A DNA stretch of 64,000 nt from Bigelowiella natans CCMP2755 (taxonomy: Eukaryota > Protista > Cercozoa), in contig ADNK01001077.1 of assembly GCA_000320545.1 (NCBI GenBank), positions 8,759 through 72,758 of the forward strand, read 5' to 3'. Each line of letters begins with the position of its first letter. Positions within the stretch are counted from its first letter, which is position 1. A program made the translations under genes and the position numbers. The notes beneath the pieces are model-generated. The model searched no databases. It was not told the DNA's origin and worked only from the letters and a program-made list of their open reading frames with translations. Shown in pieces: positions 1 through 64,000 of the stretch.

Positions 1-240
1 CATACTAATCTAGGTGGGAAGATTTCTAACTTGGAATGATTATCCGAAGCCAGTGATCAAGCAATCTGGTTTAATTAAGTAAATAATAGCCCAAGTAATG
101 TGCTGCACTGAACAGGTCGGTCAGGTTGCTGGCTGAAATGAAGCGTAACGCGGATTCTTGAATTTCATGCCACGAGAAGTTCTCTGCATTGCTTACTCGT
201 AATGACAGTTTCAATTAACATGTTCATGAAGGCAACGCAC

Positions 241-2830
241 AAACGCGCCTAGATGCCGTTTGTGTTAGGCAATGGCCGACCGATCAAGATGTGTGCCAAT
301 CTTTGTAGCAATGTGCATTGCATGTGCGCACCACGGCGAATGTTGTTCTTTAGCAACACACACTCTGTTTAGTCGGCACTTCCTTGCGCAGCACAATGAA
401 ATGAAACATGCAATGTGATGGAAGATGTGTGTGCGTGTGTGGAAGCTGCAACACGTGTCACGACGTGTGCACCTGCGCGCGTGTGTGCATCCGTCGAACA
501 CCCTGATGTGTGCACGTTGGCACGTTCCACAGCGTTGCACTTGCAAGATGACTAGATGGGCTGCTTCGTTGAATCTGTGGCCCTGTGAGGCTGTGTAGCG
601 TGTAGCCCTGTGAGGCTGTCTAGCCATGTGTGAAAAAGCGCGTGCAAACTGCGATGCTAGATCGACTGTGCTTGTTCATGATGCACAGAGTGCCCCACAA
701 ATGTGCACTTTGGCGTGTTTTCGCGGCCGTGCTGTGCATGTGGTGAAAATGTTGCACAACTAGCACCAGAGCAGGCAAAAAACGCAGGTGAGCTGCGCCG
801 GCTTTGCAAATCCAAGCATGCACGCGCACGCGTTCTTTCGCGCGAGCTAGCGAGCGCTTGCATGGCACAAGCAATGGTCATTGCAAACACATTGCAATGC
901 ATTTTGACCAGTTGAAAGCGTTTGGTTTTTGCCACATCGGCTGAAATGATGCCAAAATGACACCTCAGAATCCACATCACGACTGCTAGACTGCACCTAG
1001 ACCACTGCGACTGTCCACAAAAAATGGTCTCGGTGCAGTCTGGCAGTCGTGATGTGGATTGAGGTGTCATTTTGGCATCATTTCAGCCGATGTGGCAAAA
1101 CTGAACGCGTGATGGACGTGCAATGTGACACACACGTGTTGCACATGCACATCACATGCACCACGTTGCTGTGTCCATTGTGCATTTTCAACTGGCGGCC
1201 AAAACACACTTCAGTGTGTTCGCAATGATCATTCCAGCATTGCCAAGCGCTCGCGCGGAAAAAACGCACACATGGCTCACACTTCTCATGTTCAAGACTT
1301 GCATTTTGAGACAACGCTAGCCAGAAAGGTTCAACCTGCTTGCTGGCTTGTTGCCACATTCTGGCATTGATCGAGTTCATCTCCAGGTGTTGAAAAATTT
1401 CTGCACTTTGGCTGTCCATCTAGCCATCGCTAGATCGACTTGGAACGTTGTGATCAAACCAATGTGCGAACTGAGTGTGTGCAACGTGTCAGTTTGTCTG
1501 ATTTGTTTGCGTTGCACCGAAACTTCCAGAATTTTGTGATGCACACGTGCACCCCCCGCCCTGCATGTCTGCACATGACTGCGCTGCTAGCCCCACCAGC
1601 CCCTTCGATTCAAACCATCAAAAATCGCACAAGCTAGCAAGTGTGAACTGGTCAACTTTGCTTGAGTTTTGGGTCGTGTTGTGTCACCGAGCCCATTGCA
1701 ACCATGTGGCATTGCCAGATTGGGGTGGCCAGATGTGCGATGCATGCAAGCAAAGAATTGCAGCAAAACTACGCGGCGCGCTAGCGTGCGGCGTCATCGA
1801 TCCACATGCACAGCTGGCCCAAACCCGGCAACAATGAGGTTTCGATCTGACCAATCAGTCACATCCCAAGCATCCAACGTCAAGTCAAAACGTTGTGTTT
1901 GCCCACTGGGATCAATGCATGCGGAGGAACGTGTTCTCTGTGCATCCAGGATTTCGAGCACCACACACGTTTTGTCTCATTTTCAGGCAATCCTGGAAAG
2001 GTGGCCAATTTCGCTTCAAAAAACTGTTGATTGTGCACCAGTGCATGCCACGTGCATGCGGTCTAGCGGTGCATGAAAAATCAGCCCAATCGCTCACAGC
2101 TCCGTCAAACCCGGTGACGACGGGGTTGTGAACAGTGCAGCGCTTTGCGACGCGCTTTGAAGCAGCAGGCAGTTGCAGTTCCAGAGTTGGTCAAAGAAAA
2201 GTCATCAGAACTTGTCCGATGCTAGCGATGGCCAAACCTCAAAAAATGACCGAATGAACATTGACCCAAATCTAGCAAATGTCCATTTTCAAGGCCTCAG
2301 TGAGCGCGCAAAGTGTGAAAATTCACAGCCATTCAGCATTGCACGGAGGATGCACGCTGCACGTTTGTTCTCTGCCACACTTTGAATGCTTTTGCGCGTG
2401 CTGGCGTGTGTTTGACCAAGTGTGACATGCACGAAAAATTTCAAAGAAATGCGAACAAATCCAATGTCCATCACATCACACAACGCGCTTGGTCGCGCGC
2501 AACGCCGAAGCCATGAAAATTCCCAGGCTTCGCCTAGCTGTGCGTGCTTGGTGCGTGGACAAACATGGGAAAAGAAGCGCGTGCAAGCACACACACACAC
2601 ACACACACACCCACCCACCAGGTGGCTAGCTGCACATGTCCACTAGATGCATGTGTAGCAAGGACGCCGCGACAATCGCCTAGACCGCCGTCTATCTAGC
2701 CGTGTCTTTAGTTGCGCACGCTTGTACATCTCGACCTACTTCACGTCTGGTTTGCCACACACGATGTGGATGTGCTTCAGCATGGCGACAGGATGACAGC
2801 TTCTTTCGATCAGTGCACGTACATGTCAAG
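241..2830. other. TpA-depleted, CTAG-retaining intergenic island 1
   Basis: Hand count 661-2640: 16 TA, of which 15 CTAG and 1 CTAC. All 10 TA in 241-660 are followed by G. Strong TG/CA/CG alternation. ORF-track peptides here are Cys/His-rich and nearly Tyr-free. Confidence 0.9.
918..1108. repeat. Long inverted repeat (about 85-bp arms, 20-nt loop), foldback or MITE-like relic
   Basis: 918-1004 is the near-perfect reverse complement of 1025-1108 (gccacatcggctgaaatgatgccaaaatgacacctca...). More diverged arm homology continues at about 826-917 versus 1185-1270. Confidence 0.85.
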
Positions 2831-4799
2831 ATAGAGGTCTAGATGTGGAATCAGATGAATGTCTGATCATCCTAACGCTGGTACATCACGAGTCTTTGTA
2901 CTGTGAGAGTACACACATCAAATGGAAGTTACAAACACTGTACTTGAACTACAGTTCATCCTTAAACTTTTCCAGCCTTCTTCTGTGCGAACCAGACTGC
3001 AAACTTGGTTGTGAGGCATCCTCCAACAAAACAGCCAGCAGAAATCGAGCCCACGACTACAGGATTGAATCCCGCTTTAGTGTCAAAAACTGGAGGATTA
3101 TCATGTCCTTTAACGGCAGATCGTGTGGAAATGAATCGGCGCTGGGCAATAGTGCGGATAGATCTGTTGTGCAAGGGGGAAATGTGGGCCATCTCAGCAA
3201 GATCAATCCAAAAATTGCAATCAGAGATAGGACATGTGATTTATCGTGTTAAATAAAGGATAGCATCCATTAGTTTTTCATTATTATAAGCTTCTCCATG
3301 GATGAATAGTAAGCAAATACGTAACCTTAGGATGGGAGCGGACATAGCACTGGAGGGGAGTGTGTAATCTTATCAGATATTGAAAGGTTACAAATAGAAG
3401 AGAAATGAATAAAATCCATGTTTTCATCACCTACGACTTGCCAGAATATTTGGACTCTTTGTCTATTTGGGCTATGCCAAATATTTTCCAGTTTAAATCA
3501 AATCTGAACGCATATTTGTAAGGTATATGACTGATCAAAGTTTGTCGAAAGCTACTAGAATTTTAAGAAGAAAATTAACTTTATCATCATTTGAAGTCAA
3601 AATTAGATCCATAAATTCTTTTCCAAATGATTTCTTTCTGCAACAAAGTTCTCAAAAAATATGCACAAAACACTAGCGGAGAAACCTATAGAAGTATCTG
3701 GAAATGAATTGTCGTAGGATGCTAACATACTTCAAACAATTTCATAAAATTTCCGCAATAATTTGTCAGAGTAAAATGAAATGCAAGTCGCTCTAAAAAT
3801 AAAGATGCTATTTGAGAGTTTCGGAGATTACCCATTGCTGTGTTGTCGTACGGAGACGAATTCACTTGTTTTGAGTTTTTCCCAATTTACTCGATTTCTC
3901 TCCGTGCTCTGTTGAGGTTGAGCGAATTTTGCTCAGATTCAGTCCATATTGTGCATATATGATTTTGTTTCTGTAGTCTTTAAATCCTATAAATATATAT
4001 GTATATTGCTATATATAGATGTCGTATAATAATAACACACTATTTAATTTAGCGGTCAATCAACATTGAACTGAATTATTTCTAAATAAGTAACTCGTTG
4101 TGGACTTTTCTGTTTTCAGAATACATATTCAATATGAAATAGAGAATAATACTTATTTCTCCTATAATTTTACTTCTTCCAAACTCATAGAAGCATAAAT
4201 GCAAACTATTTAAAGAGATCAAAATTGTGTGTGAATAACAAACTCTGAAAGAATAAAAAATCAAGCCCAAAATTTAATCAGAAGTGCAACATAATTTTGC
4301 ATATTTTTCTTGATTCCTGCTGTGAAATTGTCAAAACCCCCCTATTCTTGCATGTATCTGAGGAAAGTTACTACTAATCTTTCTAGTATAAAAGCATAAA
4401 AGTCTGAATATTATAATAAAAGTAGTAGATTTTAGTCCCTTTTGAAACATAAAACACTCCATATGCCAAATATTGATGTGTAACATCGTATTTGGTGAAA
4501 GAATTAGTGTCTGAAAGTTTTAATTGTGATCTCTCTTTCAAGGTGTGTCTCTCTTTTCTTTCTCGTTCTTCTCTGTTCTCTCTCTCTCTGTTCTCTCTCT
4601 CTCTGTTCTCTCTAAAATCATTAAACAACACTGTGCTCATCATCAACCTGCATCTTTCTTCTCCGGCATCTTATCAATTTCCTTCGTCGTAGATCCACGG
4701 TAATTGTGAGAAGGGAAGAGGGGAATGAAAGGAGAAAATAGCAATACACACATGCGCACGGAACATGATGATAACAACATTCTAATTCCCACAGGATAG

Positions 4800-6143
4800 C
4801 ACGCACTGAGACGAAGGAAAATAGGAAGAAGCCTCTTGAGGTACCAGGAAGCACAGGACCTTTACCATCGGCAAGTAGTAGAAGCAACCATTATATCCGC
4901 AACAGCAACAGCCGTCGCCGCGCCCCACGACGACGACAACACGTGTAGTAGTACTCTTGGAAGGTCAATAGAGGAGCAGAATCGAGAATTTGGAGCACGC
5001 TCCAGAAGCAAAGTGGAGGCCCCAATCTTCAACTCCAACACTCCGGCAGAGGCCGTCTTGCCCCAAGTGCAAAGGTTTGTCCATTTTTATTGCATCACCA
5101 CGACTACATATTGGTTATTTTGAAGCTAGTAGAAAGTGTTGATTATTCTGATAATATTGAGCGTTGCCGATATGACGTGAAAACTGTGCAAGCAACCGGG
5201 TTAATAAGGAAAATAATAACTTGACATTTTTTGCAGTAGGTATGTGCCACAGGTCGGCCCGGGCAAGATGGTAGTTCCATGTTTAATGTCGATAATTAGC
5301 TAAAATATCCAGCCTGGATTCAATGTTAATTGATCTCTTAGGACACCATTGCAATGTTGTCGGAGAAGGCAAGCTCATCTGGAAGGAAGCCCAGGGCAAT
5401 TAAAGGCCCCCGGGAACGCCATTACGAACTGATTGAGCACTGCAGAGTCATCGCTGAACAAGGTTTGTTGTGCAACACAATCATCTTTCAAAAACAAATT
5501 CACACTTTCCTATAAAATCTCAATAAATTAACAACTTTATTACCATACAGGCTCGAGTACCCCCGAGCTTCATGCCGTCGTGGAGCCTCTTTTGGGAGGG
5601 CTGCGTAGATCTCTCAGTGGAGAAGATCAGGACCTTACCGAGCTAAAAGAAGTTCTTGGAGTGGCAATGGATAAATTACCAAGGGCAATTCGACGAAAGA
5701 ATCGGAAATGTGGATCATGTGGTGGTAAGGGTCATCGAAGGGATAGCAAACAGTGTCCAAATTATGTCCCAAAACCTCCTAGAGATCGCGAAAACCGAAA
5801 ATGCGGTTCATGCGGTCAAAAAGGTCATAGGAGAGACAGCAAACTCTGTCCAAATTACGTTCCACGAAACAGAAAAGGCGACAACAACCATGTTAATGTT
5901 GACAATACCGCTCCTAAAAACGGGATTGGAACAGGCGTGCCCAGTGTACCAGAAGGCATATTAGCGCCTACAAATGATGGTGCTGACCTCAAGGATCCGT
6001 CAAGGAAACGACCCAGACCTACAGTAACTACAGCAAGGTATATTTCTTTCTTCAGATTATTGAGAAATAAAATCATTGAATTTCTTTCTCCAAAAATTAG
6101 GCGTTACGTCGAGATGGATAGGATGGACGAACGCTACTACTGA
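4800..6143 (+). CDS. Tandem CCHC zinc-knuckle protein resembling the C-terminal part of MULE/FAR1-type transposases; 5' end unresolved
   Basis: GT-AG introns at 5075-5239, 5271-5341, 5463-5550 and 6038-6100 join in frame. Two KCGSCGxKGHRRDSKxCP knuckles (CX2CX4HX6C) follow RERHYELIEHCRVIAEQGSSTPELH, which resembles the FAR1 post-SWIM helix. Confidence 0.6.
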
Positions 6144-6259
6144 ATTCACACTGTCTCCCGTATCTCTCACCTTCGCCTCACCAACCAAAACAAAATGATA
6201 ACTTGACTCATTAGCATGTAGCGTGCTTGCAATTATCAGATTTGTCAAATTGTACATAG

Positions 6260-6970
6260 TATCCTAGACCTAGAGACAGGGACCGTCGATCAACCAAAAA
6301 GTCGCATGCATTAAGTGTTTAGCTAGTAGGCATGCTAGCATGGTAACGACGGCGCAAAGACAAATATATGCCACGCATACATATAGCGTTACTACTACCA
6401 CACCGTAATATTGACTGCCAATGCCTAGCTAGATGTTGCTGCACATCAAAACGCACGCATCCGAGACGATGCATATATCGCACAGCTTGCTAGAAATTTC
6501 CGCACCCGAGACGGATCAATGAACAACTTGAATTTTTCAATGGTCATCCTATAATGATGTAGCTATGCAAACTAGCAAAGCTAGAAAGCACAAGCTAGCT
6601 AGAGCAGGAGCAAAATCATCACACACAATTGTGAGACGGATGTAATGAAGTGATTAAATCTTTTGAATAGTCATCCTAATCTAGCAGTGATGTGTAGGCT
6701 ACATGCAAAGCAGCGGCTGCTGCACGGCAATCTTGTGCTGACAAATGAATTTGCGGGCACTAGAATGAAACCCATGTAAAACTGTGGCGGGGAACAAAGA
6801 GGCATTCCTGTCTAGCTAGTCATGCATCATTCATTCTGGGTACAAAATGATAGTTACTACTAGGTTATTAGGTGTAGGAGTCGAGAGAAATTGTTTCCAC
6901 TACCATCCATCCATCATATTTTCTTCTGCTTCAGCACACATTAGCGAGCAGGGACATCTATAACAATCTA
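6260..6970. other. Partially TpA-depleted spacer between convergent genes, with an internal diverged direct repeat
   Basis: CTAG-rich. 6508-6570 and 6633-6709 are homologous and differ mostly at TA versus CA/TG. Confidence 0.65.
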
Positions 6971-7042
6971 GACGTCATGATCTTAGCGTGGACTTGTTGC
7001 CGTCCGCAATGTGCTGCTGACCCCCTGTTGGCAGTAATTTCC

Positions 7043-7227
7043 TCAACTTTTCAAATGAGCGAACGATGACCCTGAAATATAGTAGAGATTATGCATTGCA
7101 AGGTCAGCACAAATAACTAAAGTAGACACTACAATGCATTTATCAGCAAAAAATGCATACACAGTCGAGACGTATCCTTTCCATGAAATCCCTTCGCACA
7201 ACGAAACATTATTATGTGCATATACAC

Positions 7228-7267
<40 letters not shown>

Positions 7268-7288
7268 GTCAATCTATATACATCTACA

Positions 7289-7326
<38 letters not shown>

Positions 7327-8032
7327 ACATATATGTATATATTATACCTATTGTATCCCACCACGTCACCCATTGCCAGCTCAAAAGCCTGGATCATAAC
7401 ATTTCCCGGCAGCATATTAAGATAGAATTCTTAACGTACTATTATTATTTGCCATAAAAATATTCATTTGTCACAGTTGCTGTGCTGCTGATATCAAGGT
7501 GTCGCTTAACCTCCCCACCAACTCCCTTCCCTCCTCCTCCCATACAAAATGATGCCAACAACCTGATCTTGAAATTGCACAATATATGTCAATTCGCATA
7601 TTTCCTTTTGTCCAGGTGGTATTCGTTTCTTGTCTTGTTTCAAATTGTTGGAAAAAGAATGAGAACACGCCTTAGATTTGAGAAAACAAAACTCTATTAT
7701 ATCACTTCTATTTCACACTGATAATAGTCAATATTTCACTCCTCCCAAAAGCTACTATACCACCAAAACTGCAACAACAACAACAACAACAACAACTACT
7801 ACTACTACTACCACTACCACTACATGTGAACACATAACAACCACCTTTCTTGTCTCCTTTTAGACTGTATAGTATTTGTAAAACATTAAGAAGAGAAACA
7901 CGAATGATTAATTATAAACTTGCAGATCAATACAGAAGAATTCCTAGCACTAGATACTATATCCAAACATACCATTTCAAGTGTGTATATCGTGTATGAA
8001 GTAGATATGATAATGATATTGTATAGATCCCG

Positions 8033-8063
<31 letters not shown>

Positions 8064-9055
8064 TTACTACTACTACTACGCTGATGCTACCCCATCATCA
8101 TCATCATCATCATCATTATCTTCATCATCATTTTATGTAGTAAGTATTTACAACGTCACACCACATGCTGACCGTGGTAATGTGAGTACTGGAGTGTCTT
8201 TCCCATAACAGAATGTTATCTGTGATGATCATGATGACAATGATGATGATGATGATGATTACAATGATGATGGTAGAAAGAAATGGAAAAAGGTGATAAG
8301 GGTTGTTTACTTCCTCCCATTGGCCATGTACATAACACCACATTTATAGTCTGAAGCTGAAAGCATCATTATTATACTTACCGTGAAGCTCTTTCTTTTT
8401 TTCTTCTCGATTTCCTGAATAATCGATGAATTTCTGCTTATGTTTTGTTTGTCTTAATATTCCTTGATTCACAGTATACTAAAGTATAATTAAACATGAC
8501 GTAGTAGTATTGGTAGTAACCCACTACCTCTTTCAAGTCACTTTGATCACGGACAATGTTAGAACCCTAGTAGTAGTAGTAGCAGCAGCAGCAGCAGCAG
8601 TAGTATTACAGGAAGAAGAAGAGAAAGAAAAAATATTCTAGAATTCCTTCTATCTCTTGCTACAGCATGTGTGATTATTATAGACTGTGTGCGTATGTTA
8701 CGGATAAAGAACAAAGGCAATGTCATCCAACTTACAAAGGTGGCCATCCCAAAGTGCATTCATTACAATACGGGGAGGAGGAAGAAAATTGTTGATGAGA
8801 ACACATTATAAATAGGTGAGTAGGTACTACTGCATAATTTCTCCTCCTCCTCCTCCTCCTCCTCCTCCTACTTCTACTTGTACTAATACCACGTGCGTTA
8901 GAAGCCATCCTTTCTTCACACCTAGCCTTTTAGCTTGGCCCTTTCACGGAAGAAGAACCCAACCAATCAACATTGCACCACCACCACCAACGAATAAAAC
9001 GAAGAGGTAAAGGAAATATGATGCTTCTCATAAACACAACCTGTCTTAACAATGA

Positions 9056-9090
<35 letters not shown>

Positions 9091-9289
9091 TAGAACACAA
9101 TCACTACAACATCGTCGTCATCAGCAATAACTATGCAGTGCTATGTGTGAGTGTGTGTGCTTGTGCGTTGAGGAATGTAGTTTATAAACCCACATCAGCG
9201 ACGAGAGAGTAGACCCTCAATCCTAAATGGTAGCAGCAGCAGTAGTAGTAGAAGTAGAAGTAGTAGTACAAAATTAGAAAAAGTAGAAG

Positions 9290-9324
<35 letters not shown>

Positions 9325-9782
9325 TACACACTAAATTGTTATCACCCTTATCATCATCATCATCATCACTAGAAGCTTGGATGTCCCACTATTACTACTA
9401 GTGGTTGTGGTTAATGAGGAAACACACGTACTGCAATAGAAATTGCGCCTACAGCCTTATCTACTATTTAGAGGCTGCTATTGAGTATGCTAGATCAATG
9501 AATAATCAATCCCATCGTCTTCAACCTCAATAATTTGCTACTACTAAGTTGCATCGTCATCGACTCAAATTTGACTTAACATGAGTTTTGTCTCCTTGAT
9601 AACAGCAGCATGAACGAACACCACCTTTGAATGTAATTCCAAGAGATCCAGATGCAAAGCAAATCTACATAACAACAACACTCATGCTTGAAATAGTAAC
9701 GACAACACAATCGTCACAACTAGCATTTTTCTATGTACACATATGTATAGTTGTGTTAGTGTGTGTTATTTATATATAATAG

Positions 9783-9866
<84 letters not shown>

Positions 9867-10707
9867 ATATAGGGTGGGGGGGAAGCAGTATGCTGTTGTT
9901 GATTATTCATTATTATTATTATTATTATCTTTGTCGGTGATTTATGGTCTTATTGGTTCTGCAGCCTCCTCCTCCCTCTCCTCCTCCTCCTCCTCCTCCT
10001 CCTCCTCCTCCTCCTACTACTACTACTACTAATACTACCTTTTTTATCTTTTGCCGTGTGGTTTTTGTTTTGATGACATACCCTAAATGAATGAGCAGCA
10101 GCAGCAAGGAATAATTAACGAAATAGTATGATCACCATCCTCATCATGATCATCACCGTCGTCATCATCATCATAATATTACCACTAGATAAGACATTAG
10201 CACGGGTATATCGTGGATCCTATGTTGTTGTATAATGCGAATAACCAGTCAGGATGATTATGATGATGAAACAAGAGAAATAGTAGAGAGGAGATAAAAC
10301 GTAAGGAAAGTGATGGATACAATAGGGTCTAGTATGATAGCAGCAAACAACCTCTGGTAGCTTTGGATGCTTTACTGATCGAAACGATATCAAACAGACG
10401 CCTAGGTTGGACTTGGTATGTATATCTTGCTATTATTATTATTTCACTAGAGATCATCATTATCACTATTATTGCTATAAGTAGCAGCAGCAGTAGTAGC
10501 ATAGGGATTACAAACAAATATATCTAATGATGTTGGTAGTTGATGAATGCTGTTAGCTCATAATTACATAATGTGTACACAATGATGCCGTGCTAATTTC
10601 GAAGTTAATAAACAATCTCAAATAAAACGGAATGACAACTCAGATCCTACTACTGCTACTACAACTACTTGAGCAAAACAGTTCGTGCTACATACAAACT
10701 CACACAC

Positions 10708-10750
<43 letters not shown>

Positions 10751-11048
10751 AGGAGCTGTTTGCCTCCAAGATCTATGAAAAAATAGCACACAACAACATA
10801 TCAATTCATACAAGATGAATGTGATTATTACACTGACAATCTTTAAACTATTGCCCTGCTATTTTAGCTTTTGAGTAGTATATTAAATGGTTATTGAGTG
10901 TGAAAACAAATTGAAGAATTTAAGTGTTATAGTACTACAGTAAGGATGTGTTGTATCATCAATGTAATATTATATTGCCTCAAAAGACAGAAATCATTGA
11001 GTTTTGTGTCCTTTGTCTTCATAATCTGATAATACGTATAAATTATAT

Positions 11049-11107
<59 letters not shown>

Positions 11108-11174
11108 ATATGAAGCCATGTATGTATTTATATTCCTACATCATCATGCTAGCTATCATAATACATATCCCATT

Positions 11175-11207
<33 letters not shown>

Positions 11208-11432
11208 TGCTACCATTACTACTCGTATAATTACATTTACTACCACCGTTCTCTCCTAATGTCATCATGATGGCAAATAAACATTATACAACTTAGATCA
11301 GTACTTACTACTCATCATGATGAGAGGAGGTATCTTTGTTCAGTGTTGCTACTAACTACCAGATGTATGATGTCGTTTGAATCATCAATAGTCTCTACAA
11401 TCTTAAAAACACACACACACACACACACATAT

Positions 11433-11473
<41 letters not shown>

Positions 11474-11765
11474 CCACACGAGAAGACGAAAAACACGTAC
11501 ATATATGAAGAATCACTGGATGTAGCAACACACAGAAAACAATGCTACTTCCTACAGTTGTACAGTTTATGAAATCAGATTATCCTACTACAAGATACAC
11601 ACTACTACTCGCACACGATTTGTACAGTTTATGAAATCAGATTATCCTACTACAAGATACACACTACTACTCGCACACGATTTCTTGCTGCTACTACTGC
11701 CACTACAATTGTGTAATGTTGTATATGCCTTGCCGCCTTGGTATACCATATCCCATTTCCATACA

Positions 11766-11808
<43 letters not shown>

Positions 11809-12661
11809 GTGTATGTAATGTTGGACATACCTTGCCGCCTTGGTATACCATATCCCATTTCCTTCTCCATCTTTTAATAATAAGCAGTCGTAGCAGCCGG
11901 CAATATATGTCAAGGAAGAATAATAATTAATGTAGAGCATGTGATACTACTTATCGTACCACGACGAATATAATAATGATGGTATACTAAAAAACAAGTT
12001 TAAGCCATCAATCCTTTTACAGTTGCTGCTATTACTACTACAACTACTTTGTGAAATCGTGCAAAACTTCAAAGACAAAAGTTGGATCTGCATAGGTTTT
12101 TGATGTAGCCTGGATAATAGTATAGATAGGTAGTATAGATAGATAGAAGTAAGTGGAAGTAGTAAGAATGGGATAATAGAGATGAAAGGAATTATATCGA
12201 AGATCATCAACTTAGGCGAAAGAGGAGGAGGAGGAGGAGGGGGGAGGGGGGAGGGGGGGGAGAGGAAAACTGAGTAATTCAAACTAAAAATTAATGAATA
12301 ACATGAAAATTGTGAGTCTTGACGCGTTACATCGAAAGCTAGTAGTGAGTAGTACATTTCTATTGATCAATATCTACAAAACATCGATTTCCCATTCCCT
12401 CCTTATTCTCCCCACCCAATTACCCGAAATACACTAATTTTATCCATGCTTTGCTGGGTTGCCACCTTTCAGAATGAAGATATTCAATTGTGTGTATTTT
12501 CCATAAATATATATACACAATCATGATAGATCAGGCGCATTAATCCAAATTTGGAACGATTAAGAGTGAGAATGATGCTGCATTCAATTAAAAGGTACTT
12601 GGACCTTATGTATACTCCTCCCTTCTCGTACTTACTTGCACGCACACTCTCTTACTTACTT

Positions 12662-12698
<37 letters not shown>

Positions 12699-12778
12699 TA
12701 CACATTATCGTATATAGGGAAAACATATCCTACTCCTCCTCCTCCTCCTCCTCCTCCTCCTCCTCCTCCTCCTTCTAT

Positions 12779-12809
<31 letters not shown>

Positions 12810-13529
12810 GCAACCTCAATGTACTCAGATCTATAGTGTATTGACCAAGACTACGTATTATTATTAGAGAAAAGAACAAAAGAAACAGTGAAAGAGTAGT
12901 AGAATTAGTACTACTAGTAGGAACGACTAGTTTTTGCGTGAAAAACTCACAAAGCAGCTAATTTCACTCCAAAACAATTTCTAATAACTAAACATTCATC
13001 AGAAATTGAAAGTGTGTGTGTGTATGTGTGTGTATGTGTGTGACGGTTATAGTAGTCTCTAGAAGACATGTGTATGGTGGAAAATCGATTGATATGGTTA
13101 TATAATGCTGCTGCAAATGATGATGATGATGATGATGATGATGAAAGTGATAATGATGGTGATAATAAGGATGTAAATGATAGCATAATAAACATGATAA
13201 ACATCAGCAGCAGTTGGGACTATTACTACCCACAACTAAAGCTTATAGCCTTTTATTTAAGTACTTCTAAAGCAGCATTTTGGGTGTTGCCTCACACCAT
13301 TAACAAACCTCTTTCATCAGCTTTCTATTGTAAACTCGCATCAGTTGAGATATGTTAAGAAACATGAGTCCAAGCTTTGTTCTATGTTGTTAGCCAGAAA
13401 ACACATCAATCAGAAGATGAAATCAAATTTGAATATAATACATCAACATCACCCAAGAATCTACGACGCAAAAAAATATGGTAAACAACACTCAAAATCT
13501 TTTTTATCATACTTTTTCTTCTTCCATTT

Positions 13530-13564
<35 letters not shown>

Positions 13565-14161
13565 GTTTGTAAATTCTGTAGATAAGGGCTGATGGCCAAC
13601 TCTGAGCTATTCATTCACATACAATATCAGATATTTATTATGAGGCTGTTAGAATGCAATCATTGAACAAGATCAATAGCAGCAGCAGTCTTAATAGAAA
13701 AGTATAGTAAACGAGTAAAAGGAAAAGAGGAGTCCATTAGCGTGTTGTTCTCATCATCATATAGTATTATTAGTTAGTGAAGATTCTCAGTGGGACATTC
13801 ATTCCTACTACTACTACTACTAGTACTACTACTACTACTATAGTAGTACTAAGTGGTACATCTACAGGTGTTGATGCTACTATTTCTCCTCCTACACCTA
13901 ATCCTGTTACTACTACTGCTACTTCTCTTTCTCAAACATCAGAAAGTAGTTGATCGTCCCGACAATACTACTAATGGCTGTTGTTCAATTAAATGAATAT
14001 GTCCTCCTCCTCCTCCTCCTCATATTATGTACTCTCTTATTATCATCTTCTTCTTTTAGTCAGCAACGTCGTTAGTTACTACTTGCTCTCGCTTTATCCG
14101 CACTCGTTTTCTTCCTAAAGCTTCCTTATTTCTCCCTAATACACACAAATACATTAGTACA

Positions 14162-14195
<34 letters not shown>

Positions 14196-15578
14196 ACAGT
14201 TGTTTCAAAGGTGCTGTTAATACTATTTAGTAGTTCTACGCAACCTCTCCCTAATAGTAGTAGTAGAAGAAGAAGTAGTAGTAGTAGTAGTAGTAGTGGT
14301 TGTTGTTGTAATTGTACTGCTGCTGGTGTTTACGTGTGTCTGCAGGTGTATCTGGAGATAAAGAATATTGGATTGGAAGCCTTTGATCGGTCTAAATATG
14401 ATTAAATACTATCAAAGAGAGAACAAGAAAAAATAATAATATATTGTAGTGAAATCATCATCATCATCATTATCATCATTTCTATTCTATCGCTCACCCG
14501 TAGCAAATGACGATTACGATGTTGCTACATAGAGTGCTATATTTATGATAATATAAATTCAAATAATCCAAGCAGCTGCTACCTTTGAAGATCAGTATGC
14601 TGATAATAATAATAATAGTACATGTTGTTCAACTGCTATACGGTGATAAATTTACGATATTATAATATCATCTTTTAATAAATAAAATAAATAATTAAAG
14701 GAGTTTACCTCGAAAATAAAATATGCTGATAGGGCATGTTTTGAAGCCTAGAAGTATTAATATGAAGAGAGAGATATATAATTACAAATAAATAAAATAT
14801 GCTGATAGGACATGTTTTGAAGCCTAGAAGTATTAATATGAAGAGAGAGGTATATCACAAATAAATAACGCTAGTAGAGTACCAGTCAGCAGCAGCAGCA
14901 GTAATAGTAGTAGTAGTAGGCACGGTGGTAGATAAAGACGATAATCCCCCACTTTGACTATATTAGTAATAAACCATTTGATGATGATGGTACAGCGCCA
15001 CCACAACAGACAACTAACCGACGAAGGACTTCTACTACTACTACTACTTGGCCAAGGGAGTGTGTTTCTGCTCTAACTCCAACCTTATTATTTAATTTTT
15101 AAGATTAGTCATAACAACAACAACAACAACAACGACAACGACAACAATAAAACGATGATGATAACAAAGAACTGAATAAACATTCATACAATTATCATAA
15201 TTATATACATACTAATACATTCCCCACCGAAGGAAGCATCTTCCCTCATTTTAACAGCAGCAGCAGCAGCAGCAGCCGTATCAGCACATTGATGCATATG
15301 TCTCTCAACATCATCAATACAAATCAATACCTCAACAGAATCATTGATGCATATGTGTCTCAACATCATCAATACAAATCAATACCTCAACAGCACATTG
15401 ATGCATATATGTCTCAACATCATCAATACAAATCAATACCTCAACAGAATCATGAAAACAATGATTCACTTGTGATTTCACTGAGAACCTGAAATAAAAT
15501 TGTTATTTAGTTACTAGTAACGTGTAGGTTGACATCATTCGCTCACAACTGGAGAAAGAAGGAAAAGAATCTGCAGAT

Positions 15579-15627
<49 letters not shown>

Positions 15628-16542
15628 GAAACCCGTTCTTTACTGAACTAGAAACATAATAATCGATAATTTATCTATTCGCATAGCCATCGTCACCCCA
15701 TCGTTATTTTGCAACAAGTGCTGACCTGTCTGCTAGCATCACAGGATTTATGAAAGAAATTTGATCGATAAACCGAAGAATCTGATCAAACAATAACAAC
15801 AAACAACAACAACAACAACAACACATGTACTTGTGCACTTATTCAACAACAAGAATTCTGCTTGCTGATCATCCTAAAATATGTCAATAGTTGCAAAACA
15901 ACCCCCTTGATGTATGGTATAGGTTACTGATCGTATCAGTAACAGCATATAATGGTTATTATTACCATTTTCTGACGAGTGAATCGGTGGGCACTCACAC
16001 TCCTTTAAAGAAAGAAAGTAGTGTCAATTAATATCATCATTATCAAAATACCATCACCCGCAACAACCAATAAAAAAGTTTAAAAGTGTGTTTGTTTTGT
16101 GTGTATGACATGGCTGATGATGATACATCTTACTAAATGCACTACGCAATCCTTATCATGATCATCTACTATGCCATAAATACAATGTATGGTGATTGTA
16201 CTTGATGATCAATATCTACTTCTCATACCCGCATGCAATCATCCATGCCATTGCCTGGCCCCCGAAACAGTTCCCCATATGATTTGTGTGCTGAGTAGAG
16301 GTTGTTTGCTTTGTTGTTGATGTCACACTAGCAGAGTTGTGTTTTATGCATCATCATCGTTATTTTGTTCTTGATCATCATTATACCACCTGTGGCAGCA
16401 CGATTTCCGTGCTTTGTGTGTAGCTTTGTAAAGGTGTCTTCTTTCTCCTTGCTGTGTGTGTATATTTGTGTTTGTGTGTGTGTGTGTGTGTGTGTTGGTG
16501 TTGTTGGGTCATCATCAATATGTAATTACAATAACTCACGCG

Positions 16543-16574
<32 letters not shown>

Positions 16575-17519
16575 TTACCATTACTTCTACACAAAGTGGA
16601 AGAGTAGTGGTGGTGAGGAGAATAAGGTGGAAGTTGGTGTTGATGTTGCGCAGATTAGGAGGAGGAGGGTCATTCAATTATAATATTTGGCTCCTACTAT
16701 TAATTTGATGATACAGCATCGTGCAGATAATAATATTAGAGAGTAGTAAGTAAGTAGCAACATGATCCTGTTGAAGGTCCTTTTGATATAAACGTCAATG
16801 AAGATGCACGGCGTCTAGCATATATATATACATAGCAGCAAATATTTCAAACAAAACAGATATTTTGCGACAACATTAACCCTCTTTCTTTCTCCTCCTC
16901 CTCTTCCTCAGATACTAATAAAGATGCTGTTGCTGCTAAGATCACGGCTACAAGTGGTAGTAGTCATTCACACAAGCAGCGGCAGCAGTGGTAGTAGAGG
17001 TGGTAGTAGACGTTATTACCATAGCCGGTTGTGTGACCATTATGCAAAATATGATGATTATAATAGCTATTATTACTAACTACTGGCACCTCTCATCTCC
17101 TCCTCCTCTTCCTGCTGATATAGGCAAGTTTTGTGGTGCATTCGACGTTGCAGTGGTAGCAGTCTCTTTACCATCGTCTTCAGGAGGAGGAGGAGGAGGA
17201 GGAGGGGGTGGATGATTTGGGGCTTTTGCCGTAGGAGATGGAGGCGGCATCATTACCAGAAGCGAGTTGTTAATAGGGTTGTCTCTCCTACTGCTTGTAA
17301 CACCCGGTGCTGCATCATCATTACCATCATCCTCATCCTCCTATTGGTGGTATTTTACGAATAAATATGTAGTAGTAGTAGTAGTAGTAGTAGTAGAGTA
17401 CTACTACTACTACTACTACCGAGTACCCCCTTAAGAACTACTAACAATTCATATAAGTACTGATTATTATTAACATGCACTAACTACTTCTACGATGCTA
17501 CTACTGCTACTGTTGGCAT

Positions 17520-17551
<32 letters not shown>

Positions 17552-18539
17552 TCTTGTATCTTTTTTACTACCTGAACCACGACGACCCCCATTCCGATGC
17601 TTCTCTTTCCTCCTCCTCCTCTCTGTTTCTTCTGGTCAGTATGGTCCTTTCCATCCAACTCTGCTACCATTCCTATTCTTTCTTTTTCATCCTTCTTTTC
17701 AACCTCAACTAATGGCGGTGGTGGCTCTATATCCGAGGTTGAACGTATGCGAGTTAGGAGGGATTTGAAGGTGTCTTCGATCAACTGATGATGATGATGA
17801 TGATTATTATTATTATTATTGCTATTATGAAAACATGTAGGAGGAGATATTAAAGTAGTCGAAGTAAGAGTAATAATAGCAGCTGTAGTAGTAGGTTTGG
17901 ATCAACAATTGATGATGCCGATGAGAGATGAATGATAATAAAACAGAGATTATTTTATACTTTATACTTTTGGGAGTATCAGATAACTACTCAACTATCC
18001 CCTGATAGCAATATTGTCATGAAACGGAAACCAACATCATTATTCGTCATCATTATCATCCTCATCATCATCATCCCTACCTTTCTCCTTTCTAATCGTA
18101 GTTGCCTTCGCTCTAAAGCTTGAGCGTATCGTCTCATATTTTCCTGAATAATCACACATCAAACGACAAATTAGTCGACGATAGAAGGAAAGAAATATCC
18201 CAGCAGACAAACAAATAAACAAGAAACGATTATGAAATAATATCCTCATAAATGCGCAGCAGAGAGTACATTACTGTGCTACTTACAAAGGGGTTTAAAG
18301 CTGAAATTGTTGAAATTTTTAGTGCTTGGACGGCTGATGGTTTGCCGTTGCAATATTACTAAATACCACTGGTAAGAATTTATCAACACATATATGTGTA
18401 TATATTGGTATTATTTACGTATGCTTATGGACACCACATTAGATTCTATTAATTGCATTAAAGAACAAGCTTACTTTCATATTCTTTGTTTTCATATGTT
18501 CGATCAAATGGAATGACAACTACTATTAATGGCAGTTCT

Positions 18540-18575
<36 letters not shown>

Positions 18576-18769
18576 ATACCTGATCATTTCCTGGTGACAG
18601 CTTAGGAAGCACTCTTTTCTTTTTGTCGGGTCCTTCAAAAGATGGTGGTGGTAAACAATACCATACACTATTACTTACTTTGAGGAGCGATTGATAGTAT
18701 CTACAAGCAACACCTACTTTTCACGCTACTACATCTCCTACTACTACTACAACTAATACCAACAAAATA

Positions 18770-18805
<36 letters not shown>

Positions 18806-19173
18806 GTGTAACATACAAATTTTACCTAAACTCACAAACGTGAAAAATGCCCTGCAAACAACCTATTCATCACGACACAGAGTTGAACAAATAGACGTGA
18901 GTGTATTCATCACGACCATATAGTTAAACAAATAGACGTGAGTGTATTATTTTCTCCCTCTGCTTTCATCACTATTTCTTTCGAATCTTTCCCCCACCAT
19001 CATGTGTTTTTATAGAATACGTCTCTTCTGTCTTATATCCTACTACTCATAACAACAACATCAACCGACACAAGACAGAAGAGAAACTAGCTACACGTAG
19101 GAGGGAGACCATAAAACAATCACCACCCTTTTTTTGCCTGTCAATAGCGTCTCAGCGAAAACCTTTTCATAAT

Positions 19174-19224
<51 letters not shown>

Positions 19225-20890
19225 AGGAAGGGGGGGGGGGGATATAATATACGGTAGCAGCAGACAAAATGAGAAGAATGATATCCATTCATTTGCAGTT
19301 TCTCTTCAATATCCTGCATATACTACTAGCTGCTTTGTTGCAGATAATATCAGTCTTTTTTGGTTTACGGATGAAAACATTAAGCTGTTCCCATCTAACT
19401 CTGATAAAAACACTTACTTTACAGCCAACTTCCATAGAGGTTCGAAACGCACGATTCACTGTGATCATAACAAATCAATTTTCCACTTAAATACATGAAT
19501 ATATGGTGAAATGAATAAATCTGAATAGATGGCATAGAAAATCCATTCCCTAATAAGTTAGCAACCTTGAGTATAAACAATTACAGCATCTCCATACTCA
19601 GGGTCATAATCCATATGTACATCGTCCACTGTAATAAACAATATATCGTTATATCGTTAATGCTGCACATTAACTACTAATAGTAAGGTTGAACAAACCA
19701 CATCTTTTTTTAAAGGAGGAAACTCAAAAAATTTGAGAATAAAACAAAAGCAATAGCATTTATTCTGTCTACATACTTGCAGCTGTTACTGATGACATCC
19801 CAGAAAACTGAGTAGTAAGACATAGGAGGAGGAGGAGGAGGAGGAGGAGGAGGAGGAGGAAAATATATAGAAGATAGAAGCTGTTTTGTGATTATTTGTT
19901 TTTAAGCAGCCCCCCCCCTATTTGTAATAATTGAGACTAGAAAGCACCTTTTCTGCAGACATACACGCTGTGATATCCATCCACTCAAGAAGCTAATTAT
20001 TCATGGATGGATGGATGGATGGATGGATAATTATTATGCAGAGTTAAATGAGTAGGCAGTAGTGCATCATAATTGATAACATCCCTGCTCCTAGCGAAAC
20101 AAAGAGTAAATCTTTCATAGTGGATGGATCGCTCAATATCAGAAGAAGAGGTGTTCAAAAAGATGTTACGTGGGAAGTGTAAGGTGTAGAGTTTAACAAA
20201 ATCACAAAAAGCTTTCAGAGAGAATTTTTGAGACTCCTCCCCTGATAATTAAAAACGACGACATGCTATAGGTGATAACGTATAAGCAACCTTCCCGTTT
20301 GGTAGCCCTTCTTTTCCAACGATCTTCAAAATTATTTTGCATGCAATGTCAAATACAAAACTTCTTCTACACACACATTGCGCATATTTATTTTAAGCAA
20401 GTGTTAGTAGTTACCTTTGTCATTTCAGTCGTTGTATCCTCAATCATAAGTATATCTAAAGATGATCGTTTATCGGATGATCATGTTCAATTCTTAAATC
20501 TCCCTTTCTCTATTGAATTCTAATGAACTCGGTGCTTTATAAGGGGTGTTGACTGACCATGGTCATTTGGAGGAGATGTGAGTGATGAGGACGAATTCGA
20601 TTTTAATGTCGAGTCTGAGTCTACTGTGACAAAGGATTGCTTATCAGAACTTGAATCGTAGTGATAAAGCAATTAGAATGAACCCGACGATGTACTAATT
20701 TGCCCCAGAACAGTGCTGGGACGCTGTTGCATTTTGATCCGAGGGTGTGTTGTCCTTAAGAAGGAAGGAAGGAAGGAAGGAAGGGTAACTATCCCTGAGG
20801 AGGGAAGGAAGGAAGGGCAAAAAGGAAATAACCTTTTTGGTACGAGTACGATCTGTAAGAGGGAGGAGATATGAGCATTCCCAGGTAGAT
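7043..20890 (-). CDS. ACOT11: Acyl-CoA thioesterase, ACOT11/ACOT12-like (two hotdog domains plus START) with an inserted PDZ domain; over 30 small exons, 5' end uncertain
   Basis: Spliced exons give hotdog 1 (LLEWMDITACMSAEKFSGMSSVTAAMDDV...QVNRAFRTSMEVGCKVFAE, about 19120-19990) and hotdog 2 ([25 protein letters not shown]...QVNHCFHDSVEVGVRAE, about 15050-16450). START motifs are VFEVLHDF..RRKWD, NDFCLLRSWR, LISFRSVKHPKLP, RANVLSSGYVI and CELTYIVQ. PDZ reads GSLGITF...GQAKRLGVKKGWLLTHV. Stop at 7043-7045. Confidence 0.85.
11558..11682. repeat. Perfect 62-bp tandem duplication in an intron
   Basis: ttgtacagtttatgaaatcagattatcctactacaagatacacactactactcgcacacgat occurs twice in tandem. Confidence 0.9.
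11705..11862. repeat. Duplication of an exon 3' end and its splice donor
   Basis: ccttgccgccttggtataccatatcccatttcc occurs twice (minus strand KWDMVYQGGK). One copy has a GT donor and the other GC. Confidence 0.8.
14714..14849. repeat. Tandem duplication of a splice acceptor and most of an exon
   Basis: aaataaaatatgctgatagg(g/a)catgttttgaagcctagaagtattaatatgaagagagag occurs twice. Minus strand ASKH(A/V)LSAYFI. Confidence 0.85.
15283..15453. repeat. Three copies of an approximately 55-bp unit containing a splice donor
   Basis: cattgatgcat..gtctcaacatcatcaatacaaatcaatacctcaacag occurs three times. The last copy holds the donor after ...DSVE. Confidence 0.85.
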
Positions 20891-21485
20891 CTAGATCTAA
20901 TATTATTTATTATATTTATGATGATGTTTGTCATGATTAGTGCCCTATTTATCATCTGCGACATCAATCTTTTCGAGACGTTCCTACTAAATTAACACGA
21001 TCAATTGTATGAATTAGAATCGAAATCAACGAATACCTCACATATTTTTAAGACTAGAAAACAAACTCTTGTTAGTCCACAGTCTGTACTGTAGTAAGAT
21101 GTTTCCGGCAGTGAATAATTTCCTAATATTGACATATCATTATGTTGCTGCTATAAGATGTGATTAATATCGAGTGCATGATAGTGATGATGATTATAAA
21201 GATGTTTTCTGTGATGAATATTGGCACAGTAGTATGTTCCTGCCAGTCATCATCATGAGTAGTGTTAATTACGTTGTGATAATTATGTGAAAACCATAGG
21301 ATGTTTTCTGCGATAAATATTGACACAGTAGTGATTACTTTGAATGATTATTGTGTAAAAACAATATTGACCAGCCGTTAGTTCCTTGCTTAACGTAACA
21401 TTTCAAACGCAAAGGGCCACAGTTCCCCTCCCCATCCTTCACTCCGCCCAATTCAGCATCTCACACTGTCAAGGATCGGGTGTGC

Positions 21486-22217
21486 ATGTATAGGAGCACG
21501 GTGTCTGTTGGCCATGGTGGTGGTCGAAGGCGCACAGGCTCCGCTGCAAGGAAGAAAAAGCGAAGTTGCGAGGAGGCCCCTTCTTCTAAAGTCACCGTTC
21601 CCTCTCCTGCGCAAGAAAAATGTTTAACAGTAGAGCCGTCACCACAACCCGTGAAGATGTTTCCAGATCTTAAAATAACAAGAAAGAAACACCCACAAAT
21701 ATCACTTGACAAAAAAGCGAAGGCGAAGAAAAAGCCTTTCAAACCGAAACTTCCGAAGAAGAAATTTATAAGACCTTCCCTATCGGCACAACTGGGATCA
21801 ATAATGAGTAAGACAGATGATCTCACAAATACTATACGAAAATTGGGGGGGCTAGAATTAAAGGAACAAGCTCTGTTGAACATCTCATCTCGTAACTTTG
21901 TCGTGGGGAAACTCACTTCGAAATTCCCGTCTATGGTCCATTTCTACATTGACCGATGTACATACGAGTTTTTCCATCCCTTTGAGAAGAAACAAGTTAG
22001 TATGATAATGTTTTATCGGCACATGGTAGAGGTTCAGTTGAGTAGCTCACGTCGAGAATTTAAGTTTAGGATACCACACAAGCTGATACAGTTTCCAGAT
22101 GACTACAATCCATCGTCGCAAAAGCTGTCCATTTTCTTCAATTCCTCTTTAGACGTAGAAAAGGTTAGGAAGATAATTCTTCCTAAGATTGTTATGAATA
22201 ATGGTAGTCTCATATAG
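21486..22217 (+). CDS. Intronless hypothetical protein (basic N-terminus, globular beta-rich C-terminus)
   Basis: 243-codon open frame with normal protein composition, ATG at 21486 and TAG ending at 22217. Family not recognised. Confidence 0.7.
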   Translation: MYRSTVSVGHGGGRRRTGSAARKKKRSCEEAPSSKVTVPSPAQEKCLTVEPSPQPVKMFPDLKITRKKHPQISLDKKAKAKKKPFKPKLPKKKFIRPSLSAQLGSIMSKTDDLTNTIRKLGGLELKEQALLNISSRNFVVGKLTSKFPSMVHFYIDRCTYEFFHPFEKKQVSMIMFYRHMVEVQLSSSRREFKFRIPHKLIQFPDDYNPSSQKLSIFFNSSLDVEKVRKIILPKIVMNNGSLI

Positions 22218-22279
22218 CACTGAACTGAATAAAGAGCCTGATCGAGCAAAAATTCGAGGTTACAATGTTCACTTTTTAA

Positions 22280-23470
22280 GGCATCTGTCGATCACATTGA
22301 TCCCCATCCTCCAACTGTCGCGCGCATTCAATCCAAATTTCATGACAATGTGATCTGCCCTCGCTGCGTTTGCTGGCCGGTGGGGCTAGGGGGTCATACA
22401 GATTCACTGTTTTGTGGATTGAGCGAAGCTGCGATGCATCCCAGCAGTAGCATTTTGACAAATGATCAATGCCACATGGATCTGGAGACATAGACACAGT
22501 GTGCACAGACATGGCTAGACAGCACATGTCAATCAACACACACGTCTAGACGTGTCTCTTTGTGTGCACTACATGTCTAGATGTGCAGTGCATGTCAACA
22601 TGTGCACGTCTGTGCGTGTGTGGCACTTTTTGGAGATCTGCTAGCTAGAGATGCGCCCACCGGTCCGAGTGTCCAAATCCAAACGACGCCACGAGTGCGT
22701 GCTAGCGTGGAGTGCATCGACGCATCGACACATCAGACATCGCATCGCACGGACGCACGCGAGGTCCGTTCCAGCGTTGTCACGAACTCCAGAACTGCTC
22801 TGCACGTCTGTAGCAGCGCTAGCTAGCTAGCAGTTTGCAATCTAGCGATGTGACATGCACATGCCAACAATGAGTGTGCATGCATGACTCCACGATCGAT
22901 GCGATGTACGAGCGACAGCTAGCTAGACCACCCACATCGACCATTGCAATCAAGTGAGATGCAGAGAACAAGTGTTGTGCCAGGTGGCATCAATGCCAAA
23001 CGAGTGCTTCAGCATTGCAAGCAATGCTGTCTCGCTAGTTTGAAGTTTTTCAATTGTGAAACAGTGTTGCACAGTGTTGGGCAGTGTCACGCGCGATGCT
23101 GCTCTCATCTGGTGCTTGCTGTTGAGCAGCATTGCCAGGTTGAGTCAACTGCTCAACACCACGCAGCACTGCCTGGTGGCGATTTGAGCTCACAAACACT
23201 GACTCTCGTCACCATTGTTTTTTCCAACTCCCCCTTCTCCATCAATCATCATCATCACCATCATCACCAATGTTGCAATCTCACGTTTCTTGAAACGGAC
23301 ACTTTGGGTTCCGAAGTTTTGAAGTGTTGTGATTCAATGATGCAGCATCACCTTGCAGGCAACGCTGTTCACCTTGTAGTTTTTCAATTGTGAAACAGCA
23401 CCAAAGCACGGCATTTAGCAGTGCTGCGCGCTGAGCAGCATTGCCAGACTAGATCAATGCTGCAGTGTTG
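22280..23470. other. TpA-depleted, CTAG-retaining intergenic island
   Basis: No TA in 23041-23340. Most remaining TA are CTAG, including (CTAG)3. Diverged direct repeat at 23045-23152 versus 23379-23462. Confidence 0.85.
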
Positions 23471-23798
23471 GCGATCCAAGGCGATGAAAACGAAGTGTTT
23501 CGAAGGTGAATGAGTTGTGGCGATTCTTTTGTGTCATCGGGAAGTCTAGTTGATTTTTCCACTGCGACATGGTTATGGCACCCAAAAACATCAGAAACTG
23601 GAGGACGTGCAGCCCCTTCGAATGGAGAAGACATGGATGAAGAAGCATTCTTTCGTCTACTGCCCCGTTCATCAAAGCAGTCTCGCCAAATCACAGACAA
23701 AACGACTTCCAAGCAATGAACGAAATTACTAAATGAGAAGAGCTAAAATTGGTACCTGTTTTGCATTGAATCACAGTTTGAGGATGTGAATCACACAG

Positions 23799-25802
23799 GC
23801 TGGCGCAGCAAAAACAACGGGAATCCATTTCAAGCCTGGATGCAAGCACGTTGCCGACAAAAGAAGCTTTATTAGAACTATTTCCTGGAGGGTCACCCGC
23901 CAGCACACCCGATGTTAGTCTAAGAACAAATATTGAGGGAAAAATCACATTCCTTTCAAATTGTCAATCATTAGGAGCCTAGCACATTTGACATTAAACG
24001 CAGCCGGCGCACACAGAGGACGAGCTCGATAAACAGCGACTGTTCCAACCAAGTGAATTTTCATTCGCCACCAAAACTTACAAATGGATCACCTCTAAGC
24101 TGTTGCTCGAGGCAAGAAGCGCGGACCAAGTCTCTAAGATCCCGATCTACAGACAAAACTCAGCATGAACTTCTGAAAAACCAAGACAAAGTGATTCAAA
24201 AATTCAAAATACATGTTGATGTTGTGACATCTTTCATCATGTTTCTAAAACTGTGATTCATGATCGGAAAAACCGCTTACATGCTGTATTTGACTAGATT
24301 GACGCAGAAGCAGTTTCACATAGTCTCGAGGAAACGACAGCTGAGATCAAACTGGCCCACCAATCTCTACTCAACAGCATAAAAGAATGCCGCTATGCTG
24401 ATGATCGCCTCCGCGGTTTGATCAAGTGTAGGTGATTAAAACAAATGCGGTTTTTAAAGTTTCATTCTTGTAACAACAATGCATCTCAGATTTTCAGAGA
24501 TTCGAGAACGCCTTCTGGAGGAAGAAAAGGCAATATTACAGACAATCAAGGATCAAGAAGTTGCTAGTCTACAATCCATCAAGCTTGCAGTTGACTCCCA
24601 CAGTAAAGATATTCTCACTATCGAGGCTATGGCGTCTGCAATTAGGAGCTCATTCTCATTGAAAACGACGCAGAAGTCCACAGATTCCACAGATGTTTAT
24701 CATGCTGCGGCAAAAATACGAAGTCGAATTATTCATGAATTCGAGCCTCCAGGAATAACAAAGTGCAAATTTAAACATGACGTGTATGATATGAAGGAAG
24801 TTCTTTTGGGGCAAAGTGTGAAAGTCTGGACCAATGGAAAATTCTCGCCATCTCGAGTAGGTTCCACTGCATTTGTGAAACCGAATTCCTTAATTCACAC
24901 ATGGCACTGGACAGTGAAGCAGAGTAGCTGTAGCTACACGATTTCAAAAGATAGGAAAACAATAGAGTGTTTCGGACACGAAAGTTTAGGAGGATGCGAA
25001 GCAATCGGTAACGTAAAATGGAGAGTGGGAATACACAGGTATACATTGTTATCCAACGAATTTGTTGTTATATTTCTTATAAATTTCGATAGACTCTTCC
25101 TTTGTATCTTTGCATTGCCAACATCATTCATCCATTTTTCTAACAAGACAGATGGAGTTTGAAACTCACAACGAGTCGTCTTACGGAAGGGGGGGCGTTC
25201 GGAATTGCATGCATGTTGGCATTTATCTAAAATGATGGGAATGTATCAATTTTTAATTTCATATTTTATTTATTAGTGGGGTGTCGACGCATTGTAATTC
25301 AATTTCAAGAAATTCAACTACTACTCCATCCATCCAATCAATCCCATCGAGGAGTCTAACTGGGGTTTCGAACTCTGGTACAAATTAAGCCAAAAATGAA
25401 AGCTCAGCTTTTTACATCATTCAGCACTTGAGCACGAACATTTCTTCAACCAGATCCTCCTTAATTTCGACAGGTTGTGCAGCTGATGATATTGAAGAAA
25501 ATTATGGATTCAATGAGCAAGAAACCTTTGGAATATCTCTTGATGGGGATGTACTTTACAAGCCCATGGAGGCTATGGAGTATCTTGACGAGCCTGTTGT
25601 TGTGCAAGGAAAGAAAGCCACAGTTTTTCTGGAGCTTGACTGCGACAAAAAAACTCTTCAAGTGAGGGTAGAATCCCAAACATCAAGTTCTATGAAGATT
25701 CAAAATCACGGCTGGAACCTGCCTGAAAATGCAATTTTTCAACCATGGATCTTCATTGGTACAGCAAACTGTGCCGCATCAATACTTTCATGCGCACAAT
25801 GA
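23799..25802 (+). CDS. Coiled-coil plus SPRY/B30.2 domain protein; start unresolved
   Basis: In-frame exons give a coiled coil (RFSEIRERLLEEEKAIL), then WHW...ISKDRKTIE...AIGNVKWRVGIHRWSLKL...GAFGIA and VFLELDCDKKTLQV...FQPWIFI, typical of SPRY. Confidence 0.7.
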
Positions 25803-26200
25803 CAAGTTGAACAGTGGCATATTTAGTCAACTTCGGGAAGGTCACTCTTTGCCAAGCGCAAATTTGTTGAGTGCAATGCTATCCGCGCATGTCATACTGT
25901 CACTAAACGTTCATCCAACATTAAATTGACAAACGCAAAGAAATTATCAGCTCTAAGCAATGGCGGTCAGTAGCTAGAAAACGCTGAATCATGCCCACCG
26001 TCGAGCGATATGTCATGAACACAATGTTTTAGAGCACTTTTTTTTTACAGATGTTGTAGCACCTAAAATTTTAAGTCACATCTATTTCATAGCAATACGT
26101 AGCACAACGATGTCTGCAGGCAGGTGCCACGGGCAGACTTTGTGTAGTTACATGTCTAGATGTAGCATGGCATTCTGCACTAAGCATGCCGACATGAATT

Positions 26201-27568
26201 CTAAATATCCTCCTCTTCTTGTTCCACTATTTGGCCATCATCTAGATTATGATCACTATCTTCCACGTCCAACTCAGAACTTTCTTTCATGTACCAATAT
26301 TGACCTGTAAATTTAAAAACATAAAACATACCTATTCGAAATGTAAAACTAGTAGTTTGCCTAACGTACCCCATGCTGGATCTGTTTCGATTTTACTCCA
26401 TGTTGGACCTTCCCTCGAAATATTTTCTTCTGTTTTCGTGTCGTCATCAGTTGCCCTTTCTTTTTTCAATTTGAAGATTGCGAAATAAAGGCCGTTTAGA
26501 TTCTGGATTTGTAATGAACATCGCTATAATAAGACGAAAAAATGATATCTTGGAAGAGGTAGTCAAACGATGCAGATATCAGCGCAGATACCGTTAGCAA
26601 TCTTTTATCGGTGGGCAGATAGAACATAAAACCAGCACAATTTTCATGTGCATTTGCTTTGCTCCTGCACTCGCAAAGAAAATGGGCAAAGTTTTCTTCA
26701 GCCTTCATGACATATCTTGTCTTTCCCGATTCCTTATCATGTAACAAGTGCAGTAGCAATCTCTCATACGATATTAAACAATTTGCCTATTATCAGTCTT
26801 AAACCCCTATCTTCGCTTCGTGGTGCGTATCGACGACCTTGCATGCAATCAATACCCACCTGCTGCTCAACTTCAAATGTAGTCCAATTCAATGATGGCG
26901 CATTGATATTTGTAAACTGATGTTTTTTATACCTATTCAATTGCGACAAATAAATTTGGAAAAGAGAAAGTGGTGTAAGAAACTAGTAGTGAAAACAATC
27001 CGTCAGTACAAGCTCGCTATATAAAAAGAATATGATCCTGAAAGAAATAATTACTTATTATTATATTCGGTTCCATACCCTGAAATATTAGGAGGCAGGA
27101 AAGGATTTCGTAATTGCCTTTGATACGCCTTGAGTGCTTCATCTTTTCTAATGAACATAAATATATGACAAGAAAAACAATGGATTGGTTTACGGGGCAG
27201 TGATTACCATGATAAATATTGTAATACCAATAATATAATCCATAAAAAAATATGAGTAATGCATTAATGTATTTAATTGCTTCTGTACAATAACAATTTA
27301 TGCCTTCATTGTAGTATTATTACGCATGATATTTTACGTGTAATCATATCCCCGGCCAGCTAGGTCCGTCACATGGAAATAGTACTCCTAAATCAATAAT
27401 ATTTTGACGATGACAAAGCTCAGTATAATGATCATGTCGCCTTGTTCACACTGCTCATACTTCTTCTTGTAAAATAGTTTCATTAATGAGAATATTTTGA
27501 TTTCATTGAAATCTGCTCCCCATTCAAACTACTGTTACAACAACAACTACAACTATACTACTACTAAA

Positions 27569-27602
<34 letters not shown>

Positions 27603-28299
27603 TCCTAACGAGTACCTCCTCCTTGAGATCCTTTTTACGGTTAGCATCCGGGTGATCACTTACAATCTTTGATATTACAGTTAGCAATAGGATACTCACT
27701 AACAACCTTTTATATCGCGACAATTGCATTCAACGTTGCTCTTAACACATTTACTGGCGTTTCTACTTTAGCGAATACATCCCTACTTTTTTTACTTTTA
27801 TTCTTGTAGAGTTGTTTCTCTCCTTCTTTTCCTTTAGTTTGTCGTTATACTTATCTGGAATCTAAATAAAAGGTGTAATTCGTATACCCGTATACCACAC
27901 CAATTCACAAAAGATAGCCGTAGCATGTCAATATGACGATAGGGTTAATCTTACTGTTACAATTTGTACTTTCGTTTGAGGTGTCAACAGCTCTCCACTG
28001 GATAGGCGAGGAAATATCTAAAAAAATTAAAAAACATAGACGGATGGTGGGCACTAGTGTGATTAGGAATTTGTAAGATTTCTAATACTCAAACTATTGC
28101 AAGAAGAAATCCGAATCACCAGTGATTCTAAACGTTTCCCGGCATGCTTCACTGCATGTTTCACTTCTTCCACACTTGTTCAGTTAACCTGAAATGCATC
28201 TGGTGGTATGGTCCCCAAGTTTCGAGAGTTTGGAGACACTGGAATTTCCGAAAAAAATGTGGCTTTCGAGCCGGGGCACATTGAACAATCGGCGCCCAT
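26201..28299 (-). CDS. Multi-exon hypothetical protein with an MGxxC N-terminus and a RanBD/PH-like segment
   Basis: First exon reads MGADCSMCP.... Internal LHLLHDKESGKTRYVMKAEE resembles the RanBP1 LLxHKxTGKxRLxMR motif. Acidic last exon ends at TAG 26201-26203. Middle exons not fully resolved. Confidence 0.5.
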
Positions 28300-28589
28300 T
28301 TCCCACTTCTCAAATGGTGATTAGTCACCACGAATGCTTCCTCCCCAATGACGACGCGAGTGTTGTGCAGCAACAGTCGATGATGATGATGTTGATAATG
28401 ATGGGATGGAATTTGAACACACAAATTAGGTGGAAAGAGCAGCCATTCAAATTCAGATCAGATTTGATGTTGTGAACAATATCACAGGGCATTTGTACCC
28501 CTACGACAAAGAAAAGTTATGTCTTACACCCCTACGAGTCGTACGACACACATAAGTAATGTCACAGAGCGTTTGTACCCCTACGACAT

Positions 28590-29760
28590 CGAAATTATCA
28601 GGAGCACTGAAGAGGCAGCTAGATCCACTGAGATCCGTTCATGCCATTTTGAAAAACCAGCTAGTTGATTTGCTAGTCACAGTCCTCACTGAAGCCAGTT
28701 CGAGGCACTGCATTTCGCACACTGCAAATGTCTTACAACATTTTGGAAATGCAGTTCGTCATCATTGTTCATTGTTCATTGTTCATTGTTCATCTCTGAT
28801 CAGTCTTTGCAAGAGTGTGAGAACACGTGAACATGCAACAGTGGTTCATTTCCGGTCTCGACTCGGCACGAGCTAGCGAGTGCACTTCGGCAATTTCATC
28901 GAATTGACGCGGATCGATGACACTTGTTTGCGTGATTGCTGGCATGACTAGCTAGCTAGATGAGTGCTAGCCAGCTAGGACCCAGGACTTGAAATCACAA
29001 TGATGGAATGATCGCACCCAGCTGGTTGTCACATGGTGACAGGTGACGATGTGACTCCAATGCAAAGTCTGGAGGTTGAACAGCCGTTTGTTCGCTTGAC
29101 TGGTGTGGGCCCTGCCACCACGCTAGCATGCCACCCAGTCTCACATTCATCACGAGATGCAGTCGCGAAAACCACTTTCAGTGTGAAGCCTCCTGAAACT
29201 CAGAACTCAGAACCAGAGAACCTGAACTAGAGCTAGAGAGTGAAAAACAGCTGATGCATGATGACCGTCACCTGTGCCCGCTGTTGATGTCTGCGGACAT
29301 GCACTCACACTCGCTGTGGCCAGACACGAGCGCATGTGCATGTGCCACACACACTTGGAAGCACAGCTGTCAGGAGCACCTCTGCACCTCTGACCTAGCT
29401 AGCTAGCGTGTAGCTAGCTAGCTGTGTCAACATCGCATGGCGCACCGTCCAACCAACGAACAATGGGAACACAACGCCATGAGCACATCTAGATATCATG
29501 CTAGCATGCTCAACGCAAGTTTCCATGCAATCCTTCGCGTGCATTCATTGCCGCATTCGATCTTGTCTAGCTAGCTAGATAATCTAGTTCGTTGCGTGCT
29601 TATGATGTGGAGGACTTAGCATTGCAAAATGCATCACATCGCCATGCTAGCATGCTGTCTATGTCATTGCAAGTCATGATGTGATTGTGTGCAATCTGCA
29701 AGGAGAATGAATTAAGTCGGGTGAGTGGTTCATCACATCATCAACCTCATCTCAGACAGT
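28590..29760. other. TpA-depleted, CTAG-retaining intergenic island
   Basis: Hand count 28741-29460: 15 TA, of which 14 CTAG and 1 GTAG. Contains (CTAG)n runs and (CATTGTT)4. Confidence 0.88.
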
Positions 29761-29834
29761 AGACACAATGTATCGATGTCACTTCAAAACTCTACTGATC
29801 AAAATACCCAACTGTTACTACTAAAATTCCTACT

Positions 29835-30193
29835 CTAAAGAGCCCGCCGCTCAAGAACTAACCATTACAATTTGTAGTCCTTTTTGAACAACAGCACATT
29901 ATCATCCTCATTCTCTCATATGTTGCCATCATGAGAGATTAAGCAACTCACTCTCTCTTAATTTGCTTTTCTTACGGCTCGATTCTTCTATTTCAGAACA
30001 GATATACCTGCCCGACAAAATTTGAGTAGTTATTAATCTTATTACAAACCAATGGTACGTTGAGCTAAAAGGATGATGCTATATCTATCTCTCATATTAG
30101 CGCTATTGTTTGCACGTACATATTCTGAGAACTCCATGTTCCAAGAGACATATACACCTCAGTAACATTCACACCTGATATAGATATATCCAT

Positions 30194-30226
<33 letters not shown>

Positions 30227-30594
30227 ATCACCAAAATTATGATACATACTACTACTCATACTACCAAACAAGGCAAGGATATAGAGGAAATAGAAGGAGA
30301 ATGATACATCGTGGTGGATCTAGCTTCTTTAGCATTTCCACTGCTTTAACTTTTACATCTCGATCACGGATGATATGAGCATGGGGTACTAACAGTACTG
30401 AAGAATTTTCACAACGATGACAAACACACCCAAAAAAGAAAAGATAGTGTTGTATTATTACTACTTAGTGCTAATCAGTCGGAGCACAACAGAAGAACAA
30501 TGTGCCGATGAGAGAAATAGAATGATCTTGATGCGAAGTAATAATTAATCAGAGACAACAGGACTATGTGAGAGGGAAGAGAAAAAAAAAAAGA

Positions 30595-30672
<78 letters not shown>

Positions 30673-30746
30673 AACAACTACCACATGAATGAATTCATAG
30701 TATTATTATTATTATTATTAGTAGTAGTAGTAGTAGTGTTTAATAA

Positions 30747-30783
<37 letters not shown>

Positions 30784-30817
30784 CATAGTAGTAGTGTATA
30801 ATATTTGTATAGATATA

Positions 30818-30896
<79 letters not shown>

Positions 30897-31161
30897 TATA
30901 TATAATATAAGAAATAATAATACCGGTATCTATGAGATTGTAGCTGTGTAGGAAAGAATCTAGAAGCATCTCATCGGCCTTATTATTCACCATTTTCACC
31001 ATTATTATAATCCTCATCATCGTTGTCATTATCATCAACAGTATGGATGAGAAAAATTGCTTCAGAAACAGGGAGGTAGAACGAACAATATAACAAGTAT
31101 TGATGAGCATGATGAATGAATAAATCAAGTAATTAAGGGATGCAGCAACATGTACTACAAA

Positions 31162-31194
<33 letters not shown>

Positions 31195-31259
31195 CAGCAC
31201 CTACCCCGTGTGGTATTTTGCCAATTGGTCGTAATATATCCTCACAGAAGGCTGATAAC

Positions 31260-31291
<32 letters not shown>

Positions 31292-31334
31292 CAAAGACGA
31301 TGAAAGACGGAAGGAAGGAAGCAGGTGGACCCCA

Positions 31335-31378
<44 letters not shown>

Positions 31379-31387
31379 TATTAGTAA

Positions 31388-31423
<36 letters not shown>

Positions 31424-31587
31424 ATATATATATATTTATATTTACATATTATTATCTGAAGTAATATATATTATATTAACATATTATTATCTGAAGTACT
31501 ACTATTTATGGCATTGATGATGGATAGCGATGAAAATCATCTCAAAACGTATCCATTAAAGCTGGCAACTTACTACAGCATCGTTTT

Positions 31588-31642
<55 letters not shown>

Positions 31643-31780
31643 TGATATTGAATCATATCCTTGTACAAGTATTCAGAGGCTTAATCAATGATAACAATAA
31701 TTATCACCAAATAAATAATAATATCAGCAGCAAAACGTACATTATCTAACCCACAAACTGAGCATACTACTACTACTACT

Positions 31781-31817
<37 letters not shown>

Positions 31818-32183
31818 CGGCAACAGCAGCAACAGTACTGACTAAGGAAATCTCCTCTGGTAAGGTAGGGTATGCTCTCTCTTGCTTCTACCATCCACAA
31901 GCATAAACCTATAGGAAGGAATCAAGTAGATGTTATGAATACAAAGTAGTAGACCGATAATGATAATGAATACACAGTACTGATAATGATGATGATGATA
32001 ATAATGTTATATGCTGTTAATACTACCCCCATCCGTGTGAGCATGCTGTACCAAAGGAAGACAATTGCCATTCTCACATTGGATTTCATCGCTGATAATG
32101 ATGATGATGATGATGATGATGATGATAATGCTGGTAGCGGTCAAAATATGTCATATTTTGTATATTATAGGTAAACCACCTGA

Positions 32184-32266
<83 letters not shown>

Positions 32267-32388
32267 AACCTTTCCCAAAAGGTCAAAGCATGAAACTTGT
32301 TTTCTATAGCAAGCAAATGAATTAACCGCTCAACCTCCCTCAGCCTGAAGAAATGTATTTTGATAGATTAGAAGAAGAAAAGAACATG

Positions 32389-32443
<55 letters not shown>

Positions 32444-32543
32444 GATAGATTAGAGGATAGATTAGATGAAGAAAAGAACAAAACCATAAAAAATGGAACG
32501 GACGGCAAAACTAGTATTTCGCCGATTATTTTAGAATATATAC

Positions 32544-32574
<31 letters not shown>

Positions 32575-33809
32575 TACATTTTAATACATGCTTGAATTCA
32601 TGGACATACAAGCTCTCTCTCTCTCTCTCTCTCTCTCCCTCCCTCTATCTGTCTCACATACACAAACACAAATTGGCATAGAATATGTGATCAGATACAT
32701 TGTGGGTTGATTACATCGTATCTGCTGAATCATGAACGTCTACAACGACTACTGTCTCTTTTCCCTCATGCTACAACAAATTATTCATTATCGAGAGAGG
32801 AGGCAACACAAACAAGAAATAAGTATGTATTTTTACAACCGATTATTACTATCATAATAATAACGACGCAGACTAATAAATACAACATCAAACTAACATG
32901 TCCAATGAGTAATCACTATGCTCTCCTCTTTTAACACCATCTTCATCTTCATCATGATCATCATCATACCAATATCCTCAAGTGTAATTACTACTACTAC
33001 TACTATTGCCTATTAAGGCTGCTGCTGCTACCGTGATCATGGTGATGATGATGATCATCATCATCATCACCTAGGCTACTACTACCTACCTCCCACATCG
33101 TCGAAAACCTCATAGCACAAATAACCCACTGAGACTACTACTACCTCCCACATCGTCGAAAACCTCATAGCACAAATAACCCACTGAGACCCTGCCTTGG
33201 AACTTGAATTATATCTGATCACCAACAACCAAAAACAATGTGTGTGTGTGTGTGTGTATTGTGCTATACTACTATTATCATGTACTACTACTACCGATAA
33301 TAGGAAATTCTTCCTTTGGCCGCATTAGAGATCAAATTTATGTCTTTGCGCAATACCTGTGGAAAGAAGGAAAATATAGAGGAGGAGGAGGAGGAATAGA
33401 AAGAGCAATATGTGAGAAAACAAGATAATAAATAATAATCAATAATAACAACAAAGCTAAGAGCAACAGGTAAGAAACAAAGATAAAATATAGGAATAAT
33501 AACAAAACTAATAAATCGATATGACAAGGATTAGCATTAGCATTAGTGTGGTTGTATTCTTCTTCTTCTTCTTCTTCTTCTTGGTGTCTTTGAAGAAAGC
33601 AAATTAGTAGAGGAGGGGGAGGAGGAGGAGGAGGAGGAGGAGGAGGAGGAGGAGGAGAGAAGACTTTAACTAGTAGTCCTGCTACTACAAGTACCCGTTC
33701 ATTTATGTGCGCAACAAAGCTGCTACTAGGATATGCTTCCATGGTCTAATGTTGGATAAGGATTAACATAATAACACAACAAGATGCGTGCGAGCTCCTT
33801 TCTCCGTTG

Positions 33810-33845
<36 letters not shown>

Positions 33846-34349
33846 CCACTTTTTCTTTTTGATCTTCTTCTTCTTTGACATGTGTGCAGCATTACGGTGA
33901 GCGACGGACATAAGATAGTTGATTAATTGTTGCTTACTACTGCTACTCCTACTACCGTTACTACTTTTGCAATAAATCGTCACAACAAGATAGTTGACTA
34001 ATCCTCAACTACTACAAACAACTACAACAACAACAATTACCACTACCTTTGTAATGAATTCTATACAAGAATCACGATAAAACACAAACTGATGATGATT
34101 GCCTAAATGTCATTGGCCAAAATAACAAACAAAATAATCACTACGCAAGTATGCATCATCATCATCACAACCATCATCATCATCACTACGCAAGTATGCA
34201 TCATCAGCACCACCATCATCATCATGTGGTAGGTAGCAGGAAGACAATAATAAGTTTATAGCATAACAGTTTTTGATTTATATTCAACATTACTAGATGA
34301 AGATATATTGAAGAGAGCGAAAGAGAAGACAAATTCTCTATCAAATGAG

Positions 34350-34380
<31 letters not shown>

Positions 34381-35642
34381 TGTCTTCTTCCTCAAATCCT
34401 GTTGGTGCAACTTGTGGCGGCGTGAGGCATGTTCCATTGATAGCAGCAGCTGGGCTTGATAGACGACGATCTGTTGTTTTACTTGCAACTTTCCTCCTCC
34501 TCCTCCTCCTCCTACTACTATAACTGCCACTAGCACCACCAAAATCACTAGCAGCGTTAGAATCAGGAGCAGCACTATGATGATGATGAAGAGGGACCTC
34601 CTCATCTCCTTCTTCTTCTTCTTCTTCTTCTTCTTCTTCTTTGTTATTGTCGTGGTGGATGATTGCCATAAGTTGATCGTAACTCACGTTTTCCTTAACA
34701 CCGTCGGGATATGATATCTCATATACAAATGATGATGAAGATAATGTTTTTAATGAATTATCATCATCTTTCACCCCTCCCCCTCCTCCTCCTCCTCCTC
34801 CTCCTCCTCCTCCTCCTCCTCCTCCTTTCATCGTCGTTGTTCTTGTCATCATCATGGAGGGACTGGTTGTACTCCGCATTGAAACTGATGTAACTCTGCC
34901 ACCATAGAAAGTTCCATAGTTGGGATAGTAACGACAACGAATCTCAAGGCCTTTGATGATAAGTGATGATGAGAGTGAGGAGAAAACGACAAACAATACA
35001 ACTAGTAAACACACTTAGGTAGTAGTATCATCATCATCATAAATCATCATCGCCATCTTCATCATAAGTCAATGATGAAATCACAAGAATATAAACAAAT
35101 TTCGTGTGGAAGGAACCCACATATTCAAGACTCGTACAACCGTTCATATGTTGCAAGAAATCCCATACATATTCAAGACTCGTACAATCGTTCACATGTA
35201 GTAGCAAGGCTAATACTAGAGCCTCTTATCAAATTTCTCTTATCCTTTTGATTTCATTTTAATATTAGTAATATTACCTAGAAAAGAAAGTGCTTGTTGA
35301 GAGATGGTTTGAAAATCCAAGTATAAGCTACCAGAGCAGTATTCTACTACCTTTTTAAAGACACATGCATCATTACGTTAGAGACACATCACCATCATCA
35401 TATATTTGAGGATATATACCAACTACCAATCTTGATCTCTCATCACATGACAATGATATCAATCTATAAATGTGAGAGGGTACTACCTAACGACGAATGC
35501 AACAATCTCTCAAGATTACTCGTGTTTTTGGTTGAAGTTTGTTTATAAATAGTAGCTGCTACTGTGATTGATGATAGCAGTCTCACTAATTACTACTAGT
35601 ACTGTTATTACCGATTTCTTAGTACACCAAATAGGCTTCCCC

Positions 35643-35679
<37 letters not shown>

Positions 35680-36213
35680 TGCCATCAACGTGTCTAGTCC
35701 TGTTGCTAGTACTACCACTTGCACTAATCCCCCTCCTACTTGATCTTCGTTTTCTTGTGGATCTTCTTGTCCCAACTCCTCCTCCTCCCTCCTCCCCCCC
35801 CCCCAAATCTTCCTCCGTTTTTTCACTGCTCGAGAAACCTATTAATGATTAGGTAGAAGAATTCATTAAAATTTTCCAATAGAAAACGACACAACATCTT
35901 CTTGTTATTTCTTATATTCCAAATAGAGAAAATAAATAAAAAGATTGGAATTCAGAAATCTCTATTCCTGTTATTGCCTTGAGCTCTGTACTTGATAATA
36001 CTTCTACTATTCTCCTGTTTTCCCTCCTCAACAACAGCAGCATTGTTATCACCGTTGTTGTTGTTGTTTATGAGCAAAACCAAACACTGGCGACAATTAT
36101 TCTTCTTGCCCACAATCTATCGTTCAAAGAAGGAAGAAGAACAACAGACAACCCAACAAGCAACAACCAAATAACTTCTTATCAATGCACATCTTATTTC
36201 ATTTGAGGTACGT

Positions 36214-36269
<56 letters not shown>

Positions 36270-38350
36270 AACAACATATATGATATATAGCTCTCCTGCA
36301 ACAGAGGAGAAATAGGATCACTTAAATGATTAATTTCATCTCTCTTCTCTTTGTATGTACTAGTTTTTACTACCCTCTCTCCTATGACAACTATGTCCCC
36401 CCCCCCATGAGATCCTCCTCCCTTGTTTCCTTCTCGCCGCAAATAATAGCCTAAGCTCTTCCTGAGAGAGAACACAATTTTGCGATGTAAATAAACGCAA
36501 TTACGATGATAAGTGATGGTGATGGAGGGCATTGAGAAGAGGTTTGCCTCCATTAAAATTATGTGAAACTGGGCAAATGCAGCAAAATCTAGGAGAGCTT
36601 TGAATGGCAAAAATGATAAGAAGAAGCACCTTTTGTCGACAGGATGTTGGTGCTGAATATGATCGTGATTCCTCTTCCTCTTCCCCCCCCTTTTGTGATG
36701 ATGATGATGATGATGATGATGATCGCAAGGACTTAGAAGCTCTAAAGAAGGTGGTGGTGTCGGTGCAATCATATCAGGAGCAGCACTCAATTTTCTACGA
36801 TGATGCTTGGAGTTTCTCTTTGTCAGAGAAGGGTACTTGAGCAGCAGCTGCTCTCCCTTCTTTACTTTCTTTTTCCTACTTTTTACCATCATTTTCTTTA
36901 CTTTGGTGGTTTTCCGCTCAGTAGTAATTTGGGAGTGATCTTCCCCACCACCTAAGAAATCAATAATAAGCTGTAGAGTAGGCCCTGCCATCATCTCATA
37001 TGTAGAAGAAGAGGGTGCAAGCATTAGCAGTAGCAGACAAAACGGTATCTAAAACAGTTTTCATCATAGTTTAGAGCTTTACATAGGTGATGTATTTCAA
37101 GTGCTTTGCCAAATTCCACAACAGCTTTTTCTATCCCTACGAAGTTATTATTAGTATCAATTGAGGACGGAGAGTTCTGTGTGTCATATTAAGTATGTAA
37201 CAAGTATATCTGTCTTATATCACGTGATAGTACATATGCACGCACATATATACATTTACATACATAAAACATATACAAGTTGAGTTTTCACAGGATACTG
37301 CGCGCGCGTGTGTGTGTGTGTGTGTGTGTGACACCAGCTTAGAAGAAGGACATCGCATTTACTTTCTATGTAATGTAATACGTTTTCACCAGGAGCACCT
37401 TGATGTACGAGAGAGGCATGGAAAGCAGTTTCGTGATTATGAACCTGCCCGATCTCATCTATGAAGAACTCATGATGATGCTCCTTACCACTGTCGTCGC
37501 CGATTTCTGTAATGATGATGAATCTTCAATGTAAATTACTATCGACGCTATCCTTTATCTTCAAGGAATATTTTCCCTGCATTATTATTCGAGGACATGG
37601 TTAAAACATCATTAAAATGGCTCAGACCAGTTTTTCCCTCCTCGGACATCTTGGGATTTTCACTATGTTTACTGCTTTCATCGTCAATACACGAAAGTAG
37701 AGTTTCCGCTGCACCCTCAAGATGTCCCTCAGAAGCTTATATAATTAGGATAGGAAGGAGAGGAGAAAGTCATTCCATTGAAACTATAGTACTGTGAGTT
37801 TACAACCTTTGAGCGCTGTCAAGCATCTTTCCTCCGAGAATCCCATCTTCTTTAGCGTTTCGAGCTTTTGCATGAACTTTTGGATGGAGTAGTAGTAGTA
37901 GTAGTAGTAGTAGTGTATATTCAAGAATAACAATAATGACAATAATAATAAGAATAATAAGGACGCTTACATACGAACCAACTTTTGGAGTTGTAGTGCG
38001 TATTCAAGAACAATAATACAATTTCGATTACTGCGACAAAAAGACGATTTTATAACCTTGCTGGCTTTACGTCTTCGTGCCATCCGAAGGTGCATATCTT
38101 TACACAACAAAAGCAAAAAAATAATTTACCACTTGGTTTCCCCGAGGTAGGGCAGAGATACTCAAACTTTTAAGACACGCTACACTCGCATGATGAACCC
38201 CGTCACCACCACTCGCTAAGCGGAGCAGCCAACATTACTTGGTCTTAACTTCCCCGAAGCTGTTCTGTTCGAATGCGTGCTTGATGGTGAGGTGTATTCT
38301 CCTTCTTGCTCTGTTGTCCTCCTCCAGCAGCTGCAGTTTATCTTCTCCTT
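29835..38350 (-). CDS. Large multi-exon protein with UBA and Tudor domains; ends tentative
   Basis: UBA: KLETLKKMGFSEERCLTALKASEGHLEGAAETLL (about 37700-37880). Tudor-like: GLEIRCRYYPNYGTFYGGRVTSV...YEISYPDGVKENVSYDQL (about 34660-34960). Many short AG..GT-bounded coding segments continue down to about 29.8 kb. Confidence 0.55.
30596..30910. repeat. Compound microsatellite tract, representative of introns throughout the window
   Basis: Adjacent (GT)n, (GA)n, (TAT)n, (TAG)n, (TA)n and (CA)n runs. Confidence 0.95.
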
Positions 38351-38466
38351 CAATGATCTACTTACTTGAACCACCACCCCATCACCATCTCACCAGGAAG
38401 ACGACCATCATGATTCTACGATCGTAGTGATGACTGTTCGTCGTTGTTGTTGTCGTAGGACAACTT

Positions 38467-38588
38467 TCGATTATGAAGAGTCTCCGTAGAATCTCGAGAA
38501 CAACAGCTCTCCACAGAATCTCGAGAACAGCTCAGTCGATGTACAGCCTGTAGCTTTTCTCGAGATTCTCTGGAGACTCAAAATCGAT
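38467..38588. repeat. Short inverted repeat in a divergent promoter
   Basis: gagtctccgtagaatctcgagaa (38478-38500) pairs with ttctcgagattctctggagactc (38557-38579). A third direct copy lies at 38508-38532. Confidence 0.75.
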
Positions 38589-38675
38589 CATTTGTTCTAC
38601 TACGACGATCAACAACGGTTGGTGAAGAGGGTGGAGAAGAAAGAGTCGCACTACTACTACTACTATCAGGATACG

Positions 38676-39423
38676 ATGTCGGCGCCTCGTAATAAATTCA
38701 AGCTCCTCAATGTAGTGCGCCTCATCAGCGAGTCTTCATTGTTATCATTATTATCATTACTATTGTTATTATTATCATTATTAGTGCACGGTTGTCGGAA
38801 ACATTTCGGTCGGAAAGAGCTCCCTCTGCATCTCCTACACTATGAATGGAATTAGAAACTATCCGAGCAGGGGCAAATTTAGTTAAATCATACCAACAGT
38901 GAAAGCATCAAATGTTGACAGCCTCCTGAACGTAATTTTTGTATTGGCCTCAGACCTTTACTCCTTTAACATACTCTGTGATGGTAAAGCCACACAACTC
39001 AACATAACTGACACACCGGGGCATGAAGACTACGACCGATTGCGCCAATTGAAGTACAAGGACACCGACGTCTTCATTATTGCTTTTTCCATCGACTCTC
39101 CGTCAACTCTGATGAATGTAGCGGCAAAGTGGGAACCAGAAATTCGTCGCCATCGTCCGGGAGTTCCTATCATCCTGGTAGGCTTGAAGTCCGACCTCCG
39201 CAAAAGCCAAGTACACAAAAAGGACTATGAGGATGGGCGGCCGTCAATTGTCTCTTGCGAGCAGGGTGAGGAGATGGCCAAGAATATCGGCGCCACAAAG
39301 TACATGGAGTGTTCTGCGCTTACTCGAGATGGGTTGGAGGACGTGTTTGAAACCGCCTGTTGCACGGCGATGAGGCCCCGAGAAAAACCCTCGGGGAAGA
39401 ATCCAAAATGCGTACTCCTGTGA
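38676..39423 (+). CDS. Rho/Rac-family small GTPase, atypical
   Basis: Exons 38676-38711, 38785-38872 and 38954-39423. G1 GNISVGKS, G3 DTPGHEDYDRLR, G4 GLKSD, G5 ECSAL, CAAX box CVLL. Confidence 0.9.
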
Positions 39424-39579
39424 GTTGACCTTGCATGAATGAATTTGATGCGAGATGAAACGCTCGAACTCTCAAAATTCTCTTCATCTTGTTGTCGGCC
39501 TACAGGCAACATCAGCAGCAAATGGATTGCCGATGGCAATTCTTGTCTTCTAGCTACGTGTGTGCGCGCGCGCGCACGC

Positions 39580-39621
<42 letters not shown>

Positions 39622-40080
39622 ACGTGCGGCTTGTATTTCTCCACCGGAACTTTGTGGTGGAGGTGTGCTGTGACCTATTCTGCATTTCCATGTTTTGCAA
39701 TGCCATTAGCCATGATGGCTGGTGCCACTTGGGTGCCATGCTCGTAAAAGATATGAATTGCACCATTTACTGATGGCTTGCCAAGCCAGCACGCTTGTGG
39801 CGCAGCTTCCTGACATGCGGTTCACGTGCACATGAAAACGTTAAGCTTGGATCGGGCGATGCTGCGCGATTTTCAAGATGCGATATCACATTTGAGAAGC
39901 TTTGCAGGCCATGATCACATGCTGCCACACTCTTAAAAAGCACAGTGATGATCAAATGTACGACACCAAACGGTTGATGATGCACCATTATTGCAAACAT
40001 TGGGACATGGAATGGTTACGTTTGTCACCATTCCACACTTGTGAACAATGCGAATATAAATGTTTAGAATGCGTTGAAAT

Positions 40081-42015
40081 TCAGTGCTCTGAGCGCATTG
40101 AAACAAGTGTAGTCTGTCTTTGTTTGAGCTTATTCTCGCTAGTGATGCTGTTCTGTGAGTCTGTAGAGTTCCAGCAACAGCATAGGCGTCCACTCCACGG
40201 TCCCCCAGCATACCAAACAAAAAAAATAACAAATATGGCATAGAATAATTCAGCAATGCCATATGATGGTCTTCCAATGAAATTTCTGGATTCCTGAGGG
40301 TATCGTTTTTGGTAGAATTCAGAGTATTTGCTGTTTCGGGTTGCAGATTCAAATGTAGAGATACTTTGAATTGTAATAGCCAACAGAGCTAAAACAGAGA
40401 TGGTAGTGGCTGCAATCTTTATTTTCAACCTCAAAGATTGAAATCTTTTAATCTCTTGCTGTCTTCGATGCACCACAGCAGCAACGCTAGTTTTGCGATT
40501 TCTTATGCAGCTGCTTTGGCTTACTACACTGCCTATTTTGTGACGGGCTTGACTAACACTGGCTTCTGATCTCGCATACTGATTTCTAACACTAATAACT
40601 CTATTTTCCTTTTCACTACAATCATTATTTTGTGCAGGACCTCCCCTCTGGTTATTATATCTATACTATAACACATTTTTTTCTTCCTTATCTTTTCTAG
40701 GCTTACACACTGATTCAGGAGTTTCAGATACTTGTCTATGAATTGAGTTGTTCCCACAGCTAATCTCTGATTTGTCATCAGTATAGTTGCCAACAGATTT
40801 TGCTTGGGGCGTTCCAGGTAAATGAGCTATTTCTGATGAGTTAGTTTTCAAACTCCTAAAGCTCATTCTGTTTGATTCTATTCCTTTGGTGATTGATATT
40901 TCGTGGTCTGATTGTCCCTAAGTATATAGGAATTAGTTGTATGCTTTAAATGAAATCAGACACTATCGGACCAAAAATAACCTCAATAACTCTGGAGGAT
41001 CGTCTTATCACAGAAGGAGATTGAATTTGTCTTTGAGATATATCAGGCAGCTGTGAATTACTTCGTCGAGGACTATCAGCTTTTTAATCATCAGAAGAAA
41101 GGTTTACATCTTTTCGATGATGCAGCTGGCTGTTGCATTCGCTATTATTTGCAGCTGCAATAGCACAAGTTGCAGCGTAGCTCTTAACTGTGCTAAGGTG
41201 AAGATCGATCATTTGAAGTAGGGATAGCAAACTTGTAACCACATAGGGGGTAATAACAATGGCTACAATAACATCCGATGCGGCGGATATTGCTTGAAAT
41301 CTTGTGTTTTCTGTGATTAGAGCACCTGGAGGACAATGAATAATATCTGATCATTAACAGCTAGTTAGGGGTGAAAAACTGAGTTAGCAGCAGTTTCATC
41401 AGGTTCGCCCCTTGGTTAAGTTACTCAAACCAAAGTTTCAACCTCACCTGTGAGAGAAGCCAGGGAGGACAAACAAATGAATGCAAATGCGCAATTAAAA
41501 GTTAGCCTCATATTCGAAGGAGTTTCTATTTTGAGCTTGGTGGCACAATACTTTGCTGCTAACAGGGATTTTAGAAATGATAACGATGTCCCGACAGCTG
41601 TTGTCTGTAAATGTATTTCCAGGATAAAGTAACATTAACGGTGAACGATGACGACACATAAATGCGATGTTATTTGTATTTGGATTGAGGTAAAAAGTAC
41701 AATTATGCATTCGAAACTATGCTATTGTACATACTCTATTACTTCAGTAAAGTATATACCAGTTACCGAGGCGATAATAGAAATTGTCACCAAAACTCTC
41801 CAATTTCCTTGGATTGGCCCTCGAGGCAATAGCAAATTCCAAATAACAAATATCCCACAGAGAGATGCACTTGACCATAGAATGAGGATATTAACCTCCC
41901 CGATTTCCTTCGTCGATTTTGCAATTCGAATTCGAGTAAATATGAATATGAGGAAAAGAAAAGATGTTCCAGCAAACACAAGATCGGCCAGAAAAGGGTC
42001 CATTTCTCCCTGCAT
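40081..42015 (-). CDS. Multi-pass (7TM-like) membrane protein
   Basis: Hydrophobic helices in ORFs 41722-42015 and 40081-40476 and in exons near 41150-41620. Ser/Lys-rich loop at 40500-40920. Confidence 0.65.
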
Positions 42016-42206
42016 ATTTACATAGCTGTAAGTCCGACATACTCATTGACTACATAACACATAACATCTAGCCGTTGTAACCACTTTAGCTGTTAACTGC
42101 GGCCATTCATAAAGACAACATGAGGTGGAGTGGTGTTACCTGGTCAGGCAGTGATGCTTTCGAAGGAAATTCTTGGATCCTAGCTTCTAGTTCTTTGTGT
42201 TGCCCT

Positions 42207-42506
42207 TAATGTAATAATACATGGCATTTAATATCTGCGACAACACCTCATTTGCCCATCCCTTCAAACCCATGATGTAATAATACATAGTAGTAATCAT
42301 CTGCGACAACGTCTCATTTTCCCGTCGTCTTTTACAAAACCACGGCGTTTGTTGACTTTTTACGCAGACAGACAGACATAAATCTTGGGCATCTATTTAC
42401 ATGTACAGTTGCATTGTTCCACTTAGTGCTACTGATGAGGATGTGAGTTCATTCTCAAACAAGGCATCTCTAAATCTTGGCACTAGGTTTGATCAATCTA
42501 GTGTCC

Positions 42507-42546
<40 letters not shown>

Positions 42547-42654
42547 GCTATGTCCAATTGTCCAATACAATTATCGAGGAAATGAGCTCACCCTCCAATG
42601 AGGCATCTCTAAATCTTGGCACTAGGTTTGATCAATCTAGTTTCCTACATGTGC
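42207..42654. repeat. Two pairs of diverged direct repeats in a divergent spacer
   Basis: 42207-42265 matches 42273-42332. 42444-42514 matches 42583-42653 (aggcatctctaaatcttggcactaggtttgatcaatctagt). Confidence 0.8.
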
Positions 42655-42764
42655 GTCATGTTGAACTTTGACTTTCAGAGATTGGTGACTTCTTGTTGCA
42701 GGTTGTGTTTTTGGTGATTCCGGGAAACCAAAAATCGTAGTAGTATGGTGTCAAAGTTTAACTC

Positions 42765-43147
42765 ATGATGTCCATCTCTGTCTCATGGACAATCTCTAAT
42801 TCCATCAAGCTTGTCCTCATTGCAGGGGAAATGGTGTGGGCTGTATGTTACCTAAGGGAGGAACGTGTCCAAAAGGAAAAGCGATGGATGCACATTTTCC
42901 TTCTTATGTAAGATATTAACACATTTATTTGTGTAATCTCACGCTACTCATAATTACTTCTTGAAAGTGTAATTTGCTTATACTTGGTGTGATAAACGAT
43001 TCTAAAAATTCATTGAATCACGAATGTTTGGGATATCTTCAGCGGGAGCATCTTTGGTTTTGTTTTTCATTCGTGGTACATAATATTTCGATGAGTTCAG
43101 TGCATATGTACATGAACATAACTAGATAAGAGTGTATATGAATATTT

Positions 43148-43203
<56 letters not shown>

Positions 43204-43506
43204 ATTTGAGTGCGTGTTTGCTTGCGTAAGCATATATTTATATAAATATGAATGTTTGTGCGCATGATGAGTTTTTATTACACAATTACAATCGCAATGC
43301 ACACAATTGTTCTGAGAGGATACACTGGAACTCTAATAAATTCTGTTTGGCAATAAGGTACCTTGCCCGAATTCCGTGGCAGGCTTTCATTGTGCTCCGT
43401 TCCATGACTGTTGTACCAGCTCTTATCACAGTAAAGCGTATGAATGAGTATATAAATGTGAAAATATATCATATTTAATATATACATGTATGTATGTATA
43501 TGTATA

Positions 43507-43554
<48 letters not shown>

Positions 43555-44777
43555 GATTTTATTAAGAATACACTCATACAGACGTATGTTATAATTTATC
43601 GACTAAATCCGATTTCATTTCGCCAAAGAGTAATGTAATACGTATATGGGGTACTGGAGGTGTTCTATTAGTCCTAAGGGCTTTTCAAGTCATATCCAAT
43701 CCGTCATTGAACATTCCATATTATTCAACTTTTTGGGTGCTCTTCGGTGCAATATTAGTAACTGATCAAACAGTTATGGTGGTGGTTCTTATCACAAATA
43801 GCTCCAGATACAATGGTTTAGGAGCAATTTTCATTGGGATTATCGCCACATCAATAGCCATCACCGTTGCCTTAATTGTGAGCAGGTAAGAAATAAATCA
43901 CTACTAATTATTTAATTAGGCTTTCAAAATTTAAGAGTAGGATCTGTCCTTCATATCCCTTAGGCTTCTCAAAAAGGCTGTGAACTCAGATAGACAGTTC
44001 GACTCAAGCATTCCACCCTCAAGTGTCAATAGTAATAAAAAAATCACTCCACGGGCAACTCTGAAGTCCAGTCGACAGCCAATCGATATGGAACCCATCT
44101 CCAGAAAAGAACTAAAAGAACCTGTAGAGGTTGATCTATGCACAGGGGGAAACTAACAGAATTGACTTAAGTTCACATATATGATGCAGAACGAAGTACT
44201 CAATAAAGCACAGGCAAAAATCCCAGAAAAGTCGCAAAGGGCTAGCGAGGTAAATCATATTTTAAAATTAAAGACTAAATTCTTCATGGTGAACCATTAA
44301 AATTCTAAGCTAATGAAACTGTAGCTATTAGTCGGCGAGAAAGCCAAGCCAAGTTTAGGGGGAAATATAATATTGTTTTTTATGTTGTGAAAGGTTTGGC
44401 AACATATTGTGGTGCTAATACTTTCTGTTTTTTCACAGTGTCGCGAATTGTCTTCTCATAAACTAGCTGATAAGTCTCTCAAAGCTGTTAGCAAAAGGTC
44501 TACGAGATTGAAGGAAACTATAAAGCACCTTAAAATTATACTTGCTCTCTCTATAATTCTTGGTCCGAGCTTCACTATAGCATCTCTAATTATCGGTCTC
44601 CAGCAACTGATGAACGACGACAGAAGTTTCAGCGAAAACCTGAGAATACGTTTCGAAAATTACATTTTTAGCGCTGATCTGGGCTTTTTCGTTCTCATCC
44701 TAGCCTATGGTGTCTTGCTTCACTTTTCCAAAATCCCGGGCTTCTTCAAAAAATGTTTCTCACATCGATGTTGTTGA
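42765..44777 (+). CDS. Multi-pass (7TM-like) membrane protein, similar in layout to the divergent neighbour
   Basis: Hydrophobic exons at 43320-43430, 43630-43886 and 44439-44777, with a charged loop at 43940-44250. Exon 2 junction not resolved. Confidence 0.6.
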
Positions 44778-44799
44778 ATTGCTGAGTTTTTGAATTGCC

Positions 44800-45950
44800 T
44801 TTGTGGAACATATGCTAGTGAATTAGACTCATCCACACATTGCTCTTGCTAAGTGTTGAAAACAGAAGATGCACGGGCCATAGCAAAGCAGAAGATCTAG
44901 CTATGCACTCTCGTGTGCTAGACCACTATGTGTGGGCACATCATGTCTAGATTCTAGATGTCTCTGTGTGCGCTATGAACTAGATGAACTACGTGGACAG
45001 CACTGAGCACACAGCAAATTCTTGCGTGCTAGCGTGGCGCAATGCGATGTCAGTTAGATGTGCTACTAGTGTGGCAAAGCCTAGGAGACTGTCATCATTC
45101 TAGTATTGTGCTCCAATCTAGCAGTGCTGATCACTTTCAGTGCAGCAGGCACTCTTTTCTAGTTTTGCCAGCTCATGTTGTGATGTCAATCTAGCTAGCT
45201 AGCTCTAGCAGCTAGAGCTGCACAACATCTGTGTCCACTAGTTCTAGAGGCTAGGGAGTTCTGGACACGCTTCACATTCATGCGCAGCTAGACAAGCTTT
45301 TGTGCACACATGTCTAGATGTGGAACACAACCTAGCAATGCTTGTGTTGTGCCCATGCTCTGTTACCATCAACACATCATGTTTTCACTAGCTGCATTTG
45401 CACATCATGCTAGCGCATGGACATGTCGATCTGTGTTCATCTAGCTGCTGTGCTGCTGTGCAGCTGCACATTGACATCATTACATCGCATCAAACCAACA
45501 CGTGACAAGATAGATGCTGGAACGGCTGGTGTTCCGCTACCTAGCTAGTTAGCTAGCTGCCGCCGCAAATCTAGACATGCGATGCACACCTGACACATTT
45601 CTAGATCCACAGCTACACTAGCGCTAATGAAGCGGTCCGTTCGCATACCGTTGTCGCGTGTGACTAGTAACTCTAGAGCTATGTAGCTATACGCACATGA
45701 TTCTGGAAAACAGGCAATGTGAAATGCAATGCACTTTGCAGCTTGAGGAGATGGTGTGTACTAACACTAAAACAATTGATGTGATGCATCGCCACATCCA
45801 CTCGCAATGCAAACGCGCATCGTGGATGTGCGAACAATGATCACGATTATTCATTGAAGGCCAAACCACCAGTAGGCCGCCACTGCTAGACTAGACTGCT
45901 TCACATCGACTCACATGGTTATCAACAAGATGATAATGAGACATGGCCAT
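44800..45950. other. TpA-depleted, strongly CTAG-enriched island between convergent genes
   Basis: Most TA are CTAG, CTAN or NTAG. Dense ctagctag runs at 45191-45215 and 45541-45557. Confidence 0.85.
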
Positions 45951-46044
45951 AAAGTACGTTGTAAACGTATTGTGCAACGATAGTCCAATTTGAGCTGAGA
46001 TCTCACAATCAAATTTCTTTGATACATTGATATATCAGTGAATA

Positions 46045-46311
46045 TCAGTGAACACATGTAACAGTAGCTACTGGGCGCTGACATTTAATTGGTACATCGT
46101 TGCAAGTCGGTACATTAACGACTTTATCGTCCATGACCATCGTGGTTGACCTATTCATGCATTATTACACAACACATTCATTTCAGGATGATTGCTATAA
46201 AGACAACATAATACGTACTGATACATACAACATGAATATGAATCTTCAAGTAACAAGGATTGTGTCTATTTATATCAGCCATAAATACTATCCAGCAACA
46301 ACTTTATTTGG

Positions 46312-46346
<35 letters not shown>

Positions 46347-46489
46347 CCCTCCGCCATCAAGATTGATTGCATGGGCTGCTCCTATGGAGATAAGAATGTC
46401 CTGCCAACAACAGTATTCGAGACCTATCATTCTCTTCAATTCGTTTATCTGGTTAAAACAACAATTCTACTACAGTTTGGGGATAATAC

Positions 46490-46520
<31 letters not shown>

Positions 46521-47396
46521 AGACAGTAGTAACAACAAACCAACCGCCATCTGATAAAGAGTCGGTCCTTTCCCGCTTTTGCACGTCTCACACCCATCTA
46601 CTACAAGCATAAGTAGGCGCCCTTTTCCATCAACGCCAATGGTTGTCCTTTAAGTAAGACGAAGACGATGATGATGATGATGATAATGATGATGATGAAT
46701 TTGTTATTATCATTATCCCACCAGTAAACACATTATACTAACTAAAACTTGCGCCATCGGCTGATTATGGCGTTAAACCGAAAATGAACATAGCATCTAT
46801 TATCTTGGTCTTTATGAATAACGTGTTTTATTATCATTAATATTACTACTATTATAATTATTATTGTTACTAATTATTGGTTGATTCACCTTGGAGCTGC
46901 TTCACCTCCTGGAGTGCTGACCTTTAAAACAAAAGAAACAAACCAACAATATTGCAGGAAGGTAAGGACAGCTACTGCTAAATAACAATACATAGCATAT
47001 ATAAATACAATATGTACAGAATATCATTATCCCTATGTTCAAACGTTTGTGATATGATGAGAGCACCTAATCAGTGTTTAATCAGTGTTTGTAATTACCA
47101 CTCAACCCACCCCCCTCTCATAACACTATCATTATCCCTCTTTCTTTTCTATCTTCTTCTACTTCCACTACTAACGTAGTGTCCTTTGTTCTTCTTCATG
47201 AATGGGTCATAATCACCGTGCTAGTCCCGTTGTATACTAGCCAACCAAAACCACTCATGATGTTCATCACACCTACGGGATCATCAGATGATGAGGATGA
47301 TAATGGCCATAAACATAACAATAGCACTTTAGATGTGAAACCATATGTACTGTGAGGGTGTGTAGATGATGACAGCAAGAAGAAAACACCTTCACA

Positions 47397-47433
<37 letters not shown>

Positions 47434-47518
47434 GTGAGTGTAATACCATGTTGATGATGACAGGTGATAGAAGAAAACACAAACAGACGCAGAGAGTGAG
47501 AGGGAACGAGGGAAGGAG

Positions 47519-47575
<57 letters not shown>

Positions 47576-47713
47576 GCTTCTACTACTATTATAGTGGAAT
47601 AATAAGAACCTAATTCTGAGAGCTCATCAGTTGAATTGACGTGCCCCATCACCCACTCATTATTTCGTGATACTCCAAACTGTGCGTTGCTTCCTGTACG
47701 TAGTAGATGGACA

Positions 47714-47745
<32 letters not shown>

Positions 47746-48142
47746 TAGTAGTAGTAACTGTATTAAATTTAGGCAGTGGTTGAGATGATGATGACACTAC
47801 TACTACGCAATGCAGATCATGATGCTGATGGCTACTTCCTAGAATGAACAAATGATGATGATGACGCCCTTGGTTTACTAGTTTACCCGTAAAATCCTGC
47901 GACAAAAGTGTCCCTGAGAGAGAAGACCAACGAATGATTTGGAATAATATCATATGATGTCAAAAAGGGGAGGGGATAATATGATTCATTTTGGTAGGCT
48001 TCTCCCCTTAACAATGAACGATCAAAAAATAGGTTTGTTTGACAATTGGAAAGTAGCTGCTAATGCTTCTGCTAGTGCTGCTGTTTCTCGCCTAATGTTG
48101 CAGTATCGTTACCATAAGTTTCTTCTTATTAGTGTGGGTTAT

Positions 48143-48187
<45 letters not shown>

Positions 48188-48891
48188 ACTACCATTTTGC
48201 ATGAGTAATCCGATACACTGATCATCGTGGCAGCAGTTGAACAACGACCAACAGTATCGTAGTATCAACAACACAACAACAACAACAACAACAACGTAGA
48301 TCACTTACTGAGCTCAAAGGAAACCAGATCGGTAGATAGAGAGATCATGATGCTCTAGATTCGTTCAACAATGTGTGAGCAGCTTTTATTCTAAATCCTA
48401 CTTGTTCATCATGATATATCTTCACCTTGCCTTTTCCTTTCATACCGAAAGGCCCCCCATTTGTGGCCAATTTACAACCGGCCTTCGAAGCAGTTTCGAG
48501 GGTTTTGAACAAGCCATTGCCTGAAAACAGCACGTTGCTCGGTACACCACCATCACGAATAATAATCGACAAGAGAAACACAACATTGGACAACATCAAC
48601 ACCAAAGTGCTGCATGCAGGCAACAGTGTCATTACCACATTCGTTGATGGGAGGAAGGGCTTCGAATACCGAACTAGCCCCTGAGATGACTGCTAAATAG
48701 CCGTTTCTGCCGCCACCAGCGATATCTTCTAGCACTGTAAGATTCACGGAAGAAGAAGGAGAAAAGGAAGATGCGCCCCTGTTCAACGTCGTGTCGGAAG
48801 GTACAATGACGATGCGAGGTGGGATGACCACTAGTGCATTAGTGGCAGCAACTGTGCGAAAGATAACAACAAACAAAGCAGTTGTTATCAT
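46045..48891 (-). CDS. NAGPA: Phosphodiester glycosidase, NAGPA-like (uncovering enzyme family), with signal peptide
   Basis: Exons give TASKAGCKLATNGGPF, NAQFGVSRNNEWVMG, SGFGWLVYNG, APRTTIGVDGKGRLLMLVVDG, AINLDGGGSTTMV and CQRPVATVTCVH followed by a stop. Confidence 0.85.
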
Positions 48892-49479
48892 CCATTATCA
48901 TCAACTCAACACGTCATTATCAATAAAATAGACAAGATACAATACCTCCCAGCAGTACTACTGCCCATGCTTGCTTGAACATTTGCTACGCCAACTTTGA
49001 TATTTTCACTAGTTGTGATATAGTAGTGGGTGCTTGCTTCGGATAAAATGCAATCCTTGTTGCTCGATCTCTCCCCCCCCTGAACGAGGACAAGCGTGAT
49101 TTGATTCTCCTGCCAATTTGTCTCTGCGACAAGAACTTATATCTTACAGCCGCATGTTTTAATATTTGTCACAGATGGAAAATGCCCTGTGATTTGTTTC
49201 TCCGACAAAGACTAGGTACCCCCCCCTCTAGGCCCTCTTTATTGAGTACACGTGTGCCGGTATGAAGCACCTCTTTGAGCATACGCACACGGCCTCTATG
49301 CAAGACCAGACCCGCCTTGCGAAGGCATGCCAGGTGAAAGCACCAGGCCGTTGTGAATATATGTGAAATTCAGCTATGAAAGCACCTTGAGAAATTAGGA
49401 TCTTACGTTGTGTTTGCCCCTTGCCGTCGTGATTCGCTAACATGATGATGTACAACCCTTTTTGAACATGTATTTATCA

Positions 49480-49601
49480 GGATCGTGGATATGTTTCTAT
49501 ACACAATACGGAGTTCGTTGCGGCGAATGTGTTTGTACTTTTTCTCGGAACCTGGGTACTACAACTAATAGTATCCAATTGTACCTAATTTAAAGAGATG
49601 C

Positions 49602-49643
<42 letters not shown>

Positions 49644-50709
49644 TCCGCCATCATGATCGCAACGATATGTACATATATATCATAATGGAATAATCAGGCG
49701 TTATCGCTGGCATTAGACACTGCTCTTAGAACAATTAAGAAGGTAATGAAGAGCGTGTATTCACGCACACACCAGATACATCCATTGCTACTGTTACAAT
49801 TCTCAGAGTTTTCCTCTTATTCTTATCATTATTATTGTTAATGTAATATAAATATCACATTTGTAATATCAACGTTTGTATTACTGCGAATAATATACTT
49901 TTATTTCTCTATTGTGTTAATGGCTGTTTGTAGGGATATGAGCGGCTGAGCATTTATCACCAGCGAAACTGCGTGACATATATAATCGAAATCATGTAGG
50001 TGAAACGATGAGTTATGTTGTTATAATAATAATGATGATGATGATGATGATGATGATGATGTGGTAATATAAAGGTATACAAGCATCGTTTTCCTTCTCC
50101 AGCTTAAGTACGGCTTTTCTCTGATGGTATTGTCGTAAATAAATAGCATACACGAAGTGCCAATGCCAATCTAAAATGTAATTGTTAATGCCAACGAGAG
50201 GAGAGAGTGAAAGGGCGAGAGAGGGAGAGGAGAGAGGAGGGGGGGGAGAAGATATTGTTTAGAGAGACCTTCAATATTCTAAAATCAATAATCACCTCGC
50301 TACTTAATGTTTAATGAAGTTCTATGGTGAAACTAACACGATGGAAGAGAAGAAAGGACTTAGCTATGCTGCAGTCCTTCTTACAGGTTAGTAGTAGTAG
50401 GCTGCTACTAGTGCTGCTGCTGGTGGATAATCAACTACTAGTAGTAAAAATACTTTTATAAAGCAGAAACAACTTTTTCTTCGAGATGACATAGCAAGCT
50501 GAATCTCGCAAAACAAAAAATAGTAGCGATTACTTTTATACTTTGTTTTTATCGTTCTCTCCCCGCTTAAGCATTGATTTTTATACAATTTTGGTGGTGC
50601 TTTTACAATAATGATGACCAAAATTAGGCTTATACTCATTCGAACTAGCATACAGGTTGTATTGTTAGTCACGGCATCTGCTTAACTCCCCGATGATGAG
50701 TGTGTGGAT

Positions 50710-50754
<45 letters not shown>

Positions 50755-51661
50755 TGTGTGTTTGTGTGCGTTGTAAATAACTCCATGATTAACGATAACT
50801 CCAAAACTTGATTATCATCATCGCCATGATCGCCATCAGCATCATCATCATCACTATCGTCGTTCATACATAATAGGCTGCAAACTCACTGGCAGTTGGC
50901 AGTGCATCATCTCATTGCTATTGGGGTTCTCTTGGTAATGGATTATTTTGACCGATGCTACAATACATTTGCTGCATCCAAGGGAAAATCATCGAGAGGA
51001 AAATATTCTGTCTTCATCAGTTTTCGAATGAATAAATGAAGAGAGCGCATTATTTATTTATTTCTCAATTTATTATTGTCGGTGATGAAATGATGCACCC
51101 TCTTTTTGGTCTCTAGATCTTCCATCCATTCTTATGTATTATGATCTATCTTCAGGTTGCATTCTACAACTGGTTTGATTATCCTGACCAAGCGCTTCCC
51201 GTCATTCGTATGTGCTGGTGAGTCATCATCCTTCAACTGATGATAGATATACAACAACAACATCCGTAGTTGTCACTCAAATGTAGTCCTATACTCGATG
51301 ATATCAATGAATCAGCATCAGCAATACATTACATTATTGATTTTTGGTTGAAATTACTTGCCTGATCACCTACACCGCGCGGAACTAACAAGAAAATGTT
51401 ATATATACAATGTAAATAGTGAGTGTGTTCTTGTAATAAACTGATCCCGTTTTTGTCTTACCAATGCTGTTTTCTATGATCATCATCATTGCCATCAACA
51501 TCAGCGTATTTGTCCTTCATGCCTCCACTGAGCAACTATGCTTCCTCGCTCTCCTTCTACATAGGTCGTCGCTGTTTCATCGTTGAAATGTTTATTTATG
51601 TGCTCACATTGACGTGTACCACAACCCCTCTGTTGTCGTTTTGGTTTACTACTACTACCAC

Positions 51662-51698
<37 letters not shown>

Positions 51699-52868
51699 GT
51701 AATAATGATAAATGTTGTCCATGTTTCAGGCTGCTGGATCATCATCAGTACACTAATCTTCTGAGGCATATTCATCTTTTCGCTGCACTCTCTAGGTAGA
51801 AGTCTTCTTCTTCCTACCCATCCTATATCTATAAATCACTATCTATTGACGACTATTAATCAACAACAAACTATAAATGTCTCTCTCTACCCCTATACAC
51901 TTCTCTTCCTCCCCCCCACCCCTTCCTTCTCGTCCTCTTGGATCATGAATTTCCGATTGCTACCACTACTGCAGCTACGTATTGAAGACAACAATTTGCA
52001 TAATCACGTGGATATTATGGCTACCTTTCTTTTTGCAACCCCAAGATAAGTATAACTCGTATATCTGGTAATAAGAATATTAATAATAATAACTATAAAG
52101 AGGAGAGGCAACAAGTAACAACAAATAATCAACAGCAAGATACTTTTTCCTATTCATTTGTTCGTCGTCTTTTTCTAGTATGTGGATCTGTAGGAGCCCT
52201 TCCTTTGTCATCTTTTTCTATTATGTGAATCTGTCGTAGAAACCCGTCTTTTAGAAAAACCTGCTCTTAGCAAGCTATTCAAATCATCTCACCATCATCA
52301 TCGATCATCATCATCGATCATCAATGTGTATTTTCAGGTTTTGGAGATGGGTATTCCCTGTCCTAAACTTCGTGATGTTATTCGTGCAGTGGTGGGCTTC
52401 TACGATATTTTGGTCTCTTTCAAGAAGGTATATGCAATGTGCTCGCTGTTGTTATATCCACAGGCACTATCACTATAGACAACATAGCACGTTTCGTAAC
52501 CATAAATATTAGTATAGGTACTATTTTGTAAAGTTGCTACTTCTGTCATATCTTCTCAGATTTCAAAAGATGATGATACGTGAGGAGGATGCAGATGTTT
52601 TGCGGTATAAAAACCAGGTAGCATTTTGCAGTGATTATAACAAAAACATAGTGAGCGCTACGACAGAATCATCCCGCATGATATACATGAAACAAATCTC
52701 TCTCTTTCTTTCTCTTGTTGTGTATATTCATACTGAAATCAACACAATCCTCTCATCTCTCCTCATATCATATGAATTATGCTCGTGTTTGTACTACTAC
52801 GAAGATGCGAAAGAGTCTAGTGTTTTCTACCGTCGATGTTTCGGATCTTGATAGGTATTGAGTAGTAA

Positions 52869-52900
<32 letters not shown>

Positions 52901-53184
52901 CTCGTAGTAGTAGTAGTAGTAGTAGTAATAGTAGTAGTAATAGGAGTCATAAGGAAATATACGGAGATATGCTACACATCAGAAGCATACTTATTTTATA
53001 AAGTACACGAGCAATCATGAATGAGCAAGCATATATGTTAACTGACGACTCTCCTCAATACATCATCATCATCCTCATCGTCATTTCACCATCCGAAAAT
53101 TGCGGTTTATCGCTCAGGCGGAAATTGCAACAGCATGTGTACCGGTCGTTCGAGAAACCAAGATCTCACTACATCACAAATTAA
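49480..53184 (+). CDS. TLC (TRAM/LAG1/CLN8)-like membrane protein; start unresolved
   Basis: Exons give QLAVHHLIAIGVLL, LHASTEQLCFLALLLHR and FWRWVFPVLNFVMLFVQWWASTIFWSL. Stop at 53182-53184. Confidence 0.65.
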
Positions 53185-53399
53185 TCGGAAATCCTAGTTG
53201 TCCTCATCATCTATCGAATTTATAACATAATTTAGAAGTGAAAAACGACGATCATATTTTGAATCCATCTTTCTACTGGCTTAAAACGCATAGCTGCAGG
53301 AATATGTAAGGATGCGTTCTGGCAGTGAATGTACATATACCATAGTTGCATTTATACAGTTATGGTATCATTGCCAAGGATATTAAGAATGTGTGTACA

Positions 53400-54800
53400 T
53401 GATGCATGGCTTGAGTATTTTTCCATAAAAACACATCGCGTTGCTAGATTGTGATGATATTATCTAGCAATAGACGCTTGCGCAGATGAAGCAGAGACAA
53501 TGCAATGCACACTCCATGCAATGTTGCCATGTCTAGTGCCTCTAGGTCTCCATTGAGTGCCCCCCTCTCTTCAAGACCAAAGACACCATTGCTACTCTTA
53601 CCTAGTTACGCACTGCTAGACTGCTGGACTGTTGTGGACACAACAACACAACAGATGATGAACACCATGTGTGGCTTGCATCGTCGCCTGCCTAGCTGCC
53701 CAGTTGCTCTAGCTAGCTAGTGCTGTCGCAGGGCGCACAACGGCGTCCCAGTCTTCTAGTCTTGTGGAACTGGCTAGCTGGGGGCCGCATTTCAGTGCGC
53801 CCTACGATGCCTAGCAGCTAGCGCCGTGCAAGTTCGGAAGCAGCGGTTGCATCTGGGGCTCCCTGACTGAATGCTGTGTGCGAATCGGGGCTAGGGGGTG
53901 TCGGTGCCAACGCGCTAGCATGGCGCGTGCCAAAACACTGACCATGCTACAATGCTAGCATGGCTACGATGTCGCGATCGAAATGCTAGAATGCGCAGGT
54001 GGCGCACAGAAGCTAGAGAAGGCTACCCACGACCTCGCGGAGAGGGATTTTGTGACCTCGGCCGCGTCGGCTGGCTAGCTGGTGACGGCAACTGGGTGAA
54101 TGCGTCGAGAGAGGTTTGCTAGTTTGTCAGCCTTTTGTTGGGGTCGTCCGGTGCGTCCTGTCTAGCTGTCTGTGTCTGCAGCTGCGTGGATGATCCAATT
54201 CCTGAAGACAAATCGTTTGAGAACGACTTCACTAGCTCAATGTGTTGCGCCTAAGATGTGTTTATCGCGATGTCGCTTCTAGTGATTGGCACACCGACGC
54301 AGGTCGCTGAGGTCTTTGATCGACGTTGAACTTGCTAGCTTGGAGTGCAGTTGAACCAGCCAGCCAGGGTCCAGAGGGTGTCCGCCTTGCTAGCTTGGAG
54401 TCCCAGTTGGATTGTTGCCAGAATGGCGTCGTCGACGCACACCAGTGGGATGACGACTTCGATTGGGATTTTCGGGTTCACTTTGGTGCAAATGCACGGG
54501 TCAGCACCAGGGCATGCTGGCATGTGAAGCGCGAAGTGTGACAGAAATCCGAACGACTTGACCGTTGAATCGAGGGTGAGGTCTGTTGGGTGCCACTTGC
54601 GGCCAGCTAGCCAGCTTGCTAGCTCTAGAGCTTGGTACAGTCCGCAAAGGGCCTTGTTCATTTACCAGACGTAACCGTTGGGCACAGAGACTCCTTGCGG
54701 TGGCTGAACCCATGGAGGTGTGCGGCCAGAATGTGAACGTTGTCGTCGTCGTTGTCAAAGTTGTTGTTGGTGTTGCACAAGAGAGACCGCAACTCCATGA
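53400..54800. other. TpA-depleted, CTAG-retaining island containing a retrotransposon relic
   Basis: TA occurs mostly as CTAG or CTAC. Lies between the TLC stop codon and the HAD start codon. Confidence 0.85.
53990..54710 (-). mobile_element. Degenerate Ty1/copia LTR-retrotransposon reverse transcriptase fragment
   Basis: Motifs in copia order: QPPQG..PNGYVW*MNKALCGLYQA[insert]GRKWH, GF...ADPCICTK, LVCVDDAILA, IKDLSDL, AQHIE..VLKRF, PLREVVGSLL. Stops and frameshifts present; no LTRs recognised. Confidence 0.85.
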
Positions 54801-54939
54801 AGTGTCAGATTTTTCCAGGATAATTTCTGTGCAACCAGAAAGTTTGAAAACTGGCAAGGATTTTTTTGGACATTTCCTTGTCGCAAATACAAAACAAAGG
54901 CAAATTTGTTGTCCTTCGGCTAAAATCCAAGCTGCGACA

Positions 54940-56694
54940 ATGCGCCGCCCTCCTCCCCCCTTCCACCTGCTAATACTATTGGCCCCTCTTGCTCTTTTCG
55001 TCTTATCTACCAAGAATATTGGAGCAGGGTTAATTACTAACTCTGTTAGGAGCAAGGGGCTGGTGAAGATGAATACAGCTCTAAGCAGTGCTCGAAACAA
55101 GCTTCATTGGAGAGAAAGATGGGGGGGTACTACTGTTCTCCCCCCTCATTCAAGCACTGCCTTTTACGGAAGACAAGTTCTCTCTCCAAAGTCCATGTTC
55201 TCGATCGAAAACGTTCAGAAGTTCATCAGTGCTGATGCGGTGGGTAGAATGGGTGTAGTGTGAGATATCCAGGCAGTTTTATATTGAAAGGGTTGTTAGC
55301 TTTCTTCTCTGAAACCAACTAATAATCCAAACGGATAGAGGATGAAATCACACAATTTGGTTTAATATGAAACATGAATTTAATATGTTGTGTATTCATT
55401 AACAACACAGTGGAAATCCGAGGCGAAGATGATGGTAGATAGGTTGCTTGACCGTGACGTGGAGAAGTTTGCAGGTATGCTGCTGCTGTTTAATCATCAA
55501 GATATTAACCACGAGGATGATGACCTACGATAACTACTAATTATGAGTGATTTATGGTACACTTCATTGTGTGTATGTGAAAGAGAAGATGAATGAACCT
55601 GGGTGTTTGTTTTTCTCTCTCCCTCCACAAATGGCAGATGGTGAGATACTGCAGCACCCTACTCTCGGCGAAATGGAGGTGGTGACGATCATCATTATCA
55701 TTTGGCATTACCCATTCATTCACCTAGTTTTCTGTTGCTGTTTCAAAGTCTAATGTTACTCAATTAATCTGAATAATGATAAATATAATAAAAATGATAA
55801 TGAAATATGATGTAATTTGTTTTATCTAACACACGCCTAAAAATCTACATAACATATTTTTATTTATGTGTTTATTTTTAAGTTTTGAATTTGATTTTTC
55901 TTAGGTGGTATATCTTACCGCTCCAAAACGGGGAGGAAGCAGGAGAATAGGCCCGTTTCTAAGGCCAACCAAGATTTCTAGTGACGACAGTCTCCCACAT
56001 AATCATCGAGAGAAGCAGATCAATCGTCTTCTTAAGGAAAAAATCGGCTTCGATCACGAGTAGGTTCATATTTACGGAAGGATGCAACAGACAGCATATA
56101 TACAACAGATCATGCTTTCATTGTCGTGGAGAAAGAAATCGATGGCATATGATGATGATGATGATGGTGATGATGACACTATTCTTCTTCTTCGTCTTCT
56201 CTCGTGTTTAGGTACTACATAGGAGGCTCTGCTCGTAAAGCCGTTATTGCGCTAGACTTCGATGGAGTTCTAATTGACTCGGTAATAATAGCTCCCCCCC
56301 CTCCCCCCCCCTCTCTCTCTCTCTTAGTGTGTATATGTATATGTATGTGTGTGTGTGTGTGTGTGTGTGTGCTCCTGAACATGTACTTGTGTGTTGTTGT
56401 TATTGTCATTGTTGTTGTTGTTGTTGTGTATCACCACATTCTTGTGTGTAGGTACCAGAGAGCTCAGAGACTGCTTGGCGTACGGCGGAAAAAATTTGGC
56501 CAGAATTGTTAGTTGCTAATTAACTACTTAAGAGAGAAGAGAGGGGTCGTTATTACGTTATATAATAGGTAAAGATAACAATAATCCACATCAGTTAGTG
56601 GAAAGATTTACGTAATAATGCAAACTGGAAGAGGAAAACAGTTTTGGTGAAACTGAAGTGTAATACAGTGTAAATATGTTCTGTGTGTTGCGTG

Positions 56695-56725
<31 letters not shown>

Positions 56726-56861
56726 GGCTTAAAGATTTACAAAAGAGATAAACGAGAGAAAAGCGGACATTATGGATCAGATGAGAGAGGTAAATAAATC
56801 CAATACCTACTACTACTACCTCTGCATGCGGCTTGAGCACATCCTCCGTACTTCAGCGCAT

Positions 56862-56912
<51 letters not shown>

Positions 56913-57102
56913 CTCGTGTGTGTGTGTGTGTGTGTGTGGATTGGCTTATTCCACGAACGATTTCGATAAATCCCAATAATGATGATGATCATCTCACCAA
57001 TGATGGTTGATGGATCTTACATCATGGATATGAATAAAAGGTGAGACCTGTTGTGGAGACTGGTTACGAAAATCCTGTTCTATTACGTGTGCTCGTTGAA
57101 GG

Positions 57103-57137
<35 letters not shown>

Positions 57138-57157
57138 TTTATCATCTTTATCATCAT

Positions 57158-57189
<32 letters not shown>

Positions 57190-58121
57190 AAAATGAACAT
57201 CATAGGAATTGCCACCGTTGAGGATATCATGCAGTTCTGGTCTCGAGATATACTACCACAGTGCATGGAAACATGGGGTATTATCATTATCATTATTATT
57301 ATTTTTTTTATTATTATTATTATTATTGGTGGTAGTGGAAGGAGTAGTAGTAGTGAGAAGAAGAAGGATTAGAAAGATAGTTTGAGTAGCTATGGTAATG
57401 ATAATGATGATGATGCCGATGATGATTATGGTTTGTGCTAAATGCTATGTCGCTTAAGACAAATTGTCGTAGAAACAATGAATTGATGCTGCACGCACTA
57501 GTAATCGTTCACTACTCGATAATGTGGGTGCTACTGCTGCAAAGGGAGGGGGGAAACGAATGCTTTCTTCTTCTTCTTTTATGGCTGCTACACCTATTTA
57601 ATTATAACACATCACACTTGATATTACTATCACGATTACTACTTTTACTGATTTTACTCACACGTGTTCGTATTTGCCATATGGTAAGAATACGTAGTAA
57701 TTAGCAAATATTCATTAACTAGCCCGATACTCGTTTGAATGTGTATTGTCATCGTGCGTTGATAGTACTAGTCAATGATTGATTGACATGTATACATCTT
57801 GTTTTATTATAGGCCTCAACCGTGCGGATTTAGTGCATACTTTTGGGTTAGAAAGAGACGATTGGATAGAGAAACACACAAGGTAGGTATTTGTTTGTTA
57901 GGTGCTACTGCATGCTCATGATCATTACAGTATCAACAACAGCGTCATCATCATCATCATCATCATCGTCATCGTCATCTATTAAATAATATCAACAAGG
58001 GAGTGGCTAGCTACAAACAAAGCATACTACAACATTCGATTTGCTCTTCAAAAAGTAAGAAACTACCTGTTATTATTTATTTATTATCACGTTACTACTA
58101 CGACTCCCCTTCCTCCTACCT

Positions 58122-58164
<43 letters not shown>

Positions 58165-59229
58165 TACCTCTTAACTACAATCAATCACAAAACTACGACG
58201 AAGCACGCAAGATGATGATGCAATTATAGTAGTAGCATGATATTGTCATTTGATTTATGGTTACGTGATCAATTAATGATACTGTTTTCTACTGATTAAA
58301 GGCTATAGACCGGCATGATGTGTACATTGTGACTACAAAGCAAAAACGATTCGTGGAGAAGGTGCTGTTTAACATTATAATCATTATCATTGCCATCACC
58401 ATCATCACCATCATCACCATCATCATCAATGTTATTCTGCAAGAAAGCTTACTTTGTTCTTATCGATACCGTTTTTGTTGTTGTTACCTGATTCGTAGCA
58501 AGTAGCAGTAACATATATTCATGCTTACTCGGTGTTGTTGTACCCCGAGTAGTTGTCCTTTTTCTTGATTACATGATAACATATTTTACCACTTGTAGCT
58601 GCTTCAAGAGCGCTTGTTCATCGATTTTCCCTCTGAAAATATCTTCGATACGAGTCGTGGTACGTGTGATAGTAATGGCAAACAATCGTGCAGATAACAC
58701 CTGTAATCATAATCATCATTATCATCACCATCACCATTGTTATCATCGTCATCGAAACCAATATGAATATGATCTTATGTTCTCTCTATTTGTGCATGAT
58801 GATGATGTCAAACAGGCCTCGCAAAAGGTGAGATCTTGCGGCGTCTTGGAGAGCAACATCCAGAGGCCTCACGTTTGTGGTTTATAGAAGATAAATTGAC
58901 GACATTGCTAAAGGTAGTAAGTAGATGATGCAAGTGGTGACTAGATGTTGTTGCTGCTTCTGTCCTTAATTTATGAATAATTTGGGTAGATTTTTTGATT
59001 TATTGAGATTGATATATTACAAAAGGTTGAGCTACTACTACTACTACCTCCAATATCATATCCATTAATGCTGATTTGGATGCTAGTTTAAAGCTTGGCA
59101 TACTGACAAACATCACCGTATATATTGTATATATATTGTATATCAATATAAATAATACAGGTGTCAGCAGATCCAAAGCTGAGAAATTGGACCTTATGTC
59201 TAGCAGATTGGGGTTACAACACAGAGGTA

Positions 59230-59279
<50 letters not shown>

Positions 59280-59477
59280 GTGTGTGTGTGTGTGTGTGTG
59301 TGTTTAGTTTGCAAAATGTGGTGGCACTTACTTTTTGTATGGTATACTCATTAAATTTCTGAATTATTACTAGGATGAAAGACAAATTGCGTGGGATGAT
59401 GACAGAATCAAGTTGTTAGACCAGGTTTCTGTCGCTATCTTTGCATCTTTGAGTTGTACTAGTAGTAATGCTATATC

Positions 59478-59517
<40 letters not shown>

Positions 59518-59687
59518 ATGATGTATTTAAATTAGGGGTATGGAGGGTTGATCATAACGATGTTCTTAGTGACATAATCTTCTTTCATTATTCACATCAT
59601 CATCTATCTTTCCTTCTGTATTAGGGAAACGCAATAGTCCTTCTTGGGGAGACTTATACAGATGCATCCTACAAAGAGCCAAAGTGA
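54940..59687 (+). CDS. HAD-superfamily hydrolase (cyanobacterial/plastid type) with a bipartite targeting presequence
   Basis: ALDFDGVLIDSVPESSETAW, RPVVETGYE, YIVTTKQKRF, FIEDKLTTL and LADWGYNT. N-terminal hydrophobic signal followed by an R/S-rich extension. Stop at 59685-59687. Confidence 0.88.
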
Positions 59688-60259
59688 TGACTCATCATAC
59701 ACTCACGACTCCTTGCTAGAGATTGATAAGCTAATTAGTGATAATGCTATAGAAACTCCATCAATTAAGTTTATTTATGATATTCTGAAGAAAGTGACAC
59801 AAATGCGAAAACAGTGATTAACAACACTGCCAAAGATACAATACAGCCCAAATGCTTCATCTAAGTTTTTAACCACGTGCTTATATTGATCTGTGGTAAT
59901 ACGAGGGGTTGATAGTTGGTTTGTTATCATCATCGTCATCACCACATTATGAGTCAACATACTCTTCAAAAAAGAGGTCATCACTAATAATTTGTTCGTA
60001 GTTACGCACGGCCGCTGAAGCTTTGGGAAAGACATGCCAATGATCATGAGCGGCTGAACGAAATTCCGCACGCAATTGCGAGAATGGATCGTGGAGAGGA
60101 GACTGAGGACGATGTAAAGCTTCTCCAAACGACCCCAAAGCGCTTCTTTAAGGGTTATACATTAGCGGAGGACGATTCGATTTTGAGATAGATGAAGTGA
60201 GTAGCAATGATTGATATTGATGGTGTTTAGTACGGCCACGACGGCAACAGTGAGAGATT

Positions 60260-61430
60260 CTACCAGCATGCATGTGCCAAGTCATGCAAACATCATCGAT
60301 CACGCCAAGTAAAATTCAAAATTAAAGTTTGGAAACTTGATGAGCCCTGATTGACTTACCGGCTAGCTACTAGCTAGCCGGGCACGAACATTTGCACTTT
60401 TGATTCGTCTTATGCATGCGTGCAAGTACTTTAGCACGGTCTACTTTCCCCACGAGATCCGGACTTGCTAGCATGGCAGATGGCGTCGCATGTGCTAGTG
60501 TGGAATGGAACTTCATGCGAACTCATGGACAGATCTAGAGATGCGATGGACACGAAAAACATGCTAGTATGTCTAATTCCATCTTCGCGAACATTCCATG
60601 TCATGCACTGTGCGATGCTACGAGCAATCCACCTAGCAATCACTTGTTGGTTTTGCCATGTGAGTCCCAGATTCTGGAAGCTGCAACTTTTCAATCGAGC
60701 GCACCACGCACTTCCAGACTTGCACAAACGGCGCAAGCTAGCAAGTGAGCGATGGCAACCAAATCTGTCGATTGCTGTCGTAGACGTGAATTGCACTGCC
60801 ACCGACTGGCCAAATTTGGCCAATTCTGTGTCGATGTTGCGTTCCAACGTTGTGCACACACCATGGCCCTCACTCTGCACTCGCTGGCTCGTCGCGTCGT
60901 GTGCAACGAACAGCCTTGCAGTTTCAAGAAATGAATCGAACGTCGGTCACGAACGTTGAACTTTGCTTTGTTGCTGGCTAGCTGGCTTGTGGCTGCGAAG
61001 ATCAGAGGAGACATGGGAAAGCAAGCACTTTGCACACATCGCAACAGGGCCCACAACAAAAGCGTTGCGAGTCACAGCAAGGACCAAAGGACACGTTGAC
61101 ACCCCACTAGCCCACTTGCATGTGGCCCAGCTCACAACTGTGGACAACAGCAGCGAGCCAAGATGGCAAGAATTGCATCGAGCTAGCGAGGGTGATGTGT
61201 TGTCAACTCAGCAGTTGGTCGGTTTGTCTGCCTTCGTTCAATCACGCACTCTGGCACTGCACGTTGCTGCATCTGTTTCATCGTCAATTGAAACTGGGCT
61301 GTCAGGCTAGCAGGGTGAATGGATGAACAAGTGAAGGGGGGATTCCACGATGTGAAATGTGAGCAATTTTTGGTTTTGGAAGTGCCTCTCTCATAGGTGA
61401 TTTTGTACATTGCGACAAGATTTAAATCAT
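60260..61430. other. TpA-depleted, CTAG-retaining intergenic island
   Basis: Hand count 60601-61380: 8 TA, of which 6 CTAG, 1 CTAC and 1 GTAG. Confidence 0.88.
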
Positions 61431-61941
61431 GTCGCATTTGGAGAAACGACGGTACTAATGCTTCGACTGTAACTTCGGTGAAACTACTCGCACGATCCCA
61501 GCATCAGTCCACCCCTCGGCCGACTACAATTCCTAACATTATTCGAGAAGGAGAAGGAGTTGGGGAAACATTGGTTCACGCTCCTGGGAGACACCAAGGA
61601 AGATGTCAGCAGCACTGAGGGCAGCCAGTGCAACCACTGCGTAAGCTTTATTATGCCTTCTCCTCCTACTCATTCATCAGCTGCTGCTGTGATAGTGGTG
61701 GTGGTGGTGGTGATGATGGTAGATTTATATGTGTGTATGAGTGTGCGCGCGCGATTAGTTAGTATTCAAGTGGACAGAGTTACAAAGTGAGTGTTATATC
61801 GTCGCTAAGGTGGTGATGACTGATACTGATTACAAAAAACTGCCTACTACTACTATTACTACTACTACTATGCAAATGCAGGGTCATGGCAGCCAGAAAT
61901 AACAATGCAGGAGAAGGTCAATCTGCGAGCACTGACAATAC

Positions 61942-62051
<110 letters not shown>

Positions 62052-62524
62052 AGTGTTGGTCTGTATAATATATTTAGGCTAGAAAAGAACGATTTGGTCT
62101 CCATGGGTTTAAAGAAAATAGGTATCATGATGACGGAAGATTATAACGCAAGATTGCTACGTACATATGAACAGGAGATGATGAAGCAGCAGCCTTGACA
62201 TTTATTCTTTTTGGAGTCAGATGATGGACATTTTTGAATTTTGTTATTGTCCAAATTTTTCTTTGAAAGGCTTTAAGCTATTGTTTGTTAAAACCATACT
62301 ACTCCGAAGAAGAAAACAAATTTTACCATCTCACTCATTCACTTACTTCGTGTGGTAAAAGAGGCTGAGAAACTCCTCCTGCAGAGTTATACACCAAAGA
62401 TTACATCCTATGCCATTTTGGAATATCAAGATTGTATTAGTGCCTACAGCATGTTGACCATCGTAGTTTTCATCAATTATGACTATGTGCTGTACTCCTT
62501 CCTATATTGTCTTTTCACCAATAG

Positions 62525-63097
62525 GAGTGGTGTGCATGACTTTGGATTTGCGAGACCAGTACAAACCTCCAAAGAACAAGATGCGAGCTGATTTGGTGAG
62601 CATCATGAAATAGTACGATGAATGCAGAGAATAGCCAAAAAATAGTCAACAAAGCTGCTACCCTGCTTATTCGTATATCATTCTCAGCACAACCCATAAG
62701 TTGTATTGCTTTTACCATAAAAACAGCAAAGTGTAGCCGCTCTCCATCGATGGAAGGTAACGAGCATATTGTCTTAATCACGTCACAAACATTCTAAACA
62801 CCCATATTAGTAATTCGTAAATATCAACAAATGTCAGCATAATACGTATCATAGGCATCACATTGGTTGTGTAGGTCTACATATTCGGATGATATAAATA
62901 TGTTCAAATTGCGGAGAGTGTGTAAACATTTGTGAAAACGATCTTACTACCAGATGGTGAACGAAGGAAACGACTTTCATTTGGAATGGTATGAGCCGGA
63001 ATTAGGATATAGAAGGTAGTAGTACTAGTAGTAAGTAGTAACAGCAGCACGATCGTAGCGACAGCATATACGGTGTCAATTGCCCTTAGCTGAAATG

Positions 63098-63137
<40 letters not shown>

Positions 63138-63525
63138 ACACGCAAACCACACTACAAAGACACGCACAGCATTCATTGAGGAAGGTGCTTATCTTTCTTC
63201 TCTATAGGAGCCCTCCGTTGGCCAAATATGATGCAAATCAAGATGTCGCTGTTGATACAAAAGGAAGAGTCTACCTAGTGCCGGTTGGTTGCTGTGTACT
63301 GCTTTGTGCGTTTATAGTATATGAATCAGACAGTTATATGTATAATGTAACATAGTTGTAGTATGCAGCTATTGGATATGTGAATGATGAAGTTTAATTT
63401 ACTCATGTGTATATTATATAATGTATATTATATCATTTTAGGATAGAGAAAGACAACGAGGGCAGACGATGAAGGAGCTCTTAGCTCATGTTAAGAAGAT
63501 GAAAACGTTAACCTGGAAACATGAG
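62525..63525 (+). CDS. Partial multi-exon hypothetical protein (may start near 61.6 kb and continue downstream)
   Basis: AG..GT-bounded segments join in frame (VVCMTLDLRDQY...FHLEWSPPLAKYDANQDVAVDTKGRVYLVPDRERQRG...) if a 36-nt intron at 62918-62953 is assumed. Confidence 0.45.
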
Positions 63526-63783
63526 GTACCACTGCTATTACTACTACTTATGTGTATATAAAATTAGTCTGAGCATGTTAAGTATTGATAGTAGTAGTAA
63601 TGACACTTTCACCAACGACTTCAAATATCGTAGCAGCAGTACCCTTTTACATTTATCGTACAATTGATGCTGCTGCATTTTTGGAAGAATCATACTTCAT
63701 ATCAGAGTCAATATATATTTTGGAAACGTGGAATATATGTCACGTTCATGTATAGAATGTGCCGATGATGAGGGTCATGTTTG

Positions 63784-63928
<145 letters not shown>

Positions 63929-64000
63929 TCAACATGCCCCCCCGAGTGGGCGATTCTATATATGAGCGCGAGATATATACACTGTGTCGTAAATATATAT

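What the first reader, a model, noticed from the sequence alone, without database searches (positions are those of the whole stretch)
53990..54710. Copia RT relic gives the mutation direction: conserved Tyr codons became Cys or His
Seen on the minus strand: KALCGL (tgc at 54644-54646), GRKWH (cac at 54590-54592), DPCIC (tgc at 54488-54490), LVCVDD (tgc at 54437-54439) and AQHIE. Known Ty1/copia consensus motifs are KALYGL, RxWY (less strictly conserved), DPCxY, YVDD and QxxYI. Each change is TAC to TGC or TAC to CAC, so both strands were hit, and the catalytic YVDD motif is altered. This shows TA was ancestral, which composition alone cannot.
Basis: partly seen in the sequence, partly recalled or inferred. 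Interest (0 to 1): 0.9.

Follow-up and report, generated by a model that had tools for sequence, protein, structure and literature searches.

The report
Hypermutated copia reverse-transcriptase relic
A broken piece of a jumping gene in the alga Bigelowiella natans has had its conserved tyrosine codons rewritten to cysteine or histidine by the alga's TA-destroying hypermutation, a process first described in a 2026 preprint, so this is a clear example of it rather than a new process.

Summary

The stretch is a real Ty1/copia reverse-transcriptase relic (54,712 to about 53,998). It has two frameshifts and four stops. Pfam RVT_2 does not detect it. A metagenomic RVT_2 protein (P0003) does match it, at E 1.9e-20.

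The three unmutated members of its clade carry Tyr, mostly TAC, at all five sites. In four natural pairs of intact and hypermutated copia copies in this genome, 165 of 172 Tyr codons became His (85) or Cys (80). In those pairs 92-97% of TpA became TpG or CpA, in about equal numbers.

One caveat applies. The nearest in-genome relative shows Cys/His at three of these sites, but it is itself TA-free (2 TA in 3,729 bases, no Tyr), so it is not a native counter-example.

The process and its direction are already published from mutation-accumulation lines (bioRxiv 10.64898/2026.01.13.699255). The relic's gene model (JGI 72908) sits in that preprint's Table S8. Other windows of this genome were already flagged by this scan.

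New details found here:
- CTAG partly resists the process.
- The process cannot create stop codons.
- Environmental relatives show the same scar.

The parts
53500..54950 (.). TpA-erased island, GC about 0.53-0.58. It holds 1-6 non-CTAG TA per 250 bases, against about 13-42 outside, and 27 CTAG.
54218..54712 (-). Copia RT relic, main frame. It aligns to P0003 residues 31-166, from WVxPPxG through KALYGL, DPCxY and YVDD to QxYIE.
54048..54230 (-). Continuation of the relic after a frameshift (P0003 residues 159-202).
53998..54051 (-). Continuation after a second frameshift. REVVGSLL matches the copia (H/Y)RxVIGSLL motif (P0003 residues 202-217).
54644..54646 (-). tgc (Cys) at the Tyr of KA-x-YGL. 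This site is Tyr in P0003-P0007 and in all TA-normal copia of this genome.
54590..54592 (-). cac (His) at the Tyr of GREWY. This site is Tyr in P0004-P0007.
54488..54490 (-). tgc (Cys) at the Tyr of DPCxY. This site is Tyr in P0004, P0006 and P0007.
54437..54439 (-). tgc (Cys) at the Tyr of the catalytic YVDD. This site is Tyr in P0003-P0007.
54242..54244 (-). cac (His) at the Tyr of QxYI. This site is Tyr in P0004, P0006 and P0007.
54671..54673 (-). Surviving Tyr codon tac in NGYVW (P0004 has PGYAW), in a GTAA/TTAC context.
54603..54634 (.). Three 8-base insertions of the form N4-CTAG-N4, one nested in another. Together they add 24 bases, which is the in-frame 8-residue insertion ALELASWL absent from every relative.
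54335..54337 (-). In-frame TAG stop that lies inside a CTTG-CTAG-CTTG insertion. The stop at 54119-54121 likewise lies inside TTTG-CTAG-TTTG.
54338..54800 (-). The public gene model JGI Bigna1 72908 (146 aa, P0001) is built on the relic. Its last 105 residues equal residues 4-108 of the 54338-54661 piece.

Best explanation
[quoted passage not shown] After integration it lay in a DNA domain hit by the alga's TpA-specific hypermutation. That process changes the A of a TpA to G on either strand, so TpA becomes TpG or CpA, and it runs almost to saturation.

Every Tyr codon (TAY) contains a TpA, so conserved tyrosines became Cys (TGY) or His (CAY). This includes the catalytic YVDD, which now reads CVDD. 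The process can only erase TAA and TAG stops and can never create an in-frame stop, so such relics keep long open frames and get called as genes.

Later the relic picked up stereotyped 8-base CTAG insertions, two frameshifts and four stops.

Shown here: the relic, the ancestral Tyr state, the spectrum and the context. Shown by others: new TpA mutations arising in the laboratory. Inferred: that the agent is an adenine deaminase acting on DNA.
For: Organism and locus: the relic's gene model is JGI Bigna1 72908 of Bigelowiella natans.

RT identity: summed E 1.9e-20 to P0003, which carries RVT_2 at E 3e-33. The relic shares the clade-specific VNPxxP segment.

Ancestral Tyr at all five sites in P0004, P0006 and P0007, mostly as TAC.

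Natural pairs of copia copies:
- 249-441 differences per pair, 87-92% of them A>G or T>C.
- 92-97% of reference TpA lost.
- TG and CA products are about equal (483 against 515 over the four pairs).

The A>G rate by 5' base is T 0.47, C 0.03, A 0.02 and G 0.01.

Tyr fate: 85 His, 80 Cys, 1 Arg and 6 kept, of 172.

Two hypermutated sister copies (L038, L039) differ between Cys and His at the same Tyr, so each was hit independently after insertion.

The island around the relic has almost no TA outside CTAG.

Mutation-accumulation lines show 230 of 231 new mutations in viral inserts are A>G or T>C at TpA. The relic's gene model is in that preprint's Table S8 of low-TpA, high-CpA+TpG genes.
Against: Pfam RVT_2 does not match the relic, so family assignment rests on pairwise homology.

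No DNA-level copy of the relic exists elsewhere in the genome. Its own substitutions therefore cannot be tabulated base by base, and only five codons can be polarised.

The nearest outgroups are anonymous metagenome contigs at 36-41% identity over the aligned stretch.

Two Tyr codons and a few non-CTAG TA persist in the relic.

No integrase, RNase H core or LTR was found, so it is only a fragment.
Confidence: 0.9

Rival explanations
1. The Cys and His residues are native to this copia lineage, so no mutation direction can be read from them.
For: The closest in-genome relative L005 has KAACGL, CKWH and LCVDD in an 1,158-aa open frame that scores 173 bits on RVT_2. P0003 has ELH, DPCLC and AQHIE.
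Against: L005 has 2 TA in 3,729 bases and no Tyr in 985 aa, so it is itself fully converted. Its open frame is expected, because the process erases stops and cannot make them. P0003 has Cys/His at 9 of the 14 Tyr positions of P0004, with none converted the other way. Unconverted members differ from each other only by Tyr/Phe-type changes. P0004, P0006 and P0007 have Tyr at all five sites.
Confidence: 0.03
2. The changes were made before integration, by ADAR-like editing of the element's RNA or by editing of its cDNA, as in retroviral hypermutation, and not on chromosomal DNA.
For: ADAR prefers a U before the edited A, and retroelements pass through RNA and single-stranded cDNA. The two LTRs of the hypermutated element in L032 share the one converted TA, but one site is uninformative.
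Against: TG and CA products are equal, so both strands were hit alike. TA-free zones run 1.3-1.5 kb beyond both LTRs in L032 and beyond one LTR in C873. The L032 LTRs also differ from each other at one AT site, which is a change made after insertion. New mutations arise in resident chromosomal inserts in mutation-accumulation lines.
Confidence: 0.06
3. The resemblance to reverse transcriptase is a chance product of a GC-rich, low-complexity island.
For: There is no Pfam hit. A local pol profile gives only E 0.04.
Against: The summed E is 1.9e-20 over three collinear pieces, and five independent clade members match at about 1e-13. It is the only place in 64 kb hit by any of about 150 copia proteins at E below 0.01.
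Confidence: 0.01

Closest known systems
TpA hypermutation of integrated viral DNA in Bigelowiella natans (Mettrop et al., bioRxiv 10.64898/2026.01.13.699255)
   Same: Same organism, same TpA to TpG/CpA spectrum on both strands and same island composition. The relic's gene model is in their Table S8, and they report RT Pfam families enriched among TpA-depleted CDS.
   Different: They studied giant-virus and virophage inserts and worked from composition. Their text has no mention of LTR retrotransposons, tyrosine, stop codons or CTAG. Here the target is a copia element and the readout is at protein level.
Repeat-induced point mutation (RIP) of fungi
   Same: A dinucleotide-specific transition hypermutation that inactivates transposons in place and leaves compositional islands.
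   Different: RIP runs the opposite way, C to T at CpA, and so makes TpA and stop codons. It is also triggered by duplication. Here more than 25 near-identical copies of one copia family stay TA-normal while single copies are saturated.
APOBEC3 and ADAR hypermutation of retroviruses and retroelements
   Same: Deaminase-type transitions with a neighbour preference that wreck reverse-transcribing elements.
   Different: Those act on cDNA or RNA before integration and leave a strand bias. Here both strands are hit equally and the flanks are hit too.
Ty1/copia reverse transcriptase (Pfam RVT_2, PF07727)
   Same: Collinear motifs KALYGL, DPCxY, YVDD, QxYI and VGSLL, and significant pairwise homology to RVT_2 proteins.
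   Different: Too damaged for the Pfam model. The catalytic Tyr is replaced. The relic has four stops, two frameshifts and several insertions, and it lacks integrase, an RNase H core and LTRs.

Membership tests
Ty1/copia RT (Pfam RVT_2) | Match to the RVT_2 profile above its cut-off | tested here: not met
   No hit at E up to 10 on the five stop-free pieces. The site is not among the 44 six-frame hits in the genome.
Ty1/copia RT (Pfam RVT_2) | Significant homology to proteins that carry RVT_2 | tested here: met
   P0003 (RVT_2 E 3e-33) matches at a summed E of 1.9e-20 and at E 1.5e-16 in the genome search. L005 (RVT_2 173 bits) matches at E 3e-7.
Ty1/copia RT (Pfam RVT_2) | RT motifs in canonical order, including YxDD | tested here: met
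   The order is KAL[C]GL, W[H], DPCI[C], [C]VDD, Q[H]I, VGSLL. The Asp-Asp pair is kept and the Tyr is replaced.
Ty1/copia LTR retrotransposon (whole element) | Integrase upstream of RT, RNase H downstream, flanking LTRs | tested here: not met
   Only the RT and the linker after it are detectable. The island is only about 1.45 kb long.
Targets of B. natans TpA hypermutation | TpA depleted with CpA+TpG enriched | tested here: met
   Window 54001-55000 has a TA observed/expected ratio of 0.42, and 11 of its 23 TA lie in CTAG. Non-CTAG TA number 1-3 per 250 bases. The gene model is listed in the preprint's Table S8.
Targets of B. natans TpA hypermutation | Changes are A>G or T>C within an ancestral TpA, on both strands | tested here: met
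   Five of five ancestral TAC/TAT codons now read TGC (3) or CAC (2). The four natural copia pairs confirm the spectrum.
Targets of B. natans TpA hypermutation | Ongoing elevated mutation rate at this locus | not testable with these tools
   This needs the reads of the mutation-accumulation lines. The preprint reports new mutations only for two viral regions.
Fungal RIP | C to T at CpA, which creates TpA | tested here: not met
   The direction is the reverse. In the pairs, G>A plus C>T make up only 20-26 of 249-441 changes.

The most novel reading that the evidence does not exclude
Tyr-to-Cys/His scarring is a protein-level fingerprint of a locus-targeted, near-saturating DNA adenine-editing defence. 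In this reading the defence also polices LTR retrotransposons, acts copy by copy rather than on repeats as such, and partly spares CTAG. It would also operate in wild marine protists beyond the sequenced strain, because two environmental members of the relic's clade show the same one-way Tyr loss. These are P0005, from a TARA metagenome, and P0003.
Probability: 0.4. Interest if true: 0.55.

Novelty: new member of a known kind. Interest (0 to 1): 0.35.

Why it matters
The relic gives an independent, sequence-only confirmation of the direction of the B. natans hypermutation.

It extends the documented targets from integrated viruses to LTR retrotransposons. The natural pairs of intact and erased copies give the spectrum and context at about a thousand sites.

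It explains why TpA-erased junk is annotated as genes: the process removes stops and cannot make them.

It offers a simple screen, Tyr-free reverse transcriptases with Cys or His at invariant Tyr sites, for finding the same defence in other genomes and metagenomes.

Tried and rejected
- Pfam on five stop-free pieces of the relic gave nothing.
- The genome-wide RVT_2 scan did not list the site.
- A DNA search of the genome for copies of 53,600-55,100 found only the relic itself.
- A local pol profile built from 11 genomic copia sequences gave only E 0.04 for the RT piece, plus non-collinear noise at 53,700-53,900.
- A possible upstream RT piece at 55,435-55,500 (E 2-4) is too weak to count. So are weak matches at 39,783-40,077.
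- I first read L005 as an intact relative natively carrying Cys/His, and rejected that once its composition was seen.
- I first read P0003's His/Cys at three sites as native, and rejected that after the one-way Tyr loss test.
- The LTR comparison meant to decide between editing before and after integration was uninformative. The LTRs natively hold only two TA.
- The per-strand test of whether the -2 C or the +1 G protects CTAG was inconclusive because of saturation.

Full report
**What is in the sequence**

On the minus strand one frame reads WVQPPQGVSVPNGYVW*MNKALCGLYQALELASWLAGRKWHPTDLTLDSTVKSFGF...ADPCICTKVNPKIPIEVVIPLVCVDDAILAT...S*AQHIELVKSF.
- tgc at 54644-54646
- cac at 54590-54592
- tgc at 54488-54490
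- tgc at 54437-54439
- cac at 54242-54244

The frame carries four stops, at 54664-54662, 54337-54335, 54253-54251 and 54121-54119.

**Is it a reverse transcriptase?**

Pfam says no. None of five stop-free pieces hits RVT_2 even at E 10. A six-frame RVT_2 scan of the whole 91-Mb assembly lists 44 sites but not this one.

Pairwise evidence says yes.
- Of 30 copia open frames from this genome, one (L005, contig C2995) hits 54712-54416 at E 3e-7.
- An exhaustive phmmer search with the 108-residue piece found the relic's own gene model and P0003. P0003 is a 512-aa metagenome protein that carries RVT_2 at E 3e-33.
- P0003 aligns to the window in three collinear pieces with a summed E of 1.9e-20. These are 54712-54218, 54230-54048 and 54051-54004, in three different frames.
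- Its relatives P0004-P0007 give about 1e-13. The genome-wide search with P0003 gives E 1.5e-16 at 49% identity.
- Nothing else in the 64 kb is hit by about 150 copia proteins at E below 0.01.

The relic is therefore real. It is a fragment of about 715 bases with two frameshifts. No integrase, RNase H core or LTR is detectable.

**Organism and prior knowledge**

The relic's gene model is JGI Bigna1 72908 (fgenesh1_pg.22_#_12) of Bigelowiella natans. Earlier notes of this scan had named the alga and a known TA-destroying process.

A literature search found the source: Mettrop et al., bioRxiv 10.64898/2026.01.13.699255. In their mutation-accumulation lines, 230 of 231 new mutations in two integrated viral regions are A>G or T>C, all at TpA. 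The preprint also reports TpA-depleted, CpA+TpG-enriched CDS enriched in reverse-transcriptase domains, and it proposes an ADAT2-like deaminase.

Gene model 72908 appears in their Table S8 of 470 such genes. The preprint's text never mentions retrotransposons, LTRs, tyrosine, stop codons or CTAG.

**The apparent refutation and why it fails**

L005, the closest in-genome relative, has KAACGL, CKWH and LCVDD in an 1,158-aa open frame. But L005 has 2 TA in 3,729 bases and no tyrosine in 985 residues. Its contig is TA-free for more than 5.7 kb. It is a fully converted copy, not a native state.

Its open frame is no sign of function. Within a codon or across a codon boundary, TpA to TpG or CpA can turn TAA into TGA or CAA and TAG into TGG or CAG. 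It can never make a new in-frame stop. In line with this, erased copies have 0-8 TAA and 4-13 TAG, against 44-93 and 74-95 in normal copies. One has a 713-aa antisense open frame.

P0003 shares His, Cys and His with the relic at three sites. P0003 is itself partly converted:
- Of 14 Tyr in P0004, it keeps 4 and has 7 His, 2 Cys and 1 Pro.
- P0005 (94% identical to P0004) keeps 8 of 15 and has 3 His, 3 Cys and 1 Phe, with no change the other way.
- The unconverted members P0004, P0006 and P0007 differ from each other almost only by Tyr/Phe.

**Polarising the five sites**

P0004, P0006 and P0007 carry Tyr at all five sites. P0004 and P0007 use TAC at every one; P0006 uses TAT at four. Each relic codon is thus one transition inside a TpA. 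Three are on the coding strand (TGC) and two on the other strand (CAC).

Cys plus His make up 6.7% of the relic, so five of five by chance is about 1e-6.

The RxW[Y] site is Tyr only within this clade. The TA-normal copia families of the genome have N, S or D there.

One clade Tyr codon survives, at 54671-54673.

**Direct test on natural pairs**

No DNA-level copy of the relic exists, so I used other copia families that have both TA-normal and erased copies: L033 against L032, L002 against L037, and L006 against L038 and against L039.
- Differences per pair number 249-441, of which 229-403 are A>G or T>C. Of those, 196-367 lie in a reference TpA.
- Of the reference TpA, 92-97% are lost, to TG and CA in near-equal numbers. 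Examples are 101/95, 181/182 and 106/105.
- The A>G rate is 0.47 after T, against 0.01-0.03 after other bases.
- Of 172 Tyr codons, 85 became His, 80 Cys, 1 Arg and 6 stayed.
- L038 and L039 resolve the same Tyr differently (SICGL against SIHGL, CSDPC against HSDPC). Each copy was therefore hit independently after insertion.

More than 25 near-identical copies of that family remain TA-normal, with observed/expected ratios of 0.91-1.02. Repetition as such is not the trigger.

**Context and reach**

TA survival depends on the tetranucleotide:
- CTAG: 54% kept (20 of 37)
- CTAC/GTAG: 22% kept
- CTAA/TTAG: 12% kept
- all other contexts: 0-3% kept, including 0 of 150 for ATAG/CTAT

TA-free zones exceed single elements. 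In L032 the zone runs 251-8250 around an element at 1590-6751. In C873 it runs 14,500-22,500 around an element at 14,698-21,120. In C485 it covers more than 14 kb and holds two copia elements.

Together with the equal use of both strands, this favours editing of resident DNA over editing before integration.

**After the hypermutation**

The island at 53,500-54,950 has 27 CTAG. Fifteen of them are flanked by an exact 4-base direct repeat. Examples are CTGG-CTAG-CTGG at 54076, TTTG-CTAG-TTTG at 54120 and CCAG-CTAG-CCAG at 54608.

Three such 8-base insertions, one nested in another, make the 24-base ALELASWL insertion that no relative has. Two of the four stops are the TAG of such insertions.

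Young erased copies such as L005 have no CTAG at all. The insertions therefore accumulate later, and the relic is old.

The genome tool asks that proviral stretches be observed only. The natural pairs and the outgroups answer the same question.

**Verdict**

The process and its direction are already published, and the locus is already listed in that preprint by composition. This is a well-resolved new example of a known kind, with some added detail:
- copia elements as targets
- the Tyr fingerprint
- stop-free mutagenesis
- partial CTAG resistance
- similar scars in marine metagenome relatives

Noticed in passing
L002/L037, L006/L038, L006/L039, L033/L032 (pairs of copia copies in G000): TA survival under hypermutation depends on the tetranucleotide. 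CTAG is 54% kept, CTAC/GTAG 22%, CTAA/TTAG 12% and all others 0-3%, including ATAG/CTAT at 0 of 150. TG and CA products stay balanced even in the asymmetric contexts, so the protection is not a simple one-strand block.
   Followed up: partly
window 53500-54950; examples at 54076, 54120, 54336, 54391, 54608: CTAG sites are mostly 8-base insertions of the form N4-CTAG-N4, that is CTAG plus a 4-base target duplication. Fifteen of 27 have exact repeats, and some are nested. They are absent from young TA-free copies.
   Followed up: partly
L031 (G000:C2995:8000-17999) 4300-10000; L032 1590-6751: Fully TA-erased copia copies keep 1,158-aa and 1,590-aa open frames with no tyrosine. One has a 713-aa antisense open frame, and the L032 frame starts inside the 5' LTR. 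In eight of the 15 RT domains examined there is no Tyr and no stop.
   Followed up: yes
L050 (P0003), L052 (P0005, TARA metagenome scaffold) versus L051 (P0004): Environmental members of the relic's clade show one-way Tyr to Cys/His loss. At DNA level, 26 TA of L051 are CA or TG in L052, against 9 the other way. The hosts are unknown and are not this genome (best own-genome match 44% identity).
   Followed up: partly
L032 251-8250; G000:C873:14500-22500; G000:C485:21700-36000: TA-free zones extend 1.3 kb to more than 5 kb beyond the LTRs of the erased elements. In C873 one edge roughly coincides with an LTR end, at 500-base resolution. C485 holds two copia elements in one zone.
   Followed up: partly
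L033 (G000:C3044:1-9000) 1834-6996: This copia element has 100% identical 277-base LTRs that natively hold only two TA, one of them in CTAG. Its TA observed/expected ratio is 0.6, and its coding region is split into two overlapping frames by a 1-base indel relative to the erased copy L032.
   Followed up: no
pairs as above: Outside TpA the highest A>G rate is at C[A]T (5.4%). The two LTRs of L032 differ from each other only at one CATG, read as CGTG in one and CACG in the other.
   Followed up: no
window 1-3000, 22000-24000, 28000-30000, 39000-40000, 45000-46000, 60000-61000: Six further TA-depleted, TG/CA-rich, CTAG-rich islands lie in the window. None shows copia homology at E below 0.01.
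   Followed up: partly
window 55435-55500 (minus): There is a weak match (E 2-4) to the RT segment just upstream of the relic's start in P0004 and P0007. It lies about 720 bases away, in TA-normal DNA, and is probably chance.
   Followed up: no
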